NCBI GenBank assembly: GCA_036785375.1
Contig: JAWMAR010000963.1
Location: 310,001-374,000, forward strand
DNA from: Leucoraja ocellata
Lineage: Eukaryota
Reading direction: 5' to 3'
Length of the DNA stretch: 64,000 nucleotides
Shown: positions 1 through 64,000 of the stretch, one piece after another
Layout: each line of letters opens with the position of its first letter
Position numbering within the stretch: position 1 is the stretch's first letter
The notes under the pieces: generated by a model
The model's input: the letters and a program-made list of their open reading frames with translations, nothing else
Database searches by the model: none
Told to the model about the DNA's origin: nothing
Program-made: the position numbers and the translations under genes

Positions 1-783
1 GCAGTTCCCAGATCCCTCGCGTCCCCGGACTGGCTTCAGTTCCCAGGTCGCCTGCCCCGGGACTAGGGGGGAGAAGAGGGAGAGAGGGGGGTGGGGGGGA
101 GAGAGGGAGAGAGGGAGAGAGGGAGAGAGGGAGAGAGGGAGAGAGGGAGAGAGGGAGAGTGGGAGAGAGGGAGAGAGGGAGAGAGGGAGAGAGACCGGGA
201 CAAAGCAGCCAGCCTTCTGCCCAGTAGCTACCCGCCAACTACCGCCTCCACCGGTTGTGCCTGTGCCGAAGGACACCGTGGCTGGCTGGCTAGCGGGCGG
301 GCTAGAAGAAGGCGCTGGCGGATGGTTGAGCTGTCCAATCCCGGCGGCCGCTCGCAGCCACCCGAGCTACTTCCCTCCCCGGCCACAATGCGGTGGCTCC
401 GCACCTGAAGCGCTGCGGCCAGCGGTGAGTGAGTGAGTTGCTGGCATGATCCCCGACCCCCTCCATCTCAACGCTCCTGCCCAAAGATGCTCCTATCCTC
501 CCCGCAAACTTTACCCCTGGCAGCCCAGCCAATTTGTGCAGCCCAGACCATGCTGACCCGCCCCAGACTTCCCACATGCTGTGAACGGAACTCTCCCCTC
601 CCCCCTGTGGCGCTGTCCTTTTCCAGCCGCTTCCCACTCTACAGCTGCTTCCCATCAACTGCCAGCAATGACGGATAGACTTGGCTATCCCTCAGTACAG
701 CAACATTGTTCTCGATGCAGGTACATTTTTGTGCCTTATTTTTGGGTAAAATATATCGTCTTCATTGCTGGGAAATACTGGTA
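1..783. mobile_element. Possible right part of a GC-rich non-autonomous DNA transposon (TcMar/pogo-like end)
   Basis: CpG-rich block that switches abruptly to AT-rich DNA after cgtcttcattgctgggaaatactggta, which resembles pogo/Tc2-type ends (...gaaaatacgg|ta). The left end lies outside the window. Confidence 0.3.
65..194. repeat. GA-rich simple repeat (GGGAGAGA)n
   Basis: Directly visible tandem gggagaga units; this explains the spurious GRE-repeat ORF 91..408. Confidence 0.95.
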
Positions 784-1994
784 TATCAGAATAACTACAT
801 GGGATATCTGTGTTCAGCATTGTGAACTGCTAAAACGCGCTGGAATGGTGACAAAATAATTTAGTTAATTACACCATTTATGCTTCTGTCACTTATTCAT
901 CACTCACATTGAAACAATCAGCATGGTTCTAAATTATCCAAAATATTTACTGTTCTCTATACATAATTCAGCTACATGTATAGCAAAGCTTGGCAAAAGA
1001 CACCACAATGTAATTTACCACATTCTGCTTTTACATCTTCAGTGCAATGCAGCAATAACGACACCATCTGGTATCTACCAGGAATCAGGGCTGGAAATAA
1101 AGACCAAGCGCTCTCCCAGGTAATAAACAGATAAAAGATTAGTTTATCTGAAGAGAAAGCTAGCAGTTTGGAAATAAAGTGATATTTGTTCAGTGTTGAA
1201 GACTAACTTGCAGTTGTATCTCCTTATTTAATGGGTAACCAAATAACATGCATCAATCTTTCATATTGTGATACGTCACTATATACTTTGAGCTAAAATT
1301 ATTTTTGTTTAGTAATAACATTTTATCCTGCTAGAAGCATTATTGCTAAAAACAAAAGTGGAACCTCTTGATGCATTGGCATTCTTAATTTGAGTAAATG
1401 CAACAGAAGGAAGTTGGGTTAAAAGACACCAGACTGAATCCTTATTGAAAGTCGCAAGTAAACTAGATTAAATAAACGCAGCTCCCACATAATGAATTGG
1501 AGGCAAATTTGCTGAGTTTCTAGTTTCAGAAGTGGGAGGCACTAATTAACTTGTACACCGCACAGCACTGGTTATTAATGCTTTGGAAATCTAATTCATA
1601 TTCAATATATTCATGATTTAAAATCAGTTTTGTACGATGATGCAGCATTACACGAATTGCTGGTACCAGTAAGGTTATTGTTATTAACGTATGCAATATC
1701 TTTTGTGAAGGTGACTTATGAGGACGTACTGGAATTATATAGGGAACACATATAAGTCAAGTCAGTGCATTGGCATCTTGGGGTTCAGTTTTATTAAGCC
1801 AATAAATTTGGGCTTCTAGATTGTGTCTCTTCAAGTTAAGCAGTAGACACAATCTAGAAGGAGCTAAATGACAAGGCCTACATACTACTTAAAAGGGAAA
1901 TATCAATACCTGTACTAAAGAATCAGGAGATGTTTAAGATTGACCTGCCAAGAGAAAAGCAGGCAGCAAAATTGAAGGATACATCCCATATTGT

Positions 1995-2145
1995 CTTGTG
2001 TAGGAAGGACTGCAGATACTGATTTACACTGAAGATAGACATAAAATGCTGGAATAACCCAATGGGTCAGGTAACATCTCTGGAAAAAAAGTAATAGGTG
2101 AGGATTCGGATTGAGACCCTTCTTCAGACTGAGAGTCAGGGGAGA
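1995..2145 (-). mobile_element. Penelope-like element terminal (pLTR) fragment
   Basis: gatagacataaaatgctggaataac...gagacccttcttcagact matches the terminal unit that follows the GIY-YIG remnants elsewhere in the window. Confidence 0.75.
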
Positions 2146-2849
2146 GCGAACTTGAGGTATGAAAAGCTACAGAATAAATCAGAGCCCTTATAATGGTTTT
2201 TTGTTGGGTGCAGGGTGGGGATCAGGAGAGACATCACGTTCACGATTAAAGGAGGAGGAAACTTTCAGATCTCATCAAGAAGGTGCGATTAGACATCATC
2301 GTGGGTTCAGCATCTGGAACATCCTGCTGTGATTATGGCTGCACTTCAAGAGTAATTGACAACATAACCAAGTCCGAACAAAATGTGTAATTTGCTGATT
2401 TCTCACCATCTTGTGACTTAAGCAACCTACAAGTTCTCCATTGTCCAGAACCTATATTGATGAAGAGATTTTAACTAATTTTAGCTTCTCTACAGATGCT
2501 CTCTGAATTGCTGATTATTTCTAAGACTTTCTGTTTTTATTGTAAACATGCTAAATAGGTCATTTTGACCACAGTTATCTTGACTAAACTCCTCCCAACT
2601 TGCTTTTTGCAAGGATGCATTCCTCTACAGTCAATTTCTCCATCTCCGTTGCTCCTGTTTCTAGGATGGGGCTTTCCACATCATCCAAGATGTCTTCTGT
2701 ATTTAGTAAATGTGGTTCCACTCCCTGCTGTTGTTGATACATCTTCACCCGTGTCTTCTCAGTCCCCTGAGTGCTGCTCACGCTCCGCCTGCCCCCAGTC
2801 AGAACACAGACAGAGTTCACCTGGTGCTTACCTTGCATGCAAACAGTCT

Positions 2850-3860
2850 GCATGCAACACATCGTTCTCTGCCATTTCTACCACCTTCAACATTTAACAC
2901 CATTCTCCCTTCCCAATCCCTTTTTCCATGGAGACCACTCCCTCCACTAATCCTTGCTTTACTCATCCCTTGCCACGCAAATCGCTCCCTCCTCAGGTTT
3001 TTCCCCTGCAAATGCAGAACATGTGACACCGATCCTCTCACCTCCTCCCTCACCTCCATCCACGGGCCCCCTATCCAGCAGCCCTTTCAGGTGGGACAGA
3101 GGTTTACATGCACCTTTTCAAACCTCATCTGCTGCATTTAGTGCTCACTGTGTGGCATCCTTTAGACCAGGCATTGACTAGGTGACCATTGCACTTGGTC
3201 CACCAAAGCCTGCTGGATTTCCTGGTTGTCAACCAATTTAACTTCCTTTCCCACTCATATGCCTTTCCAGCCTGAGCCTCTTTCAGTGCCAGAATGAGGC
3301 CACACACAAAACAGAGGAAGAGCACATCATTATCCATTTAAGCAGCTTATAGCCCAATGGAATGAATATTGAATGATCAAATTTTAATAACACATCCCCT
3401 TCATTCTCTCTCTTTCCTGCGCCCCTCCTCACCCTGGTGTGCATCCATTTTCCTGCCATCTCGTCCCTCTTTCACCCTCCTCCCCTATCCCCACTCCACC
3501 CCCCTTCCTCCTATATCCCTCCCTCAGGCTTTATATTTTATTCCACTTCACTCCATACCTGACAACCTCTTGTCTCTTTTTCACCTCTTAACTTTGTCTA
3601 CCCATCTGTCAATAAAGAGAGTCAAGAGTGTTCAATTGTCATAAGTTCCAACAACGGAACATTTAAATGAACAATTAAACCTCCCTCACCTGTATCCACC
3701 TATCACTTCCCAGGGTTTGAATTGTTCCCACCTCTTTTCCAGCATTCTTCACCATAACAATTAATCTGAAGAAGAGTCCCGCCTCGAAATGTTGCCTGCC
3801 CATTCCCTCCACAGATGCTGCTCGACCCATTGAGTTCCTCCAGCAATTTGTGTTTAGCTC
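2850..3860 (+). mobile_element. Penelope-like retroelement 3' part (Cys-rich linker, GIY-YIG endonuclease remnant, pLTR)
   Basis: Translation FFPCKCRTCDT..LTSIHGP..PFQVGQRFTCTFSNLICCI fits the PLE Cys-rich/GIY-YIG region; the terminal unit with CTGAAGA starts at 3766. Confidence 0.85.
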
Positions 3861-4579
3861 ATTATAACCAGAGCTGAATGAAAACAGCAGAGCAGGAAAG
3901 AGGGAAAACGGGAAGAAAATTGGTGAGGAATAAATGTTCGTAGAAATAAATCTACAATTTTAATGGTATTTTCCAACATGCATTTTATTTGGTCAAATAA
4001 AAGGGTTACAAAAGTGTTCACAAAATTATTCTCAATCCAAAGCAGATGGGCAACAATAAATGCAGACGGGAGGACATATTAGACCATAAGCAGAATTTAC
4101 AGGCCTGTATAAATTATCGGTCTCTAATTGAATGCTAGTGATGAAGGTACATAATTCTCAGCAGACCACTGATGTTAAATTACTGGAAACATTCTACGAA
4201 TTATCTAGTTTTGATGAGTCCACGGATCAACCCAGCTACATTGAGTAACTCAAATGAAAGAATGGCAAGAAAGACATGCAACTTTATAAAATGGAAGTTG
4301 CCATGAGCTGCCTTAGTTGCTCCTGTCTGTTCATTGAATCTACAATTCACCAGCATCCTTGCATCTCACCAAATTGGACATATTAAATTGCAAAAACAAT
4401 CCTCTTAAATATATATCTCCAGAAGTCCATATGGAAATTAAAATACAGATAATATTAAATTAGCTGAGTGTAGATATGTAAAGATCTCTGTTGTGTTTTA
4501 ATGTTTGGTTTTACCTCTTTCTTTTGACAGGTGCTAGCTGTTCAAACACATTGGTATGGACCTGTTTATAAGGAATCAC

Positions 4580-5595
4580 TTCCATTCAATGTGATCAAGG
4601 CTGATCATCCACAATCAGTACCCCGTTCCTGCCTTCTCCCCATATCCCTTGTCGCCGCTATCTTTAAGAGCTCTGTCTAGATCTCTCCTGAAAGCATCCA
4701 GAGAACCAGCCTCCACCTCCCTCTGAGGTAGAAATTTCCACAGTCTCACAACTCTCGGTGTGAAAATGTGTTTCCTCATCTCCGTTCTAAATGACCTACC
4801 CCCTATTCTTAAACTGTGGCCCCTGGTTCTGGACTCCCCCAACAGCGGGAACATGTTTCCTGCCTCTAGCGTGTCCAAACCCTTAATAATCTTATATAAT
4901 TATAATTATATAAGATGATGTAAATTTCAATAAGATTCCCTCTCATCCTAAATTCCAGAGTATACAAGCCCAGACGCTCCATTCTATCAAATTATGACGG
5001 TCCCGCCATCCTGGGAATTAACCTGGTGAACCTATGGTGCACTCCCTCAATAACAAAAATGTACTTCCTCAAATTGGGTGATCAAAACTGCACACAATAC
5101 TCCAGGTGTGGTCTCAATAGGACCCTGTACAACTGCAGAAGGACCTCTTTGCTCCAACATGCAATTTGCTTTCTTCACTGCCTGCTGTACCTTCATGCTT
5201 ACTTTAATTGACCGATGAACAAGGACCTCCAGATCCCATTGCACCTCCCCTTTTCCCAACTTGACTCCATTTAGTTAATAATCCGCCTTGCTGTTTTTGC
5301 CACCAAAGAGGATAACCTGACATGTATCCACATTAAACTGCATCTGACATGCATCTGCCCACTCACCCTGCATCCCATAGCATTCTCTTCTCAGTTCACA
5401 CTGTCACCCAGTTTCGTTTCGTCTGCAAATTTGCTAATGTTACTTTTAATCCCTTCATCTAATTCATGGATGTATATTGTAAATAGCTGAGGTCCCAGCA
5501 CCAAGCCTTGCAGTACCCCATTAGTCACTGCCTGCTATTCTCAAAAGGACCCGTTAATCCCTACCCTTTGCTTCCTATCTGCCAACTCATTTTCC
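4580..5595 (-). mobile_element. CR1 LINE, 3' ~1 kb, decayed
   Basis: Minus-strand ORFs MFPLLGESRTRGHSLRIGGRSFRTEMRKHIF and VQQAVKKAN are typical CR1 ORF2 C-terminus. Confidence 0.93.
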
Positions 5596-5799
5596 TTTGA
5601 GCTAAGGCATAATAAGCACATCAATACTGGATGGTGGCTAACAAATCCCGTTATCAACATCTGTACAGTAGGGAAATATCTGGAAACAGGGGCTTTAAGC
5701 TAGCATCTAACAATCTGGTAAATTATTTATCTTGCCCTGCAGACTTGCTTGAAGGCCAGTTTATTGTTTTCCCATTTCAACACTGTTTAACTTTAGTTA

Positions 5800-6580
5800 A
5801 ATTTAGTTTATTATTGTCACATGTACCGAGGTACATTGAAAAGCTTTTGTTTGCATGCTATCCAGTCAAAGAATGGACTGTACATGATTACGAGCAGCTT
5901 TTAATTTCATTGTACATGTATAGTGACAATAAATGGCATATCTATCTATCTATATCTATCTATATCTATTACAATCAAGCTATCCACAGTGTACATATAC
6001 ATGATAAAGGGTACAACATTTACAGTGAGATAAAGTTGGGTTAAAGCTAGTTCAAAGGTCTCCAATGAGGTAGGTGGAAGGTTAGAATAACACCCTAGCT
6101 GATGAGAGGATCACTCAGTTGCCTGATAATAGCTGAGAAGAAACTGTCCCTGAAAGTGGAAGTATGAGTTTTCAAACTTCTGTACTTCTTATCTGATTTA
6201 GAGAGGGGAGAAGAGGTGTTTTCAGGGTGAGACTGGTCCTTGATTATACTGGTGAGGCAATGTGAAGGCAGGGCTAAGGCAGGGTGAAGTGTAAATGGAG
6301 TAAATGGTGGGAGGCTGGTATGTGTGAAGTTCTGGGCTAAGTCCATAATTCTCTGCAATATCACATCTTGGATGGAGCTGTTCCCAAACCAGGCTGTGAT
6401 GCATCCTGATAAAATGCTTTCTACGGCAAATCTGTAGAATTTGGTGAAGAACTTGAACCGTCTCTACATCGGCACCATCAATGCACGCTATGTGTATGAA
6501 GTCAATCATAATCTCCTTTGTCTAGGTGACATTGAGGAAATTGTTGTTGTCTTGGCACCAGGTCACAAAGTTCTGAATTT
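5800..6580 (-). mobile_element. Rex1/Babar LINE 3' fragment
   Basis: SIIKDQSHP...KYRSLKTHTSTFRDSFFSAIIRQL is the Rex1 C-terminus, followed by the tail gtacatgtgacaataataaactaaa on the minus strand. Confidence 0.85.
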
Positions 6581-7479
6581 CCTTTTCTAATTACCTCCAT
6601 CTTAATAAATCAATAGCAATTTTTGGGGGATGATTTGCTTCTTGTTAATTGTTGAGCATCAGTGCTGAACTTTTCAGATTGCTGGTTTTCTACTTTCCAT
6701 TACATTCAAGCATTTTTTACTAACTCTGTATTAGGGTAATGCCTTACATGTTATTTTTATCTGAGATTGATGCACTGACCAAAAGACTTTATAGGAAGAA
6801 TATTTATATGTTTTAAATTTGCTTCTACATGCACACACATAAGCACACAGATAAGCAGATGCATAATAATAGATTTTTATAATGCTGGGAATACACAGTA
6901 GGTCAGGCAGCATCTACTGAATTTGAAATAGAGCCGATGTTTCAGGTCAAAGACCTCTCAACACACAATTGGAAACTTGAAGATAAATTATCGCTAATAG
7001 ATTTTGTTTTGTTGTTATTTTACTTAGTTGGAATTTCCAATGAAATGATACCAGGTTAGGAACATTGACTAAATAATAATGAAGTCAATAAAGGTTATCA
7101 AGCTACAATGTAAATTACAGACACAATGTATTATCTTGTAGGCTGATTTTATGCATAAATATCAATGGTAAGGAGAATGTTTACACACAGGTTGAAAATT
7201 ACTTCAGTGGCATTATTTTGAAATAGGGAGCTTTATATTTCAAAGCTCTGCAATTTTGTTTGGCTGGGTGATAACTTGATCATGAAGAACCTGGGGTATC
7301 AATAATTGAATTATGATAAGCATGTGGCAAGCTGCCAATGAATTTACATTTGTCTCATGAGAGTTTTTAACAGATAGTGTTTTGTGTTTTATTTTGTGCA
7401 CTGAAAGATTTTCCCTTCCAAGGAGCCTATTGTTCATTCTCTCTGGTAATGACCAATTTAAATCTCCTCTACTCTGTGC

Positions 7480-7836
7480 AAGTCACTGCCTCAAAAAGGC
7501 TGGCAGTATCATCAAAGACCCACACCATCCTATCCATCTTCCCGCTGCCTTCAGGTAGAAGGTACAGGAGCCTGAAATCTACAACATCCAGGTTCAGGAA
7601 TAGCTACTTCCCCACAGCCATCAGGCTATTAAACTCAACTCAAACAAAATTCTGAATATTAATAGCCCATTGCACTTTATCTGTTTATTTATATATATAT
7701 ATTCATTGGTATATGGTCACACTGATCTGTTCTGCTATGTATTTATTTATGCCTACTATATTCTGTTGTGCTGAAGCAAAGCAAGAATTTAATTGTCCTA
7801 TCTGGGACACATGACAATAAACTCTCTTGAATCTTG
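7480..7836 (+). mobile_element. Rex1/Babar LINE 3' fragment
   Basis: PLPSGRRYRSLKSTTSRFRNSYFPTAIRLLN followed by a 3' UTR ending acatgacaataaactctcttgaatcttg. Confidence 0.9.
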
Positions 7837-8605
7837 TCCACACACCAATGTTTCTTTCCATTTAGCTTCCATGCCTGAACTGTGCACCATGTCCATGTCA
7901 ACTGCTGTTATGCCTCTCGAACCAACATAACCTGACAAAGAAGCCAAAGTTCCAATGAAAGATCATCAACTTTGCTTCTCACCACAAAGTTGCCGCCTGA
8001 CCTGCTGGGAGTTTACAACATTTCCTGTTTCATGTGATCCATATGATCTGCACCATTTTGCTTTGTTGGTTGAAGAGAGATGTGTGCAGTTTGATTTGTG
8101 TTCAAAAATAACATATAACATTCAGACAAGAGCAATGATTCTCTCCTGGAACACTGCTGACAATGCATGACCTGAGACTAATTTGCTTATAATCTGGCCT
8201 TAAATCATGTGCACCATAATGGGCAAATCTTTTCTGCTGTTGCTCTCTCGTGTGTAGAGGCAGTGATGTTTTATTTCATATTCTTCATTGAACATTAAGA
8301 ATAAGGGTAACTGAGGCAGAGCTTTCAGCGACAATAATTGTGTGCACTCCACTGTCCATCAGTTCCATGATTGTTCCCTGATATGGTTAAGGCAAACTGA
8401 ATCAAACAAGATGCTTTGTGTTCATGCCAGGGACACTGACATTATTATCAGGCATATTACTGCCTTTTGCCGTCAAATATGTTTCAAGGGTAAAGAACAA
8501 GAAGTCAGTTCATATTGTTTCCTCTCTATCTTCTCCAACATCATACTGGGTGAATGGCGAAAACACCTGAGGGAAATTCTCAACAATGAACTTTACTGAA
8601 AGGTT

Positions 8606-8899
8606 AATTTTAGTTTAATTTAGTTTGGAGATACTGTGCTGAAACAGGCCCTTCGGCCCACCGAGTCCGCGCCGACCAGCGATCCCCGCACATTAACACT
8701 ATCCTACACACTAGGGACAAATTACACATACACCAAGCCATTTAACCTACATACCTCTTTGGGAGGAAACCGAACATCCCAAGGAAAACCCACGCAAGTC
8801 ATGGGGAGAATGTACAAACCCCACACAAACAGCATCCCACAGTCGGGATCAAACCTGGGTCTCCGGAACCGCAAATGCTATAAGGTAGCAACTCTACTG
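8606..8899 (-). mobile_element. V-SINE (HE1-like); its 5' tip is displaced to 11402-11421 by a CR1 insertion
   Basis: (TAAAC)n tail, V-domain (reverse complement of gggaggaaacc...aaaacccacgca) and tRNA-like head; the head resumes as tactgctgcgccaccgtgc after the CR1. Confidence 0.9.
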
Positions 8900-11401
8900 G
8901 GAGATTTCAATTTTCCACACATAGACTGGGAAACACATTCTGTAAATGGGCTGGATGGGTTGGAATTTGTAAAATGTGTGCAGGATAGTTTTTTGCAGCA
9001 ATACATAGAAGTACCTACTAGAGATGGGGCGGTGCTGGACCTCCTGTTAGGAAATGAGACGGGTCAGGTGGCAGAGGTATGCATTGGGGAACAGTTCGGG
9101 ACCAGTGATCACAATACCATTAGTTTCAATATAATTATGGAGAGGGTCAGAACTGGACCTAGGGTTGAGATTTTTGGTTGGAGAAAGGCTAACTTTGAGG
9201 AGATGCGAAAGGATTTAAAAGGAGTAAATTGGGACAGTTTGTTTTATGGGAAAGATGTGGAAGAGAAATGGAGGACATTTAAAGGTGACATTTTAAGAGT
9301 ACAGAATTTTTATGTCCCTGTTCGGTTGAAAGGAAATAGTAAAAATTGGAAAGAGCCATGGTTTTCAAGGAAAATTGGACACTTGGTTCGGAAAAAGAGA
9401 GAGATCTACAATCATTATAGGCAGCATGGAGGAAATTAGGTGCTTGAGGAGTATAAAGAATTTAAAAAGAATCTTAAGAAATAAATTAGAAAAGCTAAAA
9501 GAAGATATGAGGTTGCTTTGGCAAGTAAGGTGAAAGTAAATCCAAAGGGTTTCTACAGATATATTAATAGCAAAAGGATAACGAGGGATAAAGTTGGTCC
9601 ATTAGAGAGTCAGAGTGGACAGCTATCTGCAGAGCCAAAAAAGATGGGGGAGATATTGAACAATTTCTTTTCTTCGGTATTCACCAAGGAGAAGGATATT
9701 GAATTATGTGAGGTAAGTGAAACAAGTAGAGTAGCTATGGAAACTATGAGGTTCAAAGAAGAGGAAGTACTGACACTTTTGACAAATATAAAAGTGGATA
9801 AGTCTCCAGGTCCGGACAGGATATTCCCTAGGGCATTGAGGGAAGTTAGAGTAGAAATAGCAGGGCTATGACAGAAATATTTCAAATGTCATTAGAAACG
9901 GAAATAGTGCCGGATGATTGGCGTACTGCGCATGTTGTTCCATTGTTTAAAAAGGGGTCTAAGAGTAAACCTAGCAATTATAGACCTGTTAGTTTGACGT
10001 CAGTGGCGGGCAAATTATTCGAAAGGATACATATAAGTATCCTTATATAAGAAAGAGATAATATATATAAGCATCTGAATAAACAGGGTCTGATTAGGAA
10101 CAGTCAACATGGATTTGTGGCTGGATGGTCATGTTTGACTAAACTTCTTGAATTTTTTGAAGAGGTTACTCGGGAAATTGATGAGGGTAAAGCAGTGGAT
10201 GTTGTATATATGGACTTCAGTAAGGCCTTTGACAAGGTTCCTCACGGAAGGTTGGTTAAGAAGGTTCAATGGTTGGGTATTAATGGTGGAGTAGCAAGAT
10301 GGATTCAACAGTGGCTGAATGGGAGATGCCAGAGAGTAATGGTGGATGGTTGTTTGTCAGGTTGGAGGCCAGTAACTAGTGGGGTGCCACAGGGATCTGT
10401 GTTGGGTCCACTGTTGTTTGTCATGTACATCAATGATCTGGATGATGGTGTGGTAAATTGGATTAGTAAGTATGCAGATGATACTAAGATAGGTGGGGTT
10501 GTGGATAATGAAGTAGATTTTCAAAGTCTACAGAGAGATTTATGCCAGTTGGAAGAGTGGGCTGAAAGATGGCAGATGGAGTTTAATGCTGATAAGTGTG
10601 AGGTGCTACATCTTGGCTGGACAAATCAAAATAGGACGTACATGGTAAATGGTAGGGAATTGAAGAATGCAGGTGAACAGAGGGACCTGGGAATAACTGT
10701 GCACAGTTCCCTGAAAGTGGAATCTCATGTAGATAGAGTGGTAAAGAAAGCTTTTGGTGTGCTGGCCTTTATAAATCAGAGCATTGAGTATAGAAGTTAG
10801 GATGTAATGTTAAAATTGTACAAGGCATTGGTGAGGCCAATTTTGGAGTATGGTGTACAATTTTGGTCGCCTAATTATAGGAAGGATGTCAACAAAATAG
10901 AGAGAGTACAGAGGAAATTTACTAGAATGTTGCCTGGGTTTCAGCAACTAAGTTACAGAGAAAGGTTGAACAAGTTAGGGCTTTATTCTTTGGAGCGCAG
11001 AAGGTTAAGGGGGGACTTGATAGAGATCTTTAAAATGATGAGAGGAATAGGCAGAGTTGACGTGGATAAGCTTTTCCCACTGAGAGTAGGGAAGATTCAA
11101 ACAGGGGGACATGACTTGAGAATTAAGGGACAGAAGTTTAGGGGTAACATGAGGGGGAACTTCTTTACTCAGAGAGTGGTGGCTGTGTGGAATGAGCTTC
11201 CAGTGAAGGTGGTGGAGGCAGGTTCGTTTTTATCATTTAAAAATAAATTGGATAGTTATATGGACGGGAAAGGAATGGAGGGTTATGGTCTGAACACAGG
11301 TATATGGGACTAGGGGAGAATACGTGTTTGGCACGGACAAGAAGGGTCGAGATGGCCTGTTTCCGTGCTGTAATTGTTATATAGTTATATGGTTATATGG
11401 T
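8900..11401 (+). mobile_element. CR1 LINE, 5'-truncated (endonuclease C-terminus + RT), disrupted ORF2
   Basis: GDFN..LDLLL..SDH endonuclease motifs, DFSKAFDKVPH, GVPQGSVLGP and YADD; stops and frameshifts; (ATATGGTT)n tail; TSD tactg at 8895-8899 and 11402-11406. Confidence 0.97.
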
Positions 11402-11561
11402 TACTGCTGCGCCACCGTGCCTCCCTATTAACCTTAAACAGTGAAAACTGATAATAGTGGATTCTTTCCAATGTAAAATTACTGGATTTTATAGATAGTA
11501 CATGGCCAGAGAGGAATAAAAATAAAAGAAAGAAAGAAGATGCTGGATTGAAATGTTATTA

Positions 11562-12029
11562 AGAGACTGTCCCACTGACGCAACCTTTCAGTGACTGTCT
11601 TCGACCTTCAAGCTCGAGGGCACTCACCTGAAAAACCTCGAGCTGAATCGACCGTCAGCGATGAAACCGCGAGCTGGATCGACCGACCGCGCGCACACAC
11701 ACATACAAACACATCGGACCTCCAATGAGCCAATTAAAATGCCTGGTCAGCGAAGGAGATTGCCTATGACCACATAGCTACCCCACTCCACTGCACTATG
11801 AGTTCAAAAGAACCATGCCGACCAATTTTTACTCGCGGAAAACTTTTCAACATGCTGAAAAATGTCCCTCCACCAAACTGAGGCCGCGAGTATGCGGGAA
11901 CTTCCCTCAAGCATGAAGGAGAGTTCCAGTGACCTCATAGGACCTCCAAGGACCACGTGTCAACCATGTTGCAAGTTTGAGTCGAGGGCAAACTCTTCTA
12001 AACTCGCAGATTTTAGCGGGACAGCCCCT
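11562..12029. mobile_element. PIF/Harbinger-type MITE
   Basis: TIRs agagactgtcccact and agcgggacagcccct, flanked by a 3-bp TTA duplication (11559-11561, 12030-12032). Confidence 0.8.
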
Positions 12030-12384
12030 TTAATAAGCATGTCCCCATGGTCAACATTAAGATTCTTATTATTCCTCATTTATATAAATGGCTTACGTTT
12101 ACTATCGCAGAGCAAGGGACAATTAACTAAAACCAATCCATCTATTACAAAGGCAGTTGATTTGTTTACAGTCCGATCAATGACAATTGATCAAGATGGA
12201 TATGACATATTAAATTATTACTCATTACGAGTATTGTTTGTTAAAATCTCAGATTGGATATGTGTGTCCTTCATGAGTTGTTAAAAGAAACCGAGGGAGG
12301 GAAGCAGAAAAATAAATAAAGGGTGGATATACTGTCAAGCCATTTTACTTTCATTACGCATGAGGTTATCTTAAAGTTGAATAT

Positions 12385-13270
12385 GAAATCAGAAATTTCC
12401 AGGCTCAAGTGCCATTCTAGAGATTTGAGCACATAAAAGAAGGCCAAACCTCCAGAGCACTCCTGACGGATTTCTGAGGGACTGTAAGGTAATCTTAGTG
12501 ATCAGCTGGGAAGTTGGGAGATGTAAAGGATTGGCTACAATTTTATGGAACGATAGAACAGGTGCACAAGGGTCATATAACCTCCTTTACTATTGTTTCT
12601 GGCAATCCTACGCTGCACTGTTGGCTCTACAATCTATTGATGAAGGCAGTAAATGAAACCCCATGCTCTCTCAGCAAGATGGAATGATCCAAGGGTACTA
12701 ATTTGAAGAGGCACAGATGAATTATTCTAGTGCCCTGGCCAATATTTATCATTCACTCAACAATATTGTAAACTAGATTAGCTGTACATTAGTACAGGCC
12801 ATCACCAGATTATTAATGCAATAATTGTGGCACTGAAATACGTATGAATGAGCTTCCATAATATTATTGAATTCAAAAGTTCAACTTAGGTACTTACAGT
12901 ATGTCCATTCCTATAAATGGGAGACCTCATTTCCTCTCTCTCTCTAGACTTTAAGTAATTGGTCTTTCTCAGCAGTCTTATGCGCTTTTGACATCACACA
13001 TTACAATTCTGTGGCAGTATCGTTATTATATCGACAGATTTTGTGTATATTTCAGCATATGGGCAAAATCAACTAATGGACGCTGATGAAAATGCACCTC
13101 ATTTGTTACCCAGATACAGTCTGCATATTACTCTTTGTTGCGAGTTTACTGCAAACTATTTGGCCGTTGCATTTATTGCATGACAGCAATAAATCTATTT
13201 CATTGACGGTAAGGCATTTTGGAACGTCCCCCGAATGACAATTGGCAATGTAAATGCAGGTCTCTTTCTT
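12385..13270 (+). mobile_element. Ancient DeuSINE (SacSINE1/AmnSINE1-related) in three pieces (~12385-12470, 12611-12790, 13115-13270)
   Basis: ctcaagtgccattctagagatttgagcacata, gctgcactgttgg, ccctggccaatatttatc and ttcattgacggtaaggcattttggaacgtcc...taaatgcaggtct resemble the remembered SacSINE1 head, Deu-domain and tail, in the correct order. Confidence 0.65.
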
Positions 13271-13624
13271 ACCGATCCCTCTCACTCAAAACTGTGATAT
13301 CTTCATGACATGGAGACATAACACAGCCATGGTGTAGTTGCAGTAGATAACAAATATTAATGTGCAAATAGGATCAATAGTTAGACGGTGCTTTAGTCTT
13401 GGAAATAAATATTTCATAAAGAAACATGAAGACTTAATGGAAATCAAAGTATGTCAAAATCAGTGTCATTGAATCATAGATCATAAAGGTTCAGGGTGAA
13501 CCTTATGATCCATAAGGTTCAGGGTGAAAATTTATGGCAGATGTTTGGAGGTATTTCTTCCCACAAGGAAAAGGCAACATCTGCAAAAGATTGACTATAT
13601 TCAAGCGACTTAAGTGAATGCAGC

Positions 13625-13847
13625 GGTAGGAAAGAACTGCAGATGTAGTTTTATATCGAAGATAGACACAAATGCTGGAGTAACTCAGTGGGACAGGCAG
13701 CATCTCTGGAGAGAAGGAATGGGTGACATTTTGGGTCGAGACCCTTCTTCAGACTGGGGAAGGGTCTTGACCCGAAATGTCACCCATTCCTTCTCTCCAG
13801 AGATGCTCCCTGTCCCGCTGTGTTACTCCGGCATTTTGTGCCTACCT
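13625..13847. mobile_element. Inverted pair of Penelope-like termini forming a hairpin with ~90-bp arms
   Basis: 13661-13750 is the near reverse complement of 13759-13846. Confidence 0.9.
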
Positions 13848-14009
13848 AAGTGAATGGATGTGTACAGTAAGCCAGATTGCCACAAAGTAGAACTGAAAAT
13901 ATATAAATCTGAACCAGAGACTTGTTTTTTCTCATTCCATGATCTGCTCATTTTCTCTGCATTTTCTGTTTCTCTGTCAGTTTGCCAGCAGCTGCAGTAT
14001 TTTGCTTTG

Positions 14010-14347
14010 GATGAATTGATTAGTATTGATTTAGTCTTGTCCCATGCACCAAGAAATAATGAAAAACTTTATCCAGTCAAATGATACCTATCATGAAGAC
14101 AATCAAACTATATACAATTGGTAGTGCTAAGAAAAAAAAAAGAAACAGAATGCAGAATATAGTGTAACCATGACACACTGCTACATTTACAGGGAAAATG
14201 CAAATAAAAAAAGAAAAAATCCAAGGGCAGCAGCAAATTGGGTTGGGAGTTGAGGAGTAAAACCTGGCTGATGAGAGGTTCCTTCAATCATTTGATAACG
14301 GTTGGTAAGAAGCTGTTCCTGAATCTGGTGGTACATGCTTTCAAACT
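14010..14347 (-). mobile_element. Rex1-like 3' end, decayed
   Basis: aagaagctgttcctgaatctggtggtacatgctttcaaact encodes SLKACTTRFRNSFLP on the minus strand. Confidence 0.7.
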
Positions 14348-14540
14348 GCCTCACCCGCTGAGTTTCTCCAGCATTTTTGTCTACCTTTAATATCATTGCA
14401 GATCGACACAAAATGCTAGAGTAACTCAGCGGGACAGGTAGCATATCTGGAAAGAAGGAATGTGTGACGTTTCGGTCAAAAAACCTTCTTCAGACTAAAG
14501 AAGGTGTAAACCAACATCTGCAGTTCCTTCCTACACACTT
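14347..14540. mobile_element. Penelope-like terminal fragments (tail-to-tail)
   Basis: cccgctgagtttctccagcatttttgtctac followed by its inverse gacacaaaatgctagagtaactcagcggg. Confidence 0.8.
14466..14493 (-). ncRNA. Minimal type I hammerhead ribozyme motif (Penelope pLTR)
   Basis: The minus strand reads CTGAAGA-A-GGTT-TTTT-GACC-GAA-AC-GT-C: complete CUGANGA/GAAA core, stem II and GUC cleavage triplet. Confidence 0.7.
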
Positions 14541-15209
14541 AATATCACAGTAATCAACTGTAATATTTTGAATTTGACATACTGCAACTGTGATGGTCAG
14601 ATAGTGCCTCATGTTAAATGTGAATATTGCTGAGTTTGAGCCATCTTCTCAATAAGCAACCAGTTTTGCTGGCTATAATCAACTAATCTCACCACCTAGC
14701 ATGCGCACTTGAAAACACTGGTATTCAATACTCTATGTAAATCTTGAAAGTAAATCGGCATCACGCCACAGTTTTAATCTGGAAAATCTCAGCAGGAAGT
14801 AACACAGCACAGTCTGGTAAATTAATGTCTGAGCAGGTTCATTTTGAGTCCTTGTGGGCTGTGGGTGGTGAATCTGAAATGAGGAAAAAAGCAATAACAG
14901 ACAAAATTTATAAAATATGAATAGTTCCTGGAATGACAACCTTGAAGGAATCAGTGCGTGTCACGAACAGAAGATTTCATTGGAAGTTAACCATATTGAG
15001 AAGGGGAGAGTGGCGTGATTATAAATTGTTAGCATGAGATTTAAAACCAAATGAGAATGTGGACAAGGAGCCGGTATCTCCATAAACATTATATGTCACA
15101 TGAAGGCCGACAATTCTGTCAAATGGTGTCATATGCTGAAAGCTAACTTGAATCTACCTCCCCTCTGGGTAGAACATGTGCCACCATTGCAACTGACTTG
15201 ATATTTTAA

Positions 15210-15732
15210 AGTATGGTTGGCCCACCGGTAGCCACACACTTTAACTCCGCTTCCCATTCCCATACTAACCTTTCTGTCCTGGGCTTCCTCCATTATCAGA
15301 GTGAGGATACACCAAAATTGGTGGAGCAGTACATCATATTTTGTTTGGGCAGCTTACAACCCAATGGTATGAATAATGATTTTTCTAACTTCAAGTAACC
15401 CTTGCATCCCCTCTCTCTCTATCCCTCCCCCACCCTAGTCATTGTACTAGTTTCACAGTCGTCCTTTTGAGTTTATATAACCCTTTATTACCTAGCCCAC
15501 AGTCTACAATAGACATTGTGGGCTCCACCTTTGCTTGACCATAGTTATTTTTTGCATATCTTTAATTAATTTGTTCTATATCTCTCTATATCACCGTCCA
15601 TAATACTTGTTTCCTTTTCTCCTGACACTCAGCCTGAAGAAGGGCCTCGACCCGCAACATCACCTATTCCTTTTGTCCAGAGATGCTGCCCAACCCACTG
15701 AGTTAATCCAGCTTTTTGTGCCTATCTTTGAT
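15210..15732 (+). mobile_element. Penelope-like element 3' end (GIY-YIG C-terminus + pLTR)
   Basis: PVATHFNSASHSHTNLSVLG...EQYIIFCLGSLQPNGMN; terminal unit with CTGAAGA at 15634. Confidence 0.88.
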
Positions 15733-16272
15733 AAAAGGACAAGCTACATTTAAGTCTAAACTAACCAAAGGGCAACAGAAAGTATTGGGACCAGCATTAT
15801 GTGCAATCTTAATTCAAATAAAAATGAACACTTTTTCATATAGACAATACCAATTTATGGCGCAGTATAAATAAAACGAGGTTAGGAATTAGGAAAGTAA
15901 TTTAACAGCATGTACATTTGTTAGCAATAAGACAAAATAAACTTCTCAATGTATGTGTGTGGTAAAAATAAATCAACCACACAGGCATTTGTTGATTATG
16001 CACTTTATATTTGGTAAGGTTTTATGAGCAAGAAATAATTGTGGACAAATACATGAAATCTAAAATCCCATTACTCCTGATTCCATTCTAAAATAAAATA
16101 ATGATTTCTGTTTTTGATTTGGTTTAAATAATAATAACTCCATGAATGTGATCTAATTTGACAATAATAATCAGCTTTATATAGCACCTTCATTAAAAGT
16201 CCCCATGGTATTCTTTTTTAACATATTAGGAAAAGTAACCAAATGCTTGTCCTGAGGCAGTGTATCTGGGAT

Positions 16273-16673
16273 AACCATATAACCATATAACCATATAACA
16301 ATTACAGCACGGAAACAGGCCATCTCGGCCCTACAAGTCCGTGCCGAACAAATTTTTTTCCCCTTAGTCCCACCTGCCTGCACTCATACCATAACCCTCC
16401 ATTCCCTTCTCATCCATATGCCTATCTAATTTATTTTTAAATGATACCAATGAACCTGCCTCCACCACTTCCACTGGGAGCTCATTCCACACAGCTACCA
16501 CTCTCTGCGTAAAGAAGTTCCCCCTCATATTACCCCTAAACTTCTGTCCCTTAATTCTGAAGTCATGTCCTCTTGTTTGAATCTTCCCTATTCTCAAAGG
16601 GAAAAGCTTGTCCACATCAACTCTGTCTATCCCTCTCATCATTTTAAAGACCTCTATCAGGTCCCCCCTTAAC
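16273..16673 (-). mobile_element. CR1 3' fragment (same family as 8900-11401)
   Basis: MMRGIDRVDVDKLFPLR...; (ATATGGTT)n tail; TSD ctgggat at 16266-16272 and 16674-16680. Confidence 0.96.
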
Positions 16674-16752
16674 CTGGGATGAGTTGTTATTTTAAATTCC
16701 AGATTTAATTAGTTGCTTGAAAGTAATTCGGGGGTTGAACTCGACTGAAGAA

Positions 16753-17107
16753 ATGCCTGAGTTGCAGAAAACTGCTCCCAGGCAGGGCGTCAAGAAAGCT
16801 TTGCTGAAACCTGCAGGCAAAGAGGGCATGAAGCGCAGGATAATCAGAAAGGAGAGTTACTATATCTACATCTACAAAGTGATGAAGCAGGTTCACCCTG
16901 ACACTGGCATCTCTTCCAAGGTCATGAGCATGATGAACTCACTTGTCAATGATATTTTCTAGTGCAGTGCAGCCCGTCTGGCCCATCACCCATCAGCTCC
17001 CGGGAGATTCAGACTGTCGTGTGCCTGCTGCTGCCCGGGGTGCTGGCCAAGCACACACCATGTCAGAAGGGATAAAGGCGGTGACCAAGTTCCCCAGCTC
17101 CAAGTAA
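16753..17107 (+). pseudogene. H2B: Histone H2B pseudogene (isolated orphon)
   Basis: MPE...[38 protein letters not shown], then a premature TAG and deletions/frameshifts, then TISSREIQTVVCLLLPGVLAKH and EGIKAVTKFPSSK*. Confidence 0.96.
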
Positions 17108-17167
17108 AGATCCATGCAACGCTGGCAAAACAAACCAAAAACCCAATGGCTCACATTTTCTGAGCGG

Positions 17168-17432
17168 AAGAGTGGCTCAGAGGCAGAGTCGCTGCCTTAC
17201 AGCGCCAAAGACCTGGGTACAATCCTGTCTGTATGGAGTTTGCACGTTTTGCCCATGGCCATTTGGGTTTTTCTCCGGGCATTCCAGTTTCCTCCCATAT
17301 CCGAAAGATATGCAGGATTGTAGGTTAATTGGCTTCTGTAAATTGTCTCTGGACTGTAGATGTTGGTCGGCACGGACTCGATATCGCCAGAGGGCCTGGT
17401 TCCATGCTGTATCTTTAAACTAAACTCAACTA
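17168..17432 (+). mobile_element. V-SINE (HE1-like)
   Basis: tRNA-like head, V-domain gagtttgcacgtt...tttcctccca, CR1-like 3' end and taaac tail. Confidence 0.9.
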
Positions 17433-18379
17433 AACTTTTCAGCTGCCATCTTATGCCACAAAATATTGCAATACTCATAAACTGAATACAAAATTGAAAA
17501 AATATTAAAAAATCTTATTTTTGCTAAACTACCACTTGACGGATGCAAAGAAAATGTAATAAAAGATGAATAATTGCATTGTACTATGTGCCAGAGTTTC
17601 ACATGCCTCCTGAAAATTATTTGAATTTTCATTTAATTTCTTTTCACAAGCTTATGTATTTTTATCCCCTCAAACGATGTCCACAGGAGGTTGTTTTATA
17701 GTCTCCTGTCTGCCAGGCACAACAGAAAGCTCTAAGTGCATGACAAGCCTTAATTTCAATGGAGTGCATTTAATACCTGACTCGTTTAATCAGAGTGTTT
17801 ATAATAGCATCCGTCAAATATAGTCAAAGATGCTGATTTTTTTGAAAATTCAGTACCATGTCCACCTGATAGAAATCTTTCTCTCCACTTAGAGTGCATC
17901 AATTAGTTTTATTATTACACGTAATGCTAAACCACGTGCATCAAGAGACTGGTGATGGTGCACACTAATACTAGCCTCCCTGCCAGCCTTAATCCACTGG
18001 AGTTTGCTTCCTGTTGCGACAGGTTCACAGCAGACGCCACCTTCCTGACCCTAAATTCATCTATGGAACACCTAGACAACAAGGACTCCTATGTAAGGCT
18101 CCTATTTATTGATTATAACTCCAGCTTTCAACACCATAATCCCATCCAAACTTATCTCCAAACTCCTGGACCTAAGAATCAGCTCTCTCCTCTGCCACTG
18201 GATCCTCAACTTTCTGACCCACAGACCACAATCAGTGAGGATAGGTGACCACACCTCGTCTACAATGATTCTCGACACCAGAGCCCTGCAAGGATGTGTT
18301 CTCAGTCTCCTTCTATTTTCCTCACACACTTACGGTTGTGTGTCTAAATTCAGCTCTAACTCCATCTGCAAGTTTGCAG

Positions 18380-18590
18380 GCTTAGAGGACATAGGTTTAA
18401 GGTGAAGGGGAAAAGATTTATATAGGTATCTGAGGGTAACCTTCTTACACAAAGGGTGGTGGATGTATGGAATAAGCTGCCAGAGGAGGGAGCTGAAGCA
18501 GGGACTATCCCAACATTTAATAAGCAGTTAGACAGGTACATGGATAGGACAGGTTTGGAGGGATATGGACCAAATGCTGGCAGGTGAGAC

Positions 18591-18643
<53 letters not shown>

Positions 18644-18925
18644 TATTTTATTGTCATTGCACATCAGTGCAACGAGATTTAGTATGCAGCTTCCAACCGA
18701 TGTAAACGAAAAGTAAAATAAATAAATAAGCTGTGTGACGTGACCATCCGAGGGAGACAGTCCAGGGGGGATGGGGGGCACTCAGCAGGGCCGGTTCAGA
18801 GCTGCATAGCTCTGGGAGACTAGTGTAAATGGGACATATTGGCCAGGGTGGGAAAGTTGGGTCGAAAGAACTGTTTCCACACTGTAATTGTCAATGACTA
18901 GGACTCCATGACTCTATGATTCTAT
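18380..18925 (+). mobile_element. CR1 3' fragment inserted in Rex1
   Basis: gaggacataggtttaaggtgaagggg...; (ATGACTCT)n-like tail running into the Rex1 DD codons. Confidence 0.88.
18593..18815 (-). mobile_element. Rex1-like 3' tip with (TTA)n tail inserted in CR1
   Basis: (TAA)n at 18591-18642; TSD gagacta at 18586-18592 and 18816-18822. Confidence 0.8.
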
Positions 18926-18934
18926 GACTCCATC

Positions 18935-19479
18935 CAGGCACATGCTGTGAGTAATTACTCAGAGTAGGCACTGGCAGTCAGTCGACTTTCAAAAATGGTA
19001 AAATCCGCGCATGCGCAGAAAAACGGGTTTAAAAAAATCCCGCATGTGCAGAAAATCGAAAAAGCTCACATGCACAGATCAGTCCTGTGGGCAGTCAGTT
19101 GATTTAAAATATCTTAAAACCCGCGCATACGCAGATTGGTCTCCTCTCCTGTAGACATGCGCAGCACCTTGCGCGCAGCCCATGGTGCAAAGGCAGAATT
19201 TCATCTGCATTTATTACCCGTTGTAAGTGAAGGCTTGAAGCAGCGTCCACGGTAAATGAGTTGAACATAGTTACGTTTATTACACGTACTGCAGATGAAA
19301 GGCACAGGAGAATTATGCCTACCTAAGATCGATTGTTAAAATAATGAGCATTTAATAATAAATACTGAATTTAGTAAATGAATTTGAAATCCTTACTATT
19401 TACATTTAATAATTTCCTCTTTATAATTTTAGTCAGGGTAGGCACTGCCAACTTTGCTTATCCTGACGGCACGTGCCTG
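18935..19479. mobile_element. hAT-type MITE
   Basis: TIRs caggcacatgctgt and acggcacgtgcctg; 8-bp TSD actccatc (18927-18934) and gctccatc (19480-19487). Confidence 0.85.
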
Positions 19480-19682
19480 GCTCCATCGTTGTGGGCCAAA
19501 TCATGAACAATAATGATATAGAGTCCAGAAAGGAGATAGAGAACTTAGTGGTGTCAGGACAACAACCTCTTCCTCAATATCAGCAAGACAAAGGTGATAA
19601 TTATCGACTTCAGGAAGCATGATGGAAAATATGCCCCATTCAGCATTGAAGGTGACAAAGTGGAAATGGTTGAGAGCTTCAA

Positions 19683-20433
19683 AGTCAAATTCAAAGTCAA
19701 TTGTATTCGTCACAAACACCTGAAAGTGCAGTGAAATGAATTTGTCAGCAGCGATACACTTAAAAAGAACACACAATACACATTAAGATTGAACACAAAC
19801 ATCCATCACAGCATTATTCACTGTGGTGGTAGGCGCAAAGTTCTGCCAATCCTCCTCACTCGTTCACCTGTGGTCGGGGCCATGAACGGTCGGACGCACT
19901 ATGCGGCTTGGAGTGCCCGAATCGGCACTTTCCCACTGGAGACCGTAGCTTCAGGATGTTATAGACTGCAGGCTGAAAGTCGGAGCTCTTCTCCAGCGAT
20001 CCCCGACAAGGGATCCCAGACTCCGCGATGAAAAGTCCACACCGTGCCCGCGGTTAGAATATCCGCAGACCATGGCTTCAGGATGTCATAGTTCGCGGGC
20101 CAGCGATCGGAGCACTCCTCTCTGGTGACCCCCGGCAAGGGTTTCCCCGTCTCCGTGATGGAAAAAGTCCACACGGCGCCCGCTGCTGATGCTCCGGGCC
20201 TGACTCCAGGAAAGGCCGCTTCCATCCAAGCTGTTAGACATCGAGAGGGGAGGCAGAGAAGTGACATGGAAAAAGTCGTCTCTCCGTCGAGGGTGACTGA
20301 AGAACGGTTTCTCCCTTGCCCCCCCTCCCACCCCCACACAAGACACACCGAGAAACACCCAAAGCAAACACTTAGACAAACCAAAAAAAAATCCAAAAAT
20401 CCAAAAAGTCGAAATAACAGACAATCACATCGA
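19683..20433 (-). mobile_element. Non-coding retroposon with a Rex1-type 3' tail
   Basis: The minus-strand end atttcactgcactttcaggtgtttgtgacgaatacaattgactttga resembles the Rex1 tails in the window; the GC-rich body has no RT motifs; it splits the Rex1 ORF at VESFK|FLGV. Confidence 0.7.
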
Positions 20434-21989
20434 CCAAGTTCCTTGGCGTAAATATTTCCCCCAATCTGTTGTGGACCAACCACACTGATGAAACATCCAA
20501 GAAGGCAAGCCAAAATCTCGGCTTTCTTAGAAGACTGAGGAAATTTGGCATGTCTCCAAAGACTCTTATACACTCCCACAGATGCACCATAGAAAGCATA
20601 CTGTTGTGTTGCATCATAGCTTGGATTGGGAATAGTTCTGCTCAAGACTGCGAGAAATTACAGAAAGTTGTAGAATTAGCCCTTTCCATCAAACAGACAA
20701 GTCTCTCCACCATTGATTCCATCTATACCACGCTGCTTTGGAAAAACACCCAAAATGATTAACATGATCCCAGCCCGGTCATTCCTTCTTCTCCCTGTTC
20801 CCAATGTGCAAAAGGTACAGAAGCTTGAAAGTGTGTCAGGAACCTCAGTTATCAGGCTTCCGAATGGTCCTCCTATAAGCCTAGATACTGTCAGATTCAC
20901 CTCGACCCCAATGCACACATTGGACTTTGTCGTTGGAACTGTTGTGCTACAATGCTGAGAACTATATTCTGCACTCCGTGTCTTCCCATTTGTTCTATCA
21001 ATTGTACTTAAGTCTGACTTGATTGTATTTATGTGTAATATTATCTGATCTGATTGGATAGTATGTAAAACAAAGCTTTTACTATACCTTAGTACATGTG
21101 ATAATAATAAACCTAAACCTAAACTGTAGGTGTTGAAACCACAATTAAGACTTGCAAAGATTTCAAAAAATGTTTATCTCACAATGATCAAACTCTTGTT
21201 ATTCATTTTGAGATTTGCATATGACTTGTAAATAAAAGCTTATTTTATTACATATGTTCATGTATATTTTTTCAGCATATTTGATTATATTAGTCTGTCA
21301 TTTCAATGCATTATTTGGAATATTTTCTCCTCGGTTTGAGGATTGACCAGTTACTTCATTACAGTTGCCAATCTTTACAAAGCAGCAGTAGTATTTCAAA
21401 GCGAAGATTAATTTACTGCTCTTTTCTGCTGTCATTCATTTCCTTCATGCATTTTCCTCACACTGTGAATGACCATTGTATTCATTCTGAAAGGCTATTG
21501 CTTTTGTGTTCTGAGAATTATACAGCAGAGGCAGAAAGATAAAAGCTTCCTGAGTTTTCTAAAGATATGATATTCTATTGCTCTATCCCTGCATGTTGAA
21601 TCTCGGAAGCCACACAGCTCAATTCATCTGTCCTTTTCTAAGTGCTATAAGATGTATACCATGACTTGTACTGCTCTCTGAAACACCCGTGTTACGGTCT
21701 CCTTTGTGTAGCTGCTATTGCTTTCATAATCACAAATTGGCGAATGCATGAATTTCTGGTTTTCATTTTGAAAATATGGGCATCAGTAACTTGCATTTAA
21801 AATATTCTAAATAGCTCAGATGAAATTCTCTGGTAGATCAACAGAAACATTAATAGTACCCAGCATTTTCCCGATTCTCCTGTTATTAAACTGAATACAA
21901 ATTTGTTATGGGATCATTTTGGTGAGCAGTTGGGGATAGAACATTGGCCTCAAAAATCAGAATATTTTAATTCTGTAAGGTTAAAAATC

Positions 21990-22284
21990 AATAGTCGTAC
22001 GTAATCGAGGGTAGTCGAAGGTAGTCGTAGATAGTCTTCATCATAGTCGAAGGGAGGTCAAAGGAGATCAAAGGAGGTCGTTTTCATTATCCACTATTCG
22101 GTGTCCAATTTTCCTGGTTAGTCATAGGTAGTCGTAGCTAGTCGAAGCTAGTCTTTAACATAGTCGAAGGAAGTCGAATGAGGTCTTCTACATAGTCGAA
22201 GGAGGTCATCAACATGACATTTTCTCAAACTCTCCTAAACTCTTCTAAACTCACCAATTAGGTCGCCCAAGTGGGACAGCATCT
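21990..22284. mobile_element. Partial Harbinger-type MITE with internal (tagtcgaagg) repeats
   Basis: Right TIR agtgggacagcatct followed by taa, similar to the other two MITE ends; left end not seen. Confidence 0.6.
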
Positions 22285-22287
22285 TAA

Positions 22288-22450
22288 CTCGCTTGAAAAC
22301 ATCCAGTGAATTGGCCTCCACTGCCTTCTGTGGCAGAAAATTCCACAGTAAAACTCTCTGGGTGAAAAAAAATTTCCTCATCTCAATCCTAAATGGCCTA
22401 ACCCTTATTCTTAAACTGTGATCCTTGGTTCTGGACTCCCCCAACATCAG
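22288..22450 (-). mobile_element. CR1 fragment
   Basis: MLGESRTKDHSLRIRVRPFRIEMRKFFFTQRV. Confidence 0.88.
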
Positions 22451-22719
22451 GAATTCTTTTCATGTGGCAGAAGTACTCACCCACTACTTTTAGGTTGGAA
22501 TTACATATTGTTATATCCCATGACAATTGAGATGTGTATGTACAACCCAGCTCCGATGAGAATTAGCTGGATTGCTTCTCGTGGGATGCATTCTCACACA
22601 AAAGGCACCGAGTCATGGTGTGAGTGCCTGCTTGGCAAACTAGCCTTTAGCAGGTGAATAAACATATTGATAACCTCAGTGTATTGACCTTCCAAAGAGA
22701 ATACAGGTAGATAACATGT

Positions 22720-22818
22720 TGATAGACACCAAATGCTGGAGTAACTCAGCAGGACAGACAGCATCTTTGGAGAGAAGGAATGGGCGATGTTTTGGGTCGA
22801 GACCCTTCTCCAGCATTT
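22720..22818 (-). mobile_element. Short Penelope terminal unit with 12-bp TSD
   Basis: tagataacatgt at 22708-22719 and 22819-22830. Confidence 0.85.
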
Positions 22819-23923
22819 TAGATAACATGTAGGATCATCCTGCACCAAGCCATAAGTAAATCATAACTACTGGAATAATTCAGTCTGTCGGCATCATTTG
22901 TGGTAAGAGAAACCTGTTCTCTTACCACAAAATAAAAGAAAAGAAAAGGTAAAGGGGGCTTCCACTGTTACAATCAGTTCTACCATTAGCTGAAGGAACA
23001 TCTTATTTTTTATCTGGGCACTGTACATCCTGCAGGACTCAATACTGAATTCTCCAACCATAGATAACATGCCATTATTTTATTTTCCTTTCATCTGTAT
23101 ATTCTGGCCAGCATGCTCCAGAAAGCCAGACTTCACATCATCACCCACACTTCTGAAGATCAGTAGTCCATTACACAAAGAAACTTAACTCTCCATTCAA
23201 TGACTACATCATTATAGGTATTCCCTTTTTCCACCCATTGCCATCCCCCACCTTCTCTGCTACTTGGGGCAAATTGATTTCTCTCTTCCTCGTTCTAATG
23301 AAGGATGTTTGACCTGAAATCTTGGCTGATTTCTCTCGCCACAGATGCTGCTTAACTGGCTGGTTTCTTTCATCATTTCAGATTTTCTTTCAGATTCCAG
23401 CAACTGGCTCCTGGTGGCTGAATGCACAGTTTTCCCCTCTGCTCCCTGCACTTACCTTTCCTGGATGCTGAGCACCAAATGGGTCATCCTCCTCCATATT
23501 TGAGATGTGCTCAGTGATGGGCCTGTTTCTGTGATGTATCTCTAAAGTAAACTAAACTAAGCTCTGACCTTCACATGTGTGGAAGTCTGAGACTTGTTGA
23601 GATGTGTATGACTGTTATCTGGACGTTTCCTGCAGGTCCACCAAATATTACGCAGTTTGATTCAGCTCAATAAATGAATTAACTAAGTTACTGTACCAGT
23701 TACTGTTCTACGAATAGTAGTGATCAGGTTCCATAAATGTGTTTTTTCTTTAAATGTAGATGGCATGAAAATTATACCAGTGGTGATGTTTTATGGAGCT
23801 ACTTCCACAGTTTGAATATTTCTTAATTATAGAGGAGTGAGGAACTCTAAGTGAATATTGTCTAGAAAGACAACAGGTACCTGGCTATATTGATTACATT
23901 ACAAAAGAAAGGATGAACTATAT

Positions 23924-24014
23924 GTCCCCGGGTTTCGGCCCGAAACGTTGCCTATTTCCTTCGCTCCATAGATGCTGCTGCACCCGCTGAGTTTCTCCAG
24001 CTTTTTTGTGTAAC
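23924..24014 (+). mobile_element. Short Penelope terminal unit with 16-bp TSD
   Basis: aaaggatgaactatat at 23908-23923 and 24015-24030; body gggtttcggcccgaaacgttgcc...ctgagtttctccagc. Confidence 0.88.
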
Positions 24015-26284
24015 AAAGGATGAACTATATCCTGGCTCATATTACTTGGAGACAGATATATTTTGAGACACTCAGAACAACCTAAAATGTTATTGATTCT
24101 CGTGGCAATTTTTAATTTAAGCTGTGCTTATCAGTAAAATTAATAAAGCAATATTTCCTTAAGCAACTATAAGAAAATGGGATGGATCGATTCTTCATGA
24201 ACAATGTTCAATCTGAAGAATTTTATTAATCTGTTGTATTCTTGGTCTGTTTCTAGGATTGGGTATCTATGTCAGCAAGGATTGAATACCCAAACTCAGC
24301 TAATCCAGCACTGTTATTGCAAGGCAGGGAAGCGTGAAAACCTATTTGAACCAAAATCAAATGGTTCTTGAGTTCAAACATCAGCAGTGAGCATGCAATG
24401 TCTGCAAGGACACGCAGGTTTCAGTGAAAAAGGATGAAGAGAAATACTAACCTTTGTACTTAGGTCACAGATTTAGAGCTAAAGCTATTCGGTTTACAGT
24501 GATTCAGAACTGCATCTCACAAGGACATTGCTGTGTCACTCAGAATGAAATGAACTAGCTTTTGAACAAAGCTAAAATCAATTGGGTGCAGGTGTCCTTT
24601 GGGTCAGCTACAAAATCAATTGGGTGCAGTTTATTACACAAGAGAAACAAAAACAGCTTAAGAAAGTGTGACGTGTTTAAAGTGAAAGTTCAGCAGAAAT
24701 GTTATAGATTTGCTTTAGTTGCAGCATCATTTTTTCTCATTGCATTAAAAATGTTCCTTTACCCTTCCTTTAAAAATAACCAGATGTGAAAGATTGCAAG
24801 AGTCATTCAACTTTGATATTGTAGCTGAAAGCAACCCACCATTTTCAAATGTAGAATGTAAACTGCAAGAACTATATACACTAAAAACTTTTGAAATCAT
24901 TATCTAATTTTTTTTAAACTGCACATGTTAAATTCTCTGAAGTACATCATCATTTTATTTTAAAGTTTAGTTGCTTAGAATCAACCAAGAATTGTATGTG
25001 TGTTCTAGGTTAGAAATTAATAGAGATTGGAACACTCCACAGTTTTCACCATCATTGGATGCTGCCTTTGACTTACAACGTCCAAATAGTTTCAACTTCA
25101 CTTTACATCTTATAATTGAAATGACATTTTGATTTCATAACCATCACCTCAATGTTTGATAATAGTTTTATAGATTTTTAATCAGATAAATAATAATAAT
25201 AATAAGCATCACATTCAGGAGGCAGACAGGACAAATGTTTCATGAAAGCTGAACATCGGAGACCTGAAATATCTGTGACAAGAACGGGTGAATTGTTCTG
25301 GCCTCTGGCTGCTAATAAACACCCTCTATTTAATATCTTACGGTAATGTAACATTTGCTAGCAAATGTGAAATTTCTCCAGAAATGGAAATATATTTGAA
25401 ATACCTACATGCATGGACAAAGGTGGTAATAATCTTTTTTTTCGTCAGGGATCATTGAGAGATTTTATCAAACATTTAAAACATAGCCTCAGATATGAGA
25501 GTTACAAAAAATTAACTCAGAAACATTTAAAGCTGCTGACTGATGCATGTAGAAACTTTTCAATTATCAAAGTAAGGCATTTTGGTTAAAGTGCAAGCCA
25601 TTGTCTCCACAAAATCAGATCCTATGTCAGGTCTAACCAAATGGTGAGTTGGCAGCATAATGCCAGGGAAGTCCCAGCAAGCTGGGTTCTGCTGAGTCCA
25701 GCACATTTGACTTTGAGAGTTTGTCACTAAACTGGACTTTTGTGTTTCCAAATGGGATGTCCATATCCTCAGTTAAACTGGAAATTACTGGATTATCATA
25801 AAATCATATTGGTTCATTAAAATCCTTTAGGAAAATAAATATCCCATGCTAGTCCTGTCTTATGTGACTCCAGACGGTTATCTGGTGTTCAGGGGCATTT
25901 AACTATGAACAGCAAATGCTCTGGCTTTGAGATCCCATAGTCAGAACTTCCATTGATTGCATCAAAAGTACCAATCCAACACTATCCCCATGCAAAGTTG
26001 TTGGGTCAGTGGGAAGGATGGATCAAATTTGTTTGTGAAATTTGGCACTGGAAACATGTTGTTGGCACTTTACTATCCTATAAATAACCTGTGTAGGTCC
26101 CTTATTTACTGGTGATCCAGCAATCAACCATTTTCTCATCCACTGCAGAAGAAACTAATTTATAATGTTTCTTGTTGAGTTCCTCCAGCAATTTATGTTT
26201 TGCTCAAGATTCCAGCATCTGTAGATTTTTGTGCCTCTAGTTTGCAATGTTATTACTTCTGGTTCTACCTCCTTGTCCATTATT

Positions 26285-26575
26285 CACCCCGATGCGGGAG
26301 ATTTGACCGCCAGCTGCAGGAGCTTCGATCGCCCCGACTGAGGATGGTTCACCTGCCCCGACTATGGGAGGATAAAGAGAGAGAAGGTTGGACTTTATTG
26401 CCTTTCATCACAGTGAGGAATGTGGGGAATCCACTGTGGTGGATGTTTATATTAACTTTTATGTAGCTGTGTGTCTTGTTGCCTTATTTTTACTATGGCT
26501 GTAAGGTAAATCGAATTTCACTGTACCTTGATTGGTACATGGGGTAATAAACTGTCCTTCAAACCTTGAAACCTT
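26285..26575 (+). mobile_element. Non-coding retroposon with a Rex1-type tail
   Basis: GC-rich 5' part, then aatttcactgtaccttgattggtacatg...aataaa and an (AAACCTTG)n tail. Confidence 0.6.
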
Positions 26576-27159
26576 GGTTGTATAACTCGGTGACACTGAT
26601 TAAACAGAAATCTAAATCATGCTTATAAACTGTTTAAAAATGTTGAGTTTATCTAAGACTTGAAATGCTATTTTTTATATATTTGTATTCATTTTTAGAA
26701 TAGAGGCCAGTATTTATTGCCTTTATCAAAAATATCCTTGTGTTTCTCCATCCTAATGGTGGAAAGAGAAAGGTTTCAGGATTTGAATTCTGGAGTTTAG
26801 GGTATCGCAAAAAGAAGACAGAAACACCAATAATAAATCATGAATATGCAAGAGTTTAGAACAAGTGGGGCAGAGATATTTCAAAGTGTTTTAGGCCTGG
26901 AGGAGATTATAGATCTTGAAAGCAATGCAACCTTGGAAAGATTTGAAAACAAAAATGAGAATTTTAAAATCTACTTAATTTCCAGTCCACGTTGTCAAAC
27001 ACAGGTTGATGGATGAACTGTGAATGGTTAGGATGAGAAGGAGAGATTTGATACCCGTAAATCTACTGAGATTAGAATGATAAGTGTGTTTGACCTACAG
27101 AAAGCAACAAAGACATGGCTAAGTATTTCAACAACATGTGAGCCGAGGCAAAACTAAGA

Positions 27160-27362
27160 TTTAGCACAAAGCACTGGAGTAACTCAGCAGGTCAGGCAGC
27201 GTCTCTGGAGAAAAAGGATGGGTGTCATTTTGGGTTGGGACTCTTCTTTGAAATATCCCCCATCCTTTTTCTCCAGAGATGCTGCCTGACACGTTGAATT
27301 GTTCCAGCATTTTGTATCTATCTTTGGTATAAACTAGTATCTGCAGTTCTTTGTTTCTACAA
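27160..27362. mobile_element. Inverted pair of Penelope-like termini
   Basis: gtcaggcagcgtctctggagaaaaaggatggg and cccatcctttttctccagagatgctgcctgac form an inverted pair. Confidence 0.85.
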
Positions 27363-27959
27363 AGTTAAAATTAGTCAGATCTACATAGACATCTCAGAAA
27401 AACAATGAAAGTAAGATCTTGAAACTCAATATATATTCATCTCTTCTTTAATTTATCTTATTTTAAATTAGTTAAATGAAGTTCAATTTGCTGATTCAGT
27501 TTTAAAAAGCAACACTTTTTATGACTAATATTCATATTTGGCCCCTTTGTAGATTGAAAGAATAATTAAGAAGTGAGTTTCAAATCTGTTGTAATGGTTA
27601 TTCTATTTTCATTAAAAGATAATGCCAACATGATTAATTAATGTACTGCTCCTTCAAACTCTTCCCAAATTCATAAGAAAAGGGGCATCAACATGATATT
27701 CACAATAACAATTTGGGCAATCAAAGAATTCAAATGAAGTATAACAAAGTGAACCCTGGAAATACTCTGCAGACCATGAAGCTGCTGTGGAGGGAGAAAT
27801 TAGTTAATGTTTTAGATCGATAATCTTTTTTAAAAAGGTTATTAGTGGTTGCAGTTGTTGTTTGGGGGTTAGTGTATAATCAATGGTTGTGTGACCTTGC
27901 CTCATTATATATCACATTTAGCTCTTTATAAACTTCTCACTGTTCATTCGTTCAGCTGT

Positions 27960-28262
27960 AGTCATAGGGTCACAAAGTCATATAGCATGGAAACAGGCTC
28001 TTTGGCAAAACTTGCCCAATCTGACCAACATGGGCAAGTTAAAATTACTACACTACTCTCCCCAAAATGTATTTGGCCCATATCCTTCCAAATCTAGCCT
28101 ATCTATGTACCAATCCAAATGTCTTTTCCATGTTGTTATAGTACACGTCTCAACAAATTCCTCTGGTAGCTCGTTCCATATACTTACCAACCTTTGTGTA
28201 AAAAAATGTTGCCTCTTGGGTTCATATTAAATCTTTCCTTAAACCTATGTCCTCTGGTTCTT
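27960..28262 (-). mobile_element. CR1 3' end, decayed
   Basis: catagggtcacaaagtcatatagcatggaaacaggc...cttaaacctatgtcctctggttc. Confidence 0.8.
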
Positions 28263-30134
28263 GAAGTCATGGAGATGTATTTACAGAACATTCAGTAATC
28301 TACAAAACATATTTCTTTGCAATTTGCTCCAAGACTGCATTATGCAGATACAGGGGAATAATATTTTTCCAGTCTTCAATGGTGAAGCTTTTTTTCTTAT
28401 TTCTCCAGACCTCCATCCTCTTCTATGTGAATTCTGTTTCACATAAAACAAAGGTAATGATGCTATTAATTTAATCGTCAGTGCATAGTCATCTTATGAA
28501 GGATTCACGCTGAGATTTTGATTTATATAGCACAAGCACACTAAACCAAGACTCCTCAATTACAGATATGTAAAGGAGTAATTGATTAATGTTATTGGAG
28601 CTGCTGAACTGGAAAATTTCATCAACTTTGCTTCCAATTCCCTCTCCCTTGTTTTCACTTGATCCATCAATGAATCTATTTCTTCCTCGGTCCATGTCTC
28701 TCTATCTAAGAACTGGCAGTCATCCAATAATGATTATAACCCCATAATTCAAATAGTCACCTTGGTAATACTTTCTTCCACCTGTTAGGACTCATCACAA
28801 TTTTTTGAATTTCTCATTTTCTGTTCATCATCTGTTCTTATGATTCCACTCTATCTTAATCTTTATTACATCTATTCCCTTGCTGCTGTCATATTTTTTC
28901 TCTGTTCCGGATTGTAGGGTCCCTAAGTGTCTCCATTCCAGTTGGCTTTTCATTCACTGTCATTTCTGCCATTTTTAAATACAGCATTCCCTTCCTTCCA
29001 ATTTGCATTTTAGATAGGCAATGCCCATCTTATAAATCATTATTTCTTCCTAAACTCACTCCCACATCCATGGTACATTCCCAATGCATTTGGAATTAAA
29101 ATGCCAAGTATCCCAAAGATTTTGAGAGGACACTGCTAGAGAGACAGAGGGAGATTGAGAGAGACAGAGAGAGACAGAGGACCATAGAAACAAAGATGCA
29201 CAGAGCAAAAAGGTTATGTGATCCACACTTGGTGGCGGATAGCTTTATGGCGTTGCGATGTGACCTTGATAAACAGTATGGGACAAGATAAAGGTATCTG
29301 GGAATGGCCATTTTGTAAAGGGACCATTTGATGAGAAAGAAAATACGAATAAGCATCAGTACAAATAAAGACTTTCTAGCCTGATAAGGAAAAAAAATAT
29401 GTGCTCTGTTTATTTTGTCCTTGGATGGGTTACAGCTTGAAAATGACTGACTTCAGAGCAATGAGCGCCTTGGGCTAGAATAAAGGCAAAGGCATCATTT
29501 AAAAATTGAAGGAAAAATCATGTCAAAGAAGGGCAAGATGGAGAGTCATGAGTTTGAAGCTCAGAGGGCACTACTGCCCATCAACAGAGTGAATCTAGCC
29601 AATGTATTCACATGGATAGTATCTGAGATCAAACCGCAAGTCTTGTGATTTACTTTGAGTGATCAGCTGGAACAGTAAATCAAATATGAATATATTCAGT
29701 GGTTTACATGCATGCTTAAGTAAGTCAAGTTCTCATGAATAGTAAGTTGTACTAAAACTTGGTTTAGAATCTCTTGTTTGACACGTCAGTTGATACTCTA
29801 TAGTGCCAACACCAAGAAACACAGGAATCCACTGCCTGACTTATACCTTCCTCCCTTCCACAATGTAGAGTTCCAGACAAGTCCTTCCAAATAGAACAAC
29901 AATTTACTAATGCTATTCATTCCTGTATAGAATATTGACTGCTCACAATATGGTGTCTTCTGCAGCAGGAAGACCAAATGGAGATCGGGTGATAATTTAA
30001 CTGAACACCATTTTCCAGGCAGAAAAATGTGATCTTGACCACACAATCACTTGTTATTTTTATTAACTATCCAAATACCAATTTGTCCATATTTTCTTAC
30101 AACATAAACGGATACCATTTGGATCTATCAACTC

Positions 30135-31812
30135 AAGGAGATTGATGAAGGTGGGGTGGTGGATGTTGTATTAATGGAATTTAGTAAGGATTTTGATAAA
30201 GTTCCTCATGCTAGGTATAGTGGCAGATTATTATATTGTTCAAAGAATTTCTTTTTCTAGCCACTAAGAGAAGTCAAGGGGGTAAGGAGATAGCCTCGTT
30301 TAAACATGGGAGCTCTCCACGAGACATTCAAAGCTGTTGAAAGATAAATCTTCAAAACACAGTCTCTTGATTAATGGTTTATTTATTGTCATATTAAAAC
30401 AGTAAGATATTCATTCAAACTTCTTCTTGTTAAGTACATTTTAATCTTACTCGAAGTCAAACTCCAGCCTTTGGCTCCGAAATGTTAGAAAGCTATGAAA
30501 ATGTTAGAATGCTCCGACAATGGTTGAAAGAAATGCCATCCCACCATGCCTCTTCCGAACGAAACTAAAAAACTATAAGCTTCTGCACAAGAAGCCCAGC
30601 AGCAAACACGCCTCTGACTACGTAATAAATCCCACGCACATAATTACAGGCAAACTAAATTTAAAGGCAAATGCCATCATTTATGACACACTAAGTTAAG
30701 CCAAATAGTCACTACATTAGGCTGATGCAGAAGATTAAGATGCATGGGATTTACAGTGACTTGGTTTTATTGATTTAGAACTGGCTTATTCAGGGAAGAC
30801 AGAGAATAGTGATGGAAGGAAGATATTCTGACTGGAGGTCTGTGATCAGAGGAGTTTTTACCTGTACTGCGAACTCTGCTGTTTGACATGGACATAAATA
30901 TAGATGGGTTGGTGAGTAAGTTTGCTGACAACACTAAAATTGGAGGAGTTGGAGTGAGGAAGGCTGCCAGAAGATACAGTGGGATATAGATTAGCTGCAG
31001 AAATGGGCAGATGGAGTTTAATGTGAGCATGTTTAAGGTGTTGCACTTTGGAGGGTTGAATGTAAAGGGAGAGTATACAAGATTCCTAACAGCATTGATG
31101 TCCAGAGGTAATCTTGGAATCCATTCATAGCTCACTAAAGGTGGCAGCACAAGTAGATAGGGTGGTAAAGAAGGTGTATGGTATACTTGCCTTCATTGCA
31201 AAGGTCAGTGAGTTAAGAGTTAGGAAGCAATGATGCAGTTCTATAAGACTTTCATTATGCTGCGTTTGGAGTATTGTGTGCAGTTCTGATCACAACATTA
31301 CAGAAAGGATGAGAAGGGTTTGGAGAGGGTACATAGGAGGTTCACCAAAATGCTGCCTGGATTAGAGGGTTTCAGCTACAAGGTACAATTGGATAAACTT
31401 GGAGTGTTTTCTCTGAAATGTTGGAGGTTGATCGGAGGCACAATAGAAGTATATTAAATAATCAGAGGCATCAATATGGCTCACAGAACTTATTTCTCAA
31501 TGTGGAAATGTCCAACAAAGAAGGCAAAGCTACTAGGTGAGATGGGGAAAGTTTAATGGAGATGTGCAGGGCAAGTTTTTTTACACGGAATGTGGTGGGG
31601 GCCTGGAACGTATTTCCAGGGGTGGTGATGGAGGCCGAAACAATAGTGGTATTTAAGAGGGTTTTCAATACGATTTTGATATGGAAGTGCATGGAATTAG
31701 GGGATATAGACCATGTTTAAGCAGATGGGATCAGCTTAATTTAGTATCATGTTCTGCACAAACATTGAGAGGTGAAGGACCCATTCGCTTGGTGTACTGT
31801 TCTATTATCTAT
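30135..31812 (+). mobile_element. Old CR1 LINE RT/3' region, split by a 501-bp insert
   Basis: EIDEGGVVDVVLMEFSKDFDKVPH resumes at 30717 as RLMQKIKMHG; KFADNTKIGG and the 3' end follow. Confidence 0.88.
30216..30716. mobile_element. Probable solo LTR
   Basis: Ends tatagtggc and gtcactaca (imperfect TG..CA inverted ends); flanks ctagg and ttagg give a 4-5 bp TSD; it cleanly interrupts the CR1. Confidence 0.55.
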
Positions 31813-32889
31813 GTTAAGATGATGCCAGGGCATTCTCATCAATCCCATTCCCTCACATCAACCAATTAACCTCCTTGACCCCAGCTGCATATATTATTTC
31901 ATTAATGGTCAGCAGAGGTTCAGGAAAACAGCATTTCGACTTCCAATTAGATCACTTGCAGTTTTCTAGTTAATTAACTCAATAAGTACAGATTAATATC
32001 AGAATTCCATTTTCCAGAACAGTTGTAAAGGATTCTGCTTTTGCTAATTACAAAGTTTCTGGATCATTTATTTTGTTCCATTCCTCGTATCATTACTGCA
32101 TCCATTTTGTCAGCTCTCCATGGTCTAGGTCTTGGAGTTCCAATCAAGGGTCATTACCCTGAAACATTAAAATCTCTGTTTCTCCCTCCACATATGCTAC
32201 GTGATCTGTTAAATATTTCCAGCAATTGCTTTTTTAATTTCAGATTTTCAGGTCTTGAATTCTGGGGACATATTCTAATTTTATTTCAGACATCCAGCAT
32301 CCAGGGCACTTTTATTTCTGGAAAAATTGGTAATAAATTTTGACATCCTTAGATTTGTGTCAAATAAATAACAAAGATTTCAGACAAATATAATGATTTT
32401 CTCCCCAACATGTGAAAGTTGACATCTATCTCTGTGTAATTCCCAGACCAGCGTGTATTATTAGGTGTTGTATTTCAAAGAAAGGTGGGATGATGGCAGA
32501 TTTAAAACAGATGGGAAAGCTACCTTGAAAGAGCAATCTGTTATCCTCATTAGATAACATAAATACCAGGGAGAGAAGTTGATGCCAAGATAAAAGTAAA
32601 ATAGCATAATTGTTCTGAAATGTATCAGATTACAAGTACAGAAATAAGTGACAACATGTGCAAAGCTGAAACACATAAAGGCAAAAATCTATGATCTCAT
32701 AAAAGACCTGCCACCGTCAACTTCACCTGAATTCACTAACGTAAATGTATCTCCATTTGAAAAGCGACACGATAAGACTGGGTGAGTGAACTTTATAGCT
32801 TGTGAGACATTATATTGGGGGTCAGTACACAAGATATGGTTGGATAGAGGGATGATGAGAGATGCAAACAAATGTCCGATGAACAGCAA

Positions 32890-34060
32890 AAAAGGAGACG
32901 AGAAGAACTCTGCAGGTCAGGCAGCAACTCTGGAAGCAAAAGATGCATGTCGATGTTTGGGGCTGAAACTCTGCACAGGGAATGCGAAAGATTGCCAGGA
33001 GATAGCAGTATGAAGGAGGGGTGCGACGGCTCTGGTTGAAGATAGATGAGGGGCAGATGAAACCAGTGGGAGGATGTGGAGAGGATTGGAAAAGTGAACA
33101 AAGGGAGAAGAAACCTAGGAGAGTATGTGAGAAACAGATGAGTGTGTGAGGGAGTACAACGGAGGTGTGGGTTACCTGAAATTGGAAAATCCAGTGTTCA
33201 TGTATTGGGTTGCAAGTTGTTTTTTGAGATTGCATTTGGCCTCACTGTAGCCATAGATAAGGCTAGGAACCGTCAGGTCTGTGCAGAAAAGAAAAAGAGA
33301 GTTAAAATTATACGCTACTCATAAATTAAGATGGCCAGTTGCTCTGTAAAACAGTCACCCAATCCACACTTGGTTTTGCCAGTGCTCTGGAGGCCACATC
33401 ATGAACACTAAATACAGTAGACTAGTTTGAAAGATAAGGGGGAACATCTCCTCACTTGGAAGGGCTGTTTATGTCCCTGGATGGGGGTGAGAACAGGTGG
33501 TGAAGGAATAGTTATTACATCTCCTGTGGTTGCAGGGGGAATGTGGGGGAAATGCAGGGGAAATGGGAAGGGATAGCTGGGAAGGGATGAACATGAATCT
33601 GTTTTCCGAAGGTTGTTAAGAGTGCAAGTTCAAAAGGTATTAAACAACTTTATTCCTATTTTACAAGTTGTGAATGGCATGCAAATTCAGAATTTATAAT
33701 ATCTAATATGGATGTTCATAATCCAGATAAAATCGAGATGCGTCCATAGTCCAGGCCAGATTGAGTACCAAATTAGTTTAATGAAGTTGGACGAGAATCA
33801 TTTGAATCATGACCTGGATGGGTTGTTTGTATCCCTCGATGGATGTGAGGGAGAAGGGCTAGGGACAAGTGTTGCATCTCCTACAGCTATGGGAGGGGAG
33901 GTGTGGGTGGGTGGGTAGGACAGAGAGAACCAGGGAGTCTTGGAGAGAGCACTACCTTGAGGCAGCAGAATGAGGTGAGGAGGAGGAGGTGATGGGATTG
34001 GTGTTGGTATTCCGTTGCACTGGTGGAAATGTCGAAGGATAATAAGGTGGATGAAAAGAA
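32890..34060 (-). mobile_element. Decayed Penelope-like fragments
   Basis: Reverse complements of the GIY-YIG region (tgcaacccaatacatgaacactgga; gacacaaacaacccttccaggt-like) and of the terminal unit. Confidence 0.65.
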
Positions 34061-34274
34061 TCTTGAGTGTATTATGTGAACCCTGTACAAATAGGAATGG
34101 GGTAAGTGTTATAAAAATGAAGGAGAAATTTGGAGAAAGGGGATTCCACAAGTTCTGAGACAGGAAATTTCTACACCATGGGGTTAAAATTCACCTGATC
34201 CAGGCTAGGGATAAATTGTTGAAAGGACAAATGGAGTGGTCACAAAACTTTCAACAAGCAAATGGAGATAAGGT

Positions 34275-34620
34275 TGCTTCAGTGTAGACTAAGCGACCAT
34301 TTCACCGAATGCTTGCGCACTGTCCATCTTGCTGGATCTCTTGGTTACTAACCATTTTAACTTCCCTATCCATTCCTATAGCAATCATTCTTTCCTTGCC
34401 CGCCTCCATTGCCTTAGTGGGGCAATGTGCAAAATGAAGGAACAGCATCTCATATTCTGCTTGGCTAGCTTACAACCCAATTGTATGAACATTGAATTCC
34501 TCCATTTCAAGTAATAGCCTTCCTCTCTTTCTTGTAATCCTTCCCTGCCCCTACCTCACTTTTTCAGCTTTCTCTACCCTACCGATCAATCTGAAGAAAG
34601 ATCCCGACCCAAAATATTGC
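34275..34620 (+). mobile_element. Penelope-like 3' fragment
   Basis: LVTNHFNFPIHS...KMKEQHLIFCLASLQPNCMNIEF; CTGAAGA at 34591. Confidence 0.82.
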
Positions 34621-36454
34621 AACGATCCCTAATTTCTTGTGTTCACAAGGATTATGTGTTTACATCTCTGAAATGCTGAAATTTGACCTTTGATCTCAGA
34701 AGAAAATGACTTAATACATCGGAGGGTTAACCACATCACTTTTTGTTTGCTTATAACTTAACAGACCAACAGTGAGGATGTGTAAAATCTTAATAACGTT
34801 AAATGACAAATTGTGAAAAATCTAAATTATTTTTCCACTTACTGTATGTCTCTGAATTCCTTCAGTGCAGATCAGATGTTTCGCTCAGATCAAGTTACTG
34901 TTTCTGGAGATTTATTTTATTTCAACTCTAGTAAATTTTTGTTTTGATCTAAGTTAAAGATGCCGATGCTGCTAAATGACGTCCTGGTCTTGACACATTG
35001 TCAGATATCATGGCTGGATCCACATGAAACTCTGTGACAACAGTTCATTAATGTACCTCAATCACTAGAACAGTACGGATTTTACTTTTCTTTCATCCTT
35101 TCCTAGCTATGAGTAAATTTACAACCAGTTATGCTAAATAATTAGCGGTATTGCATTATTGGATTACAATATTAGAAACCGAATTAAGTCCATAGAAACA
35201 CACTTCTTGTAAGACCATTATAACAAATTAAGAGTGATAACCTTCATCTCATTTGCCAGGCGGCAATCAAACCTAAGCCCCAGATATAAATGATGAATAT
35301 GCTAATCCATTCCCTTACCTCATCATTTTTAATTCTATCTTGTAAAATAAAGGGAAATGATAATAGTTCCCAATCATTTCTAAATGAGATTCATTGTAAC
35401 CAATTTAAAATTTCTTCACCAGCTGCAAATGGGAACGAAGTGGTCCATTCAATAGTGGTACTGCTCCTGCTTTGATCACACAAGTGGGATCTATATATGT
35501 GTATTTGATATTTCATGGTGTCTATTGATGGACACCTATTATCAACTTATTTTGGGAAGAGTATGCAGTGTTGATGCATTAGTGCCATGTGTTGAACAGG
35601 TTAAACAATGAATGTTAAGTGGTTTTCTGCAGTTGTTTGATGAAAAGATTCTTGAGGTTCCAAATGAAAATATCTACCAAGGCGTTGACAGTTTTGCACA
35701 TTAACTCCAAATCAATATGATGACATGCCTTTGCTATGGGAGTATAGTTTTATTCTGCAATACAATTTTTACTCGATGTGATATGTAAAACAGAGAAGCA
35801 GCACAAAATCTTTAACTAATCACAAAGTCATGGCATTAAAGCAATGCATTTATCTAGAAATAGTGTTCTTGTAAATTAACCCCTTGTGTAGTGCCTGTGA
35901 GTTGAATATGATCTCGCACCTTGAGTTATTGTTGAACGTTGAGTGAAGACTTCACCAAATCCACTGGGGAACCTCGGAGCCTCTTGAAATGGACACAAAA
36001 TAAAAAATCTACATAAAAGCTCTGCCTCCTGTTCATTACTAGTTTATATATTCTGTATTATGTCACAGAAGTCAGCTGATCAACTGGCATACCGATGCAT
36101 TGACACTAGTAGAACATGAGTGTAGAAGTTGGGAGGCTATGTTGCAGTTAGAAAAGATGATGGTGAGACTGCTTCTAGAGTATTGTGTTCAATTCTGGGC
36201 TCCATGTTGTAGGAAATATGTCATCAAGCCGGAAAGAGTGCAGTGAGGATTTACAAGGATGTTGCCAGGACTCGAGGGCCTGAGCTATAGGGGGGAGGAT
36301 GAGCAGGCTAGGACTCTATTCCTTGGAATGCAGATGACAGAGAGGTGATTTTATAGAGGTACTAGACTAAGTGGGTTCCAGCATCACACGGGAGGGCTGG
36401 TCACCCAACGCAATATTCCACCTCTCCACCAATTCCATTATTGCTGGCCAGTGT

Positions 36455-36489
<35 letters not shown>

Positions 36490-36564
36490 CTTTCTGTAGC
36501 GCTAGTATGGACATTGTGGGCCGAATCGATTCTTGGACGCATGGCTGGTACACTGGCAATTCAC

Positions 36565-36774
36565 NNNNNNNNNNNNNNNNNNNNNNNNNNNNNNNNNNNN
36601 NNNNNNNNNNNNNNNNNNNNNNNNNNNNNNNNNNNNNNNNNNNNNNNNNNNNNNNNNNNNNNNNNNNNNNNNNNNNNNNNNNNNNNNNNNNNNNNNNNNN
36701 NNNNNNNNNNNNNNNNNNNNNNNNNNNNNNNNNNNNNNNNNNNNNNNNNNNNNNNNNNNNNNNNNNNNNNNNNN
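36565..36774. other. Assembly gap (210 N)
   Basis: Run of n. Confidence 1.
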
Positions 36775-37127
36775 ATGCCAAGTAACTTCAGAACGTGGTA
36801 AGCATACTGAATCCTGTTACTAACCATATCTGCTTTAAATACCTTTCAACAAACACACTCACCATATACATGGCAGTAAGCTCTCTTCAATTACTCAAAT
36901 GGTTCAGGGTGGCGTTTTCACTTTGGGCCTTCCGCACTCGGCACCACCTCTCCACTAAGCAGAAATTATGCACTCAGCGCCACCTCTCCATTAAGTGGAA
37001 GTCACGGAATGAGCGGAAATTTTGCAATAATAAAACGTTTATTCACGGTTTTTCCTTCCAAAAACTGTTGCACACTTTTCAATGGCACAGTTAAAAGGCA
37101 CATTTTCAAAACAAACCTGGTGCATTT

Positions 37128-37310
37128 GGCAAGGCAACTTTAATTAGGCAAGGCACCTTTAATTAAGCAAGGCACCTTTAATTAAGCAAGGTAACTTTAA
37201 TGAGGCAAGGCAACTTTAATTAGGCAAGGCAACTTTAATTAAGCAAGGCAGCATTAATTAGGCAAGGCAATTATCGCATTCTCACACCAACTTTTCAATT
37301 AGGCAAGGCA
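37128..37310. repeat. 19-bp minisatellite (aattaggcaaggcaacttt), ~8 copies
   Basis: Directly visible tandem units inside Helitron copy 1. Confidence 0.92.
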
Positions 37311-37929
37311 ACTAGCATTCTCAAACCAAAACACACTTTTAGCATGCATTTTCAAACCAAAAAACACTTTTAGCAAGCATTTTGAAACCACATTAAGGGC
37401 ACACAGTTTAATGGACATGTGTTCAGTGCTATTCACAGCTCAGACTAAGAGACGTGACCCTCTCGCTCCCCCATCTTGCAGAGACTGACTGAGGCACTCA
37501 AAACTTCTGGGTTTTATAGTCCCTCCGGAAGGGGCATGGCCTTCAGGAGAGAGAGTCTCGACATTTTCTAAACACTAATAACTCTTTCATTTTTCATCGA
37601 TAGGAAAAATCCTCTTGTCCTGCGCAGCAGAGGGGGACTCTGGGTAAGATGGCCAAAAAGCACAGCCGTAAGTGGCAGCGTTTTTTCTAAAATCAATATA
37701 CAGAACAACAGGAAGTGGTCAAGATCAGGCTTTTAGTTATATATATACATAATCATGAGAGGAATAGATCAGGTAGATGCACAGAGTTTCTTGCCCAGAT
37801 TAGGAAAATCAAGATCCAGAGAACATAGGTTTAAAGTGAGGGGGGGAGATTTAACAGGAACCTGAGCAGTAACATTTTCACACAAAAAGTGATGGGTGTA
37901 TGAGTGAGCTGCTGGAAGAGGTAGATGTA

Positions 37930-40574
37930 TGTAAAATGCATGTAAAAAGGGAACTGCTGTAATCATGGGGGATTTCAATTTTCATATTAATTGGGCAAAC
38001 CAAACTGGGCATGGTAGACTAGAGGAAGAGTTTATAGAATGTATTAGAGACGGGTTCCTAGAACAGTATGTCACAGAACCGACAAGGGGGGAGGCAATCT
38101 TGGATCTGGTCCTGTGTAATGAAGCAGGATTAATTAAAAATGTCATAGTTAGGGACTCGTTGGGAACAAGTGACCACAATATGGTTGAATTCCATATTCA
38201 AATAGAAGGGGAGCAGGTTGAAACTCAGGCTAGGGTGCTTAGTCTAAATAAGGGGGATTATGAAGGTATGAGGACTGAGCTGATCAAAGTTGACTGGGAT
38301 AGCAGACTCAAGAATAAGACGGTACATGAGCAGTGGTGTACGTTTAAGGGTATACTGTATAACCTTCAAGAAAAATTTATTCCTATGAAGAAAAAAAGGG
38401 GTAAGGGTAAGAACAGTCAGCCATGGCTCAGTAAAACTATAAAGGATAGTATTCGGCTGAAGGCAAGGGCATATAAGGTAGCCAGAGATAGTGGGAGGGT
38501 AGAGGATTGGGAAGCATTTAAAGGTCAGCAAAAAATAACTAAGAGATTAATTAAGACGGGGAAAATAGACTATGAAAGGAATTTAGCGAACAACATAAAA
38601 ACTAATAGTAAGAGTTTTTATAGCTATATAAAAAGAAAAAGGGTGGCTAAGGTGAACGTTGGTCCATTGGAGGGTGAGACTGGAGAGTTGTTGGTGGGGA
38701 ACATGGAAATGGCAAAGGCATTAAACGAGTATTTTGTATCAGTCTTCACCATAGAAGACACAAAAAATATTCCAACGCTGGATAAACAGGGGGCGGTAGG
38801 AATGGAGGAGCTAAATACTATTAAGATCACCAAGGAGGTGGTATTAGGGAAATTAATGAGACTGAAGGAGGATAAATCCCCTGGGCCTGATGGATTACAT
38901 CCAAGGGTCTTGAGGGAGTTAGCGGTGGGGATTGTGGATGCATTGGTGATAATTTTCCAAAACTCCCTGGAGGCAGGAACGGTCCCAGTGGATTGGAAAA
39001 TGGCCAATGTAACACCTATATTTAAAAAAGGAAGTAAACAGAAGGCGGGTAACTATAGACCGGTTAGTCTAACATCGGTGGTTAAATGTTAGAGACAATT
39101 ATTAGAGACAATGTTAGAGTGCTCTAACAAATGTTAGAGACAATTAAAGAAACACTAACGGGGCACTTGGATAAACATGACTTCATCGGACAGAACCAGC
39201 ATGGTTTTGTGAAGGGGAAGTCCTGTTTAACGAATCTGCTCGAATTCTTTGAGGAAGTAACAACCCGGGTGGATAAAGGGGAACCAGTGGATGTGGTATA
39301 CTTGGACTTCCAAAAGGCTTTTGACAAGGTGCCACATAAGAGACTATTGCTAAAAATAAAAAATTATGGGATTGGGGGTAATATATTAGCATGGGTAGAG
39401 GATTGGCTAACAAATAGGAAGCAGAGAGTGGGGATAAATGGTTCATACTCGGGATGGCAACCGGTAACTAGCGGGGTTCCGCAAGGGTCGGTGCTGGGAC
39501 CCCAGTTGTTCACAATTTATATAAATGATTTGGAGGAGGGAACCAAGTGTAATATATCAAAATTTGCGGACGATACAAAAATGGGAGGAAAAGTAGGGGA
39601 TGAGGAGGATAGGAAGAGTCTGCAAAAGGATATAGATAAGCTAGGTGAGTGGGCAACAACTTGGCAGATGAAATTTAATACTAATAAATGTGAAGTCATT
39701 CACTTTGGGAAAAAAATGATAGGGCAAGTTATTTTCTAAATGAGGAGGAGCTGCGTTGTAATGCAACGCAAAGGGATCTAGGGGTATTAGTACATGAATC
39801 ACTGAAAGTTAGTATGCAGGTGCAGCAAGCAATCAGGAAGGCCAATGGAGTTTTGGCCTTTATTGCTAGGGGGATTGAGTATAAAAACACGGAGGTCTTG
39901 CTGCAGCTGTACACAGTATTAGTGAGACCACATTTGGAATACTGTGTACAGTTCTGGGGTCCATACTTAAGAAAGGATGTACTAGCCCTGGAGGCAGTGC
40001 AGCGAAGGTTTACAAGATTAATTCCTGCAATGAGGGGATTGACATATGAGGAAAGGTTAAGTAGGCTGGAACTCTACTCTTTGGAGTTTAGAAGAATGAG
40101 AGGCGATCTCATTGAAACATATAAGATCGTGAGGGGCCTTGATCGGGTGGATGCACCGAGGATGTTCCCAATGATCGGGGAAACTAGAACTAGGGGACAT
40201 AGTTGCAGAATAAGGGGGGGCTCTTTTAAAACTGAGATGAGGAAGAACTTCTTCACCCAGAGGGTGGTTAATTTATGGAATTCACTGCCCCAGGAAGCAG
40301 TGGAAGCAGAAACTTTAAATATATTTAAGACTAAAATAGATGTTTTTTTAGCTGCCAAGGGGATAAGGGGCTACGGGGAGAGGGCAGGGATATGGACCTA
40401 GGTATGGTTAGTATAGTAAGACCTGAGTGATCTCCTGGACAAGTGTCGATCGCCTAGATTGGGGTCGGAGAGGAATTTCCCGGATTTTTTTTCCCGAATT
40501 GGACCTGGGTTTTTATCCGTTTTTTTGCCTCCCCCAGGAGATCACAAGGTTCTTGGGGTGGAGAGGGGTGATAG
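37930..40574 (+). mobile_element. Young CR1 LINE (endonuclease C-terminus + RT); two ORF lesions and a missing 3' tip
   Basis: ORFs 37965-39092, 39131-39739 and 39814-40401 with GDFN, SDH, DFQKAFDKVPH and FADD; near-identical to 61229-62567. Confidence 0.97.
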
Positions 40575-40907
40575 AAAGATCATTATTCTAGATCTTTGCT
40601 TCCATGTTTTGCATTTTATAATGATATACTTGGGAGGAGATTTTTGCGAACATTCTCATAAATGGTATACAGTACTGACATAAAATTCTATTTGGTTTGA
40701 AGGTTCAAATCTTCAGCTTCAATCTGAAATAGCACCTTTCTAATGTTTGCATTTCGAGTTCTAACAGGATCAGGTCCCATGTGAATGCACCTAGTCTCTG
40801 CTGCAACATTCTGGAATGGGGAGGATGGGATATTAGCCAACTCACCTTTCAACTTTCACCCTGAGCTAAATAAATGGCAGGTGATATTGTAACCCATCAA
40901 GAAGCTG

Positions 40908-41052
40908 GGCACCACAGTGGCACAGCGGTGGAATTGTTACAGCACTAGAGACCCTGGGTTTGATCCTGACTATGGGTGCTGTCTGTTTTGAGTTTTATGT
41001 TCTCCCTGTGACCAAGTGGGCTTTCTCCGGGTGCTCCAGTTTCCTCCCAAGT
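40908..41052 (+). mobile_element. V-SINE 5' half
   Basis: gtggcacagcggtgga...gatcctgactatgggtgctgtctgt...ctccagtttcctccca. Confidence 0.85.
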
Positions 41053-41054
41053 TT

Positions 41055-41330
41055 CAACCCCATTCTCCTTGCCTTCTCCCCATAACCTCTGAAACCTGTA
41101 CTAATCAAGAATCTATCAATCTCCGCCTTTTAAATAACCATTGGCTTAGCCTCCACAGGCTTCTGTGGCAATGGACCACTGATTCACCACCCTCTGACTA
41201 AAGAAATTCCTGCACATCTCCTTTCTAAAGGTACATCCTTTTATTCTGAGGCTATGGCTTCTGATCCTAGATTCACCAGTGGAATCATCCCCTCCACATC
41301 TGCTCTGTTCAGGCCTTTCACCATTTCACT
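41055..41330 (-). mobile_element. CR1 3' fragment
   Basis: caaccccattctccttgccttctccccataacc...aagaaattcctgcacatctc. Confidence 0.8.
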
Positions 41331-41454
41331 CGGTCTTTTGGTCGCTGCCTACAACAGCCATTTCCTTTGCTTTTTTCATCTGTCCTCCTCTGCAACTTAA
41401 ACTAAGTTTGATTTCTAACTTGCTCTAGCTCAGATGAAAGCCATCAACAGCGTC

Positions 41455-41531
41455 TCAAAACGTCACCTATTCCTTTTCTCCAGAGATGCTGCCTGACCCG
41501 CTGAGTTACTCCAGCATTTTTTGTCTATCTA
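41455..41531 (+). mobile_element. Penelope terminal fragment
   Basis: aaacgtcacctattccttttctccagagatgctgcctgacccgctgagttactccagc. Confidence 0.82.
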
Positions 41532-42944
41532 ACATTTAATGTTAACTTTATTTATCTCGCCACATATCTGCCTGAACTGATGAGAATCCCCAACATTTTC
41601 TGCTCATTTCAGATTATATTTTGATTTTTGATAAATATTTAAAATTTTTGGACATACTTAAAAAAATCATTACAATTCAAAAGAGAGTAACCAACTGTCC
41701 AAGGATTCTTCAGTCCACCTGTCATTATTCATGAATAATATAAATTAGTCATTTTTCTCATTGCAATTTTTGAGAAACCGCAAAAAGAAATAACAGGTTC
41801 TTACAAGTATAGTTTCTGTAACTTTCTTTGAGATATTTTGACATGGAAAAACTCTATTTAAATCAAACATTCGCATGGCTTTGTTTTTGAGCCTTGTCAA
41901 ATTAGATATTTTCCAGTAGTATCACATTCTGTTCTACATCCAAAAGTTCATTAAGTATTAAAAAGCCAAATGCCAAAAATAGAAATTAAAGCTATCAGCA
42001 GCTAAAAGACAACCATGTAATCTTGTAGCAGAACTCCTCATTGCAACAAAAACAAGGTGTTCTTTGTCACTTTGTTGAATGTTTTGTGTGTGTCAGGCAT
42101 TTTTGTGCTGTTTCTTTCAATTTTTCTGCATGTCACATTATTTCTAATTTCTAGTAAATTGCCAATATACTGAGGCCCATCGCCACAACAGCTCAGTGCA
42201 ACATCAGGTATGTATGAGGAATGGATAATACATTTGGCAAAAGTGAACACAAGGGATGTGTATTCAGTATATTTTTCTTGTGGCCAATTAACAGCTTTTT
42301 TTTACACGATGGTTTATTGGCATGCAGCAAGCAGCAGGCACTGACCTTGTACTTTTGAGAATTATTTGCTTATTAATCACGATGGTCAGTGAAGCATGCT
42401 AAGTTAACATCATGAGACTGTCACCCAGTGAGACAGTGCAGCCACTAACCACCATCCAGGCATTACCTACTTTGATGGAATCTTTCAATCAGTTTTACTT
42501 GATGAGGAATATGCCCATCTGGTTTAGCATACCAGCTGGCAGCCATTCAAGTTAACAAGGTTCCTTTGCCAACAAGGCATGTGTCTCACCAGATGTCACA
42601 GTGTTCTTTGCTCTCTACACTCAGTTCCAATGAGGCACACCTACACAAGATGAATGCCAAAAACTAGATCTTAATGGGCTAATGATTATAATTGGAGCAG
42701 TTATCACAGGCATAAGTGTTGTGGGATATGATACCATGCGTTTGTGAAATTAAATTTTAGCCTGATTTTGGTGAGTTAATGTCATTCAACACATATGCAG
42801 TTTTGTAATGGGAGCATTGATGCACAAAGACTTGAAAGAAAGGAGATCAATAAGTTTCAATCATAACATTTAAAAAATGATGGAAGATTAGAGAATTGGT
42901 TACAACAATGGCAATGTTTCTTCACTTGTGACACCTCACATAGC

Positions 42945-43225
42945 AACGGTGGTGCAGTCCTTACAGCACCAGAGACCTAGTTTAATCCCGACTACAGGTG
43001 CTTGTACGTTCTCCCCATGTCTGCGTGGGTTTTCTCCGAGATCTTCAGTTTCCTCCCACACTCCAAAGACATACATGTTTGTTGGATAATTGGCTTGGTA
43101 TAAATGTAACATTGCCCTAGTGTGTGTAGGATAGTGTTAATGTGCGGGGATCACTGGTCGGTGCGAACTCGGTGGAACGAAGGGGCGGTTTCTGCACTTG
43201 TATCTCTAAAACTAAAACTCAAACT
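42945..43225 (+). mobile_element. V-SINE (HE1-like)
   Basis: V-domain gtacgttctccccatgtctgcgtgggttttctcc...tcccacactccaaagac; taaaac tail. Confidence 0.92.
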
Positions 43226-43919
43226 CTCACTAAATGACAGTTTCTAATGGTTCTAATTAAGCTTTAGGAGTTTCAGTACGTTTTGCCATGGATATGCATT
43301 AAAAACCAAAACTGTGCTCACATTCTACACTAATTATTTGTCAGAAATACATCCTTTTTTTGTGTTTTGCTTCTTGAGCATAAAGTTGTCTAATATTTTT
43401 TCCCAAAACTCAACCATAGATTCTTGCTCTCATTTCATTCTATGGTTCTATTTTGTTTTAATGCAATGACGGCTGTATTTGTGCAGTTCCTTCTTAGCCT
43501 GTTCGTATAAAAATGAAAGAGACTTATAAATTATATGAAAAATCCATCCATGTTACTGGAAGTTTAGGTGTTGCACTCTATCTATATTACTTTGTGCCAT
43601 ACTTTCCATGCCTTCTTACTAAAGTAATGATGCCCAGAAATGCCAGACATGATAAATAAAACCTGCCTAGAAATTGATTTGTGTAGCTGCTCTTTTTAAG
43701 GGTGTAATATGTAAAATTCCATTACACCCAGAGCAGATGGCTTTAGCAATCTTTTCCAAATGAAATTATACCAATTGTGAAATTGGACCAGGCACTTCAG
43801 TGTGCAGTCCATGACAGCTTGCCTGATCATTTCCTGCTATCATGATGCATTATGACATTTTTTTAATCGCAAAATAGGTGCTAAGGAAATTTGCTCACAA
43901 ATAGCTCACGAAATTTGCT

Positions 43920-44206
43920 CACGCTGCCTTACACCACCAGTGACCTGGGTTCGATCCTGACTATGGGTGCTCTCTATACGGAATTTGCATATTCTTCCCG
44001 TAAACTCCATGGGTTCTCTCCGGCATCTCCAGTTTCCTCCCACATTCCAATGACGTACAGGTTGGTGGGCTAATTGGCTTGGTATCATTGTAAATTGTCC
44101 CTCATGTATAGAGGATAGCATCACTGTGCAGGTAATGGTGGTCGGTGCGGATTCGATGGGCCGAGGGGCCAGTTTCCACGCTGTATCACTAAACTAAATC
44201 TAAACT
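43920..44206 (+). mobile_element. V-SINE (HE1-like)
   Basis: B-box-like gggttcgatcc, V-domain and taaac tail. Confidence 0.9.
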
Positions 44207-44327
44207 CTCCACAACTATTGTAAATCAGTCTCAGTAGACCAAGCACATTTTCATGCTGGCTTATTGATCATCTTGTTTTCTATGGGATATTACAAGTCCT
44301 AACTGGGAAACTTTAGAAATGAATATT

Positions 44328-44632
44328 TTGTTTAGTTTAGACATACAGTGTGGAAACAGGCCCTTTGCCTACCGAGTCCATGCCCACCGACGATCCCCGT
44401 CCACTTTCACTATCCTACACACTAGGGAACATTTAAAATGTTAGCAAAGCCAATTAACCAACAAACCTACACATTTTTGGAGTGTGGAAGAATACAGGAG
44501 CATCCAAAGATGACCCACACAGGTCACAAGGAGAACGTACAAACTGTGTACAGACAGCACCCATGGTCAAGATCGAACCTGGATCTCTGGCACTGTAAGA
44601 CAGCAACTCTGCCGCTGCACCATCATGCTGCC
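44328..44632 (-). mobile_element. V-SINE (HE1-like)
   Basis: Reverse complement of the same family; tttagtttag tail at the left end. Confidence 0.9.
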
Positions 44633-44789
44633 GGTGTAACACTAACACGCATGTAGCTGCAGGGATGGTCTTGTAATGGATACCTAATCACCAATGTTGC
44701 TGGCAGCAATTCATTACAGCAATCAATTACGGGATGACTGTCCATTCACCTGGGGCATGAGGTAAGGACAGGACCAACTACAAAGAGCC

Positions 44790-45740
44790 TATCTCCATAG
44801 ATACATGTTTCTTTCAATACCTATAAGTGTCTCAGTTCTCAGGTCTCGGGTACACAGTCTTGGATCTTCTAAGGGTGCCATCATTGTGACTTTGTGCAGG
44901 GAGACCAACACACACAGGAAATCGCTAATATTGCTGGATTCCCCTAAATGCAGGGAATCATTGACAGTCCGAGTCCCAATAAGGATTTCTGTGAAGAACT
45001 TGGATCCTTGTGCCAGCAGAAAATGTTTCAACTTCCTCAATATAAAGTTTGTAAATTATGATAATTTCCTCATGGTGAATGCCTCGCTTTCACAAAGCAA
45101 CCCAACTCCTTCAACCCATACAAACTGCACTGCCAGGTATTTGATGAAGCTCAGACTGCCTGGAAGATGGATCACAATGAGCCTTGGGTTCATCTCACCG
45201 GTATGCTCTTCAACCATGACGTGGTGCGGCACGGTGGCACAGCAGTAGAGTTGCTGCCTTACAGCGCTAGAGACCCGGGTTTGACGGGTGCTGCCTATAA
45301 GGAGTTTGTACGTTCTCCCCGTGACCTGTGTGGGTTTTCTCCAGGATCTCTGGTTTCCTCCCACACTAAAAAGACATATAGATTTGTAGATTAATTGGCT
45401 TGGAATAATTGCAAATTGTCCTTAGTGTGTGTAGGATAGTGTTAGTATGCTGGTCGGTGCAGATTCGATGGGCTGACAGGGTTGTATCAGCGCTGTAACT
45501 CTAAACTAAACTACAGGTGCAAAAAATATGAAAGTAGCAGGAATGGTGTGGAAAATATCATTAGCCTTTATCACAGAAGACTTAATTGGGTGTCCCAGCG
45601 CAATCTTATATCTCTATGTTGCCCTTTACCCTTTTCTCTCTTCCATATCCATCAAATCAACATCTGGTTTTCCTACCACAGTCCTGCCAGGCTTGTCACA
45701 TTTCCCCCATCTCTTCTGTCATGGTGTGAATTATAATTCA
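44790..45740 (+). pseudogene. Highly decayed PIF/Harbinger (HARBI1-like) transposase relic, split by a V-SINE
   Basis: Ordered motifs LGSSKGA (~SGSFQ), IAGFP*MQGIID (~IAGFPxVxGAID), RKCFNFLNIKFV (~RKGFHSLNVQ), SRNGVENIISLYHRR (~TRxVIERTIGLLKxRF) and YHSPARL (~YSPxRV). Confidence 0.65.
45228..45513 (+). mobile_element. V-SINE (HE1-like)
   Basis: ggcacggtggcacagcagtagagttgctgcc head, V-domain and taaac tail. Confidence 0.92.
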
Positions 45741-46064
45741 AACAGACATTTTGAAGTTAATATGCCAACTGCCTAAACAAATGATTCTGGAACAAGCCCA
45801 AGACCAATACAAATAACACTGTTGTGAAATCTTGTAAAATAATTAGGTAAAATGAAGGAATGCCATCCGTTAGGTCTGAATGAATGAATACTTTGAATGA
45901 GTGTGTTATTGTCACCCTGCCCCCTCTCTCCCACTGGTTCCCCCATGTTGGGTCCTCATTTATTCTCCCCCCCCCCCCCCCCCCCCCCCCATGTAAATCA
46001 TCTTAACATTTTCTTCAGATTTTGATCAAATATGTGAAAGTGTTGCAATAGTCCCAATTTGGTA

Positions 46065-47577
46065 TCTATATAATTAAAAGTCTCATCTTGACCACTTCCT
46101 GTCCACTAAAATCAATCCTGTGTATTGATTTTAGAAAAAACGCTACCGTATATCGCTATGATTTTTGGCCATCTTAATCACAGTCCTCCTCTGCTGAGTA
46201 AGCACTGAGGATTTTTACCATCGATGAAAAATAAAAAAGTTATGAGTGTTTAAAAAACCTTGAGATCCTCTCGCCTGTCAATCACCGCGATGAAGGTAAC
46301 GCCCCTTCCGGGGAGGGGGAGGAGGACTGTAAAACTCAGGATACATGGACATGACTCAGTCACTCTGCAAGATTGTGAGGGAGAGCCCACAACTCTCATT
46401 CTAAGCTGTGAATCAACTGAACTGTGAGTCTGCAATGTACTTGCAATAAATTATTTGTTAGCTCTTAATGAAAATGAAATGAGCTGTTTGGCCTGCCCTG
46501 TGCTTGAAACTGCAATGGCAATGGAAATGAAATGAAATGGAAATGAAAATGAGATGAGCTGTTCGGCCTGCCCTGTGCTTGAAACTGCAATGGCAATGGA
46601 AAGGAAATTAAAATGCAATGAGCTGTTCAGCCAATTCTGTGCTTGAAACTACAATGGCAATTGAAATTAAATGAACATGCAATGAGTTGTTTAGCGTGCC
46701 CTATGCTTGAAACTGCAATGGAAATGGAAATGAAATGAAAATGCAATGAGCTGTTTGGCCTGCCCTGTGCTTGAAACTGCAATGGAAATGGAAATGAAAT
46801 GAAAATGCAATGAGCTGTTTGGCCTGCACTGTGCTTGAAATTGAAATGAGTTGTTTGGCCTGCCTCAAACCACTAATTTTGGCCCACAAGGCCCCTATTA
46901 GCCAAAAAATCAGTCCCCTTTGCCCAAAATGCCTGTATTAGCCCAGGAGCATTTGGCCCAAAAGGCCCGTGCCAAGCCAGAAAAAGATCAGTAAAAGTGC
47001 CTTTCACTGAGATTTCACTCTTTCTTTTTTTTTTTTAAAGAGCCCATTCGGCCCATCAGGCCTGTACTAGCTCAGGAGGAGTCCTTTCGACCCATCAGTA
47101 ACTATTCCCCCTGCAAGTATTAAACCTCACCCCAGCATTTTTCTCCCTCCCTTCATTGACTCCCCGTGAGATTCAGGCCAGGATAGACTTTCCTCCTTCA
47201 TTAGTGTGATCTGCAGAAAAAGATGAAAAATGTCTAAAATTGATTCTCCACCCTCTTCCCCGTTCTCTCTCACAGAGTCTCTCACCTGTTTTAGGCAGAA
47301 TTTCTGGCAGTTTCTGAGCTGCCAGCCCACCATGCCTGGTTGACTGAGCTGCCAGCCCACCATGCCTGAGTGACCGAGCTGCCAGCATACTATGTGCATA
47401 TAACAATGTACATACTAGCCCTCTGGAAACCAGTCCCTTCAGCCCACAACACCCATATTAGCGCTCCAGAAAGCCCCCCCCCCCCCCCCCCCCACCCCAC
47501 TGGCCACCAATATTGTAACTGGTTGAGAGGTGGAATATTGCATCAGGGGACCAGCCCACCAGGTCCACTTAGTCTAG
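46065..47577 (+). mobile_element. Non-autonomous Helitron (copy 2)
   Basis: A|TCTATATA 5' end; ggacc...ggtcc hairpin followed by cacttagtCTAG at the 3' end; no TSD or TIR. Confidence 0.82.
46470..46865. repeat. ~60-65-bp minisatellite (atgagctgtttggcctgccctgtgcttgaaactgcaatgg...), ~6 copies
   Basis: Directly visible tandem units inside Helitron copy 2. Confidence 0.92.
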
Positions 47578-48494
47578 CTACCGTTAAACGCAGCATGGTT
47601 TGGTGCACCAGAACTCAGTTAAGCTCATTTTATACACAGCCACTTTATATAGCATAGGGTTTGTTAAGATATCAATATGACTGTGTGCATTATGTCAAGT
47701 AATTAATGAACAACTTCAGCAACTTCTTAGCCCTGTGGCAAGAAGCAGAAAAGGTCATTTGAAAAATCTTCAAAATAATCCTGAGATGGGCTACAACAGC
47801 AAGTGGGAGGTGGTAAATAAGTCAATGTAGCCAAAGGAAAATAGATACCAAGCAAAAATAACTTCACTGTAGCAATCAAGCAAGCAAAAAACAGCTTACA
47901 CTAATGAATTCTGAACTTCATCATTCTTGTTCAAGTGCAAATTAATGTCATCAATTTTGTTAAAGGTTTGAACAGATTATACCGTCAATGGGAATAATAA
48001 ATTCCAATTGGTGCAGATAACGTGAATTCTTCCATATAGGTAATTTTTTTTAAACATTCAAGCACCTTGTGGCAAAACAACTAATGGTCTGTTAATTTTG
48101 TTTAATGCGTGCATGTTTTGTTATTCATTACTTCCTAATTAGCATACTCAGCACAAGGATACATATAATTTCTCTCCAGGAAAGTAAAAGCAATGATTAA
48201 TAACAATCAACATCCAAAGCTTTATTTCTGTGTAGAATTCAAAGAGTATTAAGTGGCTTAGTTACAACACTCAACTTTTCTTTGCTGTTCCACTACTGAG
48301 CTTGGAATGCATGTTGACATGTAAACCTTATGCCAAACTGTTAAAAGCATATCTCAAATCTGTTTTCCATTGCTTTCAAAGTTATTGGAAATCTTACAGT
48401 TGTGGTTATGCTTTGACACTCAAAGGCAGAGGCCAATATCTTAAGGTCTATTTAACTATTTTTAATATGGTTGGACATATTAGAAAAAAGGATG

Positions 48495-48736
48495 ATCCGG
48501 CGTAAGTGGACCGCTAGGAGGTGGGGCGGGGGGGGGAGAACACACGAGGACCCAGCATGGGGGGAACAAATGAGAGGGAGGGGGCAGTGGATGGGACGAG
48601 AACAAAGGTGGACCTGGCACGGATACCTCGGAACTTAGTTGCCGCCCTTTATGTAGCAACACTTTGCATACCTTGGGTATGCAAAATAAAGAATTCCACT
48701 GTGACTTGTCACATGTGACAATAACGTATTCATTCA
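48495..48736 (+). mobile_element. Short retroposon with a Rex1-type tail
   Basis: G-rich body; ttgcataccttgggtatgcaa hairpin; then gaattccactgtgacttgtcacatgtgacaataa and (ttca)n. Confidence 0.6.
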
Positions 48737-48994
48737 AAGTATTCGTTCATTCAGACCTAACGGATTTAGCATGGCATTCCTTCATTTTGCCTAATTATTT
48801 TACAAGATATCACAACAGTGTTATTTGTATTGGGCTTGTTCCAGAATCATTTGTTGAGGCAGTTGGCATATTAACTTCAAAATGTCTGTTTGAATTATAA
48901 TTCACACCTTGGCAGAAGAGATGGGGGGAAAGTGACAAGCCTGGCGGGTCTGTGCATATGCAGAGTAGATCATTACTGACAGAATACCATCATG

Positions 48995-49685
48995 ATACAT
49001 AGAAACATAGAAAATAGGTGCAGGAGGTAGCCATTTGGCCCTACGAGCAAGCACCAACATTCATTGTGATCATGGCTGATCATCCACAATCAGTAACCCA
49101 TGCCTGCCTTCTCCCCATATCTTTTGATTCCACTAGCCCCTGGAGCTTTATCTAACTATCTTTTAAATTCATCCAGTGAATTGGCCTCCACTGCCTTCTG
49201 TGGCAGAGAATTCTACAAATTCACAACTCTCTGGGTGAAAAAGTTTGTTCTCATCTCTGTTTTAAATGGCCTCCCCTATATTCTCAGACTGTGGCCCCTG
49301 GTTCTTGACACACCCAACATTGGGAACATTTTTCCTGCATCTAGCTTATCCAGTCCTTTTATAATTTTATATGGTCCTATAAGATATCCTCTCATCCTTC
49401 TAAATTCAGTTGAATATATGCTCAGTCTTTCCATTCTTTCCTCATATCACAGTCCCGCCACCCCGGGGATTAACCTCGTGAACCTACGCTGCATTGCCTC
49501 AAAAGCAAGGATGTGCTTCCTCAAAGTAGGAGAACAAAACAATACTCCAGATGTGATCTCACCAGGGCCCTGTACAACTGCAGAAGGACTTCTTTACACT
49601 TATACTCAAATCCTCTTGTTATGAAGGTCAACATGACATTAGCTTTCTTCACTGCCAGCTGTACCTGCATGTTTACATTCAGCGA
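48995..49685 (-). mobile_element. CR1 3' region
   Basis: (catagaaa)n tail at the left end; reverse complement of the CR1 ORF2 C-terminus; related to 59790-60478. Confidence 0.92.
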
Positions 49686-50499
49686 ATATAGTATAAAAGC
49701 AGATTCTATGTGCTAAGCATTAAAAAATTATTATTCAATACAGTGGGTAATCCAACGTAAGCTGATCCCCTTTCTGTTCTCAGAGATGGTTATAAATGGT
49801 TTAAGGCACTGTTTCAGAAATGAATGTTAAGGTGTAAAGAACCATAATTAGAGGATGTATATCTCGGTAATCAAACATTGATGGTTTGAATTTACCACTG
49901 CCTTAAATGTGTCAGTAAAGCCTTTGGCTGTTTGTGGCGAAAGGTTATTTGGTCAAGACTTCAGTCCTGATACAAAGTCTTGTCCTGCATTTTTGGAGTT
50001 AGATATTCATGAAATGATCTTTGAGTCAAACATGCATTGGGCCATCGGGGGCCTCAGATGGCCACTTAGATTTTAGCCTGATTTTGAAGCAACATGCTTA
50101 GTCTCCAAGCTGAAATAAGATATTCGGTCATGTGGAGATTGGGATGGAAAGTGAGGAATATTGCGGAATGGAGTATTAGCGTTGATGGATGAATGATAGT
50201 GGATTTAGATCCTTGAGAGAACTTCTGTCATTCAGGCTAGTTTTCTGAAGGCTCATTCCCCCAGTCTAAGCTCGACAGACCATACATTTATGCTTCTCTG
50301 AGGAAAGCATAGTACATAATGAGTCCCACTGCCAACTTGCCATCTTTCTCTACTCTCCTCCCCGGGTTCCTGATGCTTGGGAATTAGCCGGGGCTGGGCT
50401 GGACAGCTTCCCTCTCAACGACAGGCTTCCGGGCTCCGCAGTGGATGAGTCATAAAATAGGATTCTGACAACGCGTCTTGTTATCTAGATATTCCACAG

Positions 50500-50830
50500 A
50501 TTAGTGTAGGGCTGGCGAGATTGCACCTGCTGAGGACCTGGTGATATTGTAGGTAAACTGCAGTGCCTGGGAGGCTGAATTAATGCGCTCCATCACCAGT
50601 CTCTTGAATGGTCGATGCAAGAGCCAGTAGTCATTAGGGTAGACATATATGTACACTACCTTTTCTCTTTGGCACTGGGACAATAATGGTATACTTAAAC
50701 AGGTGGAGACTCAGAAAGTAGTGAGAAGTAAAAGGTGTCTGTGAATATTCCTGCCAGCTGGTCCACAATGGTTCTGAGGAAGCAGCCAGGGACTCCATCA
50801 GGGCCAGTTCCTTTCTGTGGATTTGCTCTC
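50500..50830 (-). mobile_element. Rex1 RT fragment, decayed
   Basis: GPDGVPG, IIVPVP and KRLVMERIN..LQFTY..RSSAGAISPALH. Confidence 0.8.
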
Positions 50831-52083
50831 AGGCGATCTTACATTTGCCAGTGACCGTTGATACAGGCACACCCAAGGCTGACAGGGCAGTGGGCCTCTG
50901 GTTCAACATGAGACGTGTTTTTTGCTAGCACATCCTTGAGGATGGCCTGATTGATGCCCCTGGCTATTATGGTCAAGACCTCGGGATATGGCGTCTCAAG
51001 GCTATTGGTAACATTGTGCAGTTCCTTGTGAAACTTAGAATCTGCCCGGGATGGGGTGTAGACTGCTGGTTAGATAGCCAAAGTGAATTTCCATGGCAGG
51101 GGTAGTGATAACAGTTCACCATAGGATATTCCAGATCCGGGGAGCAGGATCTTGCCAGGACCACTACGTTCGAGCACCACTAGGAGTTAATTAGGAATTA
51201 GATTTCTCCACCCAAAGTTAATATGAATGTCTGCAGAGGAGCAGCAGTTTGAGCAGAGACCGAGTGTACTGGCTGGAAGAAGGGAATCCCAGGTGCATTT
51301 AGGTGCAGGAACTTTATAAAGCCCACCCAGGGGCAGCCTTGAACAATTAACGCAAAGGTCTGCATGGGAGCTTGATTAACGTGGTAATGTCCTAACATTC
51401 CACATGTATCTCTTTACCGAGATCCACAATATTACTGTCCCGGTAGGCCCATTGTTTCTGCCTGCTCCGTCATGCTGAACTTATCTCTTGGACCTTGACT
51501 CTGAACGTATCACCTCAGACACTGACCATATCCTGTCTAGCCTTGTCCACTCCCATCCTACCGAAACCTTGCATGACTTGACAACTGCTGATTCTCGGGC
51601 TCCCACTGCCAAATCTTCACCATAGTGTTCATCTTAAACACCTCCATCCACCACCAGAAGGTCTTTGAGCTCTCCACCTATTTGCTCAACAAAGATCCAA
51701 CTAGTTCCTTTCCATCAACACTCTCAACCACAAGGTAAAATTTACTCTTACCTTGAATAACTTTTATTTTTACTCCTCGTATCCTACAAATCAAAGATGT
51801 CATCATATTGCACTCACATGGGTCTTAGCTATACATGTCTTTTTGTTGGCTATGTTGATGAGTCCCTATTCCAAACCTTCTCTCTATCTCTGTTACACCA
51901 ACAACTGCATTGGTGCTGCTTCCTGCACTCATGTGGAACTCATGTTATTTTCACATGTTATTTTTTATCACCTTTGCTGTTAACTTCCATCCCACTGTCA
52001 AATTCATTTGGACCATTTCTACCATTGCTCTCCCTATTCTGAATTTCACTGACCACCTCAGGACACAAACTATCCATTGGCAT

Positions 52084-54087
52084 TTCAAGTCAAGTCAAGT
52101 CAAGTCAAGTTTATTTGTCACATACACATATGAGATGTGCAGTGAAATGAAAGTGGCAATGCTCGCGGACTTTTGTGCAAAAGACAAACGACCAAACAAA
52201 CTATAAACACAATCATAACACACATATTCTTTTACATAATAAATAATGGAAGGAAAAACGTTCAGTAGAGTTAGTCCCTGGTGAGATAGGCGTTTACAGT
52301 CCGAATGGCCTCTGGGAAGAAACTCCTTCTCAACCTCTCCGTTCTCACCGCATGGCAACGGAAGTGTTTGCCTGACCATAGCAGCTGGAACAGTCCGTTG
52401 CAGGGGTGGAAGGGGTCTCTCATGATATTGTTGGCTCTGGAGTTGCACCTCCTGATGTATAGTTCCTGCAGGGGGGCAAGTGAAGTTCCCATAGTGCGTT
52501 TGGCCGAACGCACTACTCTCTGCAGAGCCTTCTTGTCCTTGGCAGAGCAATTCCCAAACCAGATGGTAATGTTCCCAGACAAGATGCTTTCCACCGCCGC
52601 TGCGTAGAAGCACTGGAGGATCCTCGGAGACACTCTGAATTTCCTCAATTGCCTCAGGTGGTAAAGGCGCTGCCTTGCCTTACTCACGAGTGCTGAGGCG
52701 TGTGATGCCCATGTCACATCCTCGGAGATGTGGACTCCCAGATATTTAAAACAGTTCACCCTATCCACAGGATCCCCATTTATCCTCAATGGAGTGTACG
52801 TCCTCGGATGATGTGCCCTCCTAAAGTCCATGATCAGCTCCTTCGTTTTTTTGATGTTCAAGAGGAGGCTGTTATCCTGGCACCAGAGTGCTAGACCAGC
52901 CACCTCCTCCCGGTAGGCCTTCTCGTCATTGTTTGAGATCAGGCCCACCACCAAAGTGTCATCAGCAAACTTAATTATTGAGTTGGAGCTGAACCTAGCC
53001 ACACAGTCATGTGTGTACAGGGAGTACAATAGGGGGCTGAGGACGCAACCCTGGGGCGATCCTGTGCTCAGGGTGAGGGACTTTGATGTATTCCCTCCCA
53101 TCTTGACTACCTGGGGCCTGGCGGTGAGAAAGTCCAGGACCCAGGCACACAGGGAGGTGTTGAGCCCCAATTCCATTAGCTTCCCGGCCAGTCTGGTGGG
53201 GACTATCATGTTGAAGGCTGAACTGTAGTCTATGAACAGCATCCTCACGTAGCCCCCCTTCTGGCTGTCCAGATGGGAGAGAGCGGGGTGCAAGACCTGG
53301 GAGACCGCATCGTCCGTGGATCTGTTCGGACGGTATGCGAACTGCAACGGGTCCATGTTCCGAGGGAGGAAGGTGCAGATGTGATTCTTCACCAGCCTCT
53401 CAAAGCATTTCATGACTACCGAGGTAAGGGCCACCGGACGGTAGTCATTCAGACAGGCTGGGGAGGCGTTTTTTGGTACCGGTACAATGATGGATTTTTT
53501 GAAGCAGGCAGGGTCCACGGACTTGTCCAGGGAGAGGTTGAATAACGTAGTGAGCACTGGAGCTAGCTGCGTAGCACAGGACTTGAGTACTCGCCCCGAG
53601 ATGCCATCGGGGCCTGCAGCTTTTCTCGTGTTCACCCGTGTCAGAGCCCTCCTCACGTCGTGCTCGGACAGCGAGAATGTGTGCACATTCCTCCCTTCAG
53701 CTTCGGTAGCCAGCCCGCTGGCGGTATTGTCGATAGTCGGCAGACCTGGAGTGGTGTTGCCCCTCTCAAAACAAGCGTACAAGGAGTTCAGATCATCAGC
53801 TAGGGAGGTGCCGGCATTTGTGGATGAGGGAGGGGTGCTCCGGTAGTTGGTTCCAATCCGTAGCCCCTGCCACAGGCTTCTGGTGTCCTGCTGCTCCATA
53901 TGTAACTCCATCTTGTCTCTGTATCTTCTGTTTGCGTCCTTCACCGCCCTTCGCAGTCGGTAAGACTCTGCCTTGTAGACGTCCATGTTTCCTGATGCCA
54001 GGCCCGAGTTGTAGGCAGTGGTGCGAGCATTCAGGGCCACACAAACAGACCTGTCTACCCAGGGTTTTTGGTTCGGAAAGGTGCTTA
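52084..54087 (-). mobile_element. Young Rex1/Babar LINE, 5'-truncated
   Basis: (CTTGA)n tail at 52084-52110; open RT frame; the 5' end breaks at TFPNQKPW. Confidence 0.97.
52271..54040 (-). CDS. Rex1-type non-LTR reverse transcriptase (589 aa, uninterrupted, lacks endonuclease)
   Basis: KAAGPDG, NDYRPVALTS, LQFAYRPNRST, IDYSSAFN, GSPQGCVLSP, KFADD, FKYLGV. Confidence 0.92.
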   Translation of the reverse strand: MALNARTTAYNSGLASGNMDVYKAESYRLRRAVKDANRRYRDKMELHMEQQDTRSLWQGLRIGTNYRSTPPSSTNAGTSLADDLNSLYACFERGNTTPGLPTIDNTASGLATEAEGRNVHTFSLSEHDVRRALTRVNTRKAAGPDGISGRVLKSCATQLAPVLTTLFNLSLDKSVDPACFKKSIIVPVPKNASPACLNDYRPVALTSVVMKCFERLVKNHICTFLPRNMDPLQFAYRPNRSTDDAVSQVLHPALSHLDSQKGGYVRMLFIDYSSAFNMIVPTRLAGKLMELGLNTSLCAWVLDFLTARPQVVKMGGNTSKSLTLSTGSPQGCVLSPLLYSLYTHDCVARFSSNSIIKFADDTLVVGLISNNDEKAYREEVAGLALWCQDNSLLLNIKKTKELIMDFRRAHHPRTYTPLRINGDPVDRVNCFKYLGVHISEDVTWASHASALVSKARQRLYHLRQLRKFRVSPRILQCFYAAAVESILSGNITIWFGNCSAKDKKALQRVVRSAKRTMGTSLAPLQELYIRRCNSRANNIMRDPFHPCNGLFQLLWSGKHFRCHAVRTERLRRSFFPEAIRTVNAYLTRD

Positions 54088-55449
54088 CCCTTTATTATAT
54101 AACTAACTACCACAGCAACCTTGATTCCAGTTCTCCCCACTCTGTCACTTAAATGATTGCCACTCCTGAGAGAAACTCCTCTGAGGAAGTTTTTACATCT
54201 CCCTCTCATTTGCTTTCAAGATGAGGCCTTCCATTGCAGGATATCTGAAATGTCCTATTTTTTCAGGAAATGGAGCTTTTCCACCATCTTCCTCCCCCTC
54301 AAACTGGCTCCACCTGCCTTTTTATTTTCTTGTTTGCTTCCACCTATCACCCACATGCTTATGTCTCCAAACCCCACCCCTCCCCCACCTGGCTCCATTG
54401 CCCATCATCCTTCACTTTTTCTTGACCCACTTATGCCTCCTGGTCCAGTCTCACATTTCCCCTTTCCTACTTATACTTTCCTCATCCATTCTTAGTCCTG
54501 ATATAAGTTCTTGACCTAAAACATTTTGTCAATCCATTTTCCACCAGATGCAAGTTGACCCTATAGTGTCACTTGCAGTTTTTTTAATCATTATTTATTG
54601 ATTCTATGGTTTTATCTATCATAATGCTACCATTTGTAATATGTATGGTTAATAATGTAAAATGCAATAGGAATATAATCTATTTATTTTGCAGGCAGAA
54701 CCAGCAGCTATTTTGCGCGAATTGAATTTACAGCAGTGAGATAACCAGTCAGCAGTTGAATGTCACCTTTATGCCATTGTTATCCCTTTCACTTTCTGTT
54801 GGTTGCAAAGTACCTTTTATGTATTCCTCAGAGTAGATAAAGTTTACATCTTAAGAGTTTTATTTTGGGATTTTGCCTGCAACTTAAAAATGTACCAACC
54901 CAAAACATTACCTGTCCATTTCCCTCAACAGATGCTGCCTGATGCCCTGAGTTCCACCAGCAAAAGTTGTATTTTTATAAGCTAATACTTAACTTTTACT
55001 GTTCATCTGCTGGTTTGAAGAAGACCAAAACTATACCAGCGGAGATTCTGGGATACTCTATGGATATTTCAACAACATATTAAGACTTATTTTGGACATT
55101 CTCTGAAGATGTTACTTGAAAAGTGGGTATGCTGTCAAACATTCTCTCTTCTCAATAATAACACCTCTTTATACGTGTTATCATTGGAGAAGGGGAATGC
55201 TTGTCCATAATCATCATGTTCCCGTCCTCCTTTGGTAAGCATGAAGAAAAGATGCAACATTTGGGCGAGAGGGTCAGGAGGTTAAATTCGACAACTTTAT
55301 GTCCCCTTGTTCATGAGTACAGGACATCCTTCCTTCATTGAAGTCTTCATGGACTAGCCATCCAGAAAATTCCTTTGTTCATTAGCCAGAGCGTTCCAAA
55401 AATTCAGTAGGAGTATATACATGAAGGCTCTATATGTACCACTCCACTC

Positions 55450-56520
55450 TACTTCTTTAGAGGGCAGTGGTGTACCTCAGGGTACACAACCTTTGTTTTC
55501 CAGACATTAAGTGTTAGGTCAATCCTCTCACATTCTTCAATGCATGAGTTAACAGTAACATGTAGCTCGACCTCTGAACAAGCACACACGTGATCTGCAG
55601 TTGATGACTGTAGTTGGAGTGACATTAGTTCCGGAGTGGAGCAAACAAGGGTGAAATAATTTCCCATTTGTCCTGAAGATTAGCTTCACTCCAGCGTGAA
55701 GGTTATTAGAGATCGAGTGCAACATTGTAGTTTGCACGTTTAAGAATCACGTCAGGATGATTACCTTGCTCAACAGCAAACAGTCCGTTTGAGATCAAGT
55801 CTATTGTGGACACATTACTTATGATCGTGACTTGCATATCATGAAGAAGAAGCCAAAGGGGCATGACCTTTTACTGAGGAGCCAAATTAGAGGAGAATGC
55901 TCCACTATCCCGGTAGTAAAGTGCAAACACATTTGTAAGACATTATCACATTGACTGCTACTCACTGCATTTCCCATATCTTGGGAGCCAACTATCAGAA
56001 GGCAAATATCAAGGGTGACATTTCAACTTAATTTTGAGTGCACTAAGAGACTTTGGTTGTCAGGCAAAAACAGTCTTTGTTGACCAGATCTCAAACCAGT
56101 CAGAAACCTCATAGTCTACTGGCTAGCCATGATCCCACCCCTCCTGAACGTTTCAGAAACATGAACTACCTACAGCAGAACATCAAAGTAACTGAAGGCT
56201 AAGAAGAGTTACCAACCTGCAAAATCCTCCCAAAACATCGATAGGAAAAGCAAGGCAATGACAGCCTTGTTTTCCAGGTCAGCATCCCCAAAATTGAAAT
56301 GTTACATAAATTCAGTCATCTCCATTGGTCAAATCGTGATGTTTACATAACCAAACCCCAACATGAGAATAAATTGGTTCACTTGAAGCGATCATTTTTG
56401 ATTCAACCTCTGAAAACTCTCTGCAATAGTGTTATATCAATAATTTGAATTCATTAACCATGATATTTAATAAACTGACTGGAACATAATTGTATCCCCA
56501 AACCGTGAAACACTCAAAAA
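55450..56520. mobile_element. RTE-clade LINE with an inverted 5' half (55450-55975 minus, 55968-56520 plus)
   Basis: Minus: KC.E.Q, WSILL.FG, GVKLIFRTNGKLF, SEVELHVTVNS, LTLNVWKTKV. Plus: HFPYLGS onward. Confidence 0.72.
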
Positions 56521-56611
56521 ACAGTAAGGTTTAACAGTGTCCATGCAATGTTGTTACATCTTGATCGGAGATTAGCAAGATTGGCAAGAAAACAAAATAA
56601 GTAGCTGTCTT

Positions 56612-56847
56612 AGAGAGGCAATTCGGACTGTAAACGCCTATCTCACCAGGGACTAACTCTACAGAATGTTTTTCCTTCCATTATTTATTATGTAAAAGAA
56701 TATGTGTGTTATGATTGTGCTTATAATTTGTTTGGTTGTTTTGTTGTTTGTCTTTTGCACAAAAGTCCGCGAGCATTGCCACTTTCATTTCACTGCACAT
56801 CTCGTATGTGTATGTGACAAATAAACTTGAAACTTGAAACTTGAAAC
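56612..56847 (+). mobile_element. Rex1 3' tip (same family as 52084-54087)
   Basis: EAIRTVNAYLTRD* followed by a near-identical 3' UTR; (GAAACTT)n tail. Confidence 0.93.
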
Positions 56848-57651
56848 TCTATATTGAAATGCATGTAGCATTCACCCAATACAATGTCATAAAAATGTCG
56901 TCTCAATTTCCCAAATATTAATGTGTCCTTAAGAGTTAATTTACATTGAGTTCCATCAATTTAGAAATAATCCTCTGTAAATAAATCACTGACGGCAACT
57001 GGTGAAAAATAATTTAAATTTAAATGCAGATATTGTCATTTGACTAATGAATTCTTCATGGTTCTTTCACGCCTGTATTTCTCTCCTTTCAGTCTCTTAC
57101 ATGCCCTACTTTGACTGAAAGGTGGTATAAATGGGAAAAAGGATTTTCAAATTCCAGTCATTCCATTTAACCGCAGAGAGATATTGTTGGCGTCACTTAA
57201 ATGCTGGGAAATGTCAAAGCTGATCAGCATTTACTTGACAGGCAGATGGCAGTTTTATACTGGTAGACAGCATTATCAAATTACCACATGGAGTATCATT
57301 TTATTAAGAGGTAAGTATTGGTAATGGTAATAAATGATATGATCTTGGGTAGCTATCCTAGCAATGTGAAAATCTACAAAATATGGGATTTGTGAGATGA
57401 GAACATAGTTGTGATGAATTTAGCACATCCCATAATATTCTTAGTTTGATCTTTTCAACAGCTTCAATAGCGTGACTACCTTTCATCTAAGCTGCAATGT
57501 GCAACACGTCCCAAAATAGACATTCATTTAGCATGTGGATCTAGCACAGAAGTATAACCATGTGTATTTTTCATTAAATTTAATCCTGACTAGATTGGTT
57601 GCAATTTCAGCTAAAATGCAAGGTGGGAGTATTATTGAATTGTCTCCCCAC

Positions 57652-58206
57652 GTCCGGAAATATTACCATCTGGTTTGGGAATTGCTCTGCCCAGGACAAG
57701 AAGGCTCTGCAGAGAGTAGTGCGTTCGGCCGAACGCACTATGGGAACTTTACTCTCCTCTCTGCAGGAACCATACATAAGGAGGTGCAACTCCAGAGCCA
57801 ATAAGATCATGGGAGACCCCTTCCACCCCTGCAACGGATTGTTCCAGCTGCTACGTTCAGGCAAACGCCTCCGTTGCCATGCTGTGAGAACGGAGAAGTT
57901 GAGAAGGAGTTTCTTCCCAGAGGCCATTAGGACTGTAAACTTCAATCTCGCCAGGGACTAACTTTACTGTACCACTCTACTGCTTTTTAAAAAAATTGCT
58001 GGGGTTTTATTTGTTTGTTTTTTTCCCTTTTTCCTTCTGCCCACAATATTTAATATGTAAAATAATATGTGATTCTGTTACATTCTGTTTGTAGTTTGGT
58101 TGGTTGTTTGTTTGTTTGTTTTTTTTGCACAAAGTCTGCGAGCATTGCCACTTTTCATTTCACTGCACATCTCGTATGTGTATGTGACGAATAAACTTGA
58201 CTTGAC
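57652..58206 (+). mobile_element. Rex1 3' fragment (sister subfamily)
   Basis: SGNITIWFGNCSAQDKKALQRVV...FFPEAIRTVN; (CTTGA)n tail. Confidence 0.94.
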
Positions 58207-58624
58207 GTTAAACAAAATCACGCACAGGTGTCCTCCCAAAAGAGGACAGTCGTACTCGTTTTGAGTGACCGCCGATGATGATGAAAAAACAAATCTATCT
58301 CTGAGAAGATCAACTTATTGGCTCTGGAGTTGCACCTCCTGATGTATAGTTCCTGCAGAGGGGCGAGTGAAGGGCATCATTCCTGGGATATGCAAACTTG
58401 GTCGGAATTACGCTCTTGGCTCAAAAATCCCATATCCCAGTTTTGCATTGGTAAAATTGGATCGGAGAAGGGATTTAATGGTGAGTCTGCAGAGGTATGG
58501 AAATGCCCATTCAGATTGGTTGGCACTGGTGATTCCAAGCCACATTCACAGGATCCCCCCTTCCATCATCATCAATAATTATCTTCACCCTCGATTTCGA
58601 TCCTCCTGCCTCCCTGCTTTCATG

Positions 58625-58722
58625 GTCTGAAGAAGGGTCTCGACCCGAAATATCATCCATTCCTTCTATCCAGAGATGCTGCCTGTCTCGCAGAATTAGT
58701 CCAGCATTTTGTGTCTATCTTC
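58625..58722 (+). mobile_element. Penelope terminal unit with hammerhead motif
   Basis: CTGAAGA-A-GGGTCTCGACCC-GAAA at 58627-58650, followed by the terminal sequence. Confidence 0.82.
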
Positions 58723-59169
58723 ATGTTTCTCCATCTTCCTGATCTCCTTGGCAATGCATTTGGCCACCATAATGAGATTTATTTAAAGCAGAATTTTTGT
58801 GGCTGAGGGAGAACCTGCTGCAGCTGCCGTTTGTGAACTCATAAATCAGCCTCTTCTCAAAAGTGCAAGCCACAAAAGAAAACATACATTTTGAAAATGA
58901 GTTGGCAACAGAGTAAAATGCAGCAATTAAATATTCAAACAAACAATAATCATTGACTCAAGTACCAGGTTTGGGAAACAATTCCAACTGCCTCTAACTT
59001 CGTGCATTAGGCAATTTCTCATACATATTTTACTCACATCCCCAGTGACAATTATATTTGAATCATTTCCGAAGCATTCAGGATTTCAATAAAACTCACA
59101 AAACGGCTGGAAATTTAGAGTGAAATAAGAAAATTCCGTGAACCCTCAGTAAGTTTGACGGTGTCATTG

Positions 59170-59510
59170 AGTCATAGCCATAGAGTGATACAGTGTGGAA
59201 ACGGGCCCTTCGGCCCAACTTGCCCACACCAGCCAACATGTCCCAGCAGAACTGGTCTCATCTGCAGCATTTGGTTCATATCCCTCCTATCCATGTACCT
59301 GTCTAACTGCTTCTTAAATGTTGGGATCGTCCTTGCCTCAACTGCCTTCTCTGGCAGCTTGTTCCATTTTTTCCCCTTCCGCTTAAACCTATGTCCTCTG
59401 GTCCTCGATTCATCCACTCTGGGCAAGAGACTGTGCATCTACTCAATCTATTCCTCTCATGATCTTATACACCTCTGTTACACCCCTATAAGATCACCCC
59501 GCATTCTCCT
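59170..59510 (-). mobile_element. CR1 3' end
   Basis: SLLPRVDESRTRGHRFK..WNKLPEKAVEA. Confidence 0.88.
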
Positions 59511-59574
59511 GATCCTGTAAGTACTCCATTTAAAACTATGTTTCTCTTTCCTTTGATGCTGCCTGGTCTGGTGA

Positions 59575-60478
59575 GTGTTGAGAATATAAAGGATAGTAAA
59601 AGATTCTTTAGGTATGTTAAGAGAAAAAGATTAGAAAAGACAAACGTGGGTCCCTTGAAGGCAGAAACAGATGAAATTATTATGGGGAGCAAGAAAACGG
59701 CATGTGTTGAACAGGTACTTTGATTCTGTCTTCACTAAGGAAGACGCAAACAATCACAATGGTGTCAGATTAGAAAAAAGGAAAGTGCAATGTACCAGGG
59801 TGTCCATGTACACCAGTCACTGAAAGTAAACATGCAGGCACAGCAGGCAATGAAGAAAGCTAATGGCATGTTGGCCTTCATAACGAGAGGATTTGAGTAT
59901 AAGAGTAAAGCGACCCTTCTGCAGTTGTACAGGGCCCTGGTGAGACCATATCTGGAGTATAGTGTGCAGTTTTGGTCTCCTAATTTGAGGAAGCACATCC
60001 TTGCTATTGAGTTAGTGCAGCGCAGGTTCACAGGGTTAATCCCCAGGATGGCAGGACAGTGATATGAGGAAAGATTGGAAAGACTAGGCTTGTATTCGCT
60101 GGAATTTAGAAGGATGAGAGGGTATCTTATAAAAACATACAAACTTATAAAAGGACTGGACAAGCTAGATGCAGGAAAAATGTTCCCAATGTTGGGTGAG
60201 TCCAGAATCAGGGGCCACAGTTTGAGAATAAAGGGGAGGCCATTTAAAACTGAGATGAGAAAAACATTTTCCCAGAGAGTTGTGAATTTGTGGAATTCTC
60301 TGCCACAAAAGGCAGTGGAGGCCAATTTACTGGATGAATTCAAAAGAGATTTAGATAGAGCTCTAGGGGCACGGATTACTGATTGTGGATGATCAGCCAT
60401 GATCGAAATGAATGGCGGTGCAGGCTCGAAGGGCCAAAAGGCCTCCTCCTGCACCTATTATCTATGTTTCTGTTTCTA
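59575..60478 (+). mobile_element. CR1 with an internal deletion (59575-59755 + 59790-60478)
   Basis: NIKDSKRFFRYVKRKR..NVGPL followed by VHQSLKV..LVRPYLEYSVQFWSP and the tail tctatgtttct. Confidence 0.9.
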
Positions 60479-60983
60479 ACAGTTACTGGTTTTATTTCAT
60501 TGTCTCAAATCTTCTTCTCAAAACAATTAGTCCCCCAATAAATGCAATCTCAATCCTCTTCTCTCTGTTCATAATCAGTTTTCCATTGCATACTGTCAAG
60601 ATGCAACTGAATATAGTGATACAAGAGGCAGCAGATGCTGGAGTTTTGAGTAGAAATAAGACTAATGGAAGAACTCAGCAGGTCAGGCAGTATCTGCGGA
60701 GATAATGGAAAATGCTGTTTCAGGTCAAGACAAAGAAGGATCCCAGCCCAAAATGTTGACTGTTTATTTCCCTCCATAGATTCTGCCTGACCAGACCACA
60801 TCTGTGGCAGCATCATTGGGTTCCCCTAACAGTTTATGAAACTGCATGCATAGTCAGTCAGTGGTTTAAATGCTCTTTCTATAATGGAATACTTAAATCC
60901 TTGAAATATTATACAATTTATGACTCTTTAATAAAAGCAGGCATATGTGCAAATTCACCAGTTATTATTTGGGTTTAATTTGA

Positions 60984-62863
60984 AGGGCCTGTCCCACTGT
61001 ACGAGGTAAATCAAGAGTTCTTCGGAGTTCTCCCCTGATTCGAACTCGGAGAATGTCTGTAGCGGGTCCGTAGGAGTTTGTGACTGTCCCGTAGTGGCTC
61101 GTATGAGTAACGGTAGGTACTCGGGAAATACGGTAAACCCGTGTCATTTTTTCAACACTGTGAAAAATGTCCACAAGTAAAAAAATACTCGTGATGAAAA
61201 TAATTGTTACTTTTATGTAATTTTACTCTGCTCGAATTCTTTGAGGAAGTAACAACCCGGGTGGATAAAGGGGAACCGGTGGATGTGGTATACTTGGACT
61301 TCCAAAAGGCTTTTGACAAGGTGCCACATAAGAGACTATTGCTAAAAATAAAAAATTATGGGATTGGGGGTAATATATTAGCATGGGTAGAGGATTGGCT
61401 AACAAATAGGAAGCAGAGAGTGGGGATAAATGGTTCATACTCGGGATGGCAACCGGTAACTAGCGGGGTTCCGCAAGGGTCGGTGCTGGGACCCCAGTTG
61501 TTCACAATTTATATAAATGATTTGGAGGAGGGAACCAAGTGTAATATATCAAAATTTGCGGACGATACAAAAATGGGAGGAAAAGTAGGGGATGAGGAGG
61601 ATAGGAAGAGTCTGCAAAAGGATATAGATAAGCTAGGTGAGTGGGCAACAACTTGGCAGATGAAATTTAATACTAATAAATGTGAAGTCATTCACTTTGG
61701 GAAAAAAAATGATAGGGCAAGTTATTTTTTAAATGAGGAGGAGCTGCGTTGTAATGCAACGCAAAGGGATCTAGGGGTATTAGTACATGAATCACTGAAA
61801 GTTAGTATGCAGGTGCAGCAAGCAATCAGGAAGGCCAATGGAGTTTTGGCCTTTATTGCTAGGGGGATTGAGTATAAAAACACGGAGGTCTTGCTGCAGC
61901 TGTACACAGTATTAGTGAGACCACATTTGGAATACTGTGTACAGTTCTGGGGTCCATACTTAAGAAAGGATGTACTAGCCCTGGAGGCAGTGCAGCGAAG
62001 GTTTACAAGATTAATTCCTGCAATGAGGGGATTGACATATGAGGAAAGGTTAAGTAGGCTGGAACTCTACTCTTTGGAGTTTAGAAGAATGAGAGGCGAT
62101 CTCATTGAAACATATAAGATCGTGAGGGGCCTTGATCGGGTGGATGCACCGAGGATGTTCCCAATGATCGGGGAAACTAGAACTAGGGGACATAGTTGCA
62201 GAATAAGGGGGGGCTCTTTTAAAACTGAGATGAGGAAGAACTTCTTCACCCAGAGGGTGGTTAATTTATGGAATTCACTGCCCCAGGAAGCAGTGGAAGC
62301 AGAAACTTTAAATATATTTAAGACTAAAATAGATGTTTTTTTAGCTGCCAAGGGGATAAGGGGCTACGGGGAGAGGGCAGGGATATGGACCTAGGTATGG
62401 TTAGTATAGTAAGACCTGAGTGATCTCCTGGACAAGTGTCGATCGCCTAGATTGGGGTCGGAGAGGAATTTCCCGGATTTTTTTTCCCGAATTGGACCTG
62501 GGTTTTTATCCGGTTTTTTGCCTCCCCCAGGAGATCACGAGGTTCTTGGGGTGGAGAGGGGTGATAGTGGTATAAAGGGGAGGGTAGTGTCTTGTGTTCT
62601 GTGTCTTGTGTCTACTGTTTGTGGGTAAGTGTGTCTGTTTAGTGTTCAGCCATGAGCGAATGGCGGTGCGGGCTCGATGGACCTGGTGGTCTGCTCTCGC
62701 ACCTACTTTCTATGTTTCTATGTTTTTTCTATGTTTTTACTCATACGAGCCGCTACGAGACATCTACGAACTCCTACGGACCCGCTATGGACATTCTCCG
62801 AGTTCGAATCAGGGGAAAACTCGGGAGAACTCTTGAATTACCTCGTACAGTGGGACAGGTCCT
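60984..62863. mobile_element. PIF/Harbinger-type MITE with ~125-bp TIRs, interrupted by a CR1
   Basis: agggcctgtcccactgtacgaggtaa... and ...ttacctcgtacagtgggacaggtcct; TGA duplication at 60981-60983 and 62864-62866. Confidence 0.88.
61229..62734 (+). mobile_element. Young 5'-truncated CR1 with an open RT frame to 62394 and a complete 3' UTR
   Basis: Uninterrupted ORF (DFQKAFDKVPH, GVPQGSVLGP, FADD); (TTCTATGT)n tail; TSD ttttactc at 61221-61228 and 62735-62742. Confidence 0.97.
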
Positions 62864-63584
62864 TGAGGCTAATGTACAAAACTGTTTGAGTTTAACAAAA
62901 TCAGACAAAATTGCAGGAACCCATTTATCCTTCATTTCTGTTCTGACACTTGGTAAAATATATCCAATTAGTTTCATACTGTTGCTCTTATCCCAGACAT
63001 TCTTTCTTTCAAGCGCATATCTGCTTCCCTTTCAAATTTGTTTACATCCCCTTTCAACCAGTGTATTCCAGATGCACAACAACTTACCATCAGAAAACAT
63101 AATTCTCATCCTTCCACAGGTTTTTTCTGTCAATTATCTTTATCCTGTATCTTCAGGCTGCTGACTCTCCAACCAGCGGAAATCTTCTCTTATTCAAATT
63201 GACACAATACTTCACGATTTTAATTTCCTGTTTTATATTTCCTTCAGTCTTTTTTGTTCTAAGAAAAACAGTGATCTTCTAACTGCATAACTGAAGTACC
63301 ATATCCCAGCACACTCTCCAAGGATTCAAAATCCCAAAGATAAAAGGATGATCAACTTGAAATGCTCAAAATGATTAAGGAGTTTGACAGTACATATGTG
63401 AACATTTTTTTTCTGTTGGACTAATTCAGAATGAGAAGCCACATGCTTAAAGTTAAGAGGTAGGCTGCTAAAGAGTAAGCTCGAAAAATACTTTTTCATA
63501 GAAATCTTGAATTATTTTCCTGAAAAAGCTGTGGAGACTGAACCAAATGAACATTTCGAAACAGAAGGTTTTTGTAAGGTAAGA

Positions 63585-63906
63585 GTTTAGTTTAGTTTAG
63601 TTTAGTTCAGAGATACAGTGCGAAAACGCCCTTCGGCCCATCGAGTCAGCAATCAATCCCGTACACTAGCACTGTCCTAGATATTAGGGATAATTTACAA
63701 TTTTTACTGGTCAAATTAACCTTCAAACCTATATGTCCTTGGAGTGTGGGAGGAAACCAGAGCACTCAATGAAAACCCACGAGGTTGCAATGAGAGCGTG
63801 CAAACTCCGTACAAACTCCATTCAGACGGCAACCATAGTCAGGATTGAACCCGGATCTCTGGCACTGCAAGGCAGCAACTCTACCGCTGTGCCATTATGC
63901 CACCCC
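63585..63906 (-). mobile_element. V-SINE (HE1-like)
   Basis: (tttag)n tail at the left end; reverse complement of the V-domain and tRNA-like head. Confidence 0.9.
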
Positions 63907-64000
63907 TGATGGTGATGACGTTTTAGGTAAAATTTAAAAAAAAATGCTTACCAAAATCTAATAGAAAAATTGACCAAGATGAATGTTCCACTCCCGATGC

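Follow-up and report, generated by a model that had tools for sequence, protein, structure and literature searches.

The question raised by this locus is whether a short motif in a Leucoraja ocellata contig is the ribozyme of a Penelope-like element (PLE), and whether it could still cleave. The motif lies on the minus strand at positions 14466-14493 of the window, by which we mean the whole 64,000-nucleotide stretch of DNA that was analysed. Its sequence, CTGAAGA-A-GGTT-TTTT-GACC-GAAAC-GTC, was confirmed exactly as given by an earlier sequence-only reading. All hammerhead core bases are present, in the form of a minimal type I hammerhead with CUGAAGA, an extra A after A9, GAAA, the palindromic ACGU and C17. 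Helix II is GGUU/GACC, 4 bp with a loop of 4 nt, within the range of 3-7 bp and 3-10 nt used as criterion, and the extra base between A9 and 10.1, the G10.1-C11.1 pair and the palindromic positions 15.2/16.2 are those of PLE minimal hammerheads (min-HHRs). The predicted cut falls between 14466 and 14465. With its entire helix I the motif extends over 14464-14495 (−), where GU at 14494-14495 pairs with AC at 14464-14465 for 2 bp only. The core elements CUGANGA and GAAANNUH were found in the focal copy, in 3766 and in 58627 (3 of the 21 copies extending across the GAAA box), and also in the majority sequence of 10 main-subfamily copies, from which the focal copy differs at 14 of 93 positions.

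The focal copy had been described as fully intact. This did not hold, since the core is predicted to pair with a fold-back arm and be hidden by it, and helix I is 2 bp in both the focal copy and the majority sequence, below the 3-bp minimum of the published search descriptor. PMC4209133 accepts variants with a 2-bp helix I that were found by hand, and the focal site is therefore filed with those variants and not as a descriptor match. The published search pattern for min-HHRs, by Cervera and De la Peña (2014, PMC4209133), was re-coded and scanned over the 64-kb window. Without a helix I requirement it gave three sites (3766+, 14493− and 58627+), and in 200 first-order simulated windows the same pattern gave a mean of 0.11 and a maximum of 2. 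Two sites were left when helix I was set to at least 2 bp, and at the published minimum of 3 bp the sole site was 58627. The idea that the focal copy is the best one was thus overturned, as 58627 alone passed the descriptor. The copy at 58627-58654 (+) has all core bases, a helix I of 3 bp, helix II GGGU/ACCC and helix III AUAU. A stricter pattern fitted to the family found the same three sites (3766, 14493, 58627) and none in 100 shuffles, and a looser pattern gave 4 window sites against 1.47 ± 1.07 expected. Because the three descriptor-core sites descend from related copies, they make up a single item of evidence and not three independent ones. An Rfam search of the window returned five matches at E≤5, none of them a hammerhead; one of them, MIR2118 at 13680-13827, was below its gathering score and was rejected because the site is a fold-back pair of units and not a microRNA. 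Pattern matches outside the window (1 and 0 in viral sets, 9 in metagenomes, 0 in prokaryote genomes) were also set aside as chance, none of the 10 loci fitting the family profile.

An nhmmer search with a profile of the terminal unit built from 7 seeds returned 27 matches in the window at E≤1 and 25 at E≤0.004, on both strands; 7 of the matches are the seeds themselves. An additional decayed copy at 54498 was found by eye and was not reported by nhmmer. The copies named in the sequence-only reading (3766, 13725-13752 on the minus strand, 58627, 23930, 2100-2127 on the minus strand, 15634 and 34591) all exist, but their number had been undercounted, about 25 being present. The one at 13725-13752 (−) is there, but its G12 is changed to A. 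The copy at 3766-3793 (+) has all core bases with a helix II of 3 bp and a helix I of 1 bp, and lies 366 nt past a GIY-YIG remnant. Decayed motifs are at 15634-15661 (+; A13C, G16.2A), with pyrimidine-rich native sequence upstream, at 2100-2127 (−; A15.1U), with the native upstream sequence CTGACTCTCAG, at 34591-34618 (+; G12A) and at 54498-54525 (+), and a heavily decayed one is at about 32952-32979 (−). A truncated or chimeric copy with G12A occupies 22786-22813 (−). The insertion at 23930-24014 (+) is a solo, young-looking one that starts at stem II, has both core CpGs intact and is flanked by direct repeats of about 16 bp, read as a target-site duplication. An older subfamily is represented by a motif at 23295-23323 (+) and by a remnant at 7945-7974 (+), in which helix I is 7 bp (CAAAGUU/AACUUUG) and the GAAA box is deleted. 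Head-to-tail tandem units with complete hammerheads were absent, all 25 matches at E≤0.004 being solo or inverted, and two intact cores in tandem were not found in the window, nor was a complete ORF flanked by tandem pLTRs. Two DNA-like contig runs covered the unique sequence of 14340-15790 about 20-fold and, in run X1, the unit 1-7 million-fold, which is no copy number and indicates a very abundant repeat.

The assignment to a Penelope-like element was borne out by the coding remnants next to the units. When the remnant at 2596-3201 was translated with X at stops, it matched two of 303 candidate proteins, those of whale shark and bamboo shark (E 5e-15 and 9e-10). These best matches point to a cartilaginous fish as the probable host. 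Both shark proteins carry RVT_1 and GIY-YIG matches; they are partial, and the RVT_1 scores were under the Pfam cut-off and GIY-YIG was over it in one of the two. Pfam gave no match on the decayed remnants themselves. Mapping with the two shark proteins and a 17-protein profile located six PLE remnants: RT thumb, linker and GIY-YIG with stops and frameshifts at 2587-3400 (+), the GIY-YIG C terminus at 15225-15395 (+), a weak one at 22960-23061 (+) followed by the older-subfamily motif at 23295, linker and GIY-YIG at 33130-34029 (−) followed by the motif near 32979, the GIY-YIG C terminus at 34332-34511 (+) followed by 34591-34618, and RT in two parts (51436-52126 and 54175-54285) at 51436-54285 (+) followed by 54498. 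The last is interrupted by a LINE-type RT on the opposite strand. A unit on the same strand was found 80-366 nt downstream of 6 of 6 remnants, and random points had a unit within 400 nt in 7.9% of cases; two of the six associated copies (32979 and 54498) were located by searching downstream of remnants. With a same-strand copy less than 400 nt downstream of every RT/GIY-YIG remnant the Penelope-like assignment holds, and the core, the remnants and the position of the unit together support a minimal type I hammerhead in a Penelope-like terminal repeat.

The order expected of EN+ PLEs, RT followed by a C-terminal GIY-YIG with CCHH cysteines, was seen through the decayed remnants, which match such proteins, and 5′ truncation, an inverted 5′ copy, an optional tail of 30-40 bp and a target-site duplication were all seen in the window. 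The linker motif C-x4-C-x2-C is present in the relatives P0002 and P0003 and partly in the window remnants. According to Craig et al., a C-x2-5-CxxC zinc finger in the linker occurs in Neptune and Nematis and is absent from Penelope/Poseidon, and by that criterion the linker of the relatives excludes Penelope/Poseidon. Of the two, Nematis is less favoured, as the PLE groups given for vertebrates in bioRxiv 10.64898/2026.07.22.740005 are Neptune and Poseidon. The element is thus probably a Neptune, a call made from the linker motif and not from a tree. A weak match to the PLE RT profile (E 0.015) also lies at 28504-28707 (+). Inside the PLE RT remnant at 51436-54285, the minus strand carries a 606-aa open LINE-type RT frame at 52271-54091 (RVT_1 plus ALKBH8_N).

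The focal unit is a 5′-truncated terminal repeat (pLTR) at 14400-14495 (−), with private changes at 14418, 14439, 14445, 14452 and 14463. It is continued by a fold-back arm at 14495-14505 (+), in which the CUGAAGAAGG core is repeated in inverted form around 14494, and by the optional 3′ tail of the family, about 35 bp, at 14503-14537 (+), which here lies 5′ of the unit in inverted orientation. Among the best-supported junctions are reads that link 14503 with 14400 or with 14405, the strands being opposite, and heterogeneous loose ends occur at 14537, 14400 and 14405. A second unit, a 3′ fragment of the subfamily of 23930, stands tail to tail with the focal one at 14346-14392 (+), with loose ends before 14346. 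Nearby, at 13670-13836, two units form a fold-back pair with arms of 83 nt that are 90% complementary and 1 nt apart (centre 13753), the minus arm having G12A and the plus arm a damaged CUGA box. The inversions at 13753 and 14494 are independent and share the centre base 2.1 in the native TCAG-T-CTGA quasi-palindrome. Two further head-to-head pairs of units, at 27149-27335 and 60666-60838, are joined within the motif (A6, stem II or G12). Inverted 5′ copies, an optional tail of 30-40 bp and palindromic junctions are published hallmarks of PLEs.

The places where short copies begin bear on the RNA from which they were made. Read by eye, nine short-copy junctions start within the CUGA box, within stem II or at G12, all of them 5′ of the cut site; two further copies begin far 3′ of it, and none begins at it. 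Short copies that begin 5′ of the cut site make it likely that the insertion templates were uncut, so the window insertions were likely copied from RNA not cleaved at the predicted site. In run X1, 645 contigs had heterogeneous loose ends before 15634 (the equivalent of C3) among the best-supported entries. These are a hint of a genome-wide 5′ breakpoint hot spot, but such clipping may also come from the local mismatches at 15627 and 15633.

Predicted folding did not favour the ribozyme form of the focal copy. In 81 nt of context the pair probabilities of helix II and helix I were 0.0, the CUGAAGA box was mostly paired, and the best fold had −19.3 kcal/mol against −3.1 kcal/mol for helices I and II. 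A 51-nt piece was predicted to form a 10-bp hairpin (−12.5 kcal/mol). The double-hammerhead fold had −4.5 kcal/mol for the focal copy (best dimer −23.7 to −38.5), −6.1 kcal/mol for the majority unit (best dimer −26.5) and −3.8 kcal/mol for 58627 (best dimer −27.9), and even in 58627, the best copy, helix I was predicted not to form. Such energies omit tertiary contacts and help from protein, and therefore rank the copies better than they predict activity. The focal copy is predicted by these folds to be a fossil in which the active ribozyme fold is not expected.

Pairing in stem II had been taken to be kept by compensatory changes. That it is mostly paired was upheld, with 86% of helix II cells paired in 9 copies and 75% in 19 copies, far above slid registers, but the excess over shuffles was modest, 28 of 500 and 12 of 500 shuffles respectively reaching the observed value. 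Compensation itself found no support: pairs changed on both sides numbered 3 in 9 copies (1.5 ± 1.0 in shuffles, 80 of 500 reaching 3) and 6 in 19 copies (4.6 ± 1.1, 110 of 500 reaching 6), the older subfamily being off by one register in the 19-copy alignment. The changes cited earlier, U-A in the focal copy and A-U in 3766, are single instances each. Family reads differ from the focal copy at 5 or more positions, and few of them align across the focal stem II (X1 depth 19,494 at 14478 against 228,356 at 14463). The focal stem II looks like private decay that happens to pair, though it may instead belong to a minor subfamily. The helices of the older subfamily are better support for a selected fold, with a 5-bp helix II AGGUC/GACCU at 6956 and the 7-bp helix I at 7945-7974, and they are suggestive only. 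A run of 7 pairs occurs in 0.13% of random position pairs, and 11 copies were inspected with the register adjusted by one base, which limits what the 7-bp helix can show. In the majority sequence of the 10 main-subfamily copies helix I is 2 bp and the third pair is mismatched; position 1.3 is C, opposite A, in about 87% of the first-mate-plus reads of run X24 (2369 of 2715).

Most copies had also been supposed to be inactivated by CpG decay in GAAACG. CpG decay is indeed strong: in 10 main-subfamily copies, chosen by eye from 24 aligned matches, 24 of 74 CpG cells had changed against 80 of 801 others (p=7e-7). However, the clearly lethal site is C11.1pG12 and not the CpG of GAAACG. G12 is the general base of the hammerhead, which is why a change in C11.1pG12 is a clearly lethal hit; among 21 copies spanning the GAAA box G12 was G in 12, A in 8 (7 of them after C) and C in 1. 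The CpG of GAAACG was changed in 16 of the 21, positions 15.2/16.2 being CG in 3, TG in 5, CA in 8, TA in 3 and other in 2, and 8 of the 16 (TG, TA) could still pair in a palindromic helix III. TA keeps the palindrome and occurs in natural motifs reported in PMC4209133. These 21-copy counts leave out the copy at about 7943, whose GAAA box is deleted, and 54498, whose anchor is one base off. Outside CpGs, 3 of 75 core cells (4%) had changed against 66 of 609 downstream (11%; p=0.068). This lower rate may reflect weak constraint on the core, or else the hand-set start points and the mixing of sub-subfamilies.

RNA reads were available from a relative, with 5 differences in a unique piece of 643 nt, and the libraries were not of a kind built to capture cleavage ends. 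No pile-up of RNA ends at the predicted cut site appeared among the best-supported entries in either of the two runs (oligo-dT or single-cell, mixed loci), which is a weak test. In the single-cell run X22, 2127 reads among the best-supported ones had poly-T loose ends before 15548, in an A-rich stretch at 15548-15600 and antisense to the PLE. They are most likely due to internal oligo-dT priming and possibly mark an antisense polyadenylation site.

At 2128-2150 (−) and 15610-15633 (+), a pyrimidine tract, CTGAC and a CAG that ends one base before the hammerhead core follow each other, an arrangement that resembles a 3′ splice site abutting the short helix I. Its spacing from branch to AG, 8 nt, is short. 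No splice joint at the core was present among the best-supported entries listed. In D. virilis Penelope an intron has its 3′ end in the 5′ strand of helix I (PMC4209133). By extension, the ribozyme might be switched by splicing: helix I would be crippled (2 bp) in unspliced RNA only, splicing would supply the end of an exon with which helix I could grow longer, and spliced RNA would be cut, leaving unspliced RNA as the template for insertion. We regard this as a long shot. If true, it would explain both the retention of introns by PLEs and the uncut templates.

Taken together, the focal site very probably holds the minimal type I hammerhead motif of a very abundant PLE, likely a Neptune, in a terminal repeat that is truncated and inverted, the copy itself being a fossil. 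By analogy with published PLE ribozymes, two units of an intact tandem parent element would pair through the ACGU palindrome, likely aided by the protein of the element, and would cut weakly after GUC or GUU. The insertions in the window, judged by their breakpoints, would have been copied from uncut RNA and would then have decayed without demonstrable selection on the core. With a helix I of 2 bp in the dominant subfamily, its cleavage is likely weak or vestigial. A stronger version, in which RNA-only dimeric self-cleavage would be the processing step of the family and 14466-14493 would still be competent with a compensated stem II, agrees with the complete core bases and ACGU palindrome of the focal copy, with the older subfamily and its different helix II (6956) and one 7-bp helix I, and with PMC4209133, which gives PLE motifs with a 2-bp helix I (D. 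virilis, Culex) and Schistosoma dimers that cleave weakly. It is improbable nevertheless: the fold-back arm is predicted to bury the focal core, the best dimers far outweigh the double-hammerhead fold, the copies are dispersed and lack a tandem partner, two-sided changes stay within the range of shuffles, the starts of short copies lie 5′ of the cut site and the dominant subfamily has a helix I of just 2 bp. In addition, only one of nine Xenopus retrozyme dimers cleaved in vitro (bioRxiv 10.64898/2026.07.22.740005).

A tentative alternative, which we hold rather unlikely, is that the dominant subfamily lost cleavage, the motif being a vestige that overlaps transposition signals (fold-back priming, splice acceptor, RT start), and that the family expanded without it. 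The mismatch at the third pair of the majority helix I, the C opposite A at 1.3 in most X24 reads and the longer helix I of older subfamilies point that way, as does the report that Naiad PLEs multiply although they lack canonical hammerheads, where the motif's role is described as unclear. Yet all catalytic bases, the extra A, G10.1-C11.1 and the palindrome persist in the majority sequence of the 10 copies, an odd outcome if the motif had long been out of use, and the active Penelope of D. virilis has a 2-bp helix I as well (PMC4209133). That an ordinary repeat resembles the hammerhead consensus by chance is hardly credible. The missing Rfam match and the weak covariation would suit it; however, three descriptor-core sites against 0.11 expected, though not independent, lie exactly where PLEs carry the motif and match the consensus published in PMC4209133 letter for letter. 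The preferred reading, a fossil hammerhead motif in a PLE terminal repeat, adds a probable cartilaginous-fish Neptune family to the list of PLEs with hammerheads.

The idea of dimeric cleavage is not new. It is the model published in PMC4209133, which describes the dimer, the extra base after A9, a palindromic helix III without loop, dispersed single copies and pairs on opposite strands, and the window family is a further case of this known architecture. Shared with the PLE min-HHRs of that paper are CUGANGA with the extra base, G10.1-C11.1, GAAA-N-N-U-H, the palindromic 15.2/16.2 and the lack of loop 3, as well as the position in a terminal repeat 3′ of RT/GIY-YIG and the occurrence mostly as dispersed singles with some close opposite-strand pairs. 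The differences are a helix I of 2 bp in the dominant subfamily, against a descriptor minimum of 3 and 4-5 in Schistosoma, and a helix II of 4 bp. Cartilaginous fish were absent from Table S1 and Figure S3 of PMC4209133 in the portions seen. D. virilis Penelope, as described there, shares the 2-bp helix I and the extra base after A9. Its intron ends at helix I, and in the window units a pyrimidine tract, CTGAC and CAG directly precede the core as a putative splice acceptor. The D. virilis motif differs in that its helix III has a palindromic insertion of 2 nt, its helix II is bulged with 6 bp and its helix I is G-C rich.

The Poseidon element PAc of Anolis carolinensis (Frangieh et al. 2024, PMC11167929) likewise has a pLTR hammerhead, a tail that is optional between its two 3′ ends, a cut site at which RNA-seq shows no ends, and insertion from uncut RNA, the last being only deduced in the window family. 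In that study, the Anolis ribozyme cleaved only with the protein of the element, and uncut RNA was the dominant insertion template. PAc differs in its clade and in having a tested, active protein-assisted ribozyme, whereas the window family shows a linker zinc finger of the Neptune/Nematis kind and is represented by decayed copies only. Non-LTR retrozymes (bioRxiv 10.64898/2026.07.22.740005) carry their type I hammerhead in short units that lack coding sequence and stem from PLE pLTRs, as here, but they form head-to-tail tandem arrays, whereas the window copies are solo or inverted. That preprint reports hammerhead retrozymes in one chondrichthyan genome.

A very abundant family can thus escape standard searches, as it was missed by Rfam and by the published descriptor, the latter missing the dominant subfamily because its helix I is 2 bp. 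The contrast between this subfamily and the older ones, with up to 7 bp, would bear on whether PLEs need hammerheads, the question of PMC8557442. No account of the hammerhead motif of this PLE family was found in a literature search in which subscription papers were poorly covered. Lünse et al. may describe short-helix hammerhead variants.

Other repeats were also seen in the window. LINE endonuclease/RT ORFs, which we take to be CR1-like, lie at 8624-11313, 37935-40401 and 61204-62394, all on the plus strand, with Pfam matches to Exo_endo_phos_2 and RVT_1. The translation of 39694-40401 is identical to that of the end of 61204-62394, which indicates a young LINE family. A run of 210 N (an assembly gap) at 36565-36774 stands beside a poly-G tract, and inverted SINE-like repeats with tRNA-like boxes are clustered at 43021-45401.
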